Source of the DNA: a phage
Reading direction: 5' to 3' (one strand)
DNA: 64,000 bases
NCBI GenBank assembly: GCA_024682255.1
Contig: GCA_024682255.1_4716.1
The position numbers and the translations under genes were made by a program. Each line of letters begins with the position of its first letter. Positions within the stretch are counted from its first letter, which is position 1. Below, one piece after another: positions 1 through 64,000 of this stretch. Below the pieces are notes generated by a model, which was not told where the DNA came from, did not search any database, and was given only the letters and a program-made list of their open reading frames with translations.

Positions 1-340
1 CACCGGATTCCCGTTAATTGCTGGAACCCCCTAAAGCCTTTCGACCACAGCGGATTCTGAAAAGAAAAACGCGATGGTTAGAAAACAGAAAGGATGTTCG
101 TAAGGAAGCGATAAATGGGCAATCAGCAGCGAAGCTTCTAAGGGCGTGCGTTAGCAATAAGACCTAAGAAGAACGTTCAACGACTATCCGGTCGCGCGGA
201 GTAAGGGACAAGCGTCCCCAAACACGGGAGGGGTGCGAAAGCATTCCATGATATAGTCTGCTCCTAAGTGAAAGCTTAGGCGGGTGGCACACACCGGCAT
301 AAGAGTTGCGTCTTATGTGGACAATGGCTTGACATCTCCT
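1..340 (+). ncRNA. Group I self-splicing intron, catalytic core (5' end and upstream exon outside window; 3' boundary approximate)
   Basis: Conserved group I elements in canonical order: P AATTGCTGG 16-24, Q AATCAGCAGC 121-130, R GTTCAACGACTAT 174-186, S GATATAGTC 250-258; hairpins 205-218 and 263-280; no long ORF. Confidence 0.6.
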
Positions 341-366
341 CGTCCTACCCGAATGGGCAGATCCTG

Positions 367-582
367 TTGAATCTATCCAGAGCATGTGTTTTTCGTGAGC
401 TCTCACGCATTGAGGGCGTCTCTGACTATCAATTCAGGAAGTTAGGTATCAACTTTATTACCGGAGGTAAAACGAACGCTGTAGACTTCTGTAGAATCGT
501 TTATAAAGCACCGTCGATGTTTGAACTTTTAGAACATTTCGATGCGACGCGTCCAAAAGAGGAAGCACGGACCATCGAATGA
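367..582 (+). CDS. Possible 3' exon or C-terminal coding segment downstream of the intron (frame open from 280; splice junction unknown)
   Basis: Only + strand ORF here, followed by hairpin 631-662; TTG start in ORF track, so more likely continuation of an interrupted gene. Confidence 0.3.
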   Translation: MNLSRACVFRELSRIEGVSDYQFRKLGINFITGGKTNAVDFCRIVYKAPSMFELLEHFDATRPKEEARTIE

Positions 583-630
583 ATCAAGTATGTTGATCCT
601 CGTTTAACAAAAAAGAAAACGCATGCGAAG

Positions 631-662
631 CCCCTCCCCCTGGCGGAAGCCGGAGGGAGGGG
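631..662. terminator. GC-rich hairpin with GNRA tetraloop between convergent genes (bidirectional terminator candidate)
   Basis: CCCCTCCCCCTGGC-GGAA-GCCGGAGGGAGGGG perfect extended stem. Confidence 0.5.
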
Positions 663-668
663 TGGGGT

Positions 669-1154
669 TTATGTGTGTTCGTTGCCAACTTTCACTTTGT
701 AATCAGCATCGGTTAAGAAAATAGACAGGAATCCATGTTCTTTGCAAATCTGACTAAGGATGTCAGCAATGATTTCGTTGATCATCGGTTTGTTTGCAAG
801 GGCATAGATGTACCCGGGTGTAAAAGAAAGTGCATGATTGATCATAGGCTCATGAGAAGCCAAGATAAGGATCACGTGATGCTTCCCATCGTCGGTAACG
901 ACCGCTTGCGTAGACACGAAGAAATCAGTGAAGCAGCAGCGATCACAGGCTTTAGGTATATACAAATCACCCAGAGCTTCGTCACGTGCTTTTACGTGTG
1001 TTTCAGGGGTAATGCTGCTAAGTTGATCTTCAGCGAGATCCAAGACATCCTCAATCGTTTTAAGAATAGCGTTGCGGAAATCCTCGCGGTAGAATGGGAT
1101 GATATCACGATCGTTCATGTAATCGCCGGATTCGATAGTAAAGTTGATGTTCAT
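669..1154 (-). CDS. Hypothetical protein (161 aa), small-gene island member
   Basis: ORF with AGGAG RBS upstream of ATG; hairpin downstream. Confidence 0.6.
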   Translation of the reverse strand: MNINFTIESGDYMNDRDIIPFYREDFRNAILKTIEDVLDLAEDQLSSITPETHVKARDEALGDLYIPKACDRCCFTDFFVSTQAVVTDDGKHHVILILASHEPMINHALSFTPGYIYALANKPMINEIIADILSQICKEHGFLSIFLTDADYKVKVGNEHT

Positions 1155-1224
1155 TGAATGCTCCTAGTGGTTATGTCGATTGATTGATGTATTGATTTAT
1201 GTTTGAAGGTGTTGTTCACCTTCG

Positions 1225-1665
1225 TTAGATATCATCATCCGTGGTGCCGTAGGACATATGCTGAATTAATTTTCTCGGCTCGATGAAAATACGACATGTG
1301 ATAAACACATCGGGATCGTATTGCTCCACGCAACGTCCGAAGGCTTGTTTTGCGGCTTGACGCACCGATGTTATTTCCTGATCGTTCATCGCATTATCGA
1401 ATTCGATGTTGATCGTGATTTTATCGGGAAATAAATAGATAAAGTAATCGCCACTGATACCACCATCATCAAAGTGACGTTCATTGTAACACTGGACGAG
1501 CTTACCTTCACGTTCTTTCTGATACCATCCAAGGATACTATTAAGACCTCTGTCCACGCATTCGAATGCTTGAGTAATAACATCCTCAACGACGGAGGCT
1601 GCCGTGGGACCATTGAATAGACGATCTAAGCGCTTTTTCATCGATTTGTCGGTTTTCATGTTCAT
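1225..1665 (-). CDS. Hypothetical protein (about 146 aa), small-gene island member
   Basis: ORF 1225-1692; likely start at internal ATG 1665 preceded by AGGAAAAG RBS; shares an I.I.F.N.MND.(D/E)I motif with the 669-1154 product. Confidence 0.6.
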   Translation of the reverse strand: MNMKTDKSMKKRLDRLFNGPTAASVVEDVITQAFECVDRGLNSILGWYQKEREGKLVQCYNERHFDDGGISGDYFIYLFPDKITINIEFDNAMNDQEITSVRQAAKQAFGRCVEQYDPDVFITCRIFIEPRKLIQHMSYGTTDDDI

Positions 1666-1742
1666 TGTTTCTTTTCCTGTTATAGTCAACATATAGCCCT
1701 TCCCCGGCCTTGACGGCTAGGGAAGGGTATGTTTACGTATAT

Positions 1743-2138
1743 TTACTCTTTGACGTCAGTTGTCGTTTCGACATGCTTCTCACTACTGACGTACCAGAGC
1801 AGGTACGCTGGGAAAAGATTGACCTCTAAGCTAAATGGGATATTGTATTTCTCTTCCATTTTACAGAGATGTTCTTTAAGTAAATTTCTCGCGTCTCTGT
1901 CACCACGAACAGAGTGCCAGTCTAGTTCTTTGTTCTCCTTTACCAGGACCTCTACGATGATACGTTGCTCGTGAACCTCGGTTTTCACAGTGAAAAGTAA
2001 ATCGCTGCTATCAAAACGGGTAAAACGAATGTATGAACCTGGTGTTTTTTCTTGTTTAATAATATCGATCATGGTAGAAATGCGCGGATGATCGATGTTG
2101 TCGTTAACAGCTTTAACGATGGATTCTACAATGCTCAT
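1743..2138 (-). CDS. Hypothetical protein (131 aa)
   Basis: ORF with AAGGA RBS before ATG; hairpin 1696-1728 downstream. Confidence 0.6.
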   Translation of the reverse strand: MSIVESIVKAVNDNIDHPRISTMIDIIKQEKTPGSYIRFTRFDSSDLLFTVKTEVHEQRIIVEVLVKENKELDWHSVRGDRDARNLLKEHLCKMEEKYNIPFSLEVNLFPAYLLWYVSSEKHVETTTDVKE

Positions 2139-2295
2139 TTTTTATCCTTAATGTTATCGATTTAGAAATATTACTTAATTACTGTTTTATTTATCGATGG
2201 TTGTTACCCATGATGGGAAAGCCGGATGGAAACAGAGCGTGAACGTAACCTTCGTATCGTATTTAATCGCTGAACTTTATCTTTGATAGACATGA

Positions 2296-2754
2296 TTACC
2301 CCTTAGCTCCTTCTTCGTCTGGAGAGTATTCCATCGTGTAGAATTCATAACCATCGGAAAACTTGAGTGTTAATGTAATAGGGAAATCGCACGGCATAGC
2401 TGATTTCGTAAATGCGTTATTAGCAACATCAGCCAACCGACGTATAGCATCGGTCCCGCTGACGCTGAACGGTAGTTGTATGTTGATAAGGATACGACGC
2501 TTGTAAACATAGAAAACAACGGTACTGTCGAGATAAACGCTATGGAACGGTATTGTTGGGATGCGTTCCACAATGGTAAAATACGTCCCGTCATTATCGC
2601 TATGCCCCATCGACCAAATATCGGATTTGCGTAGATTTTGTTTGAGGGATTCGATACTTCGAGTGACGGTCTCAGCAACAGGCGTGACGTAAGTGTCTCT
2701 ATGCGAGTCGAAAAGTTCGTTGACGTTAGATTCGAATGAATACATTGTTGCCAT
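2296..2754 (-). CDS. Hypothetical protein (152 aa), acidic C-terminus
   Basis: ORF in minus-strand array; hairpin 2783-2807 upstream. Confidence 0.55.
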   Translation of the reverse strand: MATMYSFESNVNELFDSHRDTYVTPVAETVTRSIESLKQNLRKSDIWSMGHSDNDGTYFTIVERIPTIPFHSVYLDSTVVFYVYKRRILINIQLPFSVSGTDAIRRLADVANNAFTKSAMPCDFPITLTLKFSDGYEFYTMEYSPDEEGAKG

Positions 2755-2820
2755 TTTCTACCTCAATAGTTTAACCGGCACGTGTCCCCACCTAACAAGG
2801 GACACGATATCATCGATTAA

Positions 2821-3321
2821 TTACTCTTCTGTGTTTTCATTGTCAGGATCGTAGTGGAATTCGAACAGCCCTGAACCGTCGTGCCCGTTGATTGTTAGTA
2901 TAACGGGCATATCGAATCCTCGGACGCGCGAATGAAAACACTGTGCTAATTTGAGTTTGGCGTATGCCACTATTTCATTGACGGCAATGCACGACTCACC
3001 TGTTATACTCAGTATAACGTCGATACTAACAATGTTGTCGTGCAACGCAAAACGCCAGCGATCGATACGATTATTATCTTTAGCAGGTGTCTCGTTTACG
3101 AGATAGACTTTATCGTCAACCGACAAAGCGGGACTCCAGCAACGTTCGTTTATTAAATTCGCCTGGAGTTTTAGTATCGTCTGATCAATAATATCCCAAC
3201 ACGCAACCAGCGTGGCGTCAGACACTGAATTGAGAAGGGTGAGTACTTTATCCTTTATTTTAAGTGCTTCCGCAGGACGCCCGCAAATACCATGCATTTC
3301 AACTTTCTTATTCATATTCAC
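2821..3321 (-). CDS. Hypothetical protein (166 aa), acidic C-terminus
   Basis: ORF in minus-strand array. Confidence 0.55.
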   Translation of the reverse strand: MNMNKKVEMHGICGRPAEALKIKDKVLTLLNSVSDATLVACWDIIDQTILKLQANLINERCWSPALSVDDKVYLVNETPAKDNNRIDRWRFALHDNIVSIDVILSITGESCIAVNEIVAYAKLKLAQCFHSRVRGFDMPVILTINGHDGSGLFEFHYDPDNENTEE

Positions 3322-3360
3322 TTCTTTCTTAATCTAAATGTTAGTTGGGGGATGGGATGC

Positions 3361-3993
3361 TTACATGCTTTCTAGCATATTGACGATCATGGAACCCATA
3401 CCGAAACTCGGTCTCTCACCGATATACTCAGCAAGTTGACGGTGTACGTCTTTTGGATTTCCTTCTTCACCGTCAGCATCGATGTAGACCGAAAAAGAAA
3501 CCGAATCGGAATCCACGCTGATAACCAGACGACGTTCATTGCGTTCCTTGAGCGTGTCGACGATAGATGCTTTCAGTACCGGGATCGCATTCATCGCGTG
3601 CAAGATATCTCCATCAGGTCTCGCCAGATCGATCTTTTCTTTCAGGTCGATATTGATGTTGGTTACAATTGGGTTGAGGTCGACCTTGACATAATCGTTG
3701 GGATACATGCGAATAATCGCACGATCGATATCTGAACCGTAAAAGTCAACACGTGGCTTTAACACCTCTTTGTTTGGATCCATGTTTTCATCCATACCCG
3801 CCTGCAAGAAACGTTCTACGTTATCCAGTTCACGATAAACTGACGCTTCGATTTCTTTCAGATAGTTGGCTGCGGTTTCATGTTCTTTACGTAGCTCGTC
3901 TTTAAGGAGCTGTACGGTGGTTTCACTGGAACGAATGCTGTTCGCGAATTGGGTAATTGACATATCGAATTCCTTAAATTCTCTTGAGTTCAA
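3361..3993 (-). CDS. Hypothetical protein (210 aa)
   Basis: ORF in minus-strand array; strong terminator 4028-4045 upstream. Confidence 0.6.
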   Translation of the reverse strand: MNSREFKEFDMSITQFANSIRSSETTVQLLKDELRKEHETAANYLKEIEASVYRELDNVERFLQAGMDENMDPNKEVLKPRVDFYGSDIDRAIIRMYPNDYVKVDLNPIVTNINIDLKEKIDLARPDGDILHAMNAIPVLKASIVDTLKERNERRLVISVDSDSVSFSVYIDADGEEGNPKDVHRQLAEYIGERPSFGMGSMIVNMLESM

Positions 3994-4027
3994 TTGATGA
4001 TGAAAAGCTGTAAAAAAGGTGGGGCGA

Positions 4028-4045
4028 ACCCCACCAAAACGTCAG
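4028..4045 (-). terminator. Rho-independent terminator (minus strand) after gene 4061-4486
   Basis: GGTGGGG-CGAA-CCCCACC stem-loop followed on minus strand by T6. Confidence 0.7.
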
Positions 4046-4060
4046 ACACACGCAGGAAAA

Positions 4061-4486
4061 TTAATTCAGTGACGCATATAAGGCATAACGACTGTAGATT
4101 TCAACCGCCGGTCCGTTATGCGTTAACAGACCATCCCGGTTGTAATACTGGAAAAATGAATAACGTTTGTCGAAGTGATAAACAAAAGCAATGTCTTTGC
4201 CGTCAAAACCTGTGATGCGTGGTCTGTTTTTATCTAGCAATGCTTTAACTTTTAACAGTGTTGCCGCACGTGCTTTAACGTTAGGGATCAAGCCATCACA
4301 ATCGATATAAACAGTGTAACCTGTTTCAGATGTTGCGACGGTCGTATTGCGATTGACGCGGAAGATTTTTGTTTCGTATGTACTATCTTCAAGAATTGGG
4401 TTTTGTTTTTCGTATTTTCGTTTACGCAGAAATTCTACAACGGTGATATAGTTAGCGGTAATATGCCCGGTTATAGCTTGTAACAT
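4061..4486 (-). CDS. Hypothetical protein (141 aa)
   Basis: ORF with conserved leader ATCCAATATAAAAGGATGTCGAG before ATG. Confidence 0.6.
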   Translation of the reverse strand: MLQAITGHITANYITVVEFLRKRKYEKQNPILEDSTYETKIFRVNRNTTVATSETGYTVYIDCDGLIPNVKARAATLLKVKALLDKNRPRITGFDGKDIAFVYHFDKRYSFFQYYNRDGLLTHNGPAVEIYSRYALYASLN

Positions 4487-4658
4487 CTCGACATCCTTTT
4501 ATATTGGATTGATTGCAATTGTCTTAAATAGATGATAAGATATTTTGCTCTTATCACTAAGGTAACGCTTACGCGTCGCGTTCATGATGCATGGCATCAT
4601 GAAGGTAATGTAGTCGTGAAATAAACTGCGTTAACACGAAATAAAAAACAGCATAGAA

Positions 4659-4690
4659 CCCTCTCCCAACCCGTAAGGGAAGGGAGAGGG
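4659..4690 (-). terminator. Conserved 32-nt hairpin element, copy 1
   Basis: CCCTCTCCC-AACCCGTAAGGGAA-GGGAGAGGG; identical copy at 11827-11858, variant at 51905-51936. Confidence 0.6.
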
Positions 4691-4703
4691 AATATTAAAA
4701 TTG

Positions 4704-5159
4704 TCACTTTATATTGAACGCTTTTCGCAACGCATTAAGAACTAAATTAATTTCTTGCGCTTGTAACTTTAATCCCTGTGCTGAGCCATCAAACCCAAGC
4801 CAACGCCATACAAGGCATTTTACAGGTTTGTTGCTATCGTCGATACTATATGTGATCTCCAGTGTACTTTGATACGCGTAGTCACCATGTGTTTTCAGTG
4901 ACTGATTGAAATAAATATCAAATGCTTCTTCTATAGCCTGTTTACCGCGATCGTTACAAACAAACGCGATGTATCCGTCGGAATATCCAACTTCCTCTGG
5001 ATGTCCTTGGCAGGAGAAAATACTGATGGCGTCTTGCTGAGCAAGATTGAACACCGTGAAGAAATCACCAAATAAAGGATCGAGATTTAATGCGTTGTTA
5101 TCGATAAGGTTCCTTACCGCTTTACGGTATTCTCCCAGACTATTGTTCGCTGTAAACAT
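4704..5159 (-). CDS. Hypothetical protein (151 aa)
   Basis: ORF in minus-strand array followed by conserved hairpin. Confidence 0.6.
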   Translation of the reverse strand: MFTANNSLGEYRKAVRNLIDNNALNLDPLFGDFFTVFNLAQQDAISIFSCQGHPEEVGYSDGYIAFVCNDRGKQAIEEAFDIYFNQSLKTHGDYAYQSTLEITYSIDDSNKPVKCLVWRWLGFDGSAQGLKLQAQEINLVLNALRKAFNIK

Positions 5160-5169
5160 TCTTTTACCT

Positions 5170-5571
5170 TTAAATATCGTGGATAGCGGTGCCGTTTAGC
5201 CAACAATACAACTTAATGCGACACGGATAGCGATTCGTAGCCAAGAGCAGTTCATCGCGTAAACGCTGGTAGATTTCATCCTGGTGTTCGCGATCAATGG
5301 GGTAATCGGCCCAACATTCGATCATGACGTCACCATTCGTCAGAATCGTCGTACGCATCCTGTCCTGGATACGGCGGTCTTTCCCGGCATTAGGGAAATA
5401 CATTCCTTCGGTACGAATAAGGTCGCCGCAGGGCATGACTAACCATTCGTTCGTTTTGCCGGTATTCTTATAATCCATTACAGCTTGCATTGCGGTGTCA
5501 ACGCTAAAAGAAACATAATTCCAAACGGATGTCCAACGATAGATTGCGGGTTGTTCGAGTGTTTCGTTCAT
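5170..5571 (-). CDS. Hypothetical protein (133 aa)
   Basis: ORF in minus-strand array. Confidence 0.55.
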   Translation of the reverse strand: MNETLEQPAIYRWTSVWNYVSFSVDTAMQAVMDYKNTGKTNEWLVMPCGDLIRTEGMYFPNAGKDRRIQDRMRTTILTNGDVMIECWADYPIDREHQDEIYQRLRDELLLATNRYPCRIKLYCWLNGTAIHDI

Positions 5572-5785
5572 GGAGTGCTTGTCCTATTTTTATTTTCTGC
5601 ACAGGATAAATTCAACGGCATAAAGCCCTTCCCTGCCCTTATATGGGGCGGGAAGAGTTTATGACCGCAATGAGAATCTCTCACGACAAGCTCACGACGA
5701 TTATCGCATCACCCCGCGAGTGAGGGAGATCAGGATCACCTCCTACGTCGTAACGACAGTAATCCCGTTAACGCCACCTTAGGCA

Positions 5786-6412
5786 TTATGCAAAGCGACG
5801 CATGTAACCTGCCAGATAGTTACGCGTATCGAAGTAAGCAATTTCAGGAATTGCGATGTTAAGGTCGATAGCGCGGATTTCAACTTGGCGACGGCTTTCA
5901 TCATAGATCGCATCCATCAGACGCAGTACTGTCAGGAAAGCCATGCGGGTATGGTAGTCCAGCGGCATGTTGTCGATACCGCGATACAGATAACGGTTTG
6001 CGTTAAATGCCCCTTCGCTGTTATCTTTCCAGATCTTCAGAATATCAGCAAAGGCGGTGCGGAAAACCTCAGGATTATCCACATCCAGTAACGCACGGAA
6101 GGCAGACATTAAAGACCGCTGATGGCGGATCAACGACTGCGGCGTTTGCGGCATGGTTGGACCCATTTCTTCCGCATATTTCTGGAACGGGGCAACCAGG
6201 GTTGCGGCACGAGAAGCCACGATAGAAACAGCAGGCGATTCTTTCACCGCTGGTTTCGCAGGCTTTTCTTCAACAACGGTTTCCTTCTTCTCAACAGCGA
6301 CCGTTTCCGGCTGTGCTACAACATCACTAACCGGAGCATCTGCAACGGTGGTTTCTACCGCAGTAATCTCCTCGTCCATTTTTGCAGAACGTTGGTCTTT
6401 ATTCTTGCTCAT
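5786..6412 (-). CDS. Hypothetical protein (208 aa) with low-complexity acidic/Pro/Val-rich N-terminal half
   Basis: ORF; hairpin 5625-5656 about 130 nt downstream. Confidence 0.6.
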   Translation of the reverse strand: MSKNKDQRSAKMDEEITAVETTVADAPVSDVVAQPETVAVEKKETVVEEKPAKPAVKESPAVSIVASRAATLVAPFQKYAEEMGPTMPQTPQSLIRHQRSLMSAFRALLDVDNPEVFRTAFADILKIWKDNSEGAFNANRYLYRGIDNMPLDYHTRMAFLTVLRLMDAIYDESRRQVEIRAIDLNIAIPEIAYFDTRNYLAGYMRRFA

Positions 6413-6437
6413 GTTTATTTCCTTTTGTTTAACAAGG

Positions 6438-7739
6438 TTAACTAATATAAAGTTCAGGATCGTAAGGCGCTAACGATACACTGGCGTTATGCATTGCTTT
6501 CATCATAGTGTTCATGAAAACGTTGTTTACACCGGTGATCTCTGCCCCGATCGCATCTGGGGTTGGAGCCATCGCGTTACCGCAACAGGTAGCACAGTAT
6601 TCCAATGGGCCTGCTTTACAACGTTGAGGATCACGTAACTTGATGGTCTGTCCTTCCAAGGAAGCGAGTAATTCAGCATCAATAAGTTTAAGCGCCGCGC
6701 CGTCGATCATGTAACGGCCGACAAGCAGCTTATCTTTGATGTGGTCGCGGTTTACCGTGAACAGAATATGTTCGTGGGTACCACAGTCGTCCATCGTGAT
6801 TTTAAGGTTCTGTGTCGCACGTTGCGATTCTTTCGCCGTCTGTCCAGCTAAAGCGGTCAACGCACCACGTGAGAACGAACCAGCACGTGCGCTGTTGTTG
6901 TACTCCGCCCAATGGTCGACACGCATCCCTTCAGCCAGGCTGTGTGTGATAACGTTACGTTTACCGGGGTCAACGAAGTCGGCTTCAACCCCCATCATGA
7001 TGTGCGTTTTCTTTCGAGTATTACCGAAACTCTTGCCTGGGTTAATATAGAACCCTTCCGATTCATCGCCCTTAAAGGATTCCTTATCCATTTTGGTTAG
7101 CGTGGCTTCGAGTTTGATCAGTTCTTCAGGCGTGAACTTACCTTCCTCTTGTAAGCGTGCTAACTCTTTATCGCGATAGGCAATAATATCATCATCGACC
7201 GTTAACGCTTTATCGCTCATCGATGGGACAATTAAACGGTTGATAGCGGTTAACGCACTGATATTGTTGGTGAATTTCTTCACTTCGCTTGCGTACAGCG
7301 GGCCAATAGGACGTTCGTTAGGATCGGGTATTCCCTCTTCGGGATCGTCAGCTACGCGTGGCGCAATCAGTGACTCCAGTGTGCCGCTGGTCAACCGTCC
7401 TGCCTGGTATTCAATCTGAATACCGAAAGCATCATAAAGGACGTACATATTGAACAGAGCTTCGCCGAAGGTTGTGGTGGTTGTGTTCTTAACCGACGGT
7501 AGATCGCCAGGTGCGAGCTCCAATGGCTCCCAGAAACTCAACAAGGGTTTTGTTGGCTCGGTTTCCCATTGGTGTTCTTCACCGTCGATGGTAACCGTAA
7601 CGACGTTACCTTGACGACGTAATTTAGGCTGATACTTCTCAGCGCCGCCTTCCGTAAAAGCAAATGCGTCGTTAATCCATTCAAGATAACGGTAGTGCCC
7701 TTCACGCATCGCGTAAAGGAAATATTCACGAGGTGTCAT
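6438..7739 (-). CDS. Hypothetical protein (433 aa)
   Basis: Long ORF; Cys cluster CATCCGNAM near C-terminus; no recognised catalytic motif. Confidence 0.7.
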   Translation of the reverse strand: MTPREYFLYAMREGHYRYLEWINDAFAFTEGGAEKYQPKLRRQGNVVTVTIDGEEHQWETEPTKPLLSFWEPLELAPGDLPSVKNTTTTTFGEALFNMYVLYDAFGIQIEYQAGRLTSGTLESLIAPRVADDPEEGIPDPNERPIGPLYASEVKKFTNNISALTAINRLIVPSMSDKALTVDDDIIAYRDKELARLQEEGKFTPEELIKLEATLTKMDKESFKGDESEGFYINPGKSFGNTRKKTHIMMGVEADFVDPGKRNVITHSLAEGMRVDHWAEYNNSARAGSFSRGALTALAGQTAKESQRATQNLKITMDDCGTHEHILFTVNRDHIKDKLLVGRYMIDGAALKLIDAELLASLEGQTIKLRDPQRCKAGPLEYCATCCGNAMAPTPDAIGAEITGVNNVFMNTMMKAMHNASVSLAPYDPELYIS

Positions 7740-7752
7740 GTAACAACTCCTT

Positions 7753-8631
7753 TTAAACCCGGGTCAGGTCACCGTGACGTGAAACGAACTCTGATAACGC
7801 TCGGGTTGCTTCTTTGGATTCTTCAGCCATCGGGAAGTTTGCGGTAATAAGTTCTCGTAAGACAGGGACGAGTTCGTTATCTTCGAGATCAGAAGCTAAA
7901 GCGAATGCAATCAGTTCTTGGGTGTATGCATACGGTTGCTGACGTAATGCAGTAAGCTGATCCCGACACTGCGACATTAGCAGGTCCAGTGGAACCGCTA
8001 TCGTACCCCCTTCATCAATATACTGGCTGAACACCGGTGGGAACGCATCGCTGATGACACGAATACGTCGACGAATATGATCCGGAATCTGGACGTTTTC
8101 TTCGTCGACGACGTTTTCGCTATCTTTCTCCAGCTTCTTGGTCAGTACCTGTTGAATGCGTGGGAGTAAGCTTGAATGTACGAAACCGATTAATGGGGTT
8201 ACATTCGCAGCATCGACGCCGTAAATGTGACGCGTACATTCTGCTAACGCTTCAGCTGCGGTGTAGTCTTCATCTTCAACGATAGCAAGTAGAAAAGCGG
8301 TATCGTCGTGTGTTTCCAGGTCTAATAACGTAGACGCTAGCGCATGAAGATATTTCAGGCTATCCAGCGATAGCTGTCCTTCGTTAATTCGGATCCCGAA
8401 GGCAAGCAATTGTTGTTTATAAAGTTCGATACATCCGTTTGTTAAAATGATGTCTAATTCGTTTAAATCGTATTGTTCCCCAGCACCTGACAACATCGTA
8501 CTGCAGAACGTTTCCAGTTGTTCACATTTAAAATCTTGGTATAAACGATGCGTGCAGTGCTGTAACAGCGTACGCCTTGTTTCAGGGATCTTACCTTCTA
8601 ACAAAGCCAAGACGGAATCAATCATATCCAC
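7753..8631 (-). CDS. Hypothetical acidic protein (292 aa)
   Basis: Long ORF with GGAGTGG RBS; first gene of minus operon diverging from + cluster. Confidence 0.7.
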   Translation of the reverse strand: MDMIDSVLALLEGKIPETRRTLLQHCTHRLYQDFKCEQLETFCSTMLSGAGEQYDLNELDIILTNGCIELYKQQLLAFGIRINEGQLSLDSLKYLHALASTLLDLETHDDTAFLLAIVEDEDYTAAEALAECTRHIYGVDAANVTPLIGFVHSSLLPRIQQVLTKKLEKDSENVVDEENVQIPDHIRRRIRVISDAFPPVFSQYIDEGGTIAVPLDLLMSQCRDQLTALRQQPYAYTQELIAFALASDLEDNELVPVLRELITANFPMAEESKEATRALSEFVSRHGDLTRV

Positions 8632-8721
8632 TCCGATGCGGTAAATGTCTACTAGCTCTCATAATCTATTGAAGAAACTACCAGCTTACGCCAACTTAGA
8701 TTAATCAGGAGTAACCATCCC

Positions 8722-9195
8722 ATGCCAGTTTCATCCAAACCAAGAAAAAAATCCGTAGGAAACCCTAAAGCTCAGGAAACAACAGCAATTCGTTGGGACG
8801 AGTTACGTGAACCTATCGAAAACTGCGAATTGTTATTAGGTACCCTGGGTGCGGCTATTTACCAAGCGACGCAGCCCTGTCGTTTACGATTAACCCAAAA
8901 CAAACGTGATGAGTTCGTTGCGTTATCAACAAGCACGAATAAAGATCTGACCGAACTTCAAACCGAATTGACGACGATCAAGAACTCCATTACGCCGATG
9001 TACGGTAAAGAAGTTGATGAACAAAGTATTCTGTTACAGTACAACTACGGGATGTCGTTAATGAACATCCTGGAACGCGCATCCGATATTCTGCGTCCTG
9101 ACGTTGCACGCCTGAGCCAACTGCGTGTTGAAGGGATGGAGAACCAGATCCGATTCGCTAACAGCGTTAAATCTCAAGGAGCCACCGAAGCATGA
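8722..9195 (+). CDS. Hypothetical protein (157 aa)
   Basis: ORF with AGGAG RBS; stop overlaps next start (ATGA). Confidence 0.65.
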   Translation: MPVSSKPRKKSVGNPKAQETTAIRWDELREPIENCELLLGTLGAAIYQATQPCRLRLTQNKRDEFVALSTSTNKDLTELQTELTTIKNSITPMYGKEVDEQSILLQYNYGMSLMNILERASDILRPDVARLSQLRVEGMENQIRFANSVKSQGATEA

Positions 9196-10877
9196 GCGAA
9201 CAAGAAAAAGAAGTCGTGACGAATCAGGAAGCCGTTGAGCGTTCAGAGTCGTCTGTTGAAACAACGATTCCGGCAAGTTCCGAGCCTGTTGGTTCCGTAC
9301 AGCAGGAAAGTAAAGACGAAGTCAACACTACTAAAGAAGATGTAGTGGCTCCAGAAGCAACCCGTGAAGAAGAACCGTCACATCCACCGCTAATCGATTT
9401 CTCGAAGGCGACGATACGTTTCCAATGCGAAGACATTCGTCCTAAGAGTCCGAAGAAAACAAAACGTCAGCCGTTGGTGTTACCGTTATATTCTCCGCGT
9501 GTGCAGACAACGTATTACCGGGAATACATCAACGAAGCAATGGATACCGTGCAAGCCATTGTCGCTCAACGCGGTAAACCGACAGACGAACAGTTTGATA
9601 AATTCAGTAAAGCGGTGGTGCAATCGGTTGCTGATGGACAATATCATCCGCGTGGTCCAGCTCACGATCGCGCGTTGGAACGTAAAGGCAGTCAGTGGAC
9701 TAACGTACCCGTAGACTCATCGGGTGTTGGTCGCGTTATTCCTGGCATTCCGCAACCGAACCATATTCCTGATGATGTCGAAGCGCCGCTGACAGGAACC
9801 GATGCGATCTATTTTGCTATCCGTAATACGAAATCAGGCGCACCTGCGGTAATGCCGTTATGGCATAGCGGTATTAAGCTGCAGTTCAATCCGCCGTCAA
9901 ATGAACGTGTTGCAATTATGCACGAACGTATTGCACGCGATAAAATCCTGGGTGGTCGTGATAGCACCGGTTTCCTGTTTTCGGCAACCTCGATTATCAC
10001 CATGAAGCACGCAATCGAATTAGCGTTAGAATGCTGTTACATGGCCAACGTACCGAACCTGGATATCCAGCGTTTGAAAGACATTATTCCGGTTACCGAT
10101 GTTCCGGCGTTGTTGTTGAACGTGCTGGTAACCATGTATCCGTACGGGTATCCTTACGTACAGACCTGCTATCAGAATCCAGAAACCTGCGACTATCGTG
10201 TCGAAGATACCGTAAGCTTTGCGAAGCTCTATCAAGTTGACAACAGCGCAATTACCAAACGTATGCGACAGATCATGACCGAAGGTCCGGTCATGACAGA
10301 TGAACTTTTGCGTGAGTATGCGAACGAGCTGGGTGAAACGAACTCCCGTACGCTGGATCTGTCCGACAACGGTTCTGTTATCATTGAACTCGAAGTACCG
10401 AAGATCTCACGACAAATCGCCATGGGTGAACGTTGGTTAAGCGATACGCTGGAAGATCTGCGTGATATTCTATCGCGTCCGTCGATGACCGAAGAAGAGC
10501 GTGATCGTGTTATTCGTGAACGTCAGTTCTATAGCTGGATGCGTCAGTATGATGCGTGGATCAAATCGATGCATGTGTCGGTAAACGGTACCATGCGTCG
10601 TGTAAGCGATGCAGATACGGCAACGGTATTAGCACAGCTGTCTCGTGACAGCGACCTTCGTGAACGCTATATCGATGGGCTGATGCAATTCATCGGTGAT
10701 TCGACGATTGCGCTCGCAGCGATGCCTGCCTGGAAATGTCCGAAATGTAATGCCGATATTGCTGACAATCTGCGTGACCAGAAATACTACGATCTGATTG
10801 CTTTGGATGTACCCCAGCTTTTTTTTACCCTAAACTCCGTCCAATCTCTTCAGGAGGGGATGGACGCGGTATTCTAA
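9192..10877 (+). CDS. Hypothetical protein (561 aa); zero-frame product of a candidate frameshift gene
   Basis: Long ORF translationally coupled to upstream gene; U7 slippery run 10820-10826 near 3' end. Confidence 0.75.
   Translation: MSEQEKEVVTNQEAVERSESSVETTIPASSEPVGSVQQESKDEVNTTKEDVVAPEATREEEPSHPPLIDFSKATIRFQCEDIRPKSPKKTKRQPLVLPLYSPRVQTTYYREYINEAMDTVQAIVAQRGKPTDEQFDKFSKAVVQSVADGQYHPRGPAHDRALERKGSQWTNVPVDSSGVGRVIPGIPQPNHIPDDVEAPLTGTDAIYFAIRNTKSGAPAVMPLWHSGIKLQFNPPSNERVAIMHERIARDKILGGRDSTGFLFSATSIITMKHAIELALECCYMANVPNLDIQRLKDIIPVTDVPALLLNVLVTMYPYGYPYVQTCYQNPETCDYRVEDTVSFAKLYQVDNSAITKRMRQIMTEGPVMTDELLREYANELGETNSRTLDLSDNGSVIIELEVPKISRQIAMGERWLSDTLEDLRDILSRPSMTEEERDRVIRERQFYSWMRQYDAWIKSMHVSVNGTMRRVSDADTATVLAQLSRDSDLRERYIDGLMQFIGDSTIALAAMPAWKCPKCNADIADNLRDQKYYDLIALDVPQLFFTLNSVQSLQEGMDAVF
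10820..10826 (+). other. Candidate -1 programmed ribosomal frameshift site (T TTT TTT)
   Basis: Heptamer in X_XXY_YYZ register of the 561-aa frame; -1 frame open 10778-11299. Confidence 0.35.
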
Positions 10878-10939
10878 TCGATCCGCGATACGGGTTACAT
10901 GACGGACAACTTGTTCGTAATGATGAAAAAATCTGGGAA

Positions 10940-11299
10940 TTGCTGTTAGCGCGTAAAGGCGATGGTGGCATGAAACTGAACATCGAAATGGGTATAGCGT
11001 ACGATACCATGTTTGGTTTGTACGACCGCGTTAACGAATGGACACCGTTGAAATGGGTGGCTCAGCATCCCGCTGAAGATCCCTGGGACAGATTAGGGAT
11101 TAAACCCTTAATCGAGGATTATGTTCGATTCGGTATTAAAGAGTTCATGACGCTGGATGCGTTTTTAAAAGCACCGTATCCTTACGCGCAAACGGTACTC
11201 AAAATCGCACAAGACGAACTGCGGAAACGTAGTGCGGTACTGGACGACGATGAGGACAAGTTACGACGAGAAGAAGAACGTTTACGAAACGGAAAATAA
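10940..11299 (+). CDS. Hypothetical protein (119 aa) or -1 frame extension of the 561-aa protein
   Basis: ORF track uses TTG start; frame is open upstream back to 10778 overlapping the 561-aa ORF end; internal ATG at 10968. Confidence 0.5.
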   Translation: MLLARKGDGGMKLNIEMGIAYDTMFGLYDRVNEWTPLKWVAQHPAEDPWDRLGIKPLIEDYVRFGIKEFMTLDAFLKAPYPYAQTVLKIAQDELRKRSAVLDDDEDKLRREEERLRNGK

Positions 11300-11300
11300 A

Positions 11301-11810
11301 ATGGCGAGATTTACCAGTTTGATTGGGTTGGATATTTGGGAAACACCGGCTGACGTTCGGGTTATTCCTGTTAACACCGTCGGTGTGATGGGACGTGGTC
11401 TTGCTAAGCAGGCAGCCGATCGTGTGCCCGGTCTTCTTGAAGCGTACCGTAAGCAATGTCAAGATGGGTTTAAGGTGGGAGAAGTCGTGTCATATCAACA
11501 CGGTGATAACGATCAACTCACTTACGTGCTGTTTCCATCAAAATCGGATTGGCGTGAAAGAACACGACGCGAGTATATCGTTAACGGTTTACTGGCGTTA
11601 AAAGCGTGGTTATTGGAGCTTCAGTTCGAAAGAGACGGCTTCTCATATCGGCGTCCGGCTGAACCGCTGATCGTTGCAATTCCTCCGGTTGGTTCTGGCT
11701 GCGGTAATATCGGCTACGGACAATCCGAAACAATCCAGCCTCAATGGGTACGCGCACAAATCAAACAGTATCTTGCCACCGTGCCAAACGTTCATTTCTA
11801 CTTGTTCTAA
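11301..11810 (+). CDS. Macro domain protein, TARG1/OARD1-like (putative ADP-ribose processing enzyme)
   Basis: Motifs VNTVGVMGRGLA and IPPVGSGCGNIGYG match macrodomain ADP-ribose binding loops; ATG at 11301 one nt after upstream stop. Confidence 0.55.
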   Translation: MARFTSLIGLDIWETPADVRVIPVNTVGVMGRGLAKQAADRVPGLLEAYRKQCQDGFKVGEVVSYQHGDNDQLTYVLFPSKSDWRERTRREYIVNGLLALKAWLLELQFERDGFSYRRPAEPLIVAIPPVGSGCGNIGYGQSETIQPQWVRAQIKQYLATVPNVHFYLF

Positions 11811-11826
11811 TGTAAAGGTAACATAA

Positions 11827-11858
11827 CCCTCTCCCAACCCGTAAGGGAAGGGAGAGGG
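11827..11858. terminator. Conserved 32-nt hairpin element, copy 2, between convergent genes
   Basis: Identical to 4659-4690; flanked by CATAA and CTTATGCTGTTATGCTGTT. Confidence 0.65.
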
Positions 11859-11875
11859 CTTATGCTGTTATGCTG

Positions 11876-12250
11876 TTAATCTTCGTTCCAGATGGCATCT
11901 TCCGGTGGAACAATAGGATCTTTCTTCGGCATTGATGGCACTTCATGACGATGCTTACGGAACTGCCTATCAATAACCTCACGAAGCCGGTACGCATCAA
12001 CCCATGTTGATTTATTGAACAGCTCCAACGTCACAGTTAGCCGTGTTCTCGACATTGAATAGCTTTTCTTTGCAATCAAATTGGGATAATTCAGTTGAGC
12101 GAACCACGCACGTATTTGTGCTTCGGTAAAAGCGATGCTGTAATAACTAAGTTTACCGTCATTAAAATCGTGCGCGTGGGTGTAGCGTCCAGCGTAACGC
12201 CAGACAAGATGCACATTCAGATCGATCCATGGTGGGGTGGTATCAGCCAT
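11876..12250 (-). CDS. Hypothetical protein (124 aa)
   Basis: ORF at end of minus operon, followed by bidirectional hairpin. Confidence 0.55.
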   Translation of the reverse strand: MADTTPPWIDLNVHLVWRYAGRYTHAHDFNDGKLSYYSIAFTEAQIRAWFAQLNYPNLIAKKSYSMSRTRLTVTLELFNKSTWVDAYRLREVIDRQFRKHRHEVPSMPKKDPIVPPEDAIWNED

Positions 12251-12259
12251 GTGTTACCC

Positions 12260-12829
12260 TCAACGATTCTTCATCACTTTACCTAGGCTTTCGATATTAT
12301 CCCAAAAGCGATTTTTACTTGGCGCATCACCGACGATAACCGACATCAAATCACGACGTTCACGACTGATGATGCCTTGTGATTTCCAGATCACCATCGT
12401 CCAGCAAGCTGCCAGAACGAACAGATGGTTAATGCTTGGTTTGGTTTGCGCAATGAACGCAAGCCATGCCCAGATACCGGTGTATACTATCGTCACTAAA
12501 AAGAGCGAGATTGTTGCAACGACAACAACGAAGTTTTGGACAGCGGGTTGATTCGCGTTATCATGAATAGCGGTAAGATCAGGAAGGTTACCTTCAACTG
12601 AACTCGTTTCATCGATTTCCAATTCTTCGATTTCTTTTCGTGTGTCAGGAGCTAATCCAGCATCATCGAGATGCTTTTTTAACCGCTGTATGCTTAATCG
12701 TTGACCGACAGGAATGTTGATGTTGTCGTAACTATTAAGCGCATCGACCAGGGAGCGTCCGTCAACGAGAACCAAGCTCGCGGTACCCATCGTTTGCGGT
12801 TTTATTTTGTAAAGGTCTTTTACTTTCAT
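12260..12829 (-). CDS. Membrane protein (189 aa), two predicted transmembrane helices
   Basis: Hydrophobic segments FVVVVATISLFLVTIVYTGIWAWLAFI and LFVLAACWTMVIW. Confidence 0.6.
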   Translation of the reverse strand: MKVKDLYKIKPQTMGTASLVLVDGRSLVDALNSYDNINIPVGQRLSIQRLKKHLDDAGLAPDTRKEIEELEIDETSSVEGNLPDLTAIHDNANQPAVQNFVVVVATISLFLVTIVYTGIWAWLAFIAQTKPSINHLFVLAACWTMVIWKSQGIISRERRDLMSVIVGDAPSKNRFWDNIESLGKVMKNR

Positions 12830-12850
12830 GTAGACACCACCTCCAACGTG

Positions 12851-15463
12851 TTAAGCGTCCGGCGTAAAATCAAAAGGAATGTCCGTACGAATGATATCAT
12901 AACGTTTTCCGAGGAAATAGAACTCTTCGGGAACCTGGCCTGGAATGATGCTATCACCGATGAACTGCGGATACGCCCAGATGTACTGGGTGAGTCCTTC
13001 GAACATATCCAGGTTATTTGCGTGGTTGCCCATGATACGTTTCCAGAGTTCGCGTTTATACGGCGTTTTAACATCGAACCCATAAAGCGGTGCGAGGTCT
13101 TCACCAGGAACAAATCCCAGGTAATAGTGGATCTGACTAACTGGGAAACCAAGGGTATCTCGCGGAATGGTGATCGCTTGCTCAGCCTTGGTGACATGCG
13201 TCTCAATAATCCAGTCATAGCACTCTGAATAGAACCGATCGAATTTCTCTGGATTATACCACGCTTTGGGAAGATTGAGTTTCTCCGTGAACGCGTTCGA
13301 CATGATCGTCGGCAAGAACGGAAGAACGCCGGTTTTGATCTGCGTGTATTTCGATTTTACCCGGTTAACGAGATTCCAGCAACTGTATCCTAACTGTTCG
13401 TTACAAAACTCAACATAGAGATCGTAGTCACCACCGGATAACGGGTTGTTAATATCACCGATGTCTGCGGCGTATTTGTTGGGATATCGGTTATTGAAAG
13501 CCAGTTTGGTTTGGTAGTCGTAGATACACGGTTTGTTGTTCGCTGTATTGATCCACCACCAGGGTTCACCTACTTGTACACAAATGTCCTGGACATGAGG
13601 GTAAATGATATCAGCAAACGCGGTTAACACATCCCCTAACCACGTCATCGCCTGTTGGTTACATGGAGACAACAACCAAGACGGTGGCGTATATCCGGTT
13701 GCTGCGATGTTTCCTTCCCAATCCTGCTGCGCCCACTCGAACGGGCATGCGGTACTCATCAATTCGTAACTTAAACTGATGGTGACGGAGAAATGGTGTT
13801 TTGCAGCATATGCGGCGAAAGCTTCATGCCACGCGATACAGGCCGGATTTAATACATCCGTGGTGTTCACCAGTAACTTACCCGCACTTGGCGTCCAGAC
13901 AGTATCGTAGAAATGCGACATCCCAACATAATGCACTAATTCATCTTGATACCCCGCATAAACCAGGTTCTCAAATACGCGCTCCGGCGTGATGTTGTAA
14001 TGGTCATCATAAGCGGTTATCGCACGAAGTTCGTGTGGCGTACAGTGGTGGCGACTAACCGTCATTTCCTGATACACCCCATCGATAGGAAGAATCTCGA
14101 TGGTTAAACCGAGGTCGATTGGCGTTTCCAGATAGGTCGTTTCAGTCGCATCTTCCTTATAATGTCGAGAACTCATGCTGAACATCAACGACGTTACCGA
14201 TTCGAGTTCGATGGGTTCGTCAGCATAGAACCCCGCCATTGCGTCATTGAAATCGATCGTCACGATTGCGCTTCTACCGTCTTCAGAGACATCGGTCGCA
14301 TATCGGGTTAATGAGATATACTGACGGCTATCGTCTTTGTGTACGACGGTTAAAACCGGCGGGTGTTCGGTATCTGCAAAGTTACGCTGATCGCCAGTAA
14401 ACGTGACCTTCGCTTTAAAGATCAAACCGAGTAACGATGTCATGGGATCATACGCAATACATCCGTGATCCAGCGTATCCGTTGTCCGCCATTCTATCCC
14501 GACCAACCCGTTAGCGGTATGACATCGCATATACGCATTAAGTGTCATGTCCTCACTGACAACCGCGAAGTTCTCTGTTGACTGACCGTTGATAATCCAA
14601 TACATCGGTTGCCAGAGGTTACGCGTACCTTTTGCGTAGCGGTAGGTTGGTGCGCCTTTGGGGTTGCCATTATTAAGATGGAATACGGCAGTACCTTGAT
14701 AATGGTCGTTCGTATTAATCGGAACACTGTAAGCATCGCCGAGGTCCGTACGTTCCACCTTCGTGACTGTCGCGTTTTCAAATAACCCACGTAGCGCGGG
14801 TAAACCGATATCTTCCGGCGCGTTTTCTCGACGAATCGCATCCGCGATGCGGTGGGCTAAGGCGGGGTAAATGACCTCACCCTGTTGTAGGTTTGCAAGA
14901 CCTACAAAGCGATCGGGAGCGATACCAGCAATCAATAACTCGACATCACCCTTCGTTCTATCGTCGTTAAGATATTTCAGTCCGGTAAGGTCAAGATGCT
15001 GAATAAGCGACAACAGGTTGTATTTACGGTTTTCAACAGTTAGTACAAGATCGCCCGCCCAAACCAAACTTCCCTCATCCGCTGTTACTTTAACGGATTG
15101 TCGGCCCGTGGTAGACGTTGTTGTCGTTTTATTTAATTGTCCTTGTAGGAAGTCGGTTGCGAGGTCAAAGGCGATACCGTAACGGTCAGCGACCGCTTGC
15201 ATGATTTCACGTAACTGGGTATCTTCTTCAATGATAATCTTGACAGGTATTCCCAAGAACGCTTTAGCGAGGTCTCGTTTAACCAACGAGACGAATACGG
15301 ATTTGTAGTATCGGCTTCCATCTTTCCCTTTAAAAAGAATGGAGGTTGTTTCGGGTGCCGATAGAACACGTGCAAATACAACATCGTCGGAAGTAAGAGA
15401 AAGTCCGTTTTTCTCGTTGACCAATCTTAGTATTTCATTTTGCGCGGTTTCATGTAACTTCAT
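12851..15463 (-). CDS. Large receptor-binding or tailspike-like structural protein (870 aa) with shared N-terminal anchor module
   Basis: N-terminus shares RD(I/L)AKAFLGIPVKI and DRYG(I/F)(A/V)FD motifs with 21250-21777 and 62527-end products; position in tail fibre cluster. Confidence 0.6.
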   Translation of the reverse strand: MKLHETAQNEILRLVNEKNGLSLTSDDVVFARVLSAPETTSILFKGKDGSRYYKSVFVSLVKRDLAKAFLGIPVKIIIEEDTQLREIMQAVADRYGIAFDLATDFLQGQLNKTTTTSTTGRQSVKVTADEGSLVWAGDLVLTVENRKYNLLSLIQHLDLTGLKYLNDDRTKGDVELLIAGIAPDRFVGLANLQQGEVIYPALAHRIADAIRRENAPEDIGLPALRGLFENATVTKVERTDLGDAYSVPINTNDHYQGTAVFHLNNGNPKGAPTYRYAKGTRNLWQPMYWIINGQSTENFAVVSEDMTLNAYMRCHTANGLVGIEWRTTDTLDHGCIAYDPMTSLLGLIFKAKVTFTGDQRNFADTEHPPVLTVVHKDDSRQYISLTRYATDVSEDGRSAIVTIDFNDAMAGFYADEPIELESVTSLMFSMSSRHYKEDATETTYLETPIDLGLTIEILPIDGVYQEMTVSRHHCTPHELRAITAYDDHYNITPERVFENLVYAGYQDELVHYVGMSHFYDTVWTPSAGKLLVNTTDVLNPACIAWHEAFAAYAAKHHFSVTISLSYELMSTACPFEWAQQDWEGNIAATGYTPPSWLLSPCNQQAMTWLGDVLTAFADIIYPHVQDICVQVGEPWWWINTANNKPCIYDYQTKLAFNNRYPNKYAADIGDINNPLSGGDYDLYVEFCNEQLGYSCWNLVNRVKSKYTQIKTGVLPFLPTIMSNAFTEKLNLPKAWYNPEKFDRFYSECYDWIIETHVTKAEQAITIPRDTLGFPVSQIHYYLGFVPGEDLAPLYGFDVKTPYKRELWKRIMGNHANNLDMFEGLTQYIWAYPQFIGDSIIPGQVPEEFYFLGKRYDIIRTDIPFDFTPDA

Positions 15464-15485
15464 TAAAAACCTCAGCCCTTTAGAA

Positions 15486-16127
15486 TTAGATGTACTGCTT
15501 ACCGCCCACGAAGGAAGTTAACCAGTTCCCGCTGACGAGTTGTGATACCCAGCCTGGAACGGCTCTACCATTCTGGCTCATGATGTTACCACACCAACCA
15601 GGGAATCCGGGACGGATGTAATAGAAAGTTAAATTGTAGAGATGACAGTTCCATACCGCAACGTTATGTTTACCAGAAACCGCTTTAAAGACAAACGCGA
15701 CAGGTAACGGAGACGATAACAATTCGGTCACAGGGACAGCTGACCAGTTCGCATTCGCGTTCCATGGTTGCCAGGTATGACTACGCGAGTCGCAATATAC
15801 GTTACCGTTGCTACCGCGTCCGCCCGCGTTCCACCATAGCGACGGACTCATGTTTTTAAGTGAGGTAAATTGCTGTGGTGGTATATTCGGAATGATAACA
15901 GGGTTGGTACCTTGTCCGTGTTTCTTTTCTTTTGTGTTCACATAGCCGTTTATCGATTCGAGGTATTTCGTACCAGGATAATTGTTCTGGACTTGTGTCG
16001 CAATATCACGAACGTCGAACGTCCAGCAGATCATGGTGTTATAGTAAGCGTCGGTGTTATCGTGCCATGAGTTACCATCTTGTAAACGTGCGCCGCTATT
16101 CGGTGTTTTATCTGTACTTATAGCCAT
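15486..16127 (-). CDS. Hypothetical Trp-rich protein (213 aa) in tail fibre cluster
   Basis: ORF immediately upstream of 870-aa gene. Confidence 0.55.
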   Translation of the reverse strand: MAISTDKTPNSGARLQDGNSWHDNTDAYYNTMICWTFDVRDIATQVQNNYPGTKYLESINGYVNTKEKKHGQGTNPVIIPNIPPQQFTSLKNMSPSLWWNAGGRGSNGNVYCDSRSHTWQPWNANANWSAVPVTELLSSPLPVAFVFKAVSGKHNVAVWNCHLYNLTFYYIRPGFPGWCGNIMSQNGRAVPGWVSQLVSGNWLTSFVGGKQYI

Positions 16128-16304
16128 GGTCTTGTCCTATACGTTGGTGGTTGAAGTGGCGGATATCGGATGCATGCTGGACGTGAACCCTATAGTTCGC
16201 GCTATCGCCATTTTCTACCTCGTTTCTATTCTCAAAAAGGAAATTTCATACGATGACGCCATAGCAGCTCCTCCTTCCCTGACGGGTTGGAGGAGCATAC
16301 TTAA

Positions 16305-16811
16305 TTACTTACTGATAACCTCAACGGAGTTGGGATCAGCGATCAATGCACGGTCGGTAGAACAATTGAAGAAGACCATCCCAACACCATCGCCGTTCGA
16401 GTTCAGGGTCGAACTTGCGTAAGACAATGTTGGTTTGTTCATGCGGTAGAAGCGTTCGCTGGTTGCGGTATTGAACCCCAGGTCAACGTAGTCTTTCACC
16501 GTGGTATACAACTGGGTGGACTCGAAAACGGTTACCGGAGAGTCAACGGTAAACTGACTGCCTTCATCCACAACCAGAACTTTATCGTTCCAGATTTCAG
16601 TGGTTGAGAACTTCGGTTTCCAATGTTCGAATTCCTGGGTTGCACCCCAGCAAGAATACACAGCGAGATTGCTGTTCTTCTCAACAGGTTTTAACCCCAC
16701 CAGTTGCGTCAGGTCTTTATCCAGGTTCGGTAAACCTTCCAGCGTAGCACACCCACCCAGAGAAAGCACCATCAACATACCAAGAACGATCGCGCAAAGT
16801 TTCTTTGTCAT
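16305..16811 (-). CDS. Lipoprotein (168 aa); candidate superinfection-exclusion or receptor-masking factor
   Basis: Signal peptide plus lipobox MLMVLSLGGC; located between Tfa and receptor-binding protein genes. Confidence 0.6.
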   Translation of the reverse strand: MTKKLCAIVLGMLMVLSLGGCATLEGLPNLDKDLTQLVGLKPVEKNSNLAVYSCWGATQEFEHWKPKFSTTEIWNDKVLVVDEGSQFTVDSPVTVFESTQLYTTVKDYVDLGFNTATSERFYRMNKPTLSYASSTLNSNGDGVGMVFFNCSTDRALIADPNSVEVISK

Positions 16812-16852
16812 CGGATTTCCTCATGTGTTAACGGGAGTGATTTCCATAGTAA

Positions 16853-17269
16853 TTACACAGTTGTAGGAAATTCCGGCCAATCGATATTTGGTGCAGCATC
16901 GGTATCGACAGCAGTCACCGCATCAGTGTAATCCAAAACAGCATTAAGTCGGGTCGTTTCTTCCGGAGTCAGTTTTCGCCCAGCCCGTAATTTTAACTGA
17001 ATAAGATCGATGGAAGCCAGCGCAGAATCAATCAAAGATTGTTTTATCTGTTCTGCTTCGGCGACGAGATCTTCGTGTTGCCGCTCGGGTTCCGGAGGTG
17101 CGGTAAACTCACCATTTGAGTATGACCAACCTATTCCAGGTGACACAGCCTCCTTATCGTCGATATGAACCAACTGCTGATTGTCGAATATATCGAGCTC
17201 TGCTTCACCATCGTAAACAATCGTGTTTACTACCACTCCATTTTCAATAACAGCGTATAATGTACTCAT
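16853..17269 (-). CDS. tfa: Tail fibre assembly chaperone (Tfa; lambda Tfa / P2 gpG family)
   Basis: C-terminal motif TPEETTRLNAVLDYTDAVTAVDTDAAPNIDWPEFP typical of Tfa; ATG overlaps fibre stop (TAATG). Confidence 0.8.
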   Translation of the reverse strand: MSTLYAVIENGVVVNTIVYDGEAELDIFDNQQLVHIDDKEAVSPGIGWSYSNGEFTAPPEPERQHEDLVAEAEQIKQSLIDSALASIDLIQLKLRAGRKLTPEETTRLNAVLDYTDAVTAVDTDAAPNIDWPEFPTTV

Positions 17270-20200
17270 TACATAAACTCCTCGATGATGCAAATCCCAT
17301 TAGCACCGCGCCCACCAGGCTTAGCGGTTCCTGAGTAAGAGTTATCGTAAGCAGCACCACCACCCGAACCAGGCGCGAGGCCGTTATGGGCGGTGCCGAC
17401 ACCAGCACGGCCGCCACCGCCCCAATATGACGCACCCCCACATCCACCGGCGGCAAGAGTACCGGCTTGTCCATCGCTACCGTCTCCGCCCGGAATGCGT
17501 ATATCCCCGGTAGTAGGTACGCCCCCATAGCCACCGCCAGTGTTTGTGACAGTTGTTTTTCCTGCGCCTTGCCCGCCGGGAGCAGTTAGCAGGGATGCAA
17601 ATTTACTATCTCCACCCCCGTTCCCATTCGTCGCCCCAGAGCCACCGGAACCACCAGAACCAATTATAACAGAATAACTAGCAGCTGCTACCGTTATAAC
17701 CGAAATTACTGTTCCGCCAGCTCCTCCTCCAGCGCCAAAAAACGTTTCGCTGTTGGAATAAGCCTGACAACCGCCACCGCCACCGCCACCACCGGTTATC
17801 GTTACTCTAATCCGTTTTGTTCCTTGTGTTGGGGTGTACGTCCCTGACGATGTGAAAACACGCATATTCAGTAAACGCCCGACATATCCACTAGAATCGG
17901 CTAAACCAAGATCTTTAGCTGCTAACGTGATATTAGCCGTACCGTCGAAAGGTTTACCGTTAATCGTGCGCGCAGTTTGCAGCTTCGTCGCCGTTGCTGC
18001 GTTCCCTGATGTATTCTGGTTCCCCGCGGCGTTAACACCTGGTAGATTGATGTTCGCACTACCGTCGAACGCGACACCACCGATCGTCCTTGCTGTTTGC
18101 AGTTTTGTCGCCGTGGCGGCATTACCGGTCGTGTCTTGGTTACCGGTGGTGTTTACCCCAGGCAGGTTGATATTTGCCGTTCCGTTAAATGAGACACCAC
18201 CAATCGTCCTTGCCGTTTGCAACCTCGTTGCGGATGCCGCATTCCCCGTGGTGTTTTGGTTACCTGTTGCATTCACACCTGGGATACTATCCTTAGATGT
18301 GTAGATCTGTGCCCATTCCGACCAGTTCGCATCGGTTGAATCACGACGTGAACGTAAATAAGCTGGAGCGTGTGCACCTGAGGTACCTGACCACCCAATG
18401 AGGATTTCGCCTTCGCCGACCGATGAAGCACCTTTAAGATGAACAATGTTGCCGTAGGCTGTAGGGTATCCGTTATTGTACGCTTCATACATCTGGATAC
18501 CCGTGTTGCTGCCCTGGGTCGCATTAGCTAAAGCGGTGACCCGTCCTTTGGAAGCGAGCACGTTAATGCTAAAGCTAATATCGGTTGTACCGTCAAAGGC
18601 GACCCCGTTAATCTTCCGTGCTGTTTGGAGTTTCGTGGCAGTAGCCGCATTACCAGAGGTACTCTGATTACCTGCTTTGTTCACACCCGGTAAATCAATG
18701 TTGGCTGTTCCATCAAAGGACACGCCCCCTATGGTTCTCGCTGTCTGGAGTTTTGTTGCTGAACCAGCGTTTCCGGAAGTGCTTTGATTACCTGCCGCGT
18801 TGACACCTGGTAGGTTAATGCTAGCAGAGCCATCAAAAGAAACTCCGCCGATCGTGATCGGTGTTTTCAATTTCGTGGCTGTCGCGGCGTTACCCGTCGT
18901 ATTCTGATTGCCAGCCGCATTAACGCCTGGTAATGCGATATCGGTCGTACCATCGAACGCAACACCACCGATTTTACGGGCGGTCTGTAGCTTGGTCGCT
19001 GTAGCCGCGTTGCCGCTGGTATTTTGCGTGCCCGCTTCATTTACGCCTGGTAAATCAATGTTCGCAGTACCATCAAAAGAAACACCCCCGATGGTTCTCG
19101 CGGTCTGCAACTTCGTTGCACTTCCTGCGTTTCCGCTGGTGCTTTGATTTCCCGCTGCATTAACACCTGGTAGACTGATGCTGGCTGAACCATCGAAACT
19201 CACACCACCGATCGTAACAGCGGTTTTCAATTTCGTGGCGGTTGCTGCGTTACCGGTTGTATTTTGGTTGCCTGTCGCATTCACGCCAGGTAATGCAATA
19301 TCCGCTGTTCCGTCAAAGGCAACGCCACCGATTTTACGTGCAGTTTGTAGCTTGGTTGCACTAGCAGCGTTACCGCTGGTATTCTGGGTGCCTGCTTTGT
19401 TAACACCGGGGAGATCGATGTTAGCAGAACCATCGAAGCTGACGCCACCTATCGTTCTTGCGGTAGCGAGTTTAGCTGCTGTGGCTGCATTATTACCCAC
19501 TTTCAGCCAATCATCCCATGGACCATCCTGGCCGTTCCATGATGCCGTTAAACTACGTACGTAAATATTGCCGGTACGTACAGTGTAACGTTGCGTTCCA
19601 CCGAATTGCCCGGTTGGGAGCACTTCAATGTAACCTGCGGCGTTTGCTTCAGGGAAATTGTGGGCGATGTCCGCGTTCGTTGTTACTGGTTTAGACCAAA
19701 TACCAACAGACGCTTCGACTGGGCCGAAGGTATTCAGATTTGCGTCTATCGCCATAGCGCCATTAAATTTCAGGTATGTCTCTGGCGATAATCCGATCGT
19801 TTTAGCAAACGCAGCTTTATCTACGATATCACTACCGTTATTCCCTGCTTGCAACGCCGTCTTAGCTGCCTTTATGGTTTCGGTCAATCCAAGATATTGT
19901 AAGATCGCATCAACGCTTCCTTTGTTTAGCAGATTCAGACCTGTTGACGTTACGTTAGTTAGTCCGATTTGGTTCCGTCCAGTAAAATAAGGGAGTTTAT
20001 TCGCTTCTGTTGTTAGGTTAGACCACGCAGTCAACAACGCGTTCAAAGGCTGTTTACCCGCCAACGCATTGGTTACTGTCGTTGCGAAATTAGGATCGTT
20101 CCCTAAAGCTTGAGCCAGCTCATTAAGCGTATTTAGCGCTTCTGGAGACGAGTCGATCAGCGATGCGATAGCGCGCATCACAAATTCCGTGTTGGCAATC

Positions 20201-21243
20201 TGTCGACTGCTATCGTTCTCTGCAGCCGTAGGCGCTGCCGGGATACCGGTGAACACGGGGCTATTAAGATCTGCCTTGAGCGCGATGAGACGTTTAAGTG
20301 CGTCGACATCGACTTTCAGGTTTTCCCACCCGATGAGAGAACCACCACTGCTGGCATGATAACGGTTATACCAGAAGTCACCGTTAATGCCTAAAAAGAA
20401 TATTCCCTTCTCTTCGTTTTGTGGGCCAGAACTGTTCCGTGACGAGCTGATGTAATTGATTTCAATAAGACCGGTAAACGTCACTCCTGGAATTATTTTA
20501 TTGTCTCCAGCTGACTGTGATACCTGGTAAATCCCCGGGGTTGCGGCTTTAACCCATGTTAAGAATTCTGTTACTCCAGCGGTGCCGCTAAAATTCTTAA
20601 CGTCGGTAAGTATTGCCCCATAACCGAACATACCGGGTAGAGCCACTCGTCCGCTGGTACGGTCACGAATATCTGTTACAACAACGGGCAATTGTTTACG
20701 AACGGCATTAACCGCTTTAGGCGTGGCCGATTTTGTCTCGTCGTCGCTATCGGTTGCATTACTTAGAATAGTTAAACCGCGTGTAGCAGTAGTTGCATCA
20801 GGAAGAAATGCGTTATCCAACACCTTAAGCTGTACTGCACTCGTATTACTAACAACGACATGCACTTGACAGTTAAGAACGCTGGTTGCGCCTTCGGCAG
20901 GCGTAGGCTTATATCTTTCTGGTGCACTGCAGACGGCAATCAGAACACCTTGATCATCATACAGACCGATCTCACGTACCCAGAACCCACCTTGACCAGC
21001 AGGAATAATACCCTCAACGATAATCCTGGTTGTGCTATCACCATCCGCATGGATATTAGAAACTTCCCCACGATAAACTTCGTGGACAAGCGCTGTTTGG
21101 CTGGCGGACGGGGTTGGGATCGAGCCGTTACCATCACCAACGGCAAAGTGTGTGATTTTTAGTTTCTCACCGTCGGGAAGTAACGCAGCGGTGATACGTT
21201 CTGCTCCTTTATCGGTAACTACCGTTATATATGCTGTACTCAT
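17269..21243 (-). CDS. Long tail fibre protein (1324 aa), P2 gpH / lambda Stf-like N-terminal domain, 40-aa tandem repeats, Gly-rich C-terminal domain
   Basis: N-terminal motifs AVGDGNG, GGFWVREIGLYDD, ETKSATPKAV, ALNTLNELAQALGNDPNFATT as in P2 gpH; about 11 repeats of ATKLQTARTIGGVSFDG..LPGVN.GNQNTSGNA; poly-Gly run at residues 1151-1158. Confidence 0.85.
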   Translation of the reverse strand: MSTAYITVVTDKGAERITAALLPDGEKLKITHFAVGDGNGSIPTPSASQTALVHEVYRGEVSNIHADGDSTTRIIVEGIIPAGQGGFWVREIGLYDDQGVLIAVCSAPERYKPTPAEGATSVLNCQVHVVVSNTSAVQLKVLDNAFLPDATTATRGLTILSNATDSDDETKSATPKAVNAVRKQLPVVVTDIRDRTSGRVALPGMFGYGAILTDVKNFSGTAGVTEFLTWVKAATPGIYQVSQSAGDNKIIPGVTFTGLIEINYISSSRNSSGPQNEEKGIFFLGINGDFWYNRYHASSGGSLIGWENLKVDVDALKRLIALKADLNSPVFTGIPAAPTAAENDSSRQIANTEFVMRAIASLIDSSPEALNTLNELAQALGNDPNFATTVTNALAGKQPLNALLTAWSNLTTEANKLPYFTGRNQIGLTNVTSTGLNLLNKGSVDAILQYLGLTETIKAAKTALQAGNNGSDIVDKAAFAKTIGLSPETYLKFNGAMAIDANLNTFGPVEASVGIWSKPVTTNADIAHNFPEANAAGYIEVLPTGQFGGTQRYTVRTGNIYVRSLTASWNGQDGPWDDWLKVGNNAATAAKLATARTIGGVSFDGSANIDLPGVNKAGTQNTSGNAASATKLQTARKIGGVAFDGTADIALPGVNATGNQNTTGNAATATKLKTAVTIGGVSFDGSASISLPGVNAAGNQSTSGNAGSATKLQTARTIGGVSFDGTANIDLPGVNEAGTQNTSGNAATATKLQTARKIGGVAFDGTTDIALPGVNAAGNQNTTGNAATATKLKTPITIGGVSFDGSASINLPGVNAAGNQSTSGNAGSATKLQTARTIGGVSFDGTANIDLPGVNKAGNQSTSGNAATATKLQTARKINGVAFDGTTDISFSINVLASKGRVTALANATQGSNTGIQMYEAYNNGYPTAYGNIVHLKGASSVGEGEILIGWSGTSGAHAPAYLRSRRDSTDANWSEWAQIYTSKDSIPGVNATGNQNTTGNAASATRLQTARTIGGVSFNGTANINLPGVNTTGNQDTTGNAATATKLQTARTIGGVAFDGSANINLPGVNAAGNQNTSGNAATATKLQTARTINGKPFDGTANITLAAKDLGLADSSGYVGRLLNMRVFTSSGTYTPTQGTKRIRVTITGGGGGGGGCQAYSNSETFFGAGGGAGGTVISVITVAAASYSVIIGSGGSGGSGATNGNGGGDSKFASLLTAPGGQGAGKTTVTNTGGGYGGVPTTGDIRIPGGDGSDGQAGTLAAGGCGGASYWGGGGRAGVGTAHNGLAPGSGGGAAYDNSYSGTAKPGGRGANGICIIEEFM
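17929..18291 (-). repeat. Coding tandem repeat block 2 (three 120-bp units) within tail fibre gene
   Basis: Three 40-aa repeat units at protein residues about 985-1105. Confidence 0.75.
18574..19491 (-). repeat. Coding tandem repeat block 1 (about 7.5 units of 120 bp, in 360-bp higher-order units) within tail fibre gene
   Basis: Residues about 585-890; units recur with period 40 aa and superperiod 120 aa. Confidence 0.8.
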
Positions 21244-21249
21244 GGTGTT

Positions 21250-21777
21250 TTATCCTGGATAAATAGTGATGATATCACCAATGACGGTTGTGGCACCGGC
21301 GTAAAGATGAGCCGGAGATACATCGTGTTGGTTTGTCACAGTAAGATCCAATCGACCACGCCAAACCATGGAGGTATTCGCGATGGGGATAGAAATCTTT
21401 TTGGATATATCGTCACGAAAATCAATAACAGTGGCAAGGGTAACCGCATCAAAATCAACGTCGGGGTCAAAGACGAACCCGTATCGATCTGAAATAGCTC
21501 GAATAATCGCATGTATAGTTGTTGTCTCAACAGACTCTAAAACGATTTTTACCGGTATGCCTAAAAATGCCTTCGCGATATCGCGTCGGGCGTAAACGAT
21601 AAAGCATTCACCGCACCACTTTGTTCCTTCATTTGCTGTGACGATCACTTTTGCCCTGTTAGCACCAGAACTCCCATCCAAGGTTAATGTAAGATCGGAG
21701 CTGCTGAACACGCTACCGTTACGTTGGTTTATCAACGTAATCAGTTCGTCTTTCCATGGCGGGTAAAGTGAACGCAT
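21250..21777 (-). CDS. Small protein (about 176 aa) consisting of the shared N-terminal anchor module only
   Basis: Start at ATG 21777 with GGAGGAGG RBS; motifs WKDELITLINQRNG, RRDIAKAFLGIPVKI, SDRYGFVFD shared with 870-aa and 62527-end proteins. Confidence 0.65.
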   Translation of the reverse strand: MRSLYPPWKDELITLINQRNGSVFSSSDLTLTLDGSSGANRAKVIVTANEGTKWCGECFIVYARRDIAKAFLGIPVKIVLESVETTTIHAIIRAISDRYGFVFDPDVDFDAVTLATVIDFRDDISKKISIPIANTSMVWRGRLDLTVTNQHDVSPAHLYAGATTVIGDIITIYPG

Positions 21778-21890
21778 AAGCGCACCCTCCTCCAACAATC
21801 AAATTAAAATATATAACTCCTCGAAACCAGAGTGCGATTCGAGGTAAGCGTAAACAGTCCAGACGACCGCATAAAATTCCGCGCATATTG

Positions 21891-21922
21891 CCCCTCTATC
21901 TCGACAAAGCGAGATAGAGGGG
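21891..21922 (-). terminator. Long hairpin (13-bp stem) downstream of the 1198-aa gene
   Basis: CCCCTCTATCTCG-ACAAAG-CGAGATAGAGGGG; two further hairpins at 21816-21842 and 21960-21977. Confidence 0.5.
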
Positions 21923-21982
21923 AGGATAATACGATTATGCTGCCGCACTCCAAAGTTCATGGGGCGGTAACCGCCCCATCGG

Positions 21983-24900
21983 TTAAATGGTTGGTTTTAC
22001 ATCACGTAATAAGGCAATATAATAGCCTAATCCTCGGAGGATCTCCCCACTCCAGAAACCAAAATACATTCCGTCTCTGCCGAGATTAGCGCTATCTGGT
22101 GCAGGACTCCACCCACCATTCATTACGTCGTCAACAGTGTAATGGTTGATGTAGTTCTCAACGATTTCGTTATAAGCATTAACCGCAACAGAATAGCCTT
22201 TATCGTTGGGATGTCCGTACAACATTGCTAACGACGCACCCGCCAACCATAATCCCGCCATGTGACCAGTAAAGTCATTAGGGATAAAAGCAGGGGGTTT
22301 ATCCATCGGAAAATCCGTAGGGGATTGATAAGCGTTTTCCTGTTGATACGTAAACAAGAAATCGATCCAATGACTGATGTAAGTGGTTAATTTCTCAGGG
22401 ACAGCCAAACCATGATCAAGCAGCCCAGCATAAAGCCTCACCGCTGAGAAGAAAGCCCTCGGCTGATAACCGGACCATGCCGTCTGATCGCCGAAGTGGT
22501 ACATCGTAAAATCGTTAACTTTTGATCCGCTTGGCGCATCCCAACGATCCCACACGTACGCACTTGCCCCTGGCCCTAAAACCCCGAATTTCTGATAATA
22601 CCACTGTTGTGAGTCATACCAGAAATTCACAACGTTCTGAATCATGAGGTCACGTCGTTCAGTCGGTACTTCCATATCCAGGAAGACCCATGGATGTTGG
22701 TAGCCGGGATAAGGCTGACCACGCCAACTGTCGAACGTCGGTGCGTTAGGGATATAGTTGTTCGAGAACGGAATAATACCCGGAGTATAAGGCAACGGAT
22801 CGAGACGTTGGTTAACGATCGTGCAATCACCAACACGTAATGTTCCCTCTGCCTCAAAGGTTGCTTTTAACGTAAACAACATGGTATATCCGTCATCCGT
22901 GGTGTATGTTGACGGTGGATTGTTGATGGCGTAAAGCTTAAATACCCCTTCAGCGATATCGCTGTCGTCAGGCAAGAACAGAATTTCAGTTGAGCCATCG
23001 CCCCACACAGGTGCAGAAGGTCTAGGGTCAGTATCAGTGTGGTTCGGTTGATACCCTGAGAGCGTCCATCCGTTCGTCGAAAGCGTCAGCGTATTTCTTG
23101 CTGTGGTAGCCGGTAGCATCTGCCACCATCGCCAACCATTTGCATCTTCTACACGAACGTTGTAGTCAATCGACGCGAAATAACTGACCTGCCTTACGAT
23201 CTGTTTTGCGGTTGGATTGAATTCAAATTGCCCGCCTGCTGCAGTAAGCTGTGCTTTTAGGAACAACCCATCCCAGGAATCTTCCACTGCTTCGCTGAAT
23301 TCTGTTGTGATGGCGACATCATCTTTCCAGCCGACTTTATCAGCCGATACCAACACAGAACCTGTAACAGCATCACCGGTTGGTGTTGATGCTTCATCAA
23401 CCGCATCAGCAGGAATCAACGAGCCTATTTTGAAATCCCATCCTTTCGGTTCAGCGCTGGAAGGTAATACCAGTTTGTACGTTTTGGCGTTCGCTTCGGT
23501 TTTGTCCAAAGAAAGCGATAATGAGATCTCAACCGGAATTGCGACACCGGCTGTATCTTTACCTCCGCAGGTTACACGAAGAATTGAATCCCGATTTACG
23601 CGGAACGGAATGGCCTGCTGCTCAAGGTAAATTTGTGCTGAAGATGCTTGAATCACGATCCAGCCATCGGTATCACGCGTGATTGTAAATGGTGCTTTCG
23701 ATGGGTATGTATACGTGTAAGCGATACCGTCGGTGTCGTAACGATCGGTTCCTTTTACCTGACGGAAGAACTTATCGTTGGCGTCGATACGGGTATATTC
23801 TTCAATCGTAAACAACGATGCCTTGTACGCTTTCTGATAGCGCTCCTGCTGCGTTAAACGATATAAGGTGTAGGCTGCTTCACAAAACCACTGTTCGGCG
23901 TCTGATGCGTTTCCCATGTAGTCTCTGGTGACCGGCACCTGGATCGGTCGGTTATGCTGACATTCGTTTGTTTTGATGAGGTATCCACCATATTCAACAG
24001 GAACGCGGGGTGCCCATGCAACCAAGTAAGAACCGCTGACGGATTTATCTTTGAGTACGATGGTACCTACTTCATCGTCGGTACACGCTTCAAGATCGTC
24101 TCCGTCAGCACTTACGTAACGTTTTGTGCGTAACGCAACTTTCTCGATAGGGAACACCGTACCCTTTGTATCCCAGTCAATTGTCCCATCATCATTGGTT
24201 TTGAACACATCCGCGTTCAAATTCTGCCAGCCGAGTTTACCCTCATAGACCTGAACAACAAGATCCATGTATTCCCCGAACGTGGGCGCGCCATGTGTTA
24301 TTTTTCCGATACCGTTGGTGAATGTAACCGCTGTGTCATGGAAACCGCCATGTGTTGGGTAATCGTCTTTTGCAAGAGGATAATGGGCCAACACAGGTTG
24401 TTTACCATTAACAATCCAGTTAGCGATCCAGCGTGCTGGTGTATCCGGTGGTTCAAGGCCTGCATAGAACGCATTTATATACGCATCGAACGATGCCTCC
24501 GCTAATGTGAGATAATGCGCTTTAAGCTTGGTATCATCCGTTGTATGACTGAATATACCCGCACCCAGAATTAACAACGACTGTCCTTCTGTTGTTGCGT
24601 CACCGTCCGGTTGTGCTTCTTGTCGTGTTGCTGCAATGAAATGACGGTTGTTTACCATGACTCCGCTTTCATTTAACACGTAATGATCGGTTTCTGGATC
24701 GGTAAACGTTCCTGTGTTTCGGGTTAAGAATCTTGCATGACCATAACCAACGAAATTAACCGGCGACGCCGTAAGCACCCATTTACCGATAAGTTGAGCG
24801 ACGTCATTATAACGCTCCGATGCGGTGATTTGTTTCACGTACCAATCTTTACGGTTAAATGTCCAGAGCAAGAAGTAATAGGTCGTATTGATTTCCATTA

Positions 24901-25579
24901 CCGGAAACGTTGGTGTTAACGGCTCCAGCGTTAAGTAGTTGCTCCAATCAATCTGTCCACCAACAACCGATGAGGTAATCTCTAATAACTGACACCATTC
25001 ATAACGGTTCGGTACACTACTGGACGTTGTTGGTAAAGGTAACTTGTATACGCCAGTACGATTCAGATCGAACGCTTTTCTAGCCGATCCTAAATCAACA
25101 TAAATACTCGATGATGCGCTTGCATCAGATGCCTCCAAAGCACCTAGCGTTGACCGATACATTGAGATGAACAACGTATCTTTCCAGTAAGGGTTATCCT
25201 CGGTTGGTTCTAAAGCGATTTGTGCGGAGATGCTGTTCCATGTCCCTAACTGGTATGCTGCATTTAAAGATTCTTCCGTGAAATAACTTTCCGCAATCGC
25301 CAGATGGAACTGTTCATTCAATAACGCGAGTGCACTGCGACCGGTAACATCCTCATTACCGGTTTCTTTTTTCATGATCGCGCCGAACGGAAACAGTGTC
25401 GCGAATGACCGTTTTGGTTTATTAACCGTAATCGTCCCCGTGTAGTTTCCAACACCGTCAAGTTTTTGACTATCGCCAACAGCAGTGACTGCGATACCAT
25501 CAGCCGGGATATCTGTTTTATTTAGTACATTGAGTTGGTCAACCAGATCCTGCTTATCGTCGGGTAAGAATGTCGCCAT
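21983..25579 (-). CDS. Large structural protein (1198 aa), putative tailspike or fibre with Trp-rich C-terminal domain
   Basis: Longest ORF in tail fibre cluster; C-terminal 330 aa rich in W/Y/G; enzymatic assignment unverified. Confidence 0.65.
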   Translation of the reverse strand: MATFLPDDKQDLVDQLNVLNKTDIPADGIAVTAVGDSQKLDGVGNYTGTITVNKPKRSFATLFPFGAIMKKETGNEDVTGRSALALLNEQFHLAIAESYFTEESLNAAYQLGTWNSISAQIALEPTEDNPYWKDTLFISMYRSTLGALEASDASASSSIYVDLGSARKAFDLNRTGVYKLPLPTTSSSVPNRYEWCQLLEITSSVVGGQIDWSNYLTLEPLTPTFPVMEINTTYYFLLWTFNRKDWYVKQITASERYNDVAQLIGKWVLTASPVNFVGYGHARFLTRNTGTFTDPETDHYVLNESGVMVNNRHFIAATRQEAQPDGDATTEGQSLLILGAGIFSHTTDDTKLKAHYLTLAEASFDAYINAFYAGLEPPDTPARWIANWIVNGKQPVLAHYPLAKDDYPTHGGFHDTAVTFTNGIGKITHGAPTFGEYMDLVVQVYEGKLGWQNLNADVFKTNDDGTIDWDTKGTVFPIEKVALRTKRYVSADGDDLEACTDDEVGTIVLKDKSVSGSYLVAWAPRVPVEYGGYLIKTNECQHNRPIQVPVTRDYMGNASDAEQWFCEAAYTLYRLTQQERYQKAYKASLFTIEEYTRIDANDKFFRQVKGTDRYDTDGIAYTYTYPSKAPFTITRDTDGWIVIQASSAQIYLEQQAIPFRVNRDSILRVTCGGKDTAGVAIPVEISLSLSLDKTEANAKTYKLVLPSSAEPKGWDFKIGSLIPADAVDEASTPTGDAVTGSVLVSADKVGWKDDVAITTEFSEAVEDSWDGLFLKAQLTAAGGQFEFNPTAKQIVRQVSYFASIDYNVRVEDANGWRWWQMLPATTARNTLTLSTNGWTLSGYQPNHTDTDPRPSAPVWGDGSTEILFLPDDSDIAEGVFKLYAINNPPSTYTTDDGYTMLFTLKATFEAEGTLRVGDCTIVNQRLDPLPYTPGIIPFSNNYIPNAPTFDSWRGQPYPGYQHPWVFLDMEVPTERRDLMIQNVVNFWYDSQQWYYQKFGVLGPGASAYVWDRWDAPSGSKVNDFTMYHFGDQTAWSGYQPRAFFSAVRLYAGLLDHGLAVPEKLTTYISHWIDFLFTYQQENAYQSPTDFPMDKPPAFIPNDFTGHMAGLWLAGASLAMLYGHPNDKGYSVAVNAYNEIVENYINHYTVDDVMNGGWSPAPDSANLGRDGMYFGFWSGEILRGLGYYIALLRDVKPTI

Positions 25580-25592
25580 TATTTACTCCACC

Positions 25593-26423
25593 TTAATCGT
25601 AACTAAAATAAAGTTTGCTGCTGACGCCGCTATCGGAATGAGGTTTTAATACCAGAACAGAACTTCCGAACGACGGAAGTATTGGAACATTTAAATCGTT
25701 TGCGTCGGCAACTTTTCCATTATAAACGACACTGGCTGTTGTGATGAGTTCCCAAGCCGAGGCATAACTCATTGAAATCAGCGATGAGGCTAAACGGAAT
25801 GCGTTGTATCCTTCTGGAGTATCTCCAACTGACATCGAACGTATCGCATCTTGCGGCGGTAAATTTAGCTTGATGCCGTAGGTACTGAATGTGTGGAAAT
25901 CCCCTTGTTTACTATCTTCTGGATAGTACGAGGTTAGTGGTTCTCGCACCGTAAACAGTTCGCTAATATCGGTACTTACCGCTTTTCGTGCGAGGAATTG
26001 AAACGTACCGTACCACGATGCTGATGCATCAGAACGAACGGGAACAGATATGGTTTTCTCGCCGCTTTCAAATTTAACCTGTGATGCTAACGCTGAAGAA
26101 TCAAAGATCGTTAAATCGATCTTCAGCCCATACTTCTTAAACAGCTGCGTTAAGCAATCTGCTATCGTCGTCTTATCAGCAACGACAATAAAAGGTTGGT
26201 GTTTGATAAAGAGCTTATTAATGTCACGACGTTGAAGATAAACCTGTACGGGGTCTTCGATATAGTAAGTCGATTGTGGTGTGGGGACTATAGAAAGGCG
26301 TAACCGACCTGATGCACCATACCAGGCTGGCGTTAACGTAATGTCTGACAGGGATAACGGATGCTGGAGATAGGTGTTTATTTTAGATAACACTTCCTCC
26401 TGCCATGATGCTTCAGGATACAT
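25593..26423 (-). CDS. Hypothetical structural protein (276 aa), weakly related to the shared N-terminal module
   Basis: Contains RRDINKLF and FKKYGLKID resembling RRDIAK / DRYGxxFD motifs. Confidence 0.55.
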   Translation of the reverse strand: MYPEASWQEEVLSKINTYLQHPLSLSDITLTPAWYGASGRLRLSIVPTPQSTYYIEDPVQVYLQRRDINKLFIKHQPFIVVADKTTIADCLTQLFKKYGLKIDLTIFDSSALASQVKFESGEKTISVPVRSDASASWYGTFQFLARKAVSTDISELFTVREPLTSYYPEDSKQGDFHTFSTYGIKLNLPPQDAIRSMSVGDTPEGYNAFRLASSLISMSYASAWELITTASVVYNGKVADANDLNVPILPSFGSSVLVLKPHSDSGVSSKLYFSYD

Positions 26424-26507
26424 GCTGACCTCATAGATGATCGTTGATAGGAAAGAGACCTAATTCATACCATGGGAACCTTAAAAAAAAAAAGAAAAAT
26501 AGGAAAA

Positions 26508-26537
26508 CGGTGTTCATCCCTAAAAGGATGAACACCG
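26508..26537 (-). terminator. Strong rho-independent terminator (minus strand)
   Basis: 12-bp stem CGGTGTTCATCC/GGATGAACACCG followed on minus strand by long T-tract (A-rich 26483-26507 on + strand). Confidence 0.8.
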
Positions 26538-26557
26538 CGTACCGTTATATCGAACGA

Positions 26558-27133
26558 TTAGTAAGGAATCAGATCGTTAAGCTTTTCTTCTTCAATGACA
26601 AAGAAGTTGTTCTGGTCGTCTAAATCTGTTAACAGGACTTGCCCAACAGTAAAGCAAGTGCCGCCTTTCTTAGGCACCCATACAGGCTCGTTCGTTACCT
26701 TATCGGGATACCATTTGAAACGATTGGTATCTAAGAAGAACGCTGCTTTGTTCGCTTTATCAGTTGAACGATAGCTAACTAGCGCAGGCCACTCAATCCA
26801 GGTGTTTGTGCACGGCACATGTAAAGGATACCATGCGCGCCAGCGTTTGCCTGGCCTGTTAGGATCAACCCAATACTCGGCAGTCAATACAGCATCTTTA
26901 TAATGTTTCTGCATTAACATTTCGAGCACAAGCTCATTGCCTTTTGATGCGTCTAACGTCACTTCCGTCATATAAAGCGATTTAGGTAATTCAGACTGTT
27001 TTGCGGGTGTTACAACACCGGTAACCAACGGTCTGCTCGGTTTACGTTTCTGTTCTTTCCGACGTGTGTAAAAGAATAGTCCGACAGATACGGCAACAAG
27101 TATAATAAACAACACTACCTTAATCCAATTCAT
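26558..27133 (-). CDS. Membrane-anchored protein (191 aa), N-terminal TM then Trp-rich domain
   Basis: N-terminus MNWIKVVLFIILVAVSVGLFFY followed by basic stretch. Confidence 0.6.
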   Translation of the reverse strand: MNWIKVVLFIILVAVSVGLFFYTRRKEQKRKPSRPLVTGVVTPAKQSELPKSLYMTEVTLDASKGNELVLEMLMQKHYKDAVLTAEYWVDPNRPGKRWRAWYPLHVPCTNTWIEWPALVSYRSTDKANKAAFFLDTNRFKWYPDKVTNEPVWVPKKGGTCFTVGQVLLTDLDDQNNFFVIEEEKLNDLIPY

Positions 27134-27918
27134 TCGTCAATATCTCCTTCTACAAACAGAGTCAATTTGATTTCAGGGTCATAGAACATAGTAATCACAT
27201 CATCCTGCTCTACTGAACGCTGTGCTGTCCATATTAACTGTTCATCCCGAATATCAAATTTATGTCGTTCGTCACTCACCACAGCTTCCGCATCAACGTA
27301 ATGGTAAACCTCACCGAGAGGATTCTCAATCCAACCGCGTACCATCAAACGTTCTTTTTGTTTACGTGTAAAGAAGCGATAAGGATCTTCGCACGTGCGC
27401 CACACGTCCCCGTTCTCGTTAACCAGCTCATCATAAACTTTAGAGAGTTCGTCAGGTACCGGAATCAAAATGTTATCTTGATAGTTAGACCAGAAACGAC
27501 GTACGTCTTGGATCAACTCATCGTCTGGGAGTTTAGTCGCTATGTTACTATAATCGATTTCAACAGTATCGATATCAGGACGGGTAAACGGAAGAGCGTC
27601 TAGATTTCCCACCATGACCTCGATACTATCATGATGAACACGAATCCATCCATCGAACCATCTATACCCATCAGCTTGATATAACGTTGTATGATAAGTG
27701 ACGACGTTAATGTCTTCGAACGATTCTAATAAGGCTTTAGCGGCTAAAAGCGGCGAAAAGTTCTTTGATTGTCCTGGTTTACGTATTTCTTCTTTGATGA
27801 ACAATTTACCAAGCGCCGGGTGTTCGATAACAAAACCACAGGAGAGCATGATGCTTCCTTGATAACGTGCTTCTTGCATTTTCCATTCCTTAAACAAAGT
27901 GTGTCTTTTACGCGACAT
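27130..27918 (-). CDS. Hypothetical protein (262 aa)
   Basis: ORF with 4-nt overlap to downstream gene. Confidence 0.6.
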   Translation of the reverse strand: MSRKRHTLFKEWKMQEARYQGSIMLSCGFVIEHPALGKLFIKEEIRKPGQSKNFSPLLAAKALLESFEDINVVTYHTTLYQADGYRWFDGWIRVHHDSIEVMVGNLDALPFTRPDIDTVEIDYSNIATKLPDDELIQDVRRFWSNYQDNILIPVPDELSKVYDELVNENGDVWRTCEDPYRFFTRKQKERLMVRGWIENPLGEVYHYVDAEAVVSDERHKFDIRDEQLIWTAQRSVEQDDVITMFYDPEIKLTLFVEGDIDE

Positions 27919-27955
27919 GATTACAAGTACACAGGTTACTGAATTTCTGTAAAAG

Positions 27956-28486
27956 TTAATGTTTGTTCTTTACGAACTCTATCGCCTCCAGAATACCAGC
28001 GTTTAATCGTTGACCGCGTTCCTCCATTGTCCCACCATCGCGATGTTTGAAATTAACCGAGTGGATATCCCAAGCCCAGTAATGTGTCTCCGGCGTGTCG
28101 TCTTCTTTGGTGGGATCGCTCAATCTGTTAACCCCAATTCGCCAAATATAATCAGCGGGTTGTCGTCGTAAGCATTCACCTATAGCGTCTATATAAGACA
28201 ACCCTTCGGTCGTCACAGCGACGACAACGTGTGGGTGTTTTTTGACTTCTTTGGTTGTTTGTTTGCCGTCCAATGTCACGCTGATCTTTTGAATTTCGTG
28301 TCCTTCGCACGACCATATCGGTGCAATACCTGGCGCATCTAACAACGCCTGGCATGCGGGTAATATACCAGGTTCAATGACTCCTTCCTTGATAGCCATC
28401 CATGCACGTTCTTTGAATTTCGCTAATTGTTCTTCGGTGACAACAAAAGAAAACATGATTACTCCTTTCTGGTTCTTCCCCTCCAC
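27956..28486 (-). CDS. Hypothetical protein (176 aa)
   Basis: ORF in minus operon. Confidence 0.55.
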   Translation of the reverse strand: MEGKNQKGVIMFSFVVTEEQLAKFKERAWMAIKEGVIEPGILPACQALLDAPGIAPIWSCEGHEIQKISVTLDGKQTTKEVKKHPHVVVAVTTEGLSYIDAIGECLRRQPADYIWRIGVNRLSDPTKEDDTPETHYWAWDIHSVNFKHRDGGTMEERGQRLNAGILEAIEFVKNKH

Positions 28487-28528
28487 AGCCTCAGGAAGAG
28501 AAGAACCGTTTGCTAAGTTGCTAAGTAA

Positions 28529-28786
28529 TTAAAATGCGTTGATTGGGTTGTTCAGCGCTTTATCGCGGATTTGAATCGCCGCCAGCATTGCTTTCTGGTA
28601 CGAATCGTAAGCATCAACAGAAACCGTCATATCAACCAATTTCTCTAATACGGATTCAGCCGCTTTTACGCGGATGCGGAACTTGGTGATGGCGTTATCT
28701 TTGTTACGATAAACCGTGATGTGGTGCAACGGTTGAACGTTAGTTTTATTCGTTTTAACGGATTTAGTTGCTTTGATCGTTTTCAT
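28529..28786 (-). CDS. Small basic protein (85 aa), possible DNA-binding
   Basis: ORF; Lys/Arg-rich N-terminus. Confidence 0.45.
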   Translation of the reverse strand: MKTIKATKSVKTNKTNVQPLHHITVYRNKDNAITKFRIRVKAAESVLEKLVDMTVSVDAYDSYQKAMLAAIQIRDKALNNPINAF

Positions 28787-28840
28787 GGTGATTTCCTTCT
28801 TTATTAGGATGATTACATTTAGTCAGTTTAACAGCATAAA

Positions 28841-28865
28841 CCCTTCCTGCCTTACGCAGGAAGGG
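28841..28865 (-). terminator. Terminator hairpin downstream of endolysin gene
   Basis: CCCTTCCTGC-CTTAC-GCAGGAAGGG preceded by CATAAA. Confidence 0.6.
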
Positions 28866-28879
28866 CATACGGATTTGTT

Positions 28880-29377
28880 TTACGTGTGTCGTCGTTTACC
28901 AAAGAAAATGTGACTGTCTACCACGGTGATATTGGTAGCATGTTTTCTGAAATGTTTAGGGCGAAGATGTTTCGCGTTAAAGAATACGGCTCCTCGTGTT
29001 GGGTCGGCTTTATGGTAAGCCGCAATGTCAATATAACGTAATGTTGCGACCTCTCGCGCTATTGCTCTTGCTCGCTCAAAAGCAGCATGATCGCGTATGA
29101 CAATACGCCTTTGTTTTGTCCAGGGGAATTGACCTCTTTGCAGTACGACGTCTTTGACGTTCGTAGGGAATCGGTAGTCCATAGATCGATTATGTATTAA
29201 AAACGCCACGGAGTATTGCCCTTTTACAGATTCGCCTCTGGCTTCCATATACACAGCACATGCGACGATCTCTTTCCGGCAATCGATTCTAGGTCCTGCG
29301 TTCACTGATGCTTGACTGAACGGTGTGATAAGCAACATAACAAGCCCTAAAATCAACGTGTGTAAAATACCTTGCAT
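28880..29377 (-). CDS. Secreted endolysin, SleB/CwlJ-like cell wall hydrolase (Hydrolase_2 family) with N-terminal signal peptide
   Basis: Signal peptide ending SQA-SV; motifs YMEARGES, VAFLIHNR, FPTNVKDVVLQRGQF, GAVFFNAKH matching SleB-type hydrolases; GAGGT RBS. Confidence 0.75.
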   Translation of the reverse strand: MQGILHTLILGLVMLLITPFSQASVNAGPRIDCRKEIVACAVYMEARGESVKGQYSVAFLIHNRSMDYRFPTNVKDVVLQRGQFPWTKQRRIVIRDHAAFERARAIAREVATLRYIDIAAYHKADPTRGAVFFNAKHLRPKHFRKHATNITVVDSHIFFGKRRHT

Positions 29378-29629
29378 CTTAATAACCTCACGATAAGGTG
29401 CTGTCCACTGGCGTCTTGATAACGCATCCCATCATCGGGTTGTTCTATTCAGCGGGCAGCAGGTTAGCGTCAGATGTTTGCCCGACATCCACGACAGAAA
29501 TAAGCGGTACTGAAATTACGGTCTCCTCTGGTTTGGCAATAAACATAACGTTGGATAACAGAACCCATTTCCCGCATCCAACGCGGTAAAGGTGTACATC
29601 GTTTGAATTCATATAGTTTCTCAAAGATG

Positions 29630-29950
29630 TTAACCTCTACCGTCAAGCCATAGGTTGTATTTATCCCGAACATACGGATCGCGATAAATACGTCGATAGA
29701 CTTGATGTGGTATAAACTTGCAATGTACGAGTTCATCGCTTAATTTATGCCGTCGTTCCACACCGTTGTGAATACGACGTATCTCCCGGATATTAAAGGT
29801 TGTTTTATTCAAGAGAATAGACATAATGGCGGATCGATGATCCAGATTAAAGATCGCCATCACGCTTCGTATCTCACGTAAAACAACTTCTCTATCGACA
29901 AGGATGCGATTAGTTAACTTAAGATTCTCCGTGATACCCATAACCTTCAT
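29630..29950 (-). CDS. Hypothetical protein (start uncertain) in lysis region
   Basis: ORF 29630-29998 overlaps upstream membrane-protein gene; internal start assumed. Confidence 0.3.
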   Translation of the reverse strand: MKVMGITENLKLTNRILVDREVVLREIRSVMAIFNLDHRSAIMSILLNKTTFNIREIRRIHNGVERRHKLSDELVHCKFIPHQVYRRIYRDPYVRDKYNLWLDGRG

Positions 29951-30290
29951 CCTCGACACGTCGACACATCGGTAAAAATAAACACCAGCTTGTTGCACTG
30001 AGGATCGCCGTTGCGATGATATTTGCGATATCGCTCAGTCGGGCATCGACCTGCCACATAACAAGCATAAAAAGAACGTATGCGAACCCATACACGACAA
30101 ACCGTCTGATGTTACGCGTCGACCACGTACAAATATACAAAAGGGGAAGCTGCCCTATAACACAAACGATGGTTCGGATAACGTAATAAACGCGTTCCGT
30201 CGTTGTTTCAAAATCGATATTCGTTGCAGAAATCCCGATCATTATAAAAGTGAAAATGAAATAGATTTTTGCGTATGTCTTTAAACTCAT
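29919..30290 (-). CDS. Multi-pass membrane protein (123 aa), holin or antiholin candidate
   Basis: Three to four hydrophobic helices; adjacent to holin-like gene and upstream of endolysin. Confidence 0.5.
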   Translation of the reverse strand: MSLKTYAKIYFIFTFIMIGISATNIDFETTTERVYYVIRTIVCVIGQLPLLYICTWSTRNIRRFVVYGFAYVLFMLVMWQVDARLSDIANIIATAILSATSWCLFLPMCRRVEDEGYGYHGES

Positions 30291-30306
30291 GGCTTTTCCC
30301 GATCGT

Positions 30307-30540
30307 TTATTTGTGTTTTCCTACATTCCTCAACAAGGTAACGATAACGAATACCGCTATCATCAAGAAGACGAACCATAACCCTACGTTAATTCGGGCG
30401 GCTGGTACATCCACCATGAAGAACATCGTCCCACAAAACCCAATGACTATCCATGCTAGAACCATCCCTGTTAATCCCCGCAGCAACTTAAGCCAGATCA
30501 TAAACTTCTCCTTACTTTTTCTGATAAAGCGATGATTCAA
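30307..30540 (-). CDS. Small membrane protein with two TM helices (holin-like)
   Basis: Hydrophobic segments LTGMVLAWIVIGFCGTMFFMV and VGLWFVFLMIAVFVIVTLL, basic C-terminus. Confidence 0.5.
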   Translation of the reverse strand: MNHRFIRKSKEKFMIWLKLLRGLTGMVLAWIVIGFCGTMFFMVDVPAARINVGLWFVFLMIAVFVIVTLLRNVGKHK

Positions 30541-30674
30541 ATTTTAGAAACATCCCTAATGCGAATGCGAGTAATAACGCACGTATCCACATACCTCCTT
30601 GACAACTGTTGTACAACATAAAGACCAGAGCGATGCCGCCCATATGCAGGCGGCACTTATCGAACAGTGTTGGT

Positions 30675-30902
30675 TTATACATAAGAGATCAATCGTTGAA
30701 TGATTTTTACTTTGCCTTTACCTGGGCCTTTCTTGCGGCGATTCAACAGACGGATACTGTTTCCAGTTACGGTGTCGCCATCATAATCAGCCCGGAACTG
30801 TGATAAAAAAGCAGGTTGTATCTGATCGACACCAGGATTGCTGTAGAAAGGATTGAGACTTAAAAGAGGGTTAGCTGGAATCATCGTATCGTCCTTACTC
30901 AA
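30675..30902 (-). CDS. Hypothetical small protein (75 aa)
   Basis: ORF immediately downstream of 30903-31253. Confidence 0.35.
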   Translation of the reverse strand: MSKDDTMIPANPLLSLNPFYSNPGVDQIQPAFLSQFRADYDGDTVTGNSIRLLNRRKKGPGKGKVKIIQRLISYV

Positions 30903-31253
30903 TTATTTACCCAGATAGAGGTATTCACCACCCTGAACAACACCGGTTGCTGGATCAACAAGTATACGAACCCGCGCGTAGGTCTTGAAAGAGGGGTTGA
31001 AGACTTCGAAGTCTGCCACTTTCAATTTCACGCTGGGGTTGGTAGGGTTCTTAACTCCGGGAAGTTCTTTCGGGGTACCGAAATCAACACCACATTCTTC
31101 AAGGTCTGCTGGCGTCATGCTCTCCATGGCCATGTAGATTGCTTTTGCTTTATCGTAAACTTCCGGGCTATCCAGCAACCCAGCCTGTGCTGAACCGACA
31201 ACACTACCGAACAGAATAGCAACAGCAACAAACAATTTAGTTAACGTTTTCAT
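30903..31253 (-). CDS. Secreted periplasmic protein (116 aa)
   Basis: Signal peptide MKTLTKLFVAVAILFGSVVGSAQA. Confidence 0.6.
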   Translation of the reverse strand: MKTLTKLFVAVAILFGSVVGSAQAGLLDSPEVYDKAKAIYMAMESMTPADLEECGVDFGTPKELPGVKNPTNPSVKLKVADFEVFNPSFKTYARVRILVDPATGVVQGGEYLYLGK

Positions 31254-31289
31254 GATATTTTCCTCGAAAGTAAAATGTTACAATACCTA

Positions 31290-31712
31290 TTAACGTACGG
31301 CCGCTACGCTGTTAGCGCATGCCTGAATATCATCGGTATTTACGATGATGGTTTCGTTAAACGCACGAATACGCGCACGACGTGCTTCTTTAAGGCTGGC
31401 GATTGCGCTAGCAGCTTGATCTGTATTCGCAAGGCTAATAACCGGGATCAAACGCATATCGGGACTGCAGATATTCAATGCTTGGTATACACGTCCATTG
31501 ATTCCTACGGTATCAGACATCGGATAGTGCGCACGGCATTGAAATTGACCCATGACAACAAGCGAACGATCGGAGATACCAATCTGATAACGACCGTCTT
31601 CGCTGTAGGCGTAACAGTTATTCCCACGAGCCATCCAGTTAGCCTGTGCTTGCGTGCTAACAAAAGCCAGAGTGGTGACGATAGCGAATGCGATATTTTT
31701 GAACAGTTTCAT
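31290..31712 (-). CDS. Secreted periplasmic protein (140 aa)
   Basis: Signal peptide MKLFKNIAFAIVTTLAFVSTQAQA. Confidence 0.6.
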   Translation of the reverse strand: MKLFKNIAFAIVTTLAFVSTQAQANWMARGNNCYAYSEDGRYQIGISDRSLVVMGQFQCRAHYPMSDTVGINGRVYQALNICSPDMRLIPVISLANTDQAASAIASLKEARRARIRAFNETIIVNTDDIQACANSVAAVR

Positions 31713-31772
31713 GATAAAGATCCTCGTTGAAATAAAATCGGTATAAAGGCCCCCCCATTTAGGGGGACCTGA

Positions 31773-32090
31773 TTAGTTTGCACGTAAGAAATGACCCAGA
31801 ACCGTTACGATTGGAAACAGCCCTGTAACAGTATCATCGCCCGAAAACATCATCATTGTTCCGTTAACGGTGATGAAACGGATGTCGGTTGCGGACCCAT
31901 CGATAGCGACAAAACGCATCGAGTTCGGTGGAAGGTCCTCAACAACTTCCACGAGATACTCGCGATTATCAAAGGCTTCTTTAACACGACGCATGAAACG
32001 AATCAATGTTCCTTCCGCGTCGGCTTCCAAATGACCTAAGATATCGCGATTATTACGAATAGCGAATACAGCCATTTTAAACATACTCAT
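31773..32090 (-). CDS. Hypothetical protein (105 aa)
   Basis: ORF with conserved leader ATCCAATATAAAAGGATGTCAAG before ATG; terminator 31748-31769 downstream. Confidence 0.55.
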   Translation of the reverse strand: MSMFKMAVFAIRNNRDILGHLEADAEGTLIRFMRRVKEAFDNREYLVEVVEDLPPNSMRFVAIDGSATDIRFITVNGTMMMFSGDDTVTGLFPIVTVLGHFLRAN

Positions 32091-32156
32091 CTTGACATCC
32101 TTTTATATTGGATTGGTTGCTAATAATTCAAGGTGAAGCTGATTACTGCATTGCTT

Positions 32157-32180
32157 CACCTAAGTAATATAGCCGTGAAA
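32157..32180. promoter_or_regulatory. Conserved 24-nt intergenic motif CACCTAAGTAATATAGCCGTGAAA (copy 1)
   Basis: Near-identical copy at 60177-60200; both upstream of minus-strand gene starts. Confidence 0.4.
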
Positions 32181-32198
32181 ATTAATGTATTAACCTAT

Positions 32199-33155
32199 TC
32201 ACGCTTTTGCTAAGTAGGGTTGGATCTCATTAATCCGTTTAACCACAACCTCAGGGAAAAGTTTGAGTATTTTATCAGGTGGTATTGAACCTTCCGTCCA
32301 ACGATAGCGTTCAACCATCTCAATGCGTGGACTCCCTCCGACGTCAGCGATACGAAAGATACAGGCGATGCCTAAATCGAAGCATACGCTGTAAATATCT
32401 TCCGTACCTCCTTTATCAGCAAGTATTTTCGCAAAATGCTCGTTATCGGGAAGAATGGCTAAATTACGGATACACCAAACATTATTCCCCATTTCTTCAA
32501 GTTTTGGGTAGGTTAAAGTGTGCCCGTATTGCGTTAACCATCGATGATTTTCGAGGTAGAAGTCCTTATCCCCTGGCCGATAACCCAGTATCACTCCCGT
32601 GTAGAAGAGATTGGGCATATCAAGCAGTTCTTGCACTGTCGGGCCGGTATGCTCCCAAAGACAGATTTGTTTACGGTCTATATCGTAATCTGTGACGTTA
32701 CTCACCTCCCAACTTATCGTAAGTTCATCGGCAACGTGCCAACCTAAAGCGTGTTCGCCGCCAAGCAGATTAACAATGGTTGACACTTCATACTTGTCAA
32801 ATACGCCTAAATTACGCGGTGGTTGCATCGTACGTAATGGCTCCCACAGCACACTGTAATCATAGAGCAAATGGCGACATAAACTTTTTGTTAGGGGCGT
32901 CTGTTCAGTGAACAGGGGAAGAATCACCGTATCCAATAACGGGCGTAACGGATGACCATCCGCTGGTAACGGGGCAGCCAGCCGACCTCCTTCTTTGGGG
33001 TAATCGAGACCAAACCCGTAACGCTCCGAAATGAGCGCAATCAACACTTTTGCTACGCGGTTACGTAGCATGCGATGGATATCATCACTGTAACTGAATT
33101 TCGGTTTATTACCGCAAACGAAGGTGAAGTATCTGGGCGTTAGCACAGCCATCAT
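32199..33155 (-). CDS. Hypothetical protein (318 aa)
   Basis: Long ORF. Confidence 0.65.
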   Translation of the reverse strand: MMAVLTPRYFTFVCGNKPKFSYSDDIHRMLRNRVAKVLIALISERYGFGLDYPKEGGRLAAPLPADGHPLRPLLDTVILPLFTEQTPLTKSLCRHLLYDYSVLWEPLRTMQPPRNLGVFDKYEVSTIVNLLGGEHALGWHVADELTISWEVSNVTDYDIDRKQICLWEHTGPTVQELLDMPNLFYTGVILGYRPGDKDFYLENHRWLTQYGHTLTYPKLEEMGNNVWCIRNLAILPDNEHFAKILADKGGTEDIYSVCFDLGIACIFRIADVGGSPRIEMVERYRWTEGSIPPDKILKLFPEVVVKRINEIQPYLAKA

Positions 33156-33162
33156 CTTTCCC

Positions 33163-33609
33163 TCAATCTAAATAGTACGTGATGGATAGGTCTTTTCCAT
33201 CGAATACAATATCCGTGCAGTCGTGAATGGTCGGTAATACCATTTTTGCTGCTATTGGGACGTATGCCTGCAGTTCCATGTAGTTATTCATACGGAACGC
33301 ACGACGCACCATCAACGGCGTTAATGTAAACGTTACGCTGACGTTACCGCTTGGGAGTAGGTGCATTATCGCATGCCCGTGATCACACCAGCAATGGTTT
33401 TCGATCCATCCGGTGTAAATCAGAATGTCTTTATTCTCGTCGTAATAAGCAATGCCTGACTGCTTTAAGTGGCTGGTAAACCGAGAGGCTTGCTCGTAGC
33501 CTGCGCGCAACATTCGAGCAACCAGTCGAGTATTGTTAGCGATTCGATTCTGTTCGTTGGTTTTTGTGGTTTTGAAAATTTCGATACGTTCTGCTTTTGT
33601 AATTTGCAT
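33163..33609 (-). CDS. Hypothetical protein (148 aa)
   Basis: ORF in minus operon. Confidence 0.6.
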   Translation of the reverse strand: MQITKAERIEIFKTTKTNEQNRIANNTRLVARMLRAGYEQASRFTSHLKQSGIAYYDENKDILIYTGWIENHCWCDHGHAIMHLLPSGNVSVTFTLTPLMVRRAFRMNNYMELQAYVPIAAKMVLPTIHDCTDIVFDGKDLSITYYLD

Positions 33610-33686
33610 GGTTACTGTCCTATTGCATTGTGTTTAGATAAGGAGGATTTACCCGGTATTAAAAAGTTATTTGGTGTGTAATGTTT

Positions 33687-34286
33687 TTACTTAGGTTCCA
33701 GTATTGGTCCGAACAACCAGAATGTCAGGCGCTGGTAAACCTGTTCGATGACTGCGGCTTCTGTTTGTTCTTCTAGTGCTTTCCCTTTCTTATGTTGTAT
33801 TTCTGGCGGGATGTCGCCGTTGTAAACATACCCTGTTGAGAAGTCCCACGCCAACCGTTTACCGAAAGTGGGTAAGAACACCTCTTCGAATCGGAACGCT
33901 TTCGAATTCCAATGAAGCAGCTGATCGGATTCAACATGTAAAGCTTTATTACGTTTGCTTGGCATGTTTCCGAAGTACTGAACGATAGCTGATTTCATAA
34001 CCTGATCTGCGAAGTCTTTAGCTTCGGCCTCATCGAGGGGAGGCAGACGATGTGATAGATTCAGCTTGCGTTGTTCAACATCAATCTTACGCATCGCTTT
34101 AATCAAATCACCAGGAACGATTTTACCCTTATGGCCTTCCTGTCGGTGTACGAAACACCCCTGGAATAACACGCAAAGTTCTTGAGGCGCGCTGCTTTCC
34201 ATTCGTCCGTAAGCAACGATCACCGATCGACGACGATCGATAACTTCGCGGATAAACCGCGGCTCAGTAATACTCACCACTGTCAT
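33687..34286 (-). CDS. Hypothetical protein (199 aa)
   Basis: ORF in minus operon. Confidence 0.6.
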   Translation of the reverse strand: MTVVSITEPRFIREVIDRRRSVIVAYGRMESSAPQELCVLFQGCFVHRQEGHKGKIVPGDLIKAMRKIDVEQRKLNLSHRLPPLDEAEAKDFADQVMKSAIVQYFGNMPSKRNKALHVESDQLLHWNSKAFRFEEVFLPTFGKRLAWDFSTGYVYNGDIPPEIQHKKGKALEEQTEAAVIEQVYQRLTFWLFGPILEPK

Positions 34287-34330
34287 TTAAAGCCCTCTTT
34301 ATCTTTTTCCATTTCTCTTTACATAACCAC

Positions 34331-35017
34331 TTAAGACGTTGCCATCTTATCTTCCAGAGACTTCTTCGGTAAACCATGGATAACTCCTTCCGGGGTTAAG
34401 AACACACAGTCTGGATTCTGCGTTCGTGAACGGTCGTCTGGACTGTTCAACGAAAACAGCAATGCAGAAATACCTTTTGTCCGATTTAACGTTGCGACGA
34501 TCACGTCAAGCTGCCGTAGCGCATCCGATACGGTTCGATGAGGAACGATTCGTGACTGTTTGAAGCTGGCTAACCGCCAAGTCTCGAACAAACAACGCAG
34601 TTTAAACACGTCGGACGGAATAGCTGTAGATCCCTGTTCAATAACCTCAACCCGATCCGCTTCAGGATAACCTACAGCAACCGCACTAAAGTGTCTTACC
34701 CCATTATGAAAATCATCGATAGACGCTTCAGCGTATTTACATACCGTGCCAGAAACGACCATCACTTTTGCTAAACCGCGATAATTGATCGTTAACGGAA
34801 TACGAAATACGCGTAAAGCATGTTCCGGATTTAATGAGACGTCATTCACTTTCGCAGATACCAACGCACCTCGTTCATATCGAGCTTTGAACGGCAGCCC
34901 ATTATAAACAGGATTGATCACAACGCCCCCTGGGGAGGCGTTAGCGTTAAGATGAATGTTAAGCCAATCGGATACTTCCTGTCTGCTGGTTACGATTAAC
35001 ATAAAACGGTCCTCCAT
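34331..35017 (-). CDS. Hypothetical protein (about 228 aa)
   Basis: ORF 34331-35056; start placed at ATG 35017 with GAAGGAAAAG RBS to avoid overlap. Confidence 0.55.
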   Translation of the reverse strand: MEDRFMLIVTSRQEVSDWLNIHLNANASPGGVVINPVYNGLPFKARYERGALVSAKVNDVSLNPEHALRVFRIPLTINYRGLAKVMVVSGTVCKYAEASIDDFHNGVRHFSAVAVGYPEADRVEVIEQGSTAIPSDVFKLRCLFETWRLASFKQSRIVPHRTVSDALRQLDVIVATLNRTKGISALLFSLNSPDDRSRTQNPDCVFLTPEGVIHGLPKKSLEDKMATS

Positions 35018-35027
35018 TTCTTTTCCT

Positions 35028-35678
35028 TCATTCATGGCGCATATCTTCCAAATCATCCTTTTGTTTTGTAAATTCTGATTGCTTGCGATAAACCTCCCAT
35101 GAGTCGTATATACCGTAAAAGTTCAAATGGCGTGCATTTAAGTTCACAGTAAATTCTTCCACAGAGGCAAAATCCGAACGAAGCATCGAATGGAAGGTGT
35201 CATCTCCAGTGCAGCCTCCGTATCCTTCACCCTGATAGACCAAAAGCTGGTGAGGTTGGATACGTGCGGCAACCAATGCGGCTTGTGGTTCGTCGTAAGG
35301 TGGCCATGACAGTAGAATAACGTCGTACTGTGAAAGATCGATGTTTGTGTAGTCGGCTTGCTGAATGTCCTCGATAAACGGGTGGGGATGTAATTCCGTA
35401 TCGTAAGCGGCAATGTCCTCAACACCAAGTTTACGCAACACATAGGTCAGGTAACCTGTCCCACAACCCAGGTCAGCAACACGTCGCCCGTAACAGATGT
35501 TCGCTAACTGGAGCGCGGTATCCATGGTTAACAACGACCATCCGACGTGTTGGGTATATTCTTCACGCACAATCCATTGTTGATGGTGCGTCATCGGTTC
35601 TAAGATAGCAGCAAGCTGCTGGTACGCCAACGGCATTTTGGTTTCGCCTTGCGTGAGTAATGCAATAACATCGTTCAT
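35028..35678 (-). CDS. Class I SAM-dependent methyltransferase (about 216 aa)
   Basis: Motif I VADLGCGTGYLT; downstream LLSWPPYDEP resembling an xPPY catalytic motif; start at ATG 35678 after hairpin. Confidence 0.6.
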   Translation of the reverse strand: MNDVIALLTQGETKMPLAYQQLAAILEPMTHHQQWIVREEYTQHVGWSLLTMDTALQLANICYGRRVADLGCGTGYLTYVLRKLGVEDIAAYDTELHPHPFIEDIQQADYTNIDLSQYDVILLSWPPYDEPQAALVAARIQPHQLLVYQGEGYGGCTGDDTFHSMLRSDFASVEEFTVNLNARHLNFYGIYDSWEVYRKQSEFTKQKDDLEDMRHE

Positions 35679-35701
35679 TTTGTTTCCTTTTATCGGCATA
35701 A

Positions 35702-35722
35702 GCCCTCCCATGCCGGGAGGGT
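35702..35722 (-). terminator. Terminator-like hairpin
   Basis: GCCCTCCC-ATGCC-GGGAGGGT preceded by CATAA. Confidence 0.55.
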
Positions 35723-35726
35723 ACAA

Positions 35727-36155
35727 TTATTCATTTTCAATAACTTTAAGATTCGGTGTACCGAGCGTTTTCTTCACCAACGCCTCGGCAACACGTTTCT
35801 CGATGAAATCGGTCGCATTGCTTCCGTCTATCGTGCGCATGTCACCACGGAAGTTATTGAAGACCATAAACAAGTCACAACCGTCGATAGGTATCGCAAG
35901 ATCATAACTGACTTGTGATGCTGTGAAATGGACACCCACGACAACGGCGGGAACGAATTTAACCGCTGTGTTATCTCCTTCTTCTCCGGTTCCGAACGGA
36001 AGCTCAACACGATCACCGATAGAGAACTGTGAGACATCATTAATCGCGTGAGTTAGTGCGATTCGTTGCATGTCGGCGATCTTTTCCTTATTCGCGTCGC
36101 AAGGTAGGTTCAAGACTTCTTCCAACGTGAAGAATTTACGATCGAACCAGCTCAT
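35727..36155 (-). CDS. Hypothetical protein (142 aa)
   Basis: ORF immediately downstream of GNAT gene. Confidence 0.6.
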   Translation of the reverse strand: MSWFDRKFFTLEEVLNLPCDANKEKIADMQRIALTHAINDVSQFSIGDRVELPFGTGEEGDNTAVKFVPAVVVGVHFTASQVSYDLAIPIDGCDLFMVFNNFRGDMRTIDGSNATDFIEKRVAEALVKKTLGTPNLKVIENE

Positions 36156-36156
36156 G

Positions 36157-36690
36157 TTAAGCTCCTTTCTGTTTTACGGACGATGTTAACCAGGACGATC
36201 TTACCGTGAAACCCTCAGACTCATAGAACGCCTGGGCTTCAGCGTTATCGGCACGAACATCCAGGCCAATAGAATGCCCACCGCACTGGTAAGCGATGTT
36301 ACGTGCTTCGTTCATCAAGGCGTGGCCGATACCACGTCCGCGATATTCGGGTTTTACAACAATCGATGTAACGTCATGAATGCCCATATGGCTCTCTATA
36401 TTCACTTCCAAGAGGCCTACCGGCATCGAAGCGATGGCGTCGATCATAACGACCAACTTTGCAGTGTCCGGTAAACGCTTTTCTAATTCTAAGGCATCGT
36501 ACTCGCGTTTTAAATCGGGGATATTCTCAAACATAAACGTGGTAGCCCAAGCCTCTGATTCTACGTCGTCGAGAATACGGTACAGCTCACGAATCTGTCG
36601 TTTATGTGGGTAAAGGTGTGGATCGGCGGCCGTTGAGGCGATAACGCAATAGAACGGCCGTTCATTAATAACTACTGTTTTGATGCTCAT
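36157..36690 (-). CDS. GNAT family N-acetyltransferase
   Basis: Acetyl-CoA binding motif VKPEYRGRGIGHALMNEA and C-terminal AFYESEGF; 4-nt overlap with upstream gene. Confidence 0.8.
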   Translation of the reverse strand: MSIKTVVINERPFYCVIASTAADPHLYPHKRQIRELYRILDDVESEAWATTFMFENIPDLKREYDALELEKRLPDTAKLVVMIDAIASMPVGLLEVNIESHMGIHDVTSIVVKPEYRGRGIGHALMNEARNIAYQCGGHSIGLDVRADNAEAQAFYESEGFTVRSSWLTSSVKQKGA

Positions 36691-37193
36691 GCTAAAATTC
36701 CCTCATTACCTAACAGTCGATTACGATGACGTCGGTACATTTGACAAAGTGTTGTGATTTGATAATGTTTGTTGTAACGCACCTCGATACGTTTTTGCAC
36801 CTCTTTCCATGGAAGTTTATCGTATTGCCGATAACGATGGATTTCATTTAACATACGAAGACGAGTAGGATCGGTGTTCTTTATCGTCGTGAGCTTCACG
36901 CGTTGGTATCCGCGCTGTAGTCCCGATTCGGAATACGTGACATCAAACTCATCCTGAATGATGGTAATGATCTCCCGCCACCGACGGTTCTCGCCATCAC
37001 GTAAATGGACAACCCGCGATAAGATATCGTTCCGATTACGATGACTCAGTTTGATGTTAAGCATTGAAGCAATCGCGCTAATGGCTCTCTGACTCCGTCC
37101 TAACGCTTCACCTATTTCTTTCGATGTCATGACGCCCGCGTTTCGGCGTATGAATGCGATTTCGGTTGTTGTGTATTCTTTACCTGCTGCCAT
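36687..37193 (-). CDS. Myb/SANT-like HTH protein, paralog 6 of tandem array
   Basis: HTH repeat TSKEIGEALGRSQRAISAI plus two W..I...I..EF repeats. Confidence 0.65.
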   Translation of the reverse strand: MAAGKEYTTTEIAFIRRNAGVMTSKEIGEALGRSQRAISAIASMLNIKLSHRNRNDILSRVVHLRDGENRRWREIITIIQDEFDVTYSESGLQRGYQRVKLTTIKNTDPTRLRMLNEIHRYRQYDKLPWKEVQKRIEVRYNKHYQITTLCQMYRRHRNRLLGNEGILA

Positions 37194-37657
37194 TTCTTAC
37201 CACGTGTGTTATAATAGTAACGCTGACAAAGATGTGTGTGACGATACTCCCGTTTGAACTCGACGCTAATGATGCGAGCAACTTCTCTCCAGTTAACCCC
37301 TTCACGTCGAAGTGCTGTAATACGGTCTGAAATTTTGCACCATTCATCTGGGTCGTATCGACGTAGCTTAAGTCGTCGTATTACGGAGGCGACGCTCGCT
37401 CTCGATCGGCCAAGATGATTTGACAGCTGTTTAACCGAGTATCTGTGGATATTGTCACGAATATAGGAAATCTCGTTGTTCGTATATGCCTCATTGGTTC
37501 TCGACGAAGGGAACAGCATATACAACTTATTCTTAATCGCGCTTTCTGTGCGTTGAAATACAGCAGCCAGCTCACTAACCGGTGGTCTGGGTATCTGGTC
37601 CGCGTAATTCTCGAGGCGTGAGAGTTCCTCATCTGTCCAGCGACGGTATTTGCGCAT
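37127..37657 (-). CDS. Myb/SANT-like HTH protein, paralog 5
   Basis: Start at ATG 37657 with GGAG RBS; repeats RWTDEELSRL...VSELAAVFQRTESAIKNKL and YSVKQLSNHLGRSRASV. Confidence 0.65.
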   Translation of the reverse strand: MRKYRRWTDEELSRLENYADQIPRPPVSELAAVFQRTESAIKNKLYMLFPSSRTNEAYTNNEISYIRDNIHRYSVKQLSNHLGRSRASVASVIRRLKLRRYDPDEWCKISDRITALRREGVNWREVARIISVEFKREYRHTHLCQRYYYNTRGKKWQQVKNTQQPKSHSYAETRAS

Positions 37658-38132
37658 AGGCAGCTCCTTTGTTTTTCGTGTAGTAACACCAACGTTGATA
37701 CAACGCATGTTTATTCGTTGTAATCCCAAATTTAACAACAACGTCGTAGGTAATAACATCCCAATTTTGGGTGACGTTAAGTCGTTCCGCGATAAACGCG
37801 ATAATCGCTTCCCGTTCTTGCTTGGTGAGCGCACGACGAATTCCGTTAAGCCGTATAAACTGACGAACCGAGTCATACGAACGGTTTAAATCGTACGCAA
37901 TCTCCCGCAGCGATTTTTGTCTGATTACCGACTTGATGTATGCGCGTTCTTCTTCCGTGTACGGCCGATGCTTTTGACGTTGACGTATTCCCAAACGCCC
38001 CAGACGCGCGTCGACGCTGGCGCGTGTTCGTCCTGTCCGTTGCGCAATTTCATCAATCGTCATCGACGTGTTCAAATACAGATGCGTAACATCTTTCAGC
38101 TCGTCGTCACGCCACGGTTGAGATCGTCCCAT
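37629..38132 (-). CDS. Myb/SANT-like HTH protein, paralog 4
   Basis: Repeats WRDDELKDV...IDEIAQRTGRTRASVDARL and YTEEERAYI...LREIAYDLNRSYDSV. Confidence 0.7.
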   Translation of the reverse strand: MGRSQPWRDDELKDVTHLYLNTSMTIDEIAQRTGRTRASVDARLGRLGIRQRQKHRPYTEEERAYIKSVIRQKSLREIAYDLNRSYDSVRQFIRLNGIRRALTKQEREAIIAFIAERLNVTQNWDVITYDVVVKFGITTNKHALYQRWCYYTKNKGAAYAQIPSLDR

Positions 38133-38610
38133 CTTGTATCCCTCTTTTCTTTCTATGATGCCACCAACGCTGATAGACAGCTTGCTTCGTACGTGTTATA
38201 CCGAAATGCTCATTAACCCGTTCAGCAATGTAGTACCAATCCTGTGTTTCTTCCAACAATCTATCAACGAAGGCTATGAAGATCTTAGTATCAGCCTCGC
38301 TTAACCGCTTAAAACCATGACGGTGTGCAATCGTTCTAATACTGTTTGGATCCCTGTTTAAATCGCGTGCGAGTTGTTTGTAACTTTTGTGTTTGCAGTG
38401 CACTCTGATATATTCCAGCTCACCGACGCTGAAACGTTTATGGGGTTTACGACGTTCAACATTTAAGTATACCAACCTCGATTTAATTGCACCGTACGTT
38501 GTTTCCATGATTTCTGCGATTTCACGGATTTTTAATTTCGGGTGACGATAGTACAATTCCAGCAACTGTTCATCATCCTTACGATTCCATCGTCGTACTG
38601 GAGGTTTCAC
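38107..38610 (-). CDS. Myb/SANT-like HTH protein, paralog 3
   Basis: Repeats RWNRKDDEQLLELY...IREIAEIMETTYGAIKSRL and SYKQLARDLNRDPNSI. Confidence 0.7.
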   Translation of the reverse strand: MKPPVRRWNRKDDEQLLELYYRHPKLKIREIAEIMETTYGAIKSRLVYLNVERRKPHKRFSVGELEYIRVHCKHKSYKQLARDLNRDPNSIRTIAHRHGFKRLSEADTKIFIAFVDRLLEETQDWYYIAERVNEHFGITRTKQAVYQRWWHHRKKRGIQDGTISTVA

Positions 38611-38623
38611 AACGAGATTTCTC

Positions 38624-39091
38624 CTATTCTACGCGTTTTAATGCTTGAGTGTAGTAGAGGCTATGAACACCGCTTAACGTGTAATGGGTGTTAAATTCAT
38701 TATTGATGATGTTCCGTATTCTCTCCCAGGTGTTATTCTCTTTTCTAAGGGCGTGTATTCGATAATAAATCATCTCTCGACGTTGCGCTTTGCATGCAAC
38801 AATACCGTAACGGTAGCAGAGTTTAGCGATTGCGTCCACGCTACGATTGAACATCGCTGCAGCTTCTTTTACGCTATGCGTCTTAAGATAATCAGCTAAC
38901 ATCACACGTTCTTCGAAACAACAATAGCGGTGACGCGACATGAGTTTCCAGCGCTTGCGATTGCGGTTAATTCGACCTTGAACAGAGCCTTCTGTTCGGT
39001 CAAGCCGTGCCGCAATCTCTTGCATCGGGATACCGTTTCGGTACAGGGTAATCAATATCGCGTCTTCTTCGGGTGTCCAGTCCTTGACCAT
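38624..39091 (-). CDS. Myb/SANT-like HTH protein, paralog 2
   Basis: Repeats WTPEEDAILITLY...MQEIAARLDRTEGSVQGRI and SVKEAAAMFNRSVDAI. Confidence 0.7.
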   Translation of the reverse strand: MVKDWTPEEDAILITLYRNGIPMQEIAARLDRTEGSVQGRINRNRKRWKLMSRHRYCCFEERVMLADYLKTHSVKEAAAMFNRSVDAIAKLCYRYGIVACKAQRREMIYYRIHALRKENNTWERIRNIINNEFNTHYTLSGVHSLYYTQALKRVE

Positions 39092-39103
39092 AGCGCCACC
39101 CCA

Positions 39104-41839
<2,736 letters not shown>

Positions 41840-41874
41840 GATGGGAGGGACACAGGCAATACGCTTTTATTTCG

Positions 41875-42507
41875 TCAAGACTTCACGACGCATTCGACTT
41901 CGTCGTTCATATAAGCTTCGTATAACGACAGCACTTCCTTCATTTTAATTTCAGGTAACGCGACGGAACGAATCGCTTTCAGGATATTCCGTGTTTGATG
42001 GTGTTTAACCTTCGCTTCACGTAGTTTACAGAATTGACGGATACAGGTATTAACCTTACCCCCTTCAGCACGTTCGAGGGCGACATGCAGTTTCAGGTCA
42101 AGTAATACTTCCGTGAGTTCCTGGGTGGCAGGATCGTTACGAATAAGTCGCACTGTACGCTCATCTGGATTCAGCATCTCGAGATACTGAAGCTTGATAT
42201 GTTCAGGTACGGGTTTCGTGTTCATCATGATGGCATCAAGCTGTTCCTTAACACCCGGCTCATTAAACACGTAACGTTCGATGCTTACGACGTGTGCTTT
42301 TCCTGACTCACCATAAACCGCCATCGCGCGATAGTCATCAAACAACACAGCATACAACAAATCCTGTTCTGGTCCGATGGTACCGTCGATGAGATTCGGC
42401 GCATGCTTCTTCAGGAAGCCGTAGCGAACAGCTTCATCAGGCATGAGTGCCCACGCATTAACGGGTTGCTTTACGAGTTCCATGTAACACCTCATCAAGA
42501 TTATCAC
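41875..42507 (-). CDS. Hypothetical protein (up to 210 aa; likely start ATG 42483)
   Basis: ORF; GAGGTG RBS before ATG 42483. Confidence 0.6.
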   Translation of the reverse strand: MIILMRCYMELVKQPVNAWALMPDEAVRYGFLKKHAPNLIDGTIGPEQDLLYAVLFDDYRAMAVYGESGKAHVVSIERYVFNEPGVKEQLDAIMMNTKPVPEHIKLQYLEMLNPDERTVRLIRNDPATQELTEVLLDLKLHVALERAEGGKVNTCIRQFCKLREAKVKHHQTRNILKAIRSVALPEIKMKEVLSLYEAYMNDEVECVVKS

Positions 42508-42751
42508 TTACACCTGGCGGTACCACGATACCGGTACGAATCACGGCAGCAACTTCCTGCATGCCTTTACCCTTCAACGCATAGGTTTCATGTACCGTAT
42601 TACGTCGCGTCGTTAACCCAACAAATTTACATACAACCATGTTGTTTTCTGAAAGGTAAGCGGTGTCGAGTTCACCGTGCAACAATTCTTTCTCTTTGGT
42701 ATCAATACCCAATAACGCAATTTGATAAGCTGAAAGTTTCCAATAGCGCAT
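42458..42751 (-). CDS. Hypothetical protein (about 97 aa)
   Basis: ORF 42458-42778; internal ATG 42751 with RBS. Confidence 0.5.
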   Translation of the reverse strand: MRYWKLSAYQIALLGIDTKEKELLHGELDTAYLSENNMVVCKFVGLTTRRNTVHETYALKGKGMQEVAAVIRTGIVVPPGVSDNLDEVLHGTRKATR

Positions 42752-42767
42752 GTTATCACCCAAACTG

Positions 42768-43184
42768 TTAAGAAGCATCCTGTTTAATGTCGATGAGTAT
42801 TTCCGTTCGAACCGGATTAGTCAGCACAGCACGCATGCGTTCAAGCATCATCGGGTTATCCGTAACCACCACATCGGCGTAACACAACGGATGGCTTTCG
42901 AATACTTCGGTGTCACTTACTAACAGAACGCCCATCACATTTACGTATTGCGGTATGCGTCCACGGATGCGTTGCCACATGTCTTGAGTAATGTCTTCGT
43001 TTTCTAATGCAACCACGACAACAGGACTGATATTTACCGGGAAACGTGGATGCACCGTGCGGCGAAAGGTTACCCAGCTTTCGACGTGGGTTAATGCAAG
43101 TTCGAGAGAACAGCACTTTGGAGAGATCTGTATGTTTATTTGCTGAATCAATGAAAGGGGGTTTTGTACAGTCGCTTCAGCCAT
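42768..43184 (-). CDS. Hypothetical protein (138 aa)
   Basis: ORF abutting upstream gene. Confidence 0.6.
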   Translation of the reverse strand: MAEATVQNPLSLIQQINIQISPKCCSLELALTHVESWVTFRRTVHPRFPVNISPVVVVALENEDITQDMWQRIRGRIPQYVNVMGVLLVSDTEVFESHPLCYADVVVTDNPMMLERMRAVLTNPVRTEILIDIKQDAS

Positions 43185-44162
43185 TTACTTTTTCCTGAAA
43201 ATTAATGTCGGTAAGCCGTTTCTTACAGCATAATACAACACTAAGAGGTTAATCTTGCCAGCGGATACAGTAAGCATTTTACGACGACGTGGTAAACCAA
43301 CCGGTACGGTAGATGCCATCGTTGCGCTGTTCTTGAACGTTTGGGAATAACGTCGCAGCGACGCTTCACCTAACAATGGAAGGAACAGATCCTCGGTAAG
43401 AATATCATCGCAGATATACGTAATCGCAAGTAACGGCGGATTCCACTCGTTCAGGAACTCGAAAATCTCGTTTGCGATACCCAGCGCGTTATTGGGAAGC
43501 GGAACCTCACGAACGTATTTCTGATTGCCTTTATCCAGCAGGATTCTTGACATACAGTAATCGTGGATTATACCCGAAATATCATCCGCTGTTTCTGCGC
43601 TCTGCATCAACGCCTGTGCTTCTTCCCAGGTCAGTTGACGTTTTGTTTCGTAGTAGGTTGGTTTCAAAACCGCGTAGAAATCATGGATTAAACGACCAAC
43701 GTCGCCACGGGTTTTCTCTGCCAACGCGATCGCGTACGCTTTCTTCTCCGCATCCGTTAAGATCTGATTACGCCACAGTTCGTATTCGTCTAACAGCTCG
43801 GTGTATTTGGCTGTCCATTCAGAGGAAAGATAATAACCAATACTATCAATCAGAGCATGTGTTAAAACACCCAGACGCTCGCGTCTTGGATCGACCGACG
43901 GCTCATAGACAAAAGGTAGCTTCGGTTTTTCAAAGCCGCTGGCTACGACGGTATCTGAAAAAGCGTTAGCGAAAACACCCATCGGTTTCCACGACGTAAG
44001 GAGATCCTGATACAGCATTGGATGAACGTTATTAATCGCTGTGAGTTTATCATCGAAAAGACTCACGCTTGGATGTTCGGCATTCGCAAGCTCAAAATAA
44101 ATTCTTTCGAGCAACGCCTTTACCGCATCGCGTGTCTTATCGATTGGGCCAACAGAAGCCAT
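43185..44162 (-). CDS. Hypothetical protein (325 aa)
   Basis: Long ORF. Confidence 0.65.
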   Translation of the reverse strand: MASVGPIDKTRDAVKALLERIYFELANAEHPSVSLFDDKLTAINNVHPMLYQDLLTSWKPMGVFANAFSDTVVASGFEKPKLPFVYEPSVDPRRERLGVLTHALIDSIGYYLSSEWTAKYTELLDEYELWRNQILTDAEKKAYAIALAEKTRGDVGRLIHDFYAVLKPTYYETKRQLTWEEAQALMQSAETADDISGIIHDYCMSRILLDKGNQKYVREVPLPNNALGIANEIFEFLNEWNPPLLAITYICDDILTEDLFLPLLGEASLRRYSQTFKNSATMASTVPVGLPRRRKMLTVSAGKINLLVLYYAVRNGLPTLIFRKK

Positions 44163-44176
44163 GTAAATTATCCTCG

Positions 44177-44443
44177 TTAAAAAGTACCCATGATCGATAG
44201 GGCAATATGGTCTTTGTTCGCACGCGCTTGTAACGACATATCAAGACCGCTTTTCTTAATATGCCAACGTGCCACCAGTTCCGGTTGGTCAACGGAATAC
44301 AACCCTTCTCGATGTTGATTCAACCATTTAGCAATTGGATGCAATTTATCAGGATCGACCACACCCAATTCCAACCCACCGGGTGTTAATGGTTTAGAAT
44401 AAAAGTCAAGTGCGTTCCGTAAAAAGTCATCCTCGATGCTCAT
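44177..44443 (-). CDS. Hypothetical protein (88 aa)
   Basis: ORF; ATG overlaps stop of upstream small peptide (ATGA). Confidence 0.5.
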   Translation of the reverse strand: MSIEDDFLRNALDFYSKPLTPGGLELGVVDPDKLHPIAKWLNQHREGLYSVDQPELVARWHIKKSGLDMSLQARANKDHIALSIMGTF

Positions 44444-44556
44444 CGTAGCATACCTACCATGCCAATTACGGCAAACAGTACGCCGACGGCGCTATACGCA
44501 AGCAGCGCTTTAGCAACCCAAGATTTTATTTCCGTAAGCTCGTCATTATTCACCAT
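44443..44556 (-). CDS. Small hydrophobic peptide (about 38 aa), not in ORF track
   Basis: ATG 44556 preceded by GAGGTG RBS; sequence MVNNDELTEIKSWVAKALLAYSAVGVLFAVIGMVGMLR. Confidence 0.3.
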
Positions 44557-44633
44557 GTTTCACCTCGTTCGGTTGTTGTCTGATCTCATACCTTTACTTA
44601 AGCGTATCCCCCGTCATTAAGACGGGGTGCTTA

Positions 44634-45008
44634 TCACCAGAGACGATTACCTTCCTCGTCCCACCAAGCAATCGCTCGTGTCGACTCGAATGCGTTAGGG
44701 CGTAATGTCATACCCTTGCGGTCAACGATTAACCGCAACTCAGTACCGAACCATTCAATCGAGATAAACAAACCCTTCCGAATGACTGCTTGATAACCTG
44801 ATAGCCGCTCAAAGAGTCGTTGAAAGATCTCATCGTGCCCACACGACACTAATGCTTCTGAATAGCGTCGCATCGATATTGCATCGCTAGGTAAGCGTGT
44901 TTTACAGTCCCACCATAACACAGCGTACATCAATGCGGCATTACGCAATCGTAAAGATTGAACTGGCGTTAGTTGTCGTCCTTCAACATCATCGATAATA
45001 ACGTACAT
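44634..45008 (-). CDS. Hypothetical protein (124 aa)
   Basis: ORF with hairpin 44604-44628 after stop. Confidence 0.55.
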   Translation of the reverse strand: MYVIIDDVEGRQLTPVQSLRLRNAALMYAVLWWDCKTRLPSDAISMRRYSEALVSCGHDEIFQRLFERLSGYQAVIRKGLFISIEWFGTELRLIVDRKGMTLRPNAFESTRAIAWWDEEGNRLW

Positions 45009-45014
45009 TGCGTC

Positions 45015-45221
45015 TTATTCCGCGCTTGTTTCCTTAACATGGACACATTCCGCATCGATAATCACACCGGTAGAACGACTGGTCTCGTGGGTAGAATCAA
45101 ATCCGCTGTTGAACAACATGGCGAACGTGTTATTATCCATACGAGCAAAGGTCTCCGCAATACGATCGGGATGAAAATCGGTGCGGTTGATGGTCGATTT
45201 CACAAAAACTCCTATAAACAA
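45015..45221 (-). CDS. Hypothetical small protein (68 aa)
   Basis: ORF filling gap between flanking genes. Confidence 0.4.
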   Translation of the reverse strand: MFIGVFVKSTINRTDFHPDRIAETFARMDNNTFAMLFNSGFDSTHETSRSTGVIIDAECVHVKETSAE

Positions 45222-45242
45222 TTTAATTATTGGTATTAAAGA

Positions 45243-45728
45243 TTAAAGCAGGATCTGCGGACAGCAGCATGATTCGTAACCACCTTCATGTGGTAACGTA
45301 TTGCTGGTGTCAGGCCAAACGAGCTGAATACCTGCAACTTTTTTACCATATCGAGCGAAAGCCGCTATCGCATACACTTCGTTGAAGGATTCAATATCCT
45401 CGATTTCGCGTACGTCAAGACGCAAGGTTTCACCCGTACCTTTCAAAGTCAGATTACCATCGAACGCGCCTAACGGGATGGTCTTTGCCTTCACCATGAA
45501 GTTACCCAGTTTGTTGATTGCTGAACCGAGCGCCGGACAGTAACCGGATACGAAGATTTCCGGCATTCCGTGTTCGGTTAGACCAACAGTATACATAAAG
45601 CCAGGCTCGTCGCTTCCCTCATCAGGAGCGACACTGATAATAGCCCATTGCTTTTTCTCGATATATTCTTCGATAAAATCGTCCATTTTTGAAAAATTGT
45701 TTTCATTAAGTTTAACTGTGTTACTCAT
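45243..45728 (-). CDS. DUF4262-like protein (161 aa)
   Basis: Motifs FMYTVGLTEHGMPEIFVSG and QLVWPD recalled as characteristic of DUF4262; unverified. Confidence 0.5.
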   Translation of the reverse strand: MSNTVKLNENNFSKMDDFIEEYIEKKQWAIISVAPDEGSDEPGFMYTVGLTEHGMPEIFVSGYCPALGSAINKLGNFMVKAKTIPLGAFDGNLTLKGTGETLRLDVREIEDIESFNEVYAIAAFARYGKKVAGIQLVWPDTSNTLPHEGGYESCCCPQILL

Positions 45729-46014
45729 GTTCTTTATCCTTTAAAGCGTTTTCTAACCAGCGGACATAACTTTCACGATAAAGGTGAATATGTCTTTTAC
45801 CGTCGCGAAAGTTAGGGTCAATAAGATGAATCGCAGCATGGGTTGAAGTCATCGCATGCTGTAAATGTTTTCGTGTTAATCGCCCAAGTTTTACCCAGCG
45901 TTGAATATACCGCGCGTCTGCCGCTAAACAGGTACGTTCGTCGATGAAAGGTACCAATACCTGAACGATACTACCGTAATACACCATCGAACTGTTGAAC
46001 ATCTGCGTCTCCAT
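45721..46014 (-). CDS. Hypothetical protein (97 aa)
   Basis: ORF with 8-nt overlap to downstream gene. Confidence 0.5.
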   Translation of the reverse strand: METQMFNSSMVYYGSIVQVLVPFIDERTCLAADARYIQRWVKLGRLTRKHLQHAMTSTHAAIHLIDPNFRDGKRHIHLYRESYVRWLENALKDKEHE

Positions 46015-46032
46015 GCAAATGAATGGGGTGGA

Positions 46033-46341
46033 TTAGTGAAGAATTACTGTTTGCGACCCTTTCTCGTATTCGGTAAGTAACTCGTCGTACCGACGATCGA
46101 CCGCCTTGATCGCATTATCGATCTCTGTCGTGTCTGATACAACAGATCGTTTCGCTTCCAGTCGATATACTAACGCATCACGCATACCCTCGGCTGCAGC
46201 GAGTTCGCAAGTTGCTTGATGTTTATTATCCGAAAAGACGAAGAATGGTTTGTTCTCTTCATCAGCCAGGAAGTAGTCACGAATCGCAACCAACCTTTCT
46301 TCTGGAACCAGTTCACAATTGTTTTCGTTCATTTTCATCAT
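46033..46341 (-). CDS. Hypothetical protein (102 aa)
   Basis: ORF in minus operon. Confidence 0.5.
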   Translation of the reverse strand: MMKMNENNCELVPEERLVAIRDYFLADEENKPFFVFSDNKHQATCELAAAEGMRDALVYRLEAKRSVVSDTTEIDNAIKAVDRRYDELLTEYEKGSQTVILH

Positions 46342-46346
46342 CTCTC

Positions 46347-46673
46347 TTAAAGTTTTAACGTATTGACGCCGCTTATAAAGGCGTTGATTTCATTGTCGAT
46401 GTCGCCAGTTTGCTCGATAATCTTCTCCACCATCAATCTTGGTTTGTTATAAGCAATGCTTACAGCATCGGGACCATTTCCATACATGCTCGCGACGTAA
46501 ATTCGAAGTTCTTTTAAACGATCGAGCAACAACTGCGCGATTTCCAGAACTTCTTCTGTGGCGGTCTGTGTGTTGCATTCGCGTAACTTGTGCTCTAACA
46601 GCGAAGTCGCAGCATCGAGCATGGATGTGTATTTACGATAGTTATAAATATCAATTATAGCTGTCTGATTCAT
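46347..46673 (-). CDS. Hypothetical protein (108 aa)
   Basis: ORF in minus operon. Confidence 0.5.
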   Translation of the reverse strand: MNQTAIIDIYNYRKYTSMLDAATSLLEHKLRECNTQTATEEVLEIAQLLLDRLKELRIYVASMYGNGPDAVSIAYNKPRLMVEKIIEQTGDIDNEINAFISGVNTLKL

Positions 46674-46684
46674 ACATACGCTAC

Positions 46685-47053
46685 TTATTTGTTAGGGTCT
46701 ATTAGCGTCAGATACAACGTATACAGATCGGTAATCCCTTTTCTAATATACCGTGCTTGAAGACGTCTCATATCCCGGGTTTTATAAGGGAAATCAGGAT
46801 CCATATACAAACGATAATTCGCTTTCATTAAAACCAACACATCCTCTATAAACCGAAGATATTGCTTGATAGCTGGATCTGTATCATACGCGTAATGGCG
46901 CGCCCCACCGAATCCCAATTCCCTGTTCAGCTCTCTTAGTCGTATCGATACTAATCCGAAATCAACAAGCTCGACGAGCTGACGTAAATTACGATTAAAC
47001 CAATATCGATACCAAAATGACTGTATACCCCAACCAGTTCTATTTAACTTCAT
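46685..47053 (-). CDS. Hypothetical protein (122 aa)
   Basis: ORF in minus operon. Confidence 0.5.
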   Translation of the reverse strand: MKLNRTGWGIQSFWYRYWFNRNLRQLVELVDFGLVSIRLRELNRELGFGGARHYAYDTDPAIKQYLRFIEDVLVLMKANYRLYMDPDFPYKTRDMRRLQARYIRKGITDLYTLYLTLIDPNK

Positions 47054-47684
47054 TGATACCTTCTATTAGTTGTACAGCAACTTCTTTTTCGGTGCTATAA
47101 AAGAACTTGCGGTGGAACTGAACAAGAAGCTTTTCGAATTTACATTGAACGATCTTTTTGCGTTCGATGTGACCCAGGGAGAGCAAAGCACCCATGCAAC
47201 GTACTGCTTGTTCGAGAACCTGTTTCGCGGTATCGTGATCGTCCGGTAACGGTAAATCTTCCTCGTCATCTTTAGCGATAAGACGTCTAATGATGTTATC
47301 GATACGTATCTCATCACCGTTAATAAAAGCCCCCTTCTCCCACTCATCAAATCGTTGATGGATTCGACGTTGTAAGTTGGCCCTGTCTTCCATTAACTCT
47401 TTCAACTGTTTTTCTAGGTGGGATACGGTACGGCGGTCGGTATCAGTGAAGTTTTCCGATTCTTTGTACCACCAATCATTACGCGCTTGTAAGTCATTGA
47501 TGCGAGATATTATCCGACGACACTCGTTAACAAACGCATCACCGTTCGATAGCTCCGTACCGAAATAGCATTTGTATTTATAACGCATAACACGGATTAA
47601 ACGTTTCGCTAGAAAACCTTGTTTCTCCAGTTTCTTTTTCAGTTGGGTGTATTTCTCTTCTTTTGTTTCCGCGATATCTTTCAT
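47040..47684 (-). CDS. Hypothetical protein (214 aa), charged helical
   Basis: ORF; 4-nt overlap with upstream gene. Confidence 0.6.
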   Translation of the reverse strand: MKDIAETKEEKYTQLKKKLEKQGFLAKRLIRVMRYKYKCYFGTELSNGDAFVNECRRIISRINDLQARNDWWYKESENFTDTDRRTVSHLEKQLKELMEDRANLQRRIHQRFDEWEKGAFINGDEIRIDNIIRRLIAKDDEEDLPLPDDHDTAKQVLEQAVRCMGALLSLGHIERKKIVQCKFEKLLVQFHRKFFYSTEKEVAVQLIEGINEVK

Positions 47685-48031
47685 GCCATATTCTCCGTTA
47701 TATGCTTTAAACTGTTACGTATACTTTTCAATCGGTGGTTAAATCCGGAACGATAACATTTCCGTACAACCCTTGGCGCTCGCGCTTTATTCGCCTGATG
47801 AAGCTGTTCATTCACCTGCGACGCTATACGTAAACGCTCTAATAAAGACCTCAACCGAACGACAACCAACGGCTGTTCTTTCACCTTCTCTAGTTTGAGT
47901 AAAGAGTCAATATGAAACTTTATATCGATAATCTGATTCCTGTTTTTGCGGTACTGATGAATATACCAACATCGACGAAAATAGGCGATGTTAAGCATAG
48001 GGTAGATCCTCTTCAACGCTATCTCCAACAA
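47681..48031 (-). CDS. Hypothetical basic protein (116 aa)
   Basis: ORF in minus operon. Confidence 0.5.
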   Translation of the reverse strand: MLEIALKRIYPMLNIAYFRRCWYIHQYRKNRNQIIDIKFHIDSLLKLEKVKEQPLVVVRLRSLLERLRIASQVNEQLHQANKARAPRVVRKCYRSGFNHRLKSIRNSLKHITENMA

Positions 48032-48216
48032 TACATCGGATTAGGTGCTTTATGGCATTTATAAATACTTACTTTCTTCTGTCTGCCTTTACCCGGGCCT
48101 CGTTTAATACGTTTGTTATAAACACGATCCAAATATCGATCAACGATAAATCTAGATAAATACACCGGATCGATATATTCTAGTGTACCTGCTTCTGTCA
48201 CTTCGAGGCATTGCAT
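48019..48216 (-). CDS. Hypothetical small basic protein (65 aa)
   Basis: ORF in minus operon. Confidence 0.4.
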   Translation of the reverse strand: MQCLEVTEAGTLEYIDPVYLSRFIVDRYLDRVYNKRIKRGPGKGRQKKVSIYKCHKAPNPMYCWR

Positions 48217-48241
48217 GCGTAACCTCTCTTTCCTCTAAAAG

Positions 48242-48445
48242 TCAGTCCAACATAAGCCACGGCATCGCTTTCGCGATAGAATCCACCGCAGCATTTGCGA
48301 TCCTCCGTTCAGTCGTTGGTACCACATGCGCAACGAACCGTTTCCCTTTATTGCAACCTTTCTTGTGTTTCCCTTTGACTAAACGAACACCAATCATGTC
48401 ATTGATAACATGATTTAGTATGTGGCGCTGTAGAGAATTAATCAT
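48242..48445 (-). CDS. Hypothetical small basic protein (about 67 aa)
   Basis: ORF; ATG 48445. Confidence 0.4.
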   Translation of the reverse strand: MINSLQRHILNHVINDMIGVRLVKGKHKKGCNKGKRFVAHVVPTTERRIANAAVDSIAKAMPWLMLD

Positions 48446-48614
48446 CACTTTTACTCCAGGTAGAGAAGATCCTCGGTTTTAGTTCTATCTGTCCGCATAT
48501 CCAGGTGTATCTCCATTTACCTTTACGAGGACCTTTCTTATTTTTAACACCTATCAGAATACGATAGGGATATGACCAAGCCATTCTAACCTCCTAAAAT
48601 AAATCTCGATATTC

Positions 48615-48941
48615 TTAATGCAGTTGCTTCTTAAAACCTAATTTAAGAAGCGTCATTCTCTTGTCGATGGTATCTAATGCTTCCAGCAAGGATTCACGCT
48701 GTTCTTTCGTAAGCATATCGACGCGGAGACGTTCGTTAATTTCCGCTTTAAGCTGTATAGGAAGAGTTTGTGTAAGTATGCTATCAGCCTCCATCTCGTA
48801 ACTATTTTTCGGTATGGGTAATGCTTCAGTAACACCAGTGAGATAAAAACCGATAGTGGTTACTCGTTCATCCATTGCTTCTAGCAGTTCAGAACTTACT
48901 TCATCCACGATAGTCCTCCGTATTAGGGTGGGCGTACCCAC
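48615..48941 (-). CDS. Hypothetical protein (108 aa)
   Basis: ORF downstream of thymidylate synthase gene; hairpin 48925-48945. Confidence 0.5.
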   Translation of the reverse strand: MGTPTLIRRTIVDEVSSELLEAMDERVTTIGFYLTGVTEALPIPKNSYEMEADSILTQTLPIQLKAEINERLRVDMLTKEQRESLLEALDTIDKRMTLLKLGFKKQLH

Positions 48942-48955
48942 CCCCAGTTGTTAAT

Positions 48956-49975
48956 TTACACCGCCACCTTAGCCTTGATAGCCGGATGTGATTGATATCC
49001 GACGAACACGAAGTCTTCGTAACGGTAATCCGTAATACTTTCCGGTTTACGTACGATCGTTAGCTTCGGTAACGGATACGGTTCACGGCTGAGCTGCTCT
49101 TTAACCTGTTCGAAGTGGTTGTGATAGATGTGGCAGTCTCCACCCGTCCACACGAACTCGCCAACATCCATATTCAGCTGTTGGGCAAGCATGTGCGTTA
49201 GCAACGAATATGATGCGATGTTGAACGGTGTTCCGAGTAGCACGTCCTGTGATCTCGCGGTCAACATACACGACAAGGCACGCGTCGGTACGTTATGTGC
49301 ATTCAACCAAAGTTCCGTTTCACTATGTCGTACATCATCCGTAACCCACTGAGTTCTTAGTACGTCGTTACGTTGGACATAATCAACGCGTTCATCGATC
49401 GTGAGTTTGTGGGTATAGAACTGATAGAAACTGTGGCATGCGGGAAGCGCCATATCGTCTAAATCACCTACGTTCCACGCGCTAACGATGATCCGTCGAG
49501 AATCAGGATCTTCTTTAAGCTGGCGCATCACGTTTGCAATCTGATCGTGAGGTTTAACATACAAGAGATGTTTGACCATACCGGCGTCAACAACACCGCA
49601 ATACTCATAGCCGCGTTGCATCAACTCACGAGTACGTTCTGTATCGTGCGGAACAACCACTTTGTAGTCGATCCATTCCCGCCATTGTTTGCCGTAAATT
49701 GGTCCTAGATTCCCTTCTTCGTCAGCCCATTCATTCCAAATACGAACACCGTTATCTTGAAGATAAGCAACGTTTGTGTCACCGTTAAGAAACCAGAGCA
49801 GTTCGTGGATAACGCTCTTAAGGTGAATCTTCTTGGTGGTTACCAGCGGGAATCCTTTCTTCAAGTCAAAACGCATCTGACGTCCGAATACGGAACGGGT
49901 CCCGGTGCCTGTACGATCAGCTTTATCGCGACCGTTATCCATGATGTCTTGCAAAAGGTCCAAATACTGTTTCAT
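48956..49975 (-). CDS. thyA: Thymidylate synthase (ThyA family) with two insertions
   Basis: Motifs [41 protein letters not shown], catalytic Cys in [23 protein letters not shown]; 339 aa versus 264 in E. coli. Confidence 0.9.
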
Positions 49976-50175
49976 TTTAATCCTCTAAGTGTTTCAAGTA
50001 GTTCCTGAAATTTATAACGATATTTAGAATCACGTAACGTGTAACAGCAACCAAGTAACACGTTATACGCGTAATCAACTTGTAAACCACGAACCTTCGG
50101 ATCTGACGAAAGATTCAATTGTACATCATCAAAAATCCACGCTTCAACGTTCCTCTTGTGTTCCTTCGTTAACAT
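49972..50175 (-). CDS. Hypothetical small protein (about 67 aa)
   Basis: ORF 49972-50184; ATG 50175 with GAGGTG RBS; overlaps thyA start by 4 nt. Confidence 0.5.
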
Positions 50176-50306
50176 CGTTTTCACCTCGTCGTAAAAGTAA
50201 ATAGAGTTTTGTCGAGACGCCCTAATTACTTACAACGTCGGTTCCCCCGGCTTCAGAGAATTCTCAAAATCCGTTAGTTTTGATAGACAGGGTAAGACGG
50301 CATAAA

Positions 50307-50327
50307 AGCCTCCCGTAACGGGAGGCT
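50307..50327 (-). terminator. Terminator-like hairpin
   Basis: AGCCTCCCG-TAA-CGGGAGGCT preceded by CATAAA. Confidence 0.55.
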
Positions 50328-50339
50328 CCATTAATCAGT

Positions 50340-50888
50340 TTATTTCACAAGAACAGCGAATTCGAGAACGTAAATATTCTCGTCATCCATCGGATTTGTC
50401 GTGGTATAACCAACGAAACAATAACCCATATCCACGATAAATTCATTAAGTTTATCGATGGCCGATGCCTGGATGCGATCGTCAACAGACAAACAGCATT
50501 TACGGGTTATGTTCCGCCCACGAGGAACGCCAGCTAACACGCACAGGAAATGCACAATCCGGTTATTGGTTGCGAACTGCGCGTAATCATTGTAGCGTTT
50601 AAGGTCTTTCATCGTAGACTCTACCGTCATACGGCGACCGGGCGACACGTACTCAGAATAAGAATAAGCTGTGATTGTACGACGGTCTTCAGTTAAGTAA
50701 GTGTTCCCTTCGGGGTAGTAGTCTACGCCATCGCCATCAGCATCCACCACGGTTACAACAGGTGCACCGTACTCGTTACGATCAAAGTAAACTTTGCTCT
50801 TTTCCGAAATAGGAACGATAGTGCAAGGTTTTGCGTTGTTCTCATCTGGAAGATCGTAACCGCTCATCATTTTCAAAAACATAGACAT
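50340..50888 (-). CDS. Paralog family protein A (182 aa)
   Basis: Homologous along its length to 50975-51508 (shared NNAKP, TITAYSYS, conserved C-terminal half). Confidence 0.65.
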   Translation of the reverse strand: MSMFLKMMSGYDLPDENNAKPCTIVPISEKSKVYFDRNEYGAPVVTVVDADGDGVDYYPEGNTYLTEDRRTITAYSYSEYVSPGRRMTVESTMKDLKRYNDYAQFATNNRIVHFLCVLAGVPRGRNITRKCCLSVDDRIQASAIDKLNEFIVDMGYCFVGYTTTNPMDDENIYVLEFAVLVK

Positions 50889-50974
50889 AATAGAACCTCA
50901 TGATAATAGATAATAGAAATGATAGATAGTACAACAAATTGAGGGGGTATTATCCCACCCCCTCGTAGGGATTA

Positions 50975-51508
50975 CTACTTAACGATCGCGATGATTTTAC
51001 CGGCCGCACCGGCGTAATATGCCGTTAATTCACCAGTAAACAACTCTTGTAAAAGACGATTTACGTGACTAACAAAGTTAGGATTGTCTGATTTTACAAA
51101 CTCGATATTGCGCGTTTGTTTTATATCACGATCGATTAAACGGATTTCTAACAACGCACAAATAAGGCGATCGTCGAGTTTACCACTCGTATCCAACACT
51201 TCCCCATACGTCGTAGCACGGACGTCCGCATACATACGGTCAACATCATCCTTCCCAAAACCACAGGAATAGGCGTACGTTGCGATGGTATTACCGTTGT
51301 CCATCACGTAAACGTTACCGCCCGGGTAATCGATAAATCGTTGATCCTTATCGCCATGAGCGACGAACTCCAGTGTCGGTCTACCCATCGAATCACGGTT
51401 GAATTCAATTGTGGTCAAGCGATCTGGTACCACATGCAACGTAAACGGTTTTGCATTGTTACGATCGCTAGTATCACAGTTAGCCATTACTTTTACAATA
51501 ACACTCAT
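50975..51508 (-). CDS. Paralog family protein B (177 aa)
   Basis: Homologous to 50340-50888. Confidence 0.65.
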   Translation of the reverse strand: MSVIVKVMANCDTSDRNNAKPFTLHVVPDRLTTIEFNRDSMGRPTLEFVAHGDKDQRFIDYPGGNVYVMDNGNTIATYAYSCGFGKDDVDRMYADVRATTYGEVLDTSGKLDDRLICALLEIRLIDRDIKQTRNIEFVKSDNPNFVSHVNRLLQELFTGELTAYYAGAAGKIIAIVK

Positions 51509-51582
51509 GTTTTATTCCTTAGTAGTCCTAGTAGTAGTATTGAGGAATTTCACCTCATTAGATAGTCTAATTTAGTAATGTT

Positions 51583-51915
51583 TTACTGAAACAAGACATT
51601 AAATTCGACGAGATACCCATCGGATCTATCGCCGCGATATCTGTTGCAGAAAACACCGAATTTCATCAAGAACTCGCATAACTCTTCGGCTTTGTATAAC
51701 GGAATACGATTTTCGTCGAGCAGAGGACACTTATGGCTAACCCGCTCCGACGAATCAACGCAACACAAATAAAGAAGGAATCGAACAATAGCTCGGTTCT
51801 TAGTGAAGCTCTCGAATTCACCCGCGGTTCTGAACTCATCGAGGAGCTTTGTCGTTTTCTTCAATCGTTCACGATCAAGCATGTTAACCTCAATACGAAC
51901 ATAACCCTCCTCCAA
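51583..51915 (-). CDS. Paralog family protein C (110 aa; C-terminal domain only)
   Basis: Aligns with C-terminal halves of paralogs A and B (NR.IV.FL..L, C.L.D..RI, Y..EF.VL). Confidence 0.6.
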   Translation of the reverse strand: MEEGYVRIEVNMLDRERLKKTTKLLDEFRTAGEFESFTKNRAIVRFLLYLCCVDSSERVSHKCPLLDENRIPLYKAEELCEFLMKFGVFCNRYRGDRSDGYLVEFNVLFQ

Positions 51916-51936
51916 CCCATCAGGGAAGGAGGAGGG
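51905..51936 (-). terminator. Conserved 32-nt hairpin element, copy 3 (variant)
   Basis: CCCTCCTCC-AACCCATCAGGGAA-GGAGGAGGG with the same CATAA and ATATGCTGTTATTCTGTT flanks as copies 1-2. Confidence 0.6.
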
Positions 51937-51945
51937 AATATGCTG

Positions 51946-52260
51946 TTATTCTGTTTTCGGTGTCGAACCGTTCTTCTTGAAGTCGGATTCGTATTTCACG
52001 TTAGAATCGAGAACCTCACGAACGGTTTTATCTGTACAACCACGGGCGATGTATGCATTAAGATCGTCGCGTAATTTACGCATCGTTGTTTTATCCGCAT
52101 CAGAAATATCTGACTTGGTAAGACGGAATGCAATTGCATCACGAACTTTATTCAGCGTTGCTGGATTATTACGCTGTTCTGCAAATACCGCTTTGATGAA
52201 TGTACCGCTATCTTTCGAAGCGATGGCGGCATCAAGAATTTCAATATGCTTTTCAGACAT
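51946..52260 (-). CDS. Hypothetical protein (104 aa)
   Basis: ORF in minus operon. Confidence 0.55.
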   Translation of the reverse strand: MSEKHIEILDAAIASKDSGTFIKAVFAEQRNNPATLNKVRDAIAFRLTKSDISDADKTTMRKLRDDLNAYIARGCTDKTVREVLDSNVKYESDFKKNGSTPKTE

Positions 52261-52311
52261 CTTCTTTCCTTTAATAAACGATCATCGTCATATTCATTGC
52301 GCAGGGTGCTA

Positions 52312-53637
52312 TCACTTCAGTAGCTTAGACGTCGCCATGCTTCGCGCTAACGCAACGTCATACGCATCCATGATCGCGTCACCGATAGCGGTATGACGGA
52401 TCAACGGAATACCCATGTCTGGATACTCTTTGGTGCCTAAGATGGATACCGGTTTGTCTTGATACGCAGCAATCATCGAACGGATATCCTGAACCTGGTT
52501 ATAACGACAAACTGGCTTAAAGCCCGCTTTACGGAACCAATGCTCTAATTGAGGCCAATCTGTTTCACCGCGAGCAAGATAATAGAAGGTATCTTTACCG
52601 TAGTATTCAGTCATTTTGTCACGAATACTGTTGACGAACGCATTTACTTCGGCGATGGCTTCTTTATAACCCATTGCCTTACAATGTTGAAAACAATAGT
52701 CGCGCGCTTCCTTTGGTGCTTTGGTTTGCCACCATTCTACTGTTGATTCACTGATACGACCGCCGTCAGCGATTTGACCATGAACGTCAGGGAAGATATC
52801 TATACGCGGACCGTTAACAATGGATTCTGGATTAGCCAGATCGAAGAACACGATACCGATTTCCAGCAATACTCCATTCTTTTCCAGACTAAGGTTTTCA
52901 ACATCTAAACAAAATGCAGGCTTCTCTACCGCTAACGGCTCGAACGAATGGTTGCTGGTATCCGATTCGGTTTTAAGTTCGACGACAACCGGATCGGTAT
53001 CCGTAGGTTTCAGTTCTACTACAGCATCATCGAGTCCCGATAACGAAAAATAGTCTTCGAAGAAATCGGGTATCGTCATACCATGCAAATTGATATCGCA
53101 ATCTTCCAACCATTGCTTCAACTGGTGCTCACCGGCATGAATCGCTAAACGACATGGTCCGGAACGATCATCTAGCGCTGCATCGATCCAGAAGAAAGCA
53201 CGTATAAGTAAGTAAGGATTATACTCCGCGATGATTTCTTGGCTAGCCGAGAAATCGTACACCATTAGTTGTATTATTCCCTTACGTGTGTTATACGGAT
53301 CAACTTTCAATCGACGCACTATTTCTTCTACGAATTCCAGCGCACGCGTGTACGATGTGGACCCACCTTGTTCATACGAACATATACCCGTCAAAAGTTC
53401 CTTATAGGACGCATATGGAACCATAGGCGATAATTTGTACGACAGTTCAGTATTGTAATTATCGCATAATTTCTTCGGGGCGATAGCATCCTGTATCGCT
53501 GTAATAAACGCCGGTCCATCAATATCAAACAACCATCCTTGACGCCGGTATGCAGTGTATCGTAATAACGCACCGATAACTGCCTGGGGCGGTGTATATT
53601 CTTTCCCGTTAATTTCAAACAGTAGTTTGCTCATCAT
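52312..53637 (-). CDS. Two-domain protein (441 aa): unknown N-terminal domain fused to DEDDh-type 3'-5' exonuclease domain
   Basis: C-terminal half carries Exo I-like LDVENLSLE and Exo III-like HTAIGDAIMDAYDVA (H.A..DA) motifs. Confidence 0.6.
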   Translation of the reverse strand: MMSKLLFEINGKEYTPPQAVIGALLRYTAYRRQGWLFDIDGPAFITAIQDAIAPKKLCDNYNTELSYKLSPMVPYASYKELLTGICSYEQGGSTSYTRALEFVEEIVRRLKVDPYNTRKGIIQLMVYDFSASQEIIAEYNPYLLIRAFFWIDAALDDRSGPCRLAIHAGEHQLKQWLEDCDINLHGMTIPDFFEDYFSLSGLDDAVVELKPTDTDPVVVELKTESDTSNHSFEPLAVEKPAFCLDVENLSLEKNGVLLEIGIVFFDLANPESIVNGPRIDIFPDVHGQIADGGRISESTVEWWQTKAPKEARDYCFQHCKAMGYKEAIAEVNAFVNSIRDKMTEYYGKDTFYYLARGETDWPQLEHWFRKAGFKPVCRYNQVQDIRSMIAAYQDKPVSILGTKEYPDMGIPLIRHTAIGDAIMDAYDVALARSMATSKLLK

Positions 53638-53649
53638 AACACCTTTTCA

Positions 53650-53985
53650 TTATTCTGGTTTATCTGTTGTCAGGCCGAGTCCAGTCAATATCGCGTAGTC
53701 GTACCAAGCTTTTACTTTTGCTTTCGCTTCATCTAAACTATCGGCGTTGATGTGTGGAAACTCATCGTTGACTGGGAAAGGTAAATCGCAGTCGTAGCTG
53801 GTATAATCCTTCCAACCTTTCCACTCGATAGTTAAAGAACCAAAAACGGTCTCAGCGACAACATGGTTATAGCGGCATTCTTCACATGGCGTACGCTCTT
53901 CCGACCAAACAAGCTCGTGTTGCGCTAAAAGTTGTTGTACGACCGATAATGGCTGCTCTTCATTAAGTTCGATGCTGTCTATCAT
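53650..53985 (-). CDS. Hypothetical protein (111 aa)
   Basis: ORF; 4-nt overlap with upstream gene. Confidence 0.5.
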   Translation of the reverse strand: MIDSIELNEEQPLSVVQQLLAQHELVWSEERTPCEECRYNHVVAETVFGSLTIEWKGWKDYTSYDCDLPFPVNDEFPHINADSLDEAKAKVKAWYDYAILTGLGLTTDKPE

Positions 53986-54578
53986 CGCATACCCTCCTTT
54001 TCCTTATCGTAATCGCTGCAAATATTGACAAACGCCGTATTATCAGACAGCGTGCTGACCATCTGACGGATTGCGTCCAACGGTTCAAGTTTAGGATTGA
54101 TTGATTCACCGGTCAACGCGCTTATTGCTCGTGTGATCTCAACCAAATCAACGTTCGGGTCTTTGTCATCAATAATGAGCAGATTCTTCGCCGGTTTCTG
54201 ACGACGTTTGATGATCAACAAATACGTGATGAGGTTCTCACGCCAAGCGTCAGAATCCAGATTGCGTATCAGGGTTAACGCACGACGTTCTTCCGCCCAT
54301 GATGGTTTCTCGCGGATAACAGGCATGTAAGATAATTGCTCAGCAAGCCCTTTCAAACTGACGCGGTTTGTACCACCGGGGTGCTCACTAATCCGCAACA
54401 TCTCGGCTAACAGACGGACATAGGCGGTTGTTGTCGAAACACCCCGCAACGGCAGGAACACATTATGTCCTGGAACCCCATCATGACTCAGCGGTGCGAT
54501 ATATGCCATGAATCGCCGAATGTCATCGTCGGTCTGTTCTCCAGCAACGAACTTAAACGCTTCACGTAAAACGCTCAC
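53982..54578 (-). CDS. Hypothetical protein (198 aa)
   Basis: ORF in coupled operon. Confidence 0.6.
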   Translation of the reverse strand: MSVLREAFKFVAGEQTDDDIRRFMAYIAPLSHDGVPGHNVFLPLRGVSTTTAYVRLLAEMLRISEHPGGTNRVSLKGLAEQLSYMPVIREKPSWAEERRALTLIRNLDSDAWRENLITYLLIIKRRQKPAKNLLIIDDKDPNVDLVEITRAISALTGESINPKLEPLDAIRQMVSTLSDNTAFVNICSDYDKEKEGMR

Positions 54579-54864
54579 TATGAAGTCTCCTTAATGTTTC
54601 TTGTATACGCAGTCTCTCCGGCAGGTACAGACGTTTGTATAGATCAACTAACAGATAACGCATAACGGAAGCAACCACCAGGTATTCACCTTCAGCTTCC
54701 GAATAACGTATCATGTTAATTGGGTAATTCAAATAAGAATAAGAAAAGAGATCATCGTTGGTGAGGCGATGATCTTCAAGATACTGACGAAACAATTTTG
54801 CTAAGGCATCGTACTCCATTCCGTAGTAACACAACGACACCTGTCTTGCAGATAGTCGTTTCAT
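54562..54864 (-). CDS. Hypothetical protein (100 aa)
   Basis: ORF in coupled operon. Confidence 0.5.
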   Translation of the reverse strand: MKRLSARQVSLCYYGMEYDALAKLFRQYLEDHRLTNDDLFSYSYLNYPINMIRYSEAEGEYLVVASVMRYLLVDLYKRLYLPERLRIQETLRRLHSERFT

Positions 54865-55703
54865 GCTGGGTTACCTTTTAGTTTTCCACGTACCATGTCG
54901 ACAACGCGTGAGGGATCAGAAATAACAGTGGCGATAAGATGATCGATAGGTAAGTCGAGAATGATATTCTTCAGCTGGAAAGCCGTATCTTTACGACGCA
55001 CGCCGTAGAACACACCATCTTTAAACACAACCTCGTACGAAATGGGGAGCTGGCTAATAACCGTGTTAGCGTAATCACCCAACCACATCGACCCCGCCAT
55101 CAGATGCGCACAAACCGCATGACTAATACGCACATCTTTGTTCTTCCGGCTAACGTCTTTGGTTTTCGACATGGTAACCAGAAGCTCACCGATCTTACTC
55201 AGCATATCGTCGTATACCCCAAAGAACTTAATCAGTTGTCGGGCACCTAACGATATATATGTTTCTCGCGGTAAGACACAACACACCTGCGGTAACGTTC
55301 CAACCCCATAGACACAACTGTGTGGTGATAATGGGAGCAAATCAGCAACCGCGTTCTTGATGTTGTTATACTCAACGATATCGTTGAACGGTGAAAGACC
55401 TTTCGTAATCGGTTTATCGATCGCCACATCGAACTCCGCGAACGTCCATGCTGCTTTACGGGGTTCCCCTGTCAGGTACGGTGGAGCCAGTACCGCAACA
55501 ACACGAAGTCGATGTTCATGGGTATCACGTAGCTTAAGTTGGATACTCCCATCGTCACCCTCACGCACAAGTGAGTAGCGGCTTGCGCAGTCATCACATA
55601 CCACCGTTGGTTCGTGTTGACCGTATGCTGCAAGCATCGGTTTACTAAGATCTTTATCACAGTGTTTACAGCGATGATCCTGTTCCTGATAACTGATTTT
55701 CAC
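54861..55703 (-). CDS. Zinc-ribbon protein (280 aa)
   Basis: N-terminal CKHC...CDDC four-Cys motif. Confidence 0.6.
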   Translation of the reverse strand: MKISYQEQDHRCKHCDKDLSKPMLAAYGQHEPTVVCDDCASRYSLVREGDDGSIQLKLRDTHEHRLRVVAVLAPPYLTGEPRKAAWTFAEFDVAIDKPITKGLSPFNDIVEYNNIKNAVADLLPLSPHSCVYGVGTLPQVCCVLPRETYISLGARQLIKFFGVYDDMLSKIGELLVTMSKTKDVSRKNKDVRISHAVCAHLMAGSMWLGDYANTVISQLPISYEVVFKDGVFYGVRRKDTAFQLKNIILDLPIDHLIATVISDPSRVVDMVRGKLKGNPA

Positions 55704-55718
55704 ACCGAGACTCCTTTG

Positions 55719-56675
55719 TTAATGCAAGACACGATCTGCCGGAATTATCGAGGCATTGCTGTCGGACAGATTCGTCGCTTTACGATCAGGACTGAATCGA
55801 CGAGCGTTCTCTTCATGGTGGTTGACAGGATTATCCTGTTTTAACAGTTCCATTGCCTCATCAAACGTTAGTTCCCGAAATCCTCGTGGATAGAGGAACA
55901 GGGGTTCATCAACATCCAGCCCTTTAACAAACCCGTGCGACAACCAGACGCTACCATCAGCACTGTAAAGAACCGGCTCAACGTCATAATCCAAGACGTA
56001 TTGATACCAATAATTAAACAGTTGAGCAATCCACCGATTACGTAATAAGTAATCGATCACAACCGCACTACGCACGCTGTGGCACCAGCCGATCTTACCA
56101 TCAACTTTCTGCAACAACGTACCCTCATTTGCTTGATGAATAACCGCATTAAATAACCACGCAAGATCGGTTGCGAAAAGTGCGGCTTCTTGAATATCGC
56201 TGATGTAACGCATGGGTATCGTCAGATGTGTGCGGTAATGCGACATCGCCTCTTCGTAGTTGTCTCCTTCGATACAGAGAGTCCCGTTTGGTGACAGATG
56301 CCCTTGATTCAACGACTGACCAATATAAAGATCAGCGATCGCGTTAATATGTTCTACGGTGCCCAAGGTTAACTCAGACATAAAACAATCGACATCAACA
56401 GCCATCGATGTACTGGAAACAAACGGATTGGTTGGGCGAGTTGTATTAGAGAAAATAATCGACCAAATCGCTTCGTGTTTTTCATCCGATGGTAAAAACG
56501 AAATATGGCGTTCTGCGCTATTATCGACAACAAATACCTTTACGGTTTTCAAACAGCTAGTACAAACGTAACATGTGTTCGGCAACGGCATATCCGAAAA
56601 CATATCGTAACGAATCGATGCCAACGAAATATCATATCCGCAATGAGGGCATGTCGTATCAATAAGCGTTTTCAT
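55719..56675 (-). CDS. Zinc-ribbon protein (318 aa)
   Basis: N-terminal CPHC...CYVCTSC Cys cluster. Confidence 0.6.
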   Translation of the reverse strand: MKTLIDTTCPHCGYDISLASIRYDMFSDMPLPNTCYVCTSCLKTVKVFVVDNSAERHISFLPSDEKHEAIWSIIFSNTTRPTNPFVSSTSMAVDVDCFMSELTLGTVEHINAIADLYIGQSLNQGHLSPNGTLCIEGDNYEEAMSHYRTHLTIPMRYISDIQEAALFATDLAWLFNAVIHQANEGTLLQKVDGKIGWCHSVRSAVVIDYLLRNRWIAQLFNYWYQYVLDYDVEPVLYSADGSVWLSHGFVKGLDVDEPLFLYPRGFRELTFDEAMELLKQDNPVNHHEENARRFSPDRKATNLSDSNASIIPADRVLH

Positions 56676-56938
56676 TATTGAATTCCTTTTGATAAGAATA
56701 ACTGAATATCGGTAAACTGTTCTTCAGGAACATCGTCAGCGGCCGTTAGAACCTTAGGGCCGTGTTCATTGAGGTAAGCTTCCCGTTGACAACGATGACG
56801 TCGATTGGCTTCCTGGAACTCAGTGTCCGTCATGTAAACCAGCGTAAACTTCGAACGTTTATTCGGATTGTATCTCTTATTACGTTTCTTTGGTTTCTTC
56901 GCCATAATAGCCTCGTGAAGGTGGATGGATACACCCAT
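56675..56938 (-). CDS. Small basic protein (87 aa)
   Basis: ORF; Lys/Arg-rich N-terminus KKPKKRNKRYNPNKRSK; 1-nt overlap with downstream gene. Confidence 0.5.
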   Translation of the reverse strand: MGVSIHLHEAIMAKKPKKRNKRYNPNKRSKFTLVYMTDTEFQEANRRHRCQREAYLNEHGPKVLTAADDVPEEQFTDIQLFLSKGIQ

Positions 56939-56953
56939 CCACCTCCCTCCATG

Positions 56954-57475
56954 TTAAAGTGCGTTCAATTCTTCAGGTGTACGTACAGTACGCGTGTTGG
57001 GGTCAACCATTGCTGGCACGCCCGCTGGACATTTACGGACATCGATTCGCATCTCCGGCTCGATCGGACGAACGCGATACGTTTTGCCATCATCGGTTAA
57101 CACCGAAATGGTCAACGCCTGATTCAATTCACTAACGAAGTTCACCAAACGTTGTTGTCCGCCCTTCGACCAGAAGTTAAGATCGGTTTCTCCATTGAAA
57201 TAACTGATTCCATCAGCGGTTCCAATCGTGATTTTAACGATACCTGGATAGTCACGAAGAAGAGGTGCCTGATAACCTTCATCTTCCGTATCCAGTTTTA
57301 CCCACGCGCCTCCCGTAGACAAGCAGTTAACTTCCAAGGCGGTTGGTGCGCTGACTTCCGCCGATGACCAGGTATACATCGTGCCTAGTTTAGCGTGTCC
57401 GGTTTCCAGTTCGCTATAATCCCAAGCATGTGCTGAAGCCGTAATAAATAAAGCCGCAAGAAACAACTTTTTCAT
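56954..57475 (-). CDS. Secreted periplasmic protein (173 aa)
   Basis: Signal peptide MKKLFLAALFITASAHA. Confidence 0.6.
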   Translation of the reverse strand: MKKLFLAALFITASAHAWDYSELETGHAKLGTMYTWSSAEVSAPTALEVNCLSTGGAWVKLDTEDEGYQAPLLRDYPGIVKITIGTADGISYFNGETDLNFWSKGGQQRLVNFVSELNQALTISVLTDDGKTYRVRPIEPEMRIDVRKCPAGVPAMVDPNTRTVRTPEELNAL

Positions 57476-57529
57476 TCTTTCGATTCCTATTAAAAGTGAC
57501 CGATTTCTGTGGTCGAGATTGCTAATAAA

Positions 57530-57991
57530 TTAATTCCGGTTTTGTTTCCGTATTGCACGGTTACGTTTACGTTCTTGGTCTTTGACCGCACCAAGAAACT
57601 TCTTTAATTCTGACGGTTCGAGTGTACCCTCCCGTACCGCACCGTTTTGTTCGATATGGTACGACCAGTAACCAACTTCAGCCGTTAAGGATAACGTTGT
57701 CGGTTGCTCATCGGGTAACGATCGGGGTGAAAAAATAAAGAGTAATTCAAAAGGCGTTTCTCGGCTGATGGTAGGACGGATACTCACGTCAAGCCCCTCC
57801 CATCGCTGAGGTTTAAATATTCCTCCGGCGGCGATGATTGTCTCCGAGCGCTGGTCTACAAGCTCAGCTAATTCACGATCATCATTGAAATAAATATCGT
57901 GAAGGATATCCGTATCGATAAAAAACCCGCGATCCGAATCGTGACGAACAATGGAATTCTTCATTCTAACGCCTTTATTGTTTGTTTTCAT
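57530..57991 (-). CDS. Hypothetical protein (153 aa)
   Basis: ORF in minus operon. Confidence 0.55.
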   Translation of the reverse strand: MKTNNKGVRMKNSIVRHDSDRGFFIDTDILHDIYFNDDRELAELVDQRSETIIAAGGIFKPQRWEGLDVSIRPTISRETPFELLFIFSPRSLPDEQPTTLSLTAEVGYWSYHIEQNGAVREGTLEPSELKKFLGAVKDQERKRNRAIRKQNRN

Positions 57992-58038
57992 GTCCTATAC
58001 GAACATGAAAAACCGTTAATTTTTACCGTAGTCGTGTG

Positions 58039-58314
58039 TTAAAAATCCACACCGCGACCCATCATCGACGAAGGAACCGCGCGATAATAGAAGTAGATGT
58101 AATGGTCACGATGGCTAAAATAGTTTTTGCAAGCATAGAACTCTCCAGATCCAATGAATGATTTAATACGTGTAACTTGAGGGTGTCGTGTGAGTAACGC
58201 CTGTAGAACGATTTCCATTTGGTGTGCGCTCAAACCCGGTCGAGCTGCAACATGATAATGAAGCTCCTTAAGAAATCGCTTCCAGGGATCGGGTTGTGTC
58301 AATGATCGAGGCAT
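58039..58314 (-). CDS. Hypothetical protein (91 aa)
   Basis: ORF; terminator hairpin 58352-58371 upstream. Confidence 0.5.
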   Translation of the reverse strand: MPRSLTQPDPWKRFLKELHYHVAARPGLSAHQMEIVLQALLTRHPQVTRIKSFIGSGEFYACKNYFSHRDHYIYFYYRAVPSSMMGRGVDF

Positions 58315-58351
58315 CTTTATCTCCTTAACAGGTGCTGGTAACGCAGCATAA

Positions 58352-58371
58352 GCCCTCCCCGAAGGGAGGGC
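58352..58371 (-). terminator. Terminator-like hairpin with GNRA loop
   Basis: GCCCTCCC-CGAA-GGGAGGGC preceded by CATAA. Confidence 0.6.
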
Positions 58372-58380
58372 GGTTAACGA

Positions 58381-58938
58381 TCACTCCATCCATACTTCTT
58401 CGTCGTAATGATTCTCTATCGCATTACGCCAAAAACGCACGGTGTCCAAACTAATCGGTGCGTAAAAGTGTTGGTCAACGCCTACGTTAAGTCCGTTGGC
58501 CTTCGCTAACATACAGCGATGAATATGCCCGAATAGATTAAAGTAGCCTGGATTTCTTTCGCTGGGCTTATGACAGAGCCAGTAGGATTCGTCATTGCTA
58601 ATCGGCAATACCAACGGATGTTCATAAACCGCAGCAAACCCCATACCGAGCAATTTATCACGCCACGCTTCAAAGCTTAATCCTGTCGCTTTGTATGCGT
58701 CTTCGTCCCAATTCCCCAATACCAATTGAACCTGGATATCAGAACGAATGGCTTCCACGAACTCGAACTTACCCCAATCACCTAAATGCCACAACACGCT
58801 GTTCTTTGGAAGGGTGTTGATGGCTTTCAGCATATGCTGATTCATATCGGCGACGCTTGCGAACGGACGGCGTGAATACGTCCATGTACGCTCGCTATCA
58901 AAATGGGTATCCGATATAAAGAAGATGGGTGGGGTCAT
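58381..58938 (-). CDS. Calcineurin-like metallophosphoesterase (Ser/Thr phosphatase-like)
   Basis: Motifs ISDTHFD, HLGDWG, GNWDED, GHIH consistent with PPP-family metal-binding signature. Confidence 0.7.
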   Translation of the reverse strand: MTPPIFFISDTHFDSERTWTYSRRPFASVADMNQHMLKAINTLPKNSVLWHLGDWGKFEFVEAIRSDIQVQLVLGNWDEDAYKATGLSFEAWRDKLLGMGFAAVYEHPLVLPISNDESYWLCHKPSERNPGYFNLFGHIHRCMLAKANGLNVGVDQHFYAPISLDTVRFWRNAIENHYDEEVWME

Positions 58939-59417
58939 TGATTTAATTGCTCCAGAAATGCACGACCCGATTTACTTGCTTTTAAATGCTGTTCTGCGGA
59001 AGTAAGCAGAAGATCGGTTGGCGTGTATGCAGCGCTACCTTTCCACGCTGTTTTCAGTTTACCCTTTTCGATACTGAACTGAATCAGTTGTTGGGTACCG
59101 AAGTTAAGCGTGTTCGTCGCAGCGCTAAATACACCACCCATCATGCTGTAACCAAAGACTTTCACATTTTCCGTGTAGAAGTCGTTATCGATCAATTTGT
59201 TCTGGAGCTCTAGTTGGTCGGACGGCAGCAATCCCCCATCAAAGATGCTTAAAATACCAGCCAGGCGATACATACTTACCTTTCCTGAAACACCCACCAC
59301 GTAATTGCCGTACAGGGTTTCTTCCAGTTTAGCAACAACGGTGCGATCGTCGGAGGTTTTCATCGAAACCTCAATACCATCACCAACTTCTGTTAACGTT
59401 AAATCAACGATACTCAT
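58935..59417 (-). CDS. Hypothetical protein (160 aa)
   Basis: ORF; 4-nt overlap with phosphatase gene. Confidence 0.6.
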   Translation of the reverse strand: MSIVDLTLTEVGDGIEVSMKTSDDRTVVAKLEETLYGNYVVGVSGKVSMYRLAGILSIFDGGLLPSDQLELQNKLIDNDFYTENVKVFGYSMMGGVFSAATNTLNFGTQQLIQFSIEKGKLKTAWKGSAAYTPTDLLLTSAEQHLKASKSGRAFLEQLNQ

Positions 59418-59440
59418 TTATTATTCTCCTCATTCATGTT

Positions 59441-60127
59441 TCAACACATGATTTCACCATGTTTCTTTTCAACATACGTATAAACATCATCCAAATAAGC
59501 AATGAGTTTATCACGATCCACACAGAGCGATTTAATCACCGCAATCTCTTTCATATAAAGCTGCTGACCTAACGCCGGATAGGTAATCCAAGCGTAGCCG
59601 TCAGGCGCAAATTTAGAGATAAGATAATCGGCGGTTTCCTGTAATGCGAACTCTTTGCTCATCTGGCCGTAACGGTGTTCGATTGCACGGATACCAAAAC
59701 GTTCGCTATCGAGACGACCCATATCCGCCAGACGAAGCACCTGAGAAGCAACAGAACTACGTGGACCAGAGTACGAGGCACGATGTTCAGCAATAAGTAC
59801 GTGTATCTCCTCGATGTCTTCCGGTGTGAAAATATGCTGCTCGTTACGAAGCAGAATAACCGATGCACGAATACCCCCGATAAGGTGGTGGTATGTTCTG
59901 TTTTCGTGGCAAGCGATATCATGCATAAAAGCAGCGGTTAATAAACGACGACGTTCCGTGGGTCTGATGATGCCAACCACATCGGCCAGTTCATTTGCCA
60001 GTTCAACAACGGCAAGCACATGTTCTTCTTGATGTGCAAGATCGTTCTTCCGAATATTTTCAATTACTTCAGCGCGAGTTTCCTGAGATAAGAAATTTAA
60101 ACAATCCAACGAATATAAAGATTTCAT
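59441..60127 (-). CDS. HD-domain phosphohydrolase (possible 5'-deoxynucleotidase)
   Basis: His...HD...D signature: EEHVLAV and AAFMHDIAC. Confidence 0.7.
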   Translation of the reverse strand: MKSLYSLDCLNFLSQETRAEVIENIRKNDLAHQEEHVLAVVELANELADVVGIIRPTERRRLLTAAFMHDIACHENRTYHHLIGGIRASVILLRNEQHIFTPEDIEEIHVLIAEHRASYSGPRSSVASQVLRLADMGRLDSERFGIRAIEHRYGQMSKEFALQETADYLISKFAPDGYAWITYPALGQQLYMKEIAVIKSLCVDRDKLIAYLDDVYTYVEKKHGEIMC

Positions 60128-60176
60128 CGCACGTACCTCTTTGAATCGGTAGATAGATTAATAGATATTGATTACT

Positions 60177-60200
60177 CACGTAAGTAATATAGCCGTGAAA
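60177..60200. promoter_or_regulatory. Conserved 24-nt intergenic motif CACGTAAGTAATATAGCCGTGAAA (copy 2)
   Basis: 23/24 identity with 32157-32180; in divergent intergenic region. Confidence 0.4.
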
Positions 60201-60279
60201 GGATTTGTGTTGGTCCGCCTCGATGCCCATCGTATTTTATGGATTGTCGAATGACGTCATTTTAAGGGACATCCCCGGC

Positions 60280-60315
60280 CTCCTCCCCAGGAAAGGTGTG
60301 GGGAGGAGTTTTTAT
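60280..60315 (+). terminator. Strong plus-strand rho-independent terminator-like hairpin immediately upstream of helicase start
   Basis: CTCCTCCCCA-GGAAAGGTG-TGGGGAGGAG followed by TTTTTAT. Confidence 0.6.
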
Positions 60316-60343
60316 CATACATTCTATTAAATCGAGCGCGATT

Positions 60344-62425
60344 ATGTTGGATAGAATCAATCGTTTAATGAACCGAATAACGGTTAAAAATCAGAGTAAC
60401 AATACCGTGCATATCGGGGGTATCGATGCCTGGCGTCTTTCAGATGACATTCAGCGAATATGGGGTACCTCCCGATTTATGAAACATATGTTTCGTAATT
60501 TCTCTTCTAGTGGACTCAGTCTCCACAACTTTTACCTTCCCGATTTCGTTTATATTCTCGAAACGATCATCGAGGCAAAGAATACTCGCAGTAATAAACG
60601 CATGCTGAAACACCTTATTGAGGTACTGCTGCAGGAAACCTGGTTGCAAAATACCACAATCGAGCAACCTGCAATCCTCGATAAAGCACGCATGAACAAA
60701 ATGCTAACGCTCTCCCTGTTCGATTATCAAGATGAGTTTATCGACATCTATAACCGTAACGTACCTAAATATCGACTGAAAGGATACGTGTGCGCGATGG
60801 GTGCGGGTGCGGGTAAAACAATCACCGCATTGGCTTTAAGCGCCGCAATGAACGTCGACGTATTTGTGGTCTGCTGTCCTAAGAACACCATGCGTTCAGC
60901 ATGGCAATCCGATGTAAACAAAGCCATCGTTGACCCCGCAACAGAAACCGCGTTCTGGTCAGATACAATGCCCCCATCACAGCTGCAGAAAAGCGATAAG
61001 TATTATTTTCTGCATTACGAGTCGATGGGTTTATTAAACGAAGTAATGATCAAGCATAAACGCACAGCGAAGCGCGTGTTGATCGTGGTTGATGAAAGCC
61101 ATAACTTCAACGACAAGAACAGCCAACGTTCCCAACGGCTGGTCGATCTCGTACAGACGATGCGTCAGACCATGAATGCGGATGTGCATGTCTTGTTTAT
61201 GTCGGGTACACCTGTTAAACAAATGGGTTCTGAGATGATCCCCTGTTTAGGTTGTATCGACCCGATGTTCCAAGGACAAGTGGTCGATAGCTTCAAAGCA
61301 ATTTACGGTTTAACCAGCAGTCGTGCTAACGATATCCTCAGACATCGTCTTGGGTTCATGATGCATGTCGTACCTAAAGAGGCTTACCGTAAAACCCGGC
61401 CGGAAGTTCAGGATGTTTACGTGAAGCTCCCTAACGGTAGCGATTATACCATCTCAAGTATCCGCGACGACATGGCGATATTTGTACGCGATCGGGCGAA
61501 GTATTACAAGGATAACTGGGGGCATTACCGAAAGATTTTTGATGATGCCTTGGACTACTATCGTAAGACTATTCGTACCGATGGTGAACGTAAAGAGCTA
61601 TCTCGATACGAATCGATTGTTGCTCGTTTCCAGAAAGGTTACGATCCCGTCAGAGACAAAGAAGATGCGATGTTCTGCAACACGTTTGAAAAACGAGCGA
61701 TCATGCCGGTTCTTCCTTCTGATTTAAGGATTGCTTTCAAAGACGCCAAGAGCGTCATCAAGTACGTTGGGTTGAAAATTCAGGGTGAAGCGTTGGCACG
61801 TGTTCTAGGTGCAGCCCGCATTCGGTGTCATGTCGACATGGTGGAGTACATCGACTTCGAAGGGTACATCAACAACGCTGAAGCCAAGGTGTTGATCTTC
61901 ACGTCGTATGTTCAGGTGGTTGAGCGCGTCGACAACCTGCTTCGTGATGCGGGTTTCTTACCGGAACCCATTTACGGGAAGACCAACAAGAACATCAACC
62001 AGATACTCGCTCGTCTACGGGACGATCCTGACAGCGGTCCCGCTATTGCAACATTTGATAGCTTAGCTGAAGGGGTTCCGATGCTGATGTGTAATGTGGG
62101 TCTTTTCCTGAACAATCCATGGCGTTCATCCGATGAAATCCAAGCCATCAGCCGTCTCGATCGTGTAGGACAAACGCAGCCTGTTCGGATTTATCGTTTC
62201 ATGTTAGATACGGGAAGCGAGGGTAACGTTTCTACACGTAGCCACGAAATCATGGAGTTAAGTCGACAGCTTGTTGAAGAGATCACGGGTGTCAAATATG
62301 TAGTGAACAAGCAAGACGATGTTAACTTGCAAGAAACGTTGGCGATGGAAGGATACGATCAATACGTTACCGTAAACACCACGGAATACGATATTAAACC
62401 GCGACCTGCGTTCTTGGAATGGTGA
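60344..62425 (+). CDS. SNF2-like superfamily 2 helicase/ATPase
   Basis: Walker A GAGAGKT, DExH box VVDESHN, motif III SGTP, motif VI QAISRLDRVGQ; start taken at ATG 60344 (ORF track start lies inside the hairpin). Confidence 0.8.
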   Translation: MLDRINRLMNRITVKNQSNNTVHIGGIDAWRLSDDIQRIWGTSRFMKHMFRNFSSSGLSLHNFYLPDFVYILETIIEAKNTRSNKRMLKHLIEVLLQETWLQNTTIEQPAILDKARMNKMLTLSLFDYQDEFIDIYNRNVPKYRLKGYVCAMGAGAGKTITALALSAAMNVDVFVVCCPKNTMRSAWQSDVNKAIVDPATETAFWSDTMPPSQLQKSDKYYFLHYESMGLLNEVMIKHKRTAKRVLIVVDESHNFNDKNSQRSQRLVDLVQTMRQTMNADVHVLFMSGTPVKQMGSEMIPCLGCIDPMFQGQVVDSFKAIYGLTSSRANDILRHRLGFMMHVVPKEAYRKTRPEVQDVYVKLPNGSDYTISSIRDDMAIFVRDRAKYYKDNWGHYRKIFDDALDYYRKTIRTDGERKELSRYESIVARFQKGYDPVRDKEDAMFCNTFEKRAIMPVLPSDLRIAFKDAKSVIKYVGLKIQGEALARVLGAARIRCHVDMVEYIDFEGYINNAEAKVLIFTSYVQVVERVDNLLRDAGFLPEPIYGKTNKNINQILARLRDDPDSGPAIATFDSLAEGVPMLMCNVGLFLNNPWRSSDEIQAISRLDRVGQTQPVRIYRFMLDTGSEGNVSTRSHEIMELSRQLVEEITGVKYVVNKQDDVNLQETLAMEGYDQYVTVNTTEYDIKPRPAFLEW

Positions 62426-62430
62426 TTAAG

Positions 62431-62458
62431 AAGCTCTGCCTGACATCATGCAGAGCTT
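62431..62458 (+). terminator. Terminator-like hairpin after helicase gene
   Basis: AAGCTCTGC-CTGACATCAT-GCAGAGCTT followed by TAT. Confidence 0.5.
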
Positions 62459-62526
62459 TATACTTGCATTTGTTACAACAATCGTATGACGTATATGCGT
62501 TGTACTTATTTAATAGGACAGAATAA

Positions 62527-64000
62527 ATGAAACTCAAACAAAGCTGGAAAGACGAACTTCTCGCGTTAGTAAATAGAAAAAACGGTTTACAGCTGACACT
62601 AGACGACGTAAAATTTGAGTTAACTGAACCGGTAAGCGAAGTGCCCGGAACGGTTGTTGTTACGATCAAACCGAACGATAATAGCCGTTACTTTCATGAG
62701 CAGTCTCTGACCTACATCCGTCGAGACATCGCTAAAAACTTCACCGGGATCCCGTTACGGGTTATCGTTAAAAATGATACCGCCGTAAGGGATATCATCA
62801 ACACGATCGCTGAACGTTACGGATTGGTATTTGACACAACCGTCGACTTCCTCGAATCCGAACTGAATAAACAAATTACGTTCGAAGACACCGGTATTAA
62901 AGACATTACGGTTCCGGTTGCAAACACGTCCTATGTTTGGGCTGGTAATCTTCAGTTCAATATCGCTAACGATACGTTGAGCTTGATTACAATCATCAAG
63001 CAAACCAATCTTACGAATCTGGTTTATCTGGATGGTGTTGAAGCTGACACATCGGGTTCGTTACTATTAGCGACGACCTCGATTATTGACGAAAACGGAC
63101 ATACCGTAGCGCCTGAAGGTGTTATACCCGTCGAGTACTTCCTGAATATCCTGAACGTCATGGTTCGTTATGGTGATATTACCAGCGAACAAATGCGACA
63201 AGCATTACAGACAATTGAGCAAAGCGAAGTTGTTGATGGCTCATACGACGCATGTAGAGTAGTGACGAGGTCATACGGTGACGTCGAATTACTGGTAACC
63301 GCCAAGGAAGATTGGGTTATCGGTAACCTTAAGGGTGTTATGGCTGTTGCTCGCGTTCCACCTAAACCAATCCAATACATTTTTAAAACAAAAGGCGGCA
63401 GCGTTACAATGATGTTAGCAGCTTGGAGAAATGTTTCCATCGATTGGGGTGATGGGACTAAGACGACGGAGGACGCCAGCGATTATCAATATAAGCACGA
63501 TTATGCGGACGGTGACACTACAGAACGTACGATCGTCGCTACGGGTACTCCCTTCTATGACGACCCTGCATACGCACTATCAGCCATCATGGGTAGGAAC
63601 ATCACTGAAATCGTTGACTGGAACAACGGAACACCTATGGCCCCATCATTCTATGGGGCGAACAGTTTAATTAAGGTTCCCGATTATATCCCGTCATATT
63701 GGACATCGTTAAATGCTTTGTTTGCGCAATGCGACCATATTAACGACGTGAACATCACCAAATGGAACACCAGCAACATTACTGAAATGTATAACCTCTT
63801 CTTAGATTGCGCTGCGTTCAATCAGCCGATCGGTTCGTGGGATGTTTCGTCCGTTAAGGATGTAGGCAACATGTTTTCTGGGTGCGTGTCGTTCAATCAG
63901 GATCTGAGTGGTTGGACATTCCCGTCAGGCATTCCACACACCGACTACGACGCCAACACCCCCGCATGGCAGTCTGATTACAAACCACACTTCACCGAGT
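62527..64000 (+). CDS. Receptor-binding-like protein (partial, 3' end beyond window) with shared N-terminal anchor module and DUF285/BspA-type repeats
   Basis: ATG 62527, open to window end (not in ORF track); N-terminus WKDELLALVNRKNG, RRDIAKNFTGIPLRVI, AERYGLVFD; C-terminal repeats NITKWNTSNITEMYNLF..CAAFNQPIGSWDVSSVKDVGNMFSGCVSFNQDLSGW. Confidence 0.7.
   Translation, partial: MKLKQSWKDELLALVNRKNGLQLTLDDVKFELTEPVSEVPGTVVVTIKPNDNSRYFHEQSLTYIRRDIAKNFTGIPLRVIVKNDTAVRDIINTIAERYGLVFDTTVDFLESELNKQITFEDTGIKDITVPVANTSYVWAGNLQFNIANDTLSLITIIKQTNLTNLVYLDGVEADTSGSLLLATTSIIDENGHTVAPEGVIPVEYFLNILNVMVRYGDITSEQMRQALQTIEQSEVVDGSYDACRVVTRSYGDVELLVTAKEDWVIGNLKGVMAVARVPPKPIQYIFKTKGGSVTMMLAAWRNVSIDWGDGTKTTEDASDYQYKHDYADGDTTERTIVATGTPFYDDPAYALSAIMGRNITEIVDWNNGTPMAPSFYGANSLIKVPDYIPSYWTSLNALFAQCDHINDVNITKWNTSNITEMYNLFLDCAAFNQPIGSWDVSSVKDVGNMFSGCVSFNQDLSGWTFPSGIPHTDYDANTPAWQSDYKPHFTE

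What the first reader, a model, noticed from the sequence alone, without database searches (positions are those of the whole stretch)
60128..60343. Divergent intergenic region with perfect 12-bp palindrome and a strong terminator directly in front of the helicase start
Between the minus-strand HD gene and the plus-strand helicase lie the conserved 24-nt box, the perfect palindrome AATGACGTCATT (60250-60261) and a 10-bp-stem hairpin with T5 (60280-60315) ending 29 nt before the helicase ATG. This leaves no room for a promoter after the hairpin. It implies either a short plus-strand transcript (sRNA-like, about 80-110 nt) ending at this terminator, or an attenuator/antitermination control of helicase expression.
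Basis: seen in the sequence. Interest (0 to 1): 0.45.

Follow-up and report, generated by a model that had tools for sequence, protein, structure and literature searches.

The report
Conserved leader RNA before phage helicase
In a Goslar-like giant E. coli phage, the gap in front of a virion helicase gene holds a strongly conserved promoter-like motif, small hairpin and terminator that probably make a ~73-base leader RNA limiting helicase expression, a kind of element already seen in phage phiKZ.

Summary
The window is a close relative of Escherichia phage Goslar, a nucleus-forming jumbo phage that encodes its own RNA polymerases. All the sequence features reported are real.

- **The 24-nt box.** It is a minus-strand element with core TATATTAC. 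All 13 intergenic copies in Goslar point at minus-strand genes, including chimallin. It is most likely the early promoter of the HD operon, not the promoter of a plus-strand RNA.
- **A conserved unit.** From 60229 to 60313 only 4 of 86 alignment columns vary across 10 strains. Other non-coding DNA there varies at 34% and flanking coding DNA at 20%.
- **What the unit holds.** An invariant TTTTATGG (TATG is the phiKZ late-promoter/start motif), a 5' hairpin, the terminator hairpin (-20.6 kcal/mol, with one compensatory A-U to G-C change) and a T-run.
- **Sister lineages.** Two lineages with 58-62% helicase identity keep the same layout with different stems.
- **The palindrome.** Its right half is not conserved in those lineages and it forms one arm of the 5' hairpin. 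The exact 12-mer does recur in Goslar's chimallin 5' UTR.

Best reading: a ~73-nt plus-strand leader RNA ending at a premature terminator, with the helicase made by read-through. This is inferred, not shown. PhiKZ has northern-confirmed RNAs of this kind. It is a new member of a known kind, of moderate interest.

The parts
59441..60127 (-). HD-domain phosphohydrolase gene, first gene of a long minus-strand block
   Evidence: ORF. Annotated in Goslar as a putative HD superfamily hydrolase. Pfam HD hit on the sister-lineage homologues.
60128..60175 (-). 5' leader of the HD gene, hypervariable, with an 8-nt indel against Goslar
   Evidence: 17 of 48 columns vary among 10 strains.
60176..60200 (-). 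The '24-nt box'. Read on the minus strand it is TTTCACGGCTATATTACTTACGTGA, a candidate early (virion RNA polymerase) promoter for the HD operon
   Evidence: All 3 window copies and all 13 intergenic TAYATTAC copies in Goslar are minus-oriented and upstream of minus-strand genes, including chimallin. Only 1 of 25 columns varies. It is conserved in sister lineages. The same TATATTAC core sits on the opposite strand in the intergenic region in front of phiKZ gp203.
60201..60228 (.). Variable spacer between the box and the plus-strand unit
   Evidence: 11 of 28 columns vary. Its length is roughly 16-40 nt across lineages, read off the alignment.
60229..60241 (+). Promoter-like ATCGTATTTTATG. TATG lies at 60238-60241 and the putative start is G60241
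   Evidence: Invariant in 10 Goslar-like strains. TTTTATGG is invariant in 3 lineages. TATG is the phiKZ non-virion polymerase promoter/start motif (PMC7598289 and PMC12809450). The assignment is by analogy only.
60241..60313 (+). Predicted ~73-nt leader or short RNA
   Evidence: It lies inside the conserved block 60229-60313, where 4 of 86 columns vary against 34% in other non-coding DNA (Fisher p = 2e-7) and 20% in flanking coding DNA (p = 1.6e-4). The same pattern appears in the sister lineage.
60242..60258 (+). 5' hairpin. Lower stem GAU/GUC, bulged U, upper stem GUC/GAC, loop GAAU
   Evidence: RNAalifold consensus. The upper stem and loop are essentially invariant, apart from one G-C to G.U change in L012. 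By my reading, the lower stem is GGG/CCC in sister lineages. In MAFFT's register there is one A-U to G-C compensatory pair. The support is modest: 37 of 500 shuffles reach it.
60250..60261 (.). Perfect palindrome AATGACGTCATT. It overlaps the loop and the 3' arm of the 5' hairpin
   Evidence: The exact 12-mer occurs only twice in Goslar, the second copy in the chimallin 5' UTR. The right half is not conserved in sister lineages.
60266..60275 (+). Small 3-bp GC hairpin GGGACATCCC
   Evidence: Present in the RNAalifold consensus. Sister lineages have a small hairpin at the same place. Weak.
60280..60308 (+). Terminator stem-loop: 10-bp perfect stem, 9-nt loop
   Evidence: -20.6 kcal/mol, z = -3.15. 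Strain L046 carries a compensatory A-U to G-C change at 60289/60299. Sister lineages keep a hairpin there with unrelated stem sequences that include G.U pairs valid only on the plus strand. Annotated as a terminator in Goslar.
60309..60313 (+). T5 tract, the U-tract of the terminator
   Evidence: A T-rich tract follows the hairpin in all lineages, while the other side of the hairpin is GC-rich.
60314..60343 (+). Variable linker with a weak ribosome-binding site (my reading of the sequence). No conserved promoter-like motif
   Evidence: 8 of 30 columns vary. The TATC after the T-run is not conserved: TTTTTATCATAC, TGTTTTCATAC, TTTTTACCAGAC and TTTTTACATAC all occur.
60344..62425 (+). SNF2/SWI-SNF-type helicase gene. 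It is the homologue of RAY gp131 and of phiKZ gp203, both of which are virion-associated or structural
   Evidence: (bioRxiv 10.1101/2023.02.24.529968).

Best explanation
The intergenic region holds two independent, back-to-back control elements.

**1. Minus strand.** The 24-nt box (core TATATTAC) is the early promoter, read by the injected virion RNA polymerase, that drives the HD operon leftwards.

**2. Plus strand.** A self-contained unit runs from 60229 to 60313.
- Its start is a promoter-like TTTTATGG, where the phage's non-virion polymerase would begin at the G of TATG (60241).
- The RNA opens with a 5' stem-loop at 60242-60258.
- It ends at a strong intrinsic-terminator hairpin and U-tract at 60280-60313.

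Most transcripts would stop there, giving a ~73-nt structured RNA. The fraction that reads through carries the weak ribosome-binding site and the helicase gene. The element would therefore throttle expression of a low-copy, virion-packaged helicase.

**Shown:** the sequence features, the orientation statistics of the box, the sharp conservation boundaries, the compensatory changes, and conservation of the layout with turnover of the stem sequences.

**Inferred:** that TATG is a start site in this phage, that the hairpin terminates the phage polymerase, that the helicase depends on read-through, and that the helicase is a late, virion-packaged protein (inferred from its RAY and phiKZ homologues).
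For: **The phage**
- The window is 96.8% identical to Goslar. [quoted passage not shown]

**The box**
- The full 16-nt box pattern gives 10 hits in Goslar with up to 3 mismatches, all on the minus strand.
- All 13 intergenic TAYATTAC copies are minus-oriented and upstream of minus-strand genes.

**Conservation of the unit**
- In 10 strains, 4 of 86 columns vary in the unit. The spacer before it varies at 11 of 28 columns and the linker after it at 8 of 30. Fisher p = 2e-7 against other non-coding DNA.
- Two of the four variable columns are a compensatory pair in the stem.
- In the sister lineage, 9 columns vary in the ~35-column spacer, against only a poly-G length change in the unit, about 109 columns.

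**Conservation across lineages**
- Three lineages (58-62% helicase identity) keep TTTTATGG-nn(n)-TGTCGAATGA, then a hairpin and a T-run, with unrelated stems.
- G.U pairs in the sister-lineage stems fit only the plus-strand RNA.
- The T-run is on the plus side only.

**No alternative promoter**
- No conserved motif lies between the hairpin and the ATG in Goslar-like strains.
- The only TATG that could give a translatable helicase mRNA within the intergenic region is the one at 60238.

**Precedent in phiKZ**
- The late promoter is TATG with the start at G.
- The terminator motif is CCYCCCC..GGGRRGG followed by TTAT.
- 42 termination sites lie in phage 5' UTRs. Short RNAs of 71 and 141 nt were confirmed by northern blot, and such RNAs are conserved among relatives.

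**Late expression of the helicase island**
- The helicase homologues are virion-associated or structural proteins.
- The next gene downstream is a DUF7941 protein. The Goslar virion paper lists DUF7941 among the proteins it modelled.
Against: - No transcript mapping exists for Goslar. None was found in the literature searches, and the paper read does not describe any.
- TATG is only 4 bp. It is enriched in intergenic DNA on both strands: 91 sense and 67 antisense, against about 43 expected.
- The predicted leader is 103 nt, whereas TATG-to-ATG distances cluster around 25-50 nt.
- Bases just after this TATG (GATT) do not match the common CYGT that follows TATG in Goslar.
- One sister lineage has a canonical TTTATGCCGT after its hairpin. 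PhiKZ gp203 has TTATG 41 nt before its ATG, downstream of a hairpin. In those phages the helicase need not depend on read-through, which favours an sRNA-gene or insulator reading there.
- Covariation in the 5' hairpin is modest: 37 of 500 shuffles reach it.
- More distant chimalliviruses (RAY, Eowyn, Proteus phage 10 and two metagenomic lineages) lack the element.
Confidence: 0.5

Rival explanations
1. Insulator plus DNA-level control. The hairpin and T-run stop stray plus-strand transcription, antisense to the early HD operon, from running into the late helicase island. The helicase has its own promoter that I cannot recognise, overlapping or just after the hairpin. The conserved block 60229-60275 is a protein-binding DNA site.
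For: - In one sister lineage and in phiKZ, a TATG motif lies between a hairpin and the helicase ATG.
- PhiKZ has antisense transcripts and antisense-oriented terminators.
- The 12-mer palindrome recurs at another early promoter region, as an operator would.
- Two of 20 divergent regions in Goslar carry an annotated plus-strand terminator in front of the plus-strand gene.
Against: - No conserved motif follows the hairpin in the 10 Goslar-like strains or in lineage L012.
- The nearest upstream plus-strand gene is 8 kb away.
- A simple insulator does not need the invariant 50 nt in front of it, nor a 5' hairpin with pair-preserving changes.
- The palindrome's dyad symmetry is lost in sister lineages.
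Confidence: 0.25
2. A stand-alone trans-acting small RNA gene. The ~73-nt RNA is the product that matters. It acts on other phage RNAs or proteins, for example through the self-complementary 12-mer shared with the chimallin 5' UTR. The helicase is expressed independently.
For: - The conservation is sharply delimited, running from 12 nt before the start to the end of the T-run.
- The loop sequence is invariant across lineages.
- The exact 12-mer occurs in the chimallin leader 30 nt before its AUG.
- PhiKZ 5' UTR-derived RNAs are abundant and have been proposed to be regulatory.
Against: - Duplex prediction does not rank chimallin among the best targets. Sister-lineage RNAs show no better pairing with their chimallin leaders than with shuffled sequence: 55-69% of shuffles do as well or better.
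- In sister lineages the chimallin leader carries a different palindrome (TTGTCGACAA), which shares only a 6-7-mer with the unit.
- No Rfam family matches.
Confidence: 0.12
3. Palindromic operator. AATGACGTCATT is the binding site of a dimeric phage regulator that co-controls this region and the chimallin promoter region.
For: - There are exactly two copies in 237 kb, both beside early-promoter boxes. A third, partial copy (TGACGTCATTTT) lies in another intergenic region.
- At the chimallin site, sister lineages have a different but still perfect palindrome. TGACGTCA against TGTCGACA is a symmetric swap.
Against: - At the helicase site only the left half is conserved in sister lineages.
- Its position relative to the early box differs between the two copies: upstream of the promoter here, downstream of it at chimallin.
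- Only 2 of 13 early-promoter regions carry it.
- 12-bp palindromes as such occur at chance frequency.
Confidence: 0.1
4. Leader-peptide (translation-coupled) attenuator. The ATG inside TATGG opens an 8-codon reading frame whose translation controls formation of the terminator.
For: A short reading frame exists: MDCRMTSF* here and MGLSNDPNI* in L010. In both it ends in the conserved TTTAA block.
Against: - The conserved nucleotides are read in different frames in different lineages, and in L012 the frame runs into the helicase.
- I see no ribosome-binding site in front of it.
- A start at the G of TATG would remove the AUG.
- In nucleus-forming phages transcription is physically separated from translation (abstract of PMC12908238, listed).
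Confidence: 0.02

Closest known systems
PhiKZ 5' UTR premature terminators and the short RNAs they produce (T102 before PHIKZ221, ~71 nt; T131 before PHIKZ302, 141 nt; Putzeys et al. 2024, PMC10914365)
   Same: - A phage of the same family (Chimalliviridae) with the same two phage RNA polymerases.
- A promoter followed within about 100 nt by an intrinsic terminator in front of a gene.
- Similar predicted size (~73 nt).
- Sequence conservation among relatives.
   Different: - Those RNAs are mapped and northern-confirmed. This one is only predicted.
- The genes downstream are different. The phiKZ homologue of this helicase is PHIKZ203, not 221 or 302.
- No sequence similarity was looked for.
PhiKZ-type intrinsic terminator motif 5'-BCCYCCCCHWWDGGGRRGGBYTTATKYYGT-3'
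   Same: The stem is CCTCCCC...GGGGAGG, followed by a T-run containing TTAT. By my count from the hairpin list, Goslar has about 11 hairpins followed by TTATGC or TATGC, and all lie downstream of a co-oriented gene.
   Different: - The loop is 9 nt, not 4.
- The tail is TTTTTATCATAC, lacking the conserved G and the YYGT.
- It is the only GC-rich hairpin of this class in Goslar with an antisense gene upstream and a co-oriented gene downstream.
Chimallivirus early (virion RNA polymerase) promoters: AT-rich ~10-nt motif centred near -10 (Ceyssens 2014, as summarised in PMC7598289)
   Same: This concerns the 24-nt box. It has an AT-rich conserved core, TATATTAC. It is found upstream of operon starts, always in the gene's orientation, including upstream of chimallin. 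The same core lies in the corresponding phiKZ intergenic region.
   Different: No start site has been mapped in Goslar. The Goslar box has extra conserved flanks (TTTCACG ... GTGA), read from the listing.
PhiKZ late promoter TATG, read by the non-virion RNA polymerase
   Same: An invariant TATG preceded by a T-rich stretch.
   Different: The leader would be 103 nt rather than the 31-40 nt most common in phiKZ. Function is untested. The motif alone is far too short to be diagnostic.
Classical bacterial transcription attenuators and riboswitch leaders
   Same: A terminator hairpin in a 5' leader, with an upstream structured segment.
   Different: - No alternative anti-terminator pairing was identified.
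- No Rfam match.
- Leader-peptide coupling is excluded by the frame shifts between lineages.

Membership tests
Intrinsic (factor-independent) terminator | GC-rich stem-loop of high stability | tested here: met
   10-bp perfect stem with 7 G-C pairs, -20.6 kcal/mol, z = -3.15.
Intrinsic (factor-independent) terminator | U-tract immediately 3' of the stem, on one strand only | tested here: met
   TTTTT at 60309-60313. The minus-strand side is GCCGGGG. The T-rich tail is kept in all lineages.
Intrinsic (factor-independent) terminator | RNA 3' ends map at the U-tract | not testable with these tools
   No transcript data are available.
PhiKZ-type terminator motif (BCCYCCCCHWWDGGGRRGGBYTTATKYYGT) | CCYCCCC / GGGRRGG stem | tested here: met
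   CCTCCCC ... GGGGAGG.
PhiKZ-type terminator motif (BCCYCCCCHWWDGGGRRGGBYTTATKYYGT) | 4-nt loop and tail YTTATKYYGT | tested here: not met
   The loop is 9 nt. The tail TTTTTATCATAC has TTAT but C in place of K and no YYGT.
5' UTR premature terminator / 5' UTR-derived short RNA (as in phiKZ) | Terminator lies between a same-strand start site and the start codon, less than 250 nt from the start site | tested here: inconclusive
   The terminator is 30 nt before the ATG. The upstream start is inferred only from the invariant TATG at 60238-60241.
5' UTR premature terminator / 5' UTR-derived short RNA (as in phiKZ) | Sequence conserved among relatives | tested here: met
   4 of 86 columns vary in 10 strains, against 34% in other non-coding DNA. 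The pattern is the same in the sister lineage.
5' UTR premature terminator / 5' UTR-derived short RNA (as in phiKZ) | Two transcript populations, short and read-through, sharing one 5' end | not testable with these tools
   Needs northern blotting or long-read cappable sequencing.
Chimallivirus early promoter (the 24-nt box) | Conserved AT-rich ~10-nt motif repeated upstream of presumed early operons, in the orientation of the genes | tested here: met
   13 intergenic copies, all minus-oriented and upstream of minus-strand genes, including chimallin. 3 copies in the window against 0.53 expected.
Chimallivirus early promoter (the 24-nt box) | Motif centred near -10 of a mapped early start site | not testable with these tools
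   No start-site map exists for Goslar.
PhiKZ-type late promoter (TATG at the start site) | TATG present and conserved | tested here: met
   TTTTATGG is invariant in 10 strains and in two sister lineages.
PhiKZ-type late promoter (TATG at the start site) | Transcription starts at the G | not testable with these tools
   Would need in vitro transcription with Goslar non-virion polymerase, or 5'-end mapping.
Known cis-regulatory or small RNA family (Rfam 15) | Match to a covariance model | tested here: not met
   No hit at gathering score in the window other than a group I intron elsewhere. In 60100-60400 the best E-value is 2.2, to unrelated eukaryotic or archaeal families.
Leader-peptide attenuator | Conserved short reading frame in the leader | tested here: not met
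   The peptides differ (MDCRMTSF against MGLSNDPNI) because a 1-nt indel shifts the frame over conserved nucleotides.
Palindromic operator | Dyad symmetry conserved in relatives | tested here: not met
   Sister lineages read AATGACCCCAAC and AATGATCCC at this site. The dyad is kept only within the Goslar-like strains.
Replication origin | Extremum of cumulative GC skew at the site | tested here: not met
   The global minimum is at about 215 kb in Goslar. There is no inflection at 142.8 kb beyond the local strand switch.

The most novel reading that the evidence does not exclude
The ~73-nt RNA is a trans-acting regulator, or a shared protein- or RNA-recognition module. It would couple the late helicase locus to the chimallin (phage-nucleus shell) mRNA through the self-complementary 12-mer AAUGACGUCAUU. 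That 12-mer occurs only in these two leaders in the whole genome. Such a link could help switch off or re-route the early chimallin message late in infection.
Probability: 0.06. Interest if true: 0.75.

Novelty: new member of a known kind. Interest (0 to 1): 0.45.

Why it matters
Gene control in nucleus-forming jumbo phages is poorly understood. Non-virion polymerase promoters are only 4 bp long. Transcription is separated from translation. No transcript map for the E. coli model phage Goslar turned up in the literature searched here.

This locus offers a compact, sharply delimited and testable example of 5' leader termination in front of a conserved helicase whose homologues are packaged in the virion. 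It also gives a candidate early-promoter consensus for Goslar (13 intergenic copies) and a candidate late start site.

If confirmed, it would extend the 5' UTR-derived short RNAs of phiKZ to a distant genus and show that they are under purifying selection. It would also give phage engineers a natural expression-limiting cassette that works with the phage's own polymerases.

Tried and rejected
- **Sigma-70 promoter scan.** No site in the intergenic region. PhiKZ-like phages are in any case reported not to depend on host polymerase.
- **tRNA/tmRNA scan.** Nothing in the window.
- **Rfam.** Nothing at gathering score or by E-value for this region.
- **IMG/VR search with the helicase.** Only Goslar-identical intergenic regions.
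- **Phage database by protein.** The next relatives are below 40% identity, and their intergenic regions (RAY, Eowyn, Proteus phage 10) lack the element. The same holds for two metagenomic lineages at 37-38% identity.
- **Metagenome pattern scan.** 46 hits, most of them chance. Seven were real Goslar-like strains, recognised by the neighbouring early box.
- **Short reading frame in the leader.** Rejected because the frame differs between lineages.
- **Pairing of the short RNA with the chimallin leader.** Duplex prediction gave no support in Goslar or in sister lineages.
- **Replication origin.** No GC-skew extremum at the site.
- **Window against Goslar alone.** 1 difference in 168 nt looked conserved, but the start of the helicase gene is equally quiet. 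That pair alone was not convincing, and the 10-strain alignment was needed.
- **PhiKZ start- and termination-site tables.** The supplement of PMC10914365 is not held, so the phiKZ gp203 leader could be inspected by sequence only.
- **The Goslar virion paper.** It does not mention the helicase in its main text.
Full report
**What the window is.**
- The 2 kb around the finding is 96.8% identical to Escherichia phage vB_EcoM_Goslar. Goslar is a 237-kb nucleus-forming jumbo phage of the Chimalliviridae.
- These phages encode two multisubunit RNA polymerases. One is packed in the virion and reads early genes. The other is made after infection and reads middle and late genes.
- Sigma-70 reasoning about promoters therefore does not apply here.
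- In Goslar almost all genes are on the minus strand. The helicase and the gene after it form one of 20 small plus-strand islands.

**Checking the observation.**
  - the palindrome AATGACGTCATT at 60250-60261;
  - a perfect 10-bp stem (60280-60289 with 60299-60308) and a 9-nt loop;
  - TTTTT at 60309-60313;
  - the helicase ATG at 60344, which is 30 nt after the T-run, not 29.
- The hairpin folds at -20.6 kcal/mol with z = -3.15. The Goslar record annotates it as a plus-strand terminator.
- Twelve-base palindromes as such are at chance level in the window: 18 seen, 16.2 expected.
- This exact 12-mer, however, occurs exactly twice in the Goslar genome. The second copy is in the leader of the chimallin gene.

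**The 24-nt box belongs to the other strand.**
- The box has three copies in the window. The other two lie between pairs of co-oriented minus-strand genes, upstream of the second gene of each pair.
- In Goslar the 16-nt pattern has 10 matches with up to 3 mismatches, all on the minus strand.
- The core TAYATTAC has 13 intergenic copies, all minus-oriented and all in front of minus-strand genes. One of them is chimallin, the phage-nucleus shell protein.
- Jumbo-phage early promoters are described as a conserved AT-rich motif of about 10 nt centred near -10. They can be found by sequence analysis in front of early operons (PMC7598289).
- The same TATATTAC core sits, on the opposite strand, in the intergenic region in front of the phiKZ homologue of this helicase.
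- The box is therefore most likely the early promoter of the HD operon, firing away from the helicase. It cannot be the promoter of a plus-strand RNA.

**A sharply bounded conserved unit on the plus strand.**
- I found relatives in two ways. A protein search with the helicase found two sister lineages at 58% and 62% identity that keep the HD-helicase arrangement. A DNA pattern scan of metagenomes found seven more Goslar-like strains among many chance hits.
- Variable columns in an alignment of 10 Goslar-like strains:

| Segment | Window coordinates | Variable columns | Percent |
|---|---|---|---|
| HD coding sequence | 59815-60127 | 76 of 313 | 24% |
| HD leader | 60128-60175 | 17 of 48 | 35% |
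| Early box | 60176-60200 | 1 of 25 | 4% |
| Spacer | 60201-60228 | 11 of 28 | 39% |
| Conserved unit | 60229-60313 | 4 of 86 | 4.7% |
| Linker after the T-run | 60314-60343 | 8 of 30 | 27% |
| Start of the helicase gene | 60344-60650 | 49 of 307 | 16% |

- The unit is less variable than the other non-coding DNA (Fisher p = 2e-7) and than the flanking coding DNA (p = 1.6e-4).
- The four variable columns are as follows:
  - a 1-nt insertion in an A-run;
  - a T-to-G change in the T-run;
  - columns 60289 and 60299, which change together from A-U to G-C at the innermost stem pair.
- Nine sequences of the 58% sister lineage repeat the pattern. Nine columns vary in the ~35-column spacer. In the unit (about 109 columns) only a poly-G length changes.
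- The conserved block begins 12 nt before a TATG and ends with the T-run. That is the extent expected of a small transcription unit.

**What is inside the unit.**
- Across all three lineages the best-conserved stretch is TTTTATGG-nn(n)-TGTCGAATGA.
- In phiKZ the late promoter is the four bases TATG, and transcription starts at the G.
- If that holds here, the RNA starts at G60241 and ends at the T-run, about 73 nt long.
- Its first 18 nt form a small hairpin (60242-60258). The upper stem GUC/GAC and its GAAU loop are essentially invariant, with one G-C to G.U change in L012.
- By my reading the lower stem is GAU/GUC in Goslar-like strains and GGG/CCC in the sister lineages. In MAFFT's register that gives one compensatory pair.
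- The statistical support is modest. 37 of 500 shuffles reach the observed score, and there are only three independent lineages.
- The terminator hairpin is kept in place in all three lineages, but its sequence has turned over completely:
  - CTCCTCCCCA / TGGGGAGGAG in this window;
  - CCTTCGGAC / GTCCGAAGG in L010;
  - CCCCCT / AGGGGG in L012.
- The sister-lineage stems contain G.U pairs, which would be mismatches on the minus strand. The T-rich tail is always on the plus side.
- These points argue for a plus-strand RNA structure, not a DNA site or a minus-strand element.

**The palindrome.**
- In the sister lineages the site reads AATGACCCCAAC or AATGATCCC, so the dyad symmetry is not conserved.
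- In the Goslar-like strains the right half (GTC) is the 3' arm of the lower stem of the 5' hairpin. That explains part of its conservation.
- The exact 12-mer also lies in the chimallin leader, 30 nt before the AUG. It has the same orientation relative to transcription, and the similarity extends a few bases further.
- At that chimallin site the sister lineages carry a different perfect palindrome, TTGTCGACAA.
- I tested whether the predicted RNA could pair with the chimallin leader. Duplex prediction gave no support in Goslar or in the sister lineages.
- The recurrence remains unexplained. It could reflect a shared protein-binding site on DNA or on RNA.

**How the helicase is probably expressed.**
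- Between the T-run and the ATG nothing is conserved among the Goslar-like strains. The TATC after the T-run is replaced freely, and by my reading the ribosome-binding site is weak.
- Within the intergenic region, the only TATG that could give a translatable helicase mRNA is the one at 60238.
- This favours read-through of the terminator, that is, attenuation.
- The helicase's homologues are RAY gp131, a virion-associated SWI/SNF helicase, and phiKZ gp203, a structural protein.
- The next gene downstream is a DUF7941 protein. The Goslar virion paper lists DUF7941 among the proteins it modelled.
- A late island whose first product is needed in low copy number fits an expression-limiting leader.
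- There are counter-points:
  - The 58% lineage has a canonical TTTATGCCGT after its hairpin, 32 nt before its ATG.
  - PhiKZ has TTATG 41 nt before gp203, downstream of a hairpin.
  - In those phages the short unit may therefore be a separate RNA gene or an insulator.

**Comparison with what is known.**
- PhiKZ terminators share the stem type CCYCCCC..GGGRRGG followed by TTAT.
- By my count from the hairpin list, Goslar has about 11 hairpins followed by TTATGC or TATGC. All of them lie behind a co-oriented gene.
- The hairpin studied here has the stem type but not the loop or the tail. It is the only one of its class with an antisense gene upstream.
- In phiKZ and five other Pseudomonas phages, 42 termination sites lie in 5' UTRs.
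- Two phiKZ short RNAs (71 and 141 nt) were confirmed by northern blot.
- 17 phiKZ candidates were listed, and conservation among relatives was noted.
- The present element fits that description in layout, size and conservation. Whether it belongs to that class cannot be tested without transcript ends.
- No Rfam family matches. A leader-peptide mechanism is excluded by the frame shift between lineages. There is no GC-skew sign of an origin.

**Verdict.**
- A short plus-strand RNA or attenuator is the best reading (confidence about 0.5). It starts at a TATG, not at the 24-nt box, and the box is the divergent early promoter.
- The element is a new, well-conserved member of a kind already described in phiKZ. 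It is of moderate interest (0.45) and is easy to test.

Noticed in passing
window 1-280: The 3' part of a group I intron (Rfam RF00028, 59.8 bits), cut off by the window edge. By coordinate offset it falls in an 819-nt unannotated gap in Goslar (82470-83288), after a NUMOD1/HNH endonuclease gene next to a DNA-polymerase fragment. The Goslar record annotates two other group I introns but none here.
   Followed up: no
window 4652-4709, 11820-11877, 51898-51955; Goslar genome-wide: A family of GC hairpins (CCCTCTCCC...GGGAGAGGG) followed by TATGCTGTT, the same motif as phiKZ terminators. The bases conserved after the hairpin contain TATG, the late promoter/start motif. These may therefore be terminator-promoter couples rather than plain terminators. 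TTTATGC occurs in 12 upstream regions in Goslar against 1.4 expected.
   Followed up: partly
window 4484-4516 and 32088-32120: Two minus-strand genes behind early-promoter boxes share a 33-nt stretch at 94% identity, covering the start codon and leader (repeat family D6). This suggests duplicated gene starts or a shared leader element.
   Followed up: no
window 17930-19477: A tandem repeat of 120-nt period (7 copies, 61-74% identical). By coordinate offset it lies in the large tail-fibre repeat protein gene (Goslar gp90).
   Followed up: no
window 60148-60171: The leader of the HD gene, between the early box and the ribosome-binding site, is the most variable stretch of the region. It has an 8-nt indel and several substitutions against Goslar. 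This contrasts sharply with the invariant unit 60 nt away.
   Followed up: partly
Goslar MK327938 172929-172940 (L005); sister loci L068 and L071: The chimallin 5' UTR carries a perfect palindrome about 30 nt before the AUG in every lineage, but the sequence differs: AATGACGTCATT in Goslar, TTGTCGACAA in the sister lineages. TGACGTCA against TGTCGACA is a symmetric swap. That preserves self-complementarity in a way a small hairpin could not use.
   Followed up: partly
Goslar MK327938 9956-10069 (L002): A second divergent intergenic region has a similar plan in front of a late gene (gp13, baseplate). It has TATG at 9958-9961, two hairpins (9981-10001 and 10008-10026, the latter annotated as a terminator), a U-rich tail, and then the start codon 43 nt later. 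The first hairpin sequence (TTCTGAAC..GTTCAGAA) recurs at 60954-60976.
   Followed up: no
L013 (Logan SRR27947201), helicase gene 3001-6135: In one sister-lineage contig the helicase is 1044 aa and carries a LAGLIDADG (PF14528) insertion, probably an intein. Several more distant homologues show the same domain.
   Followed up: no
L012 1697-1795: In the 62% lineage the ATG inside TATGG is in frame with the helicase and no stop codon intervenes, which would give a 35-codon extension. This is probably accidental, but it is worth knowing when annotating that gene.
   Followed up: partly
Goslar gp158 (window about 58935-59417, minus strand): The Goslar virion paper lists a protein it calls gp158 among proteins present at more than 200 copies per virion. 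If its numbering follows the GenBank locus tags, this gene sits directly behind the HD gene in the operon headed by the early-promoter box. That operon would then not be purely early, or it has internal late starts.
   Followed up: no
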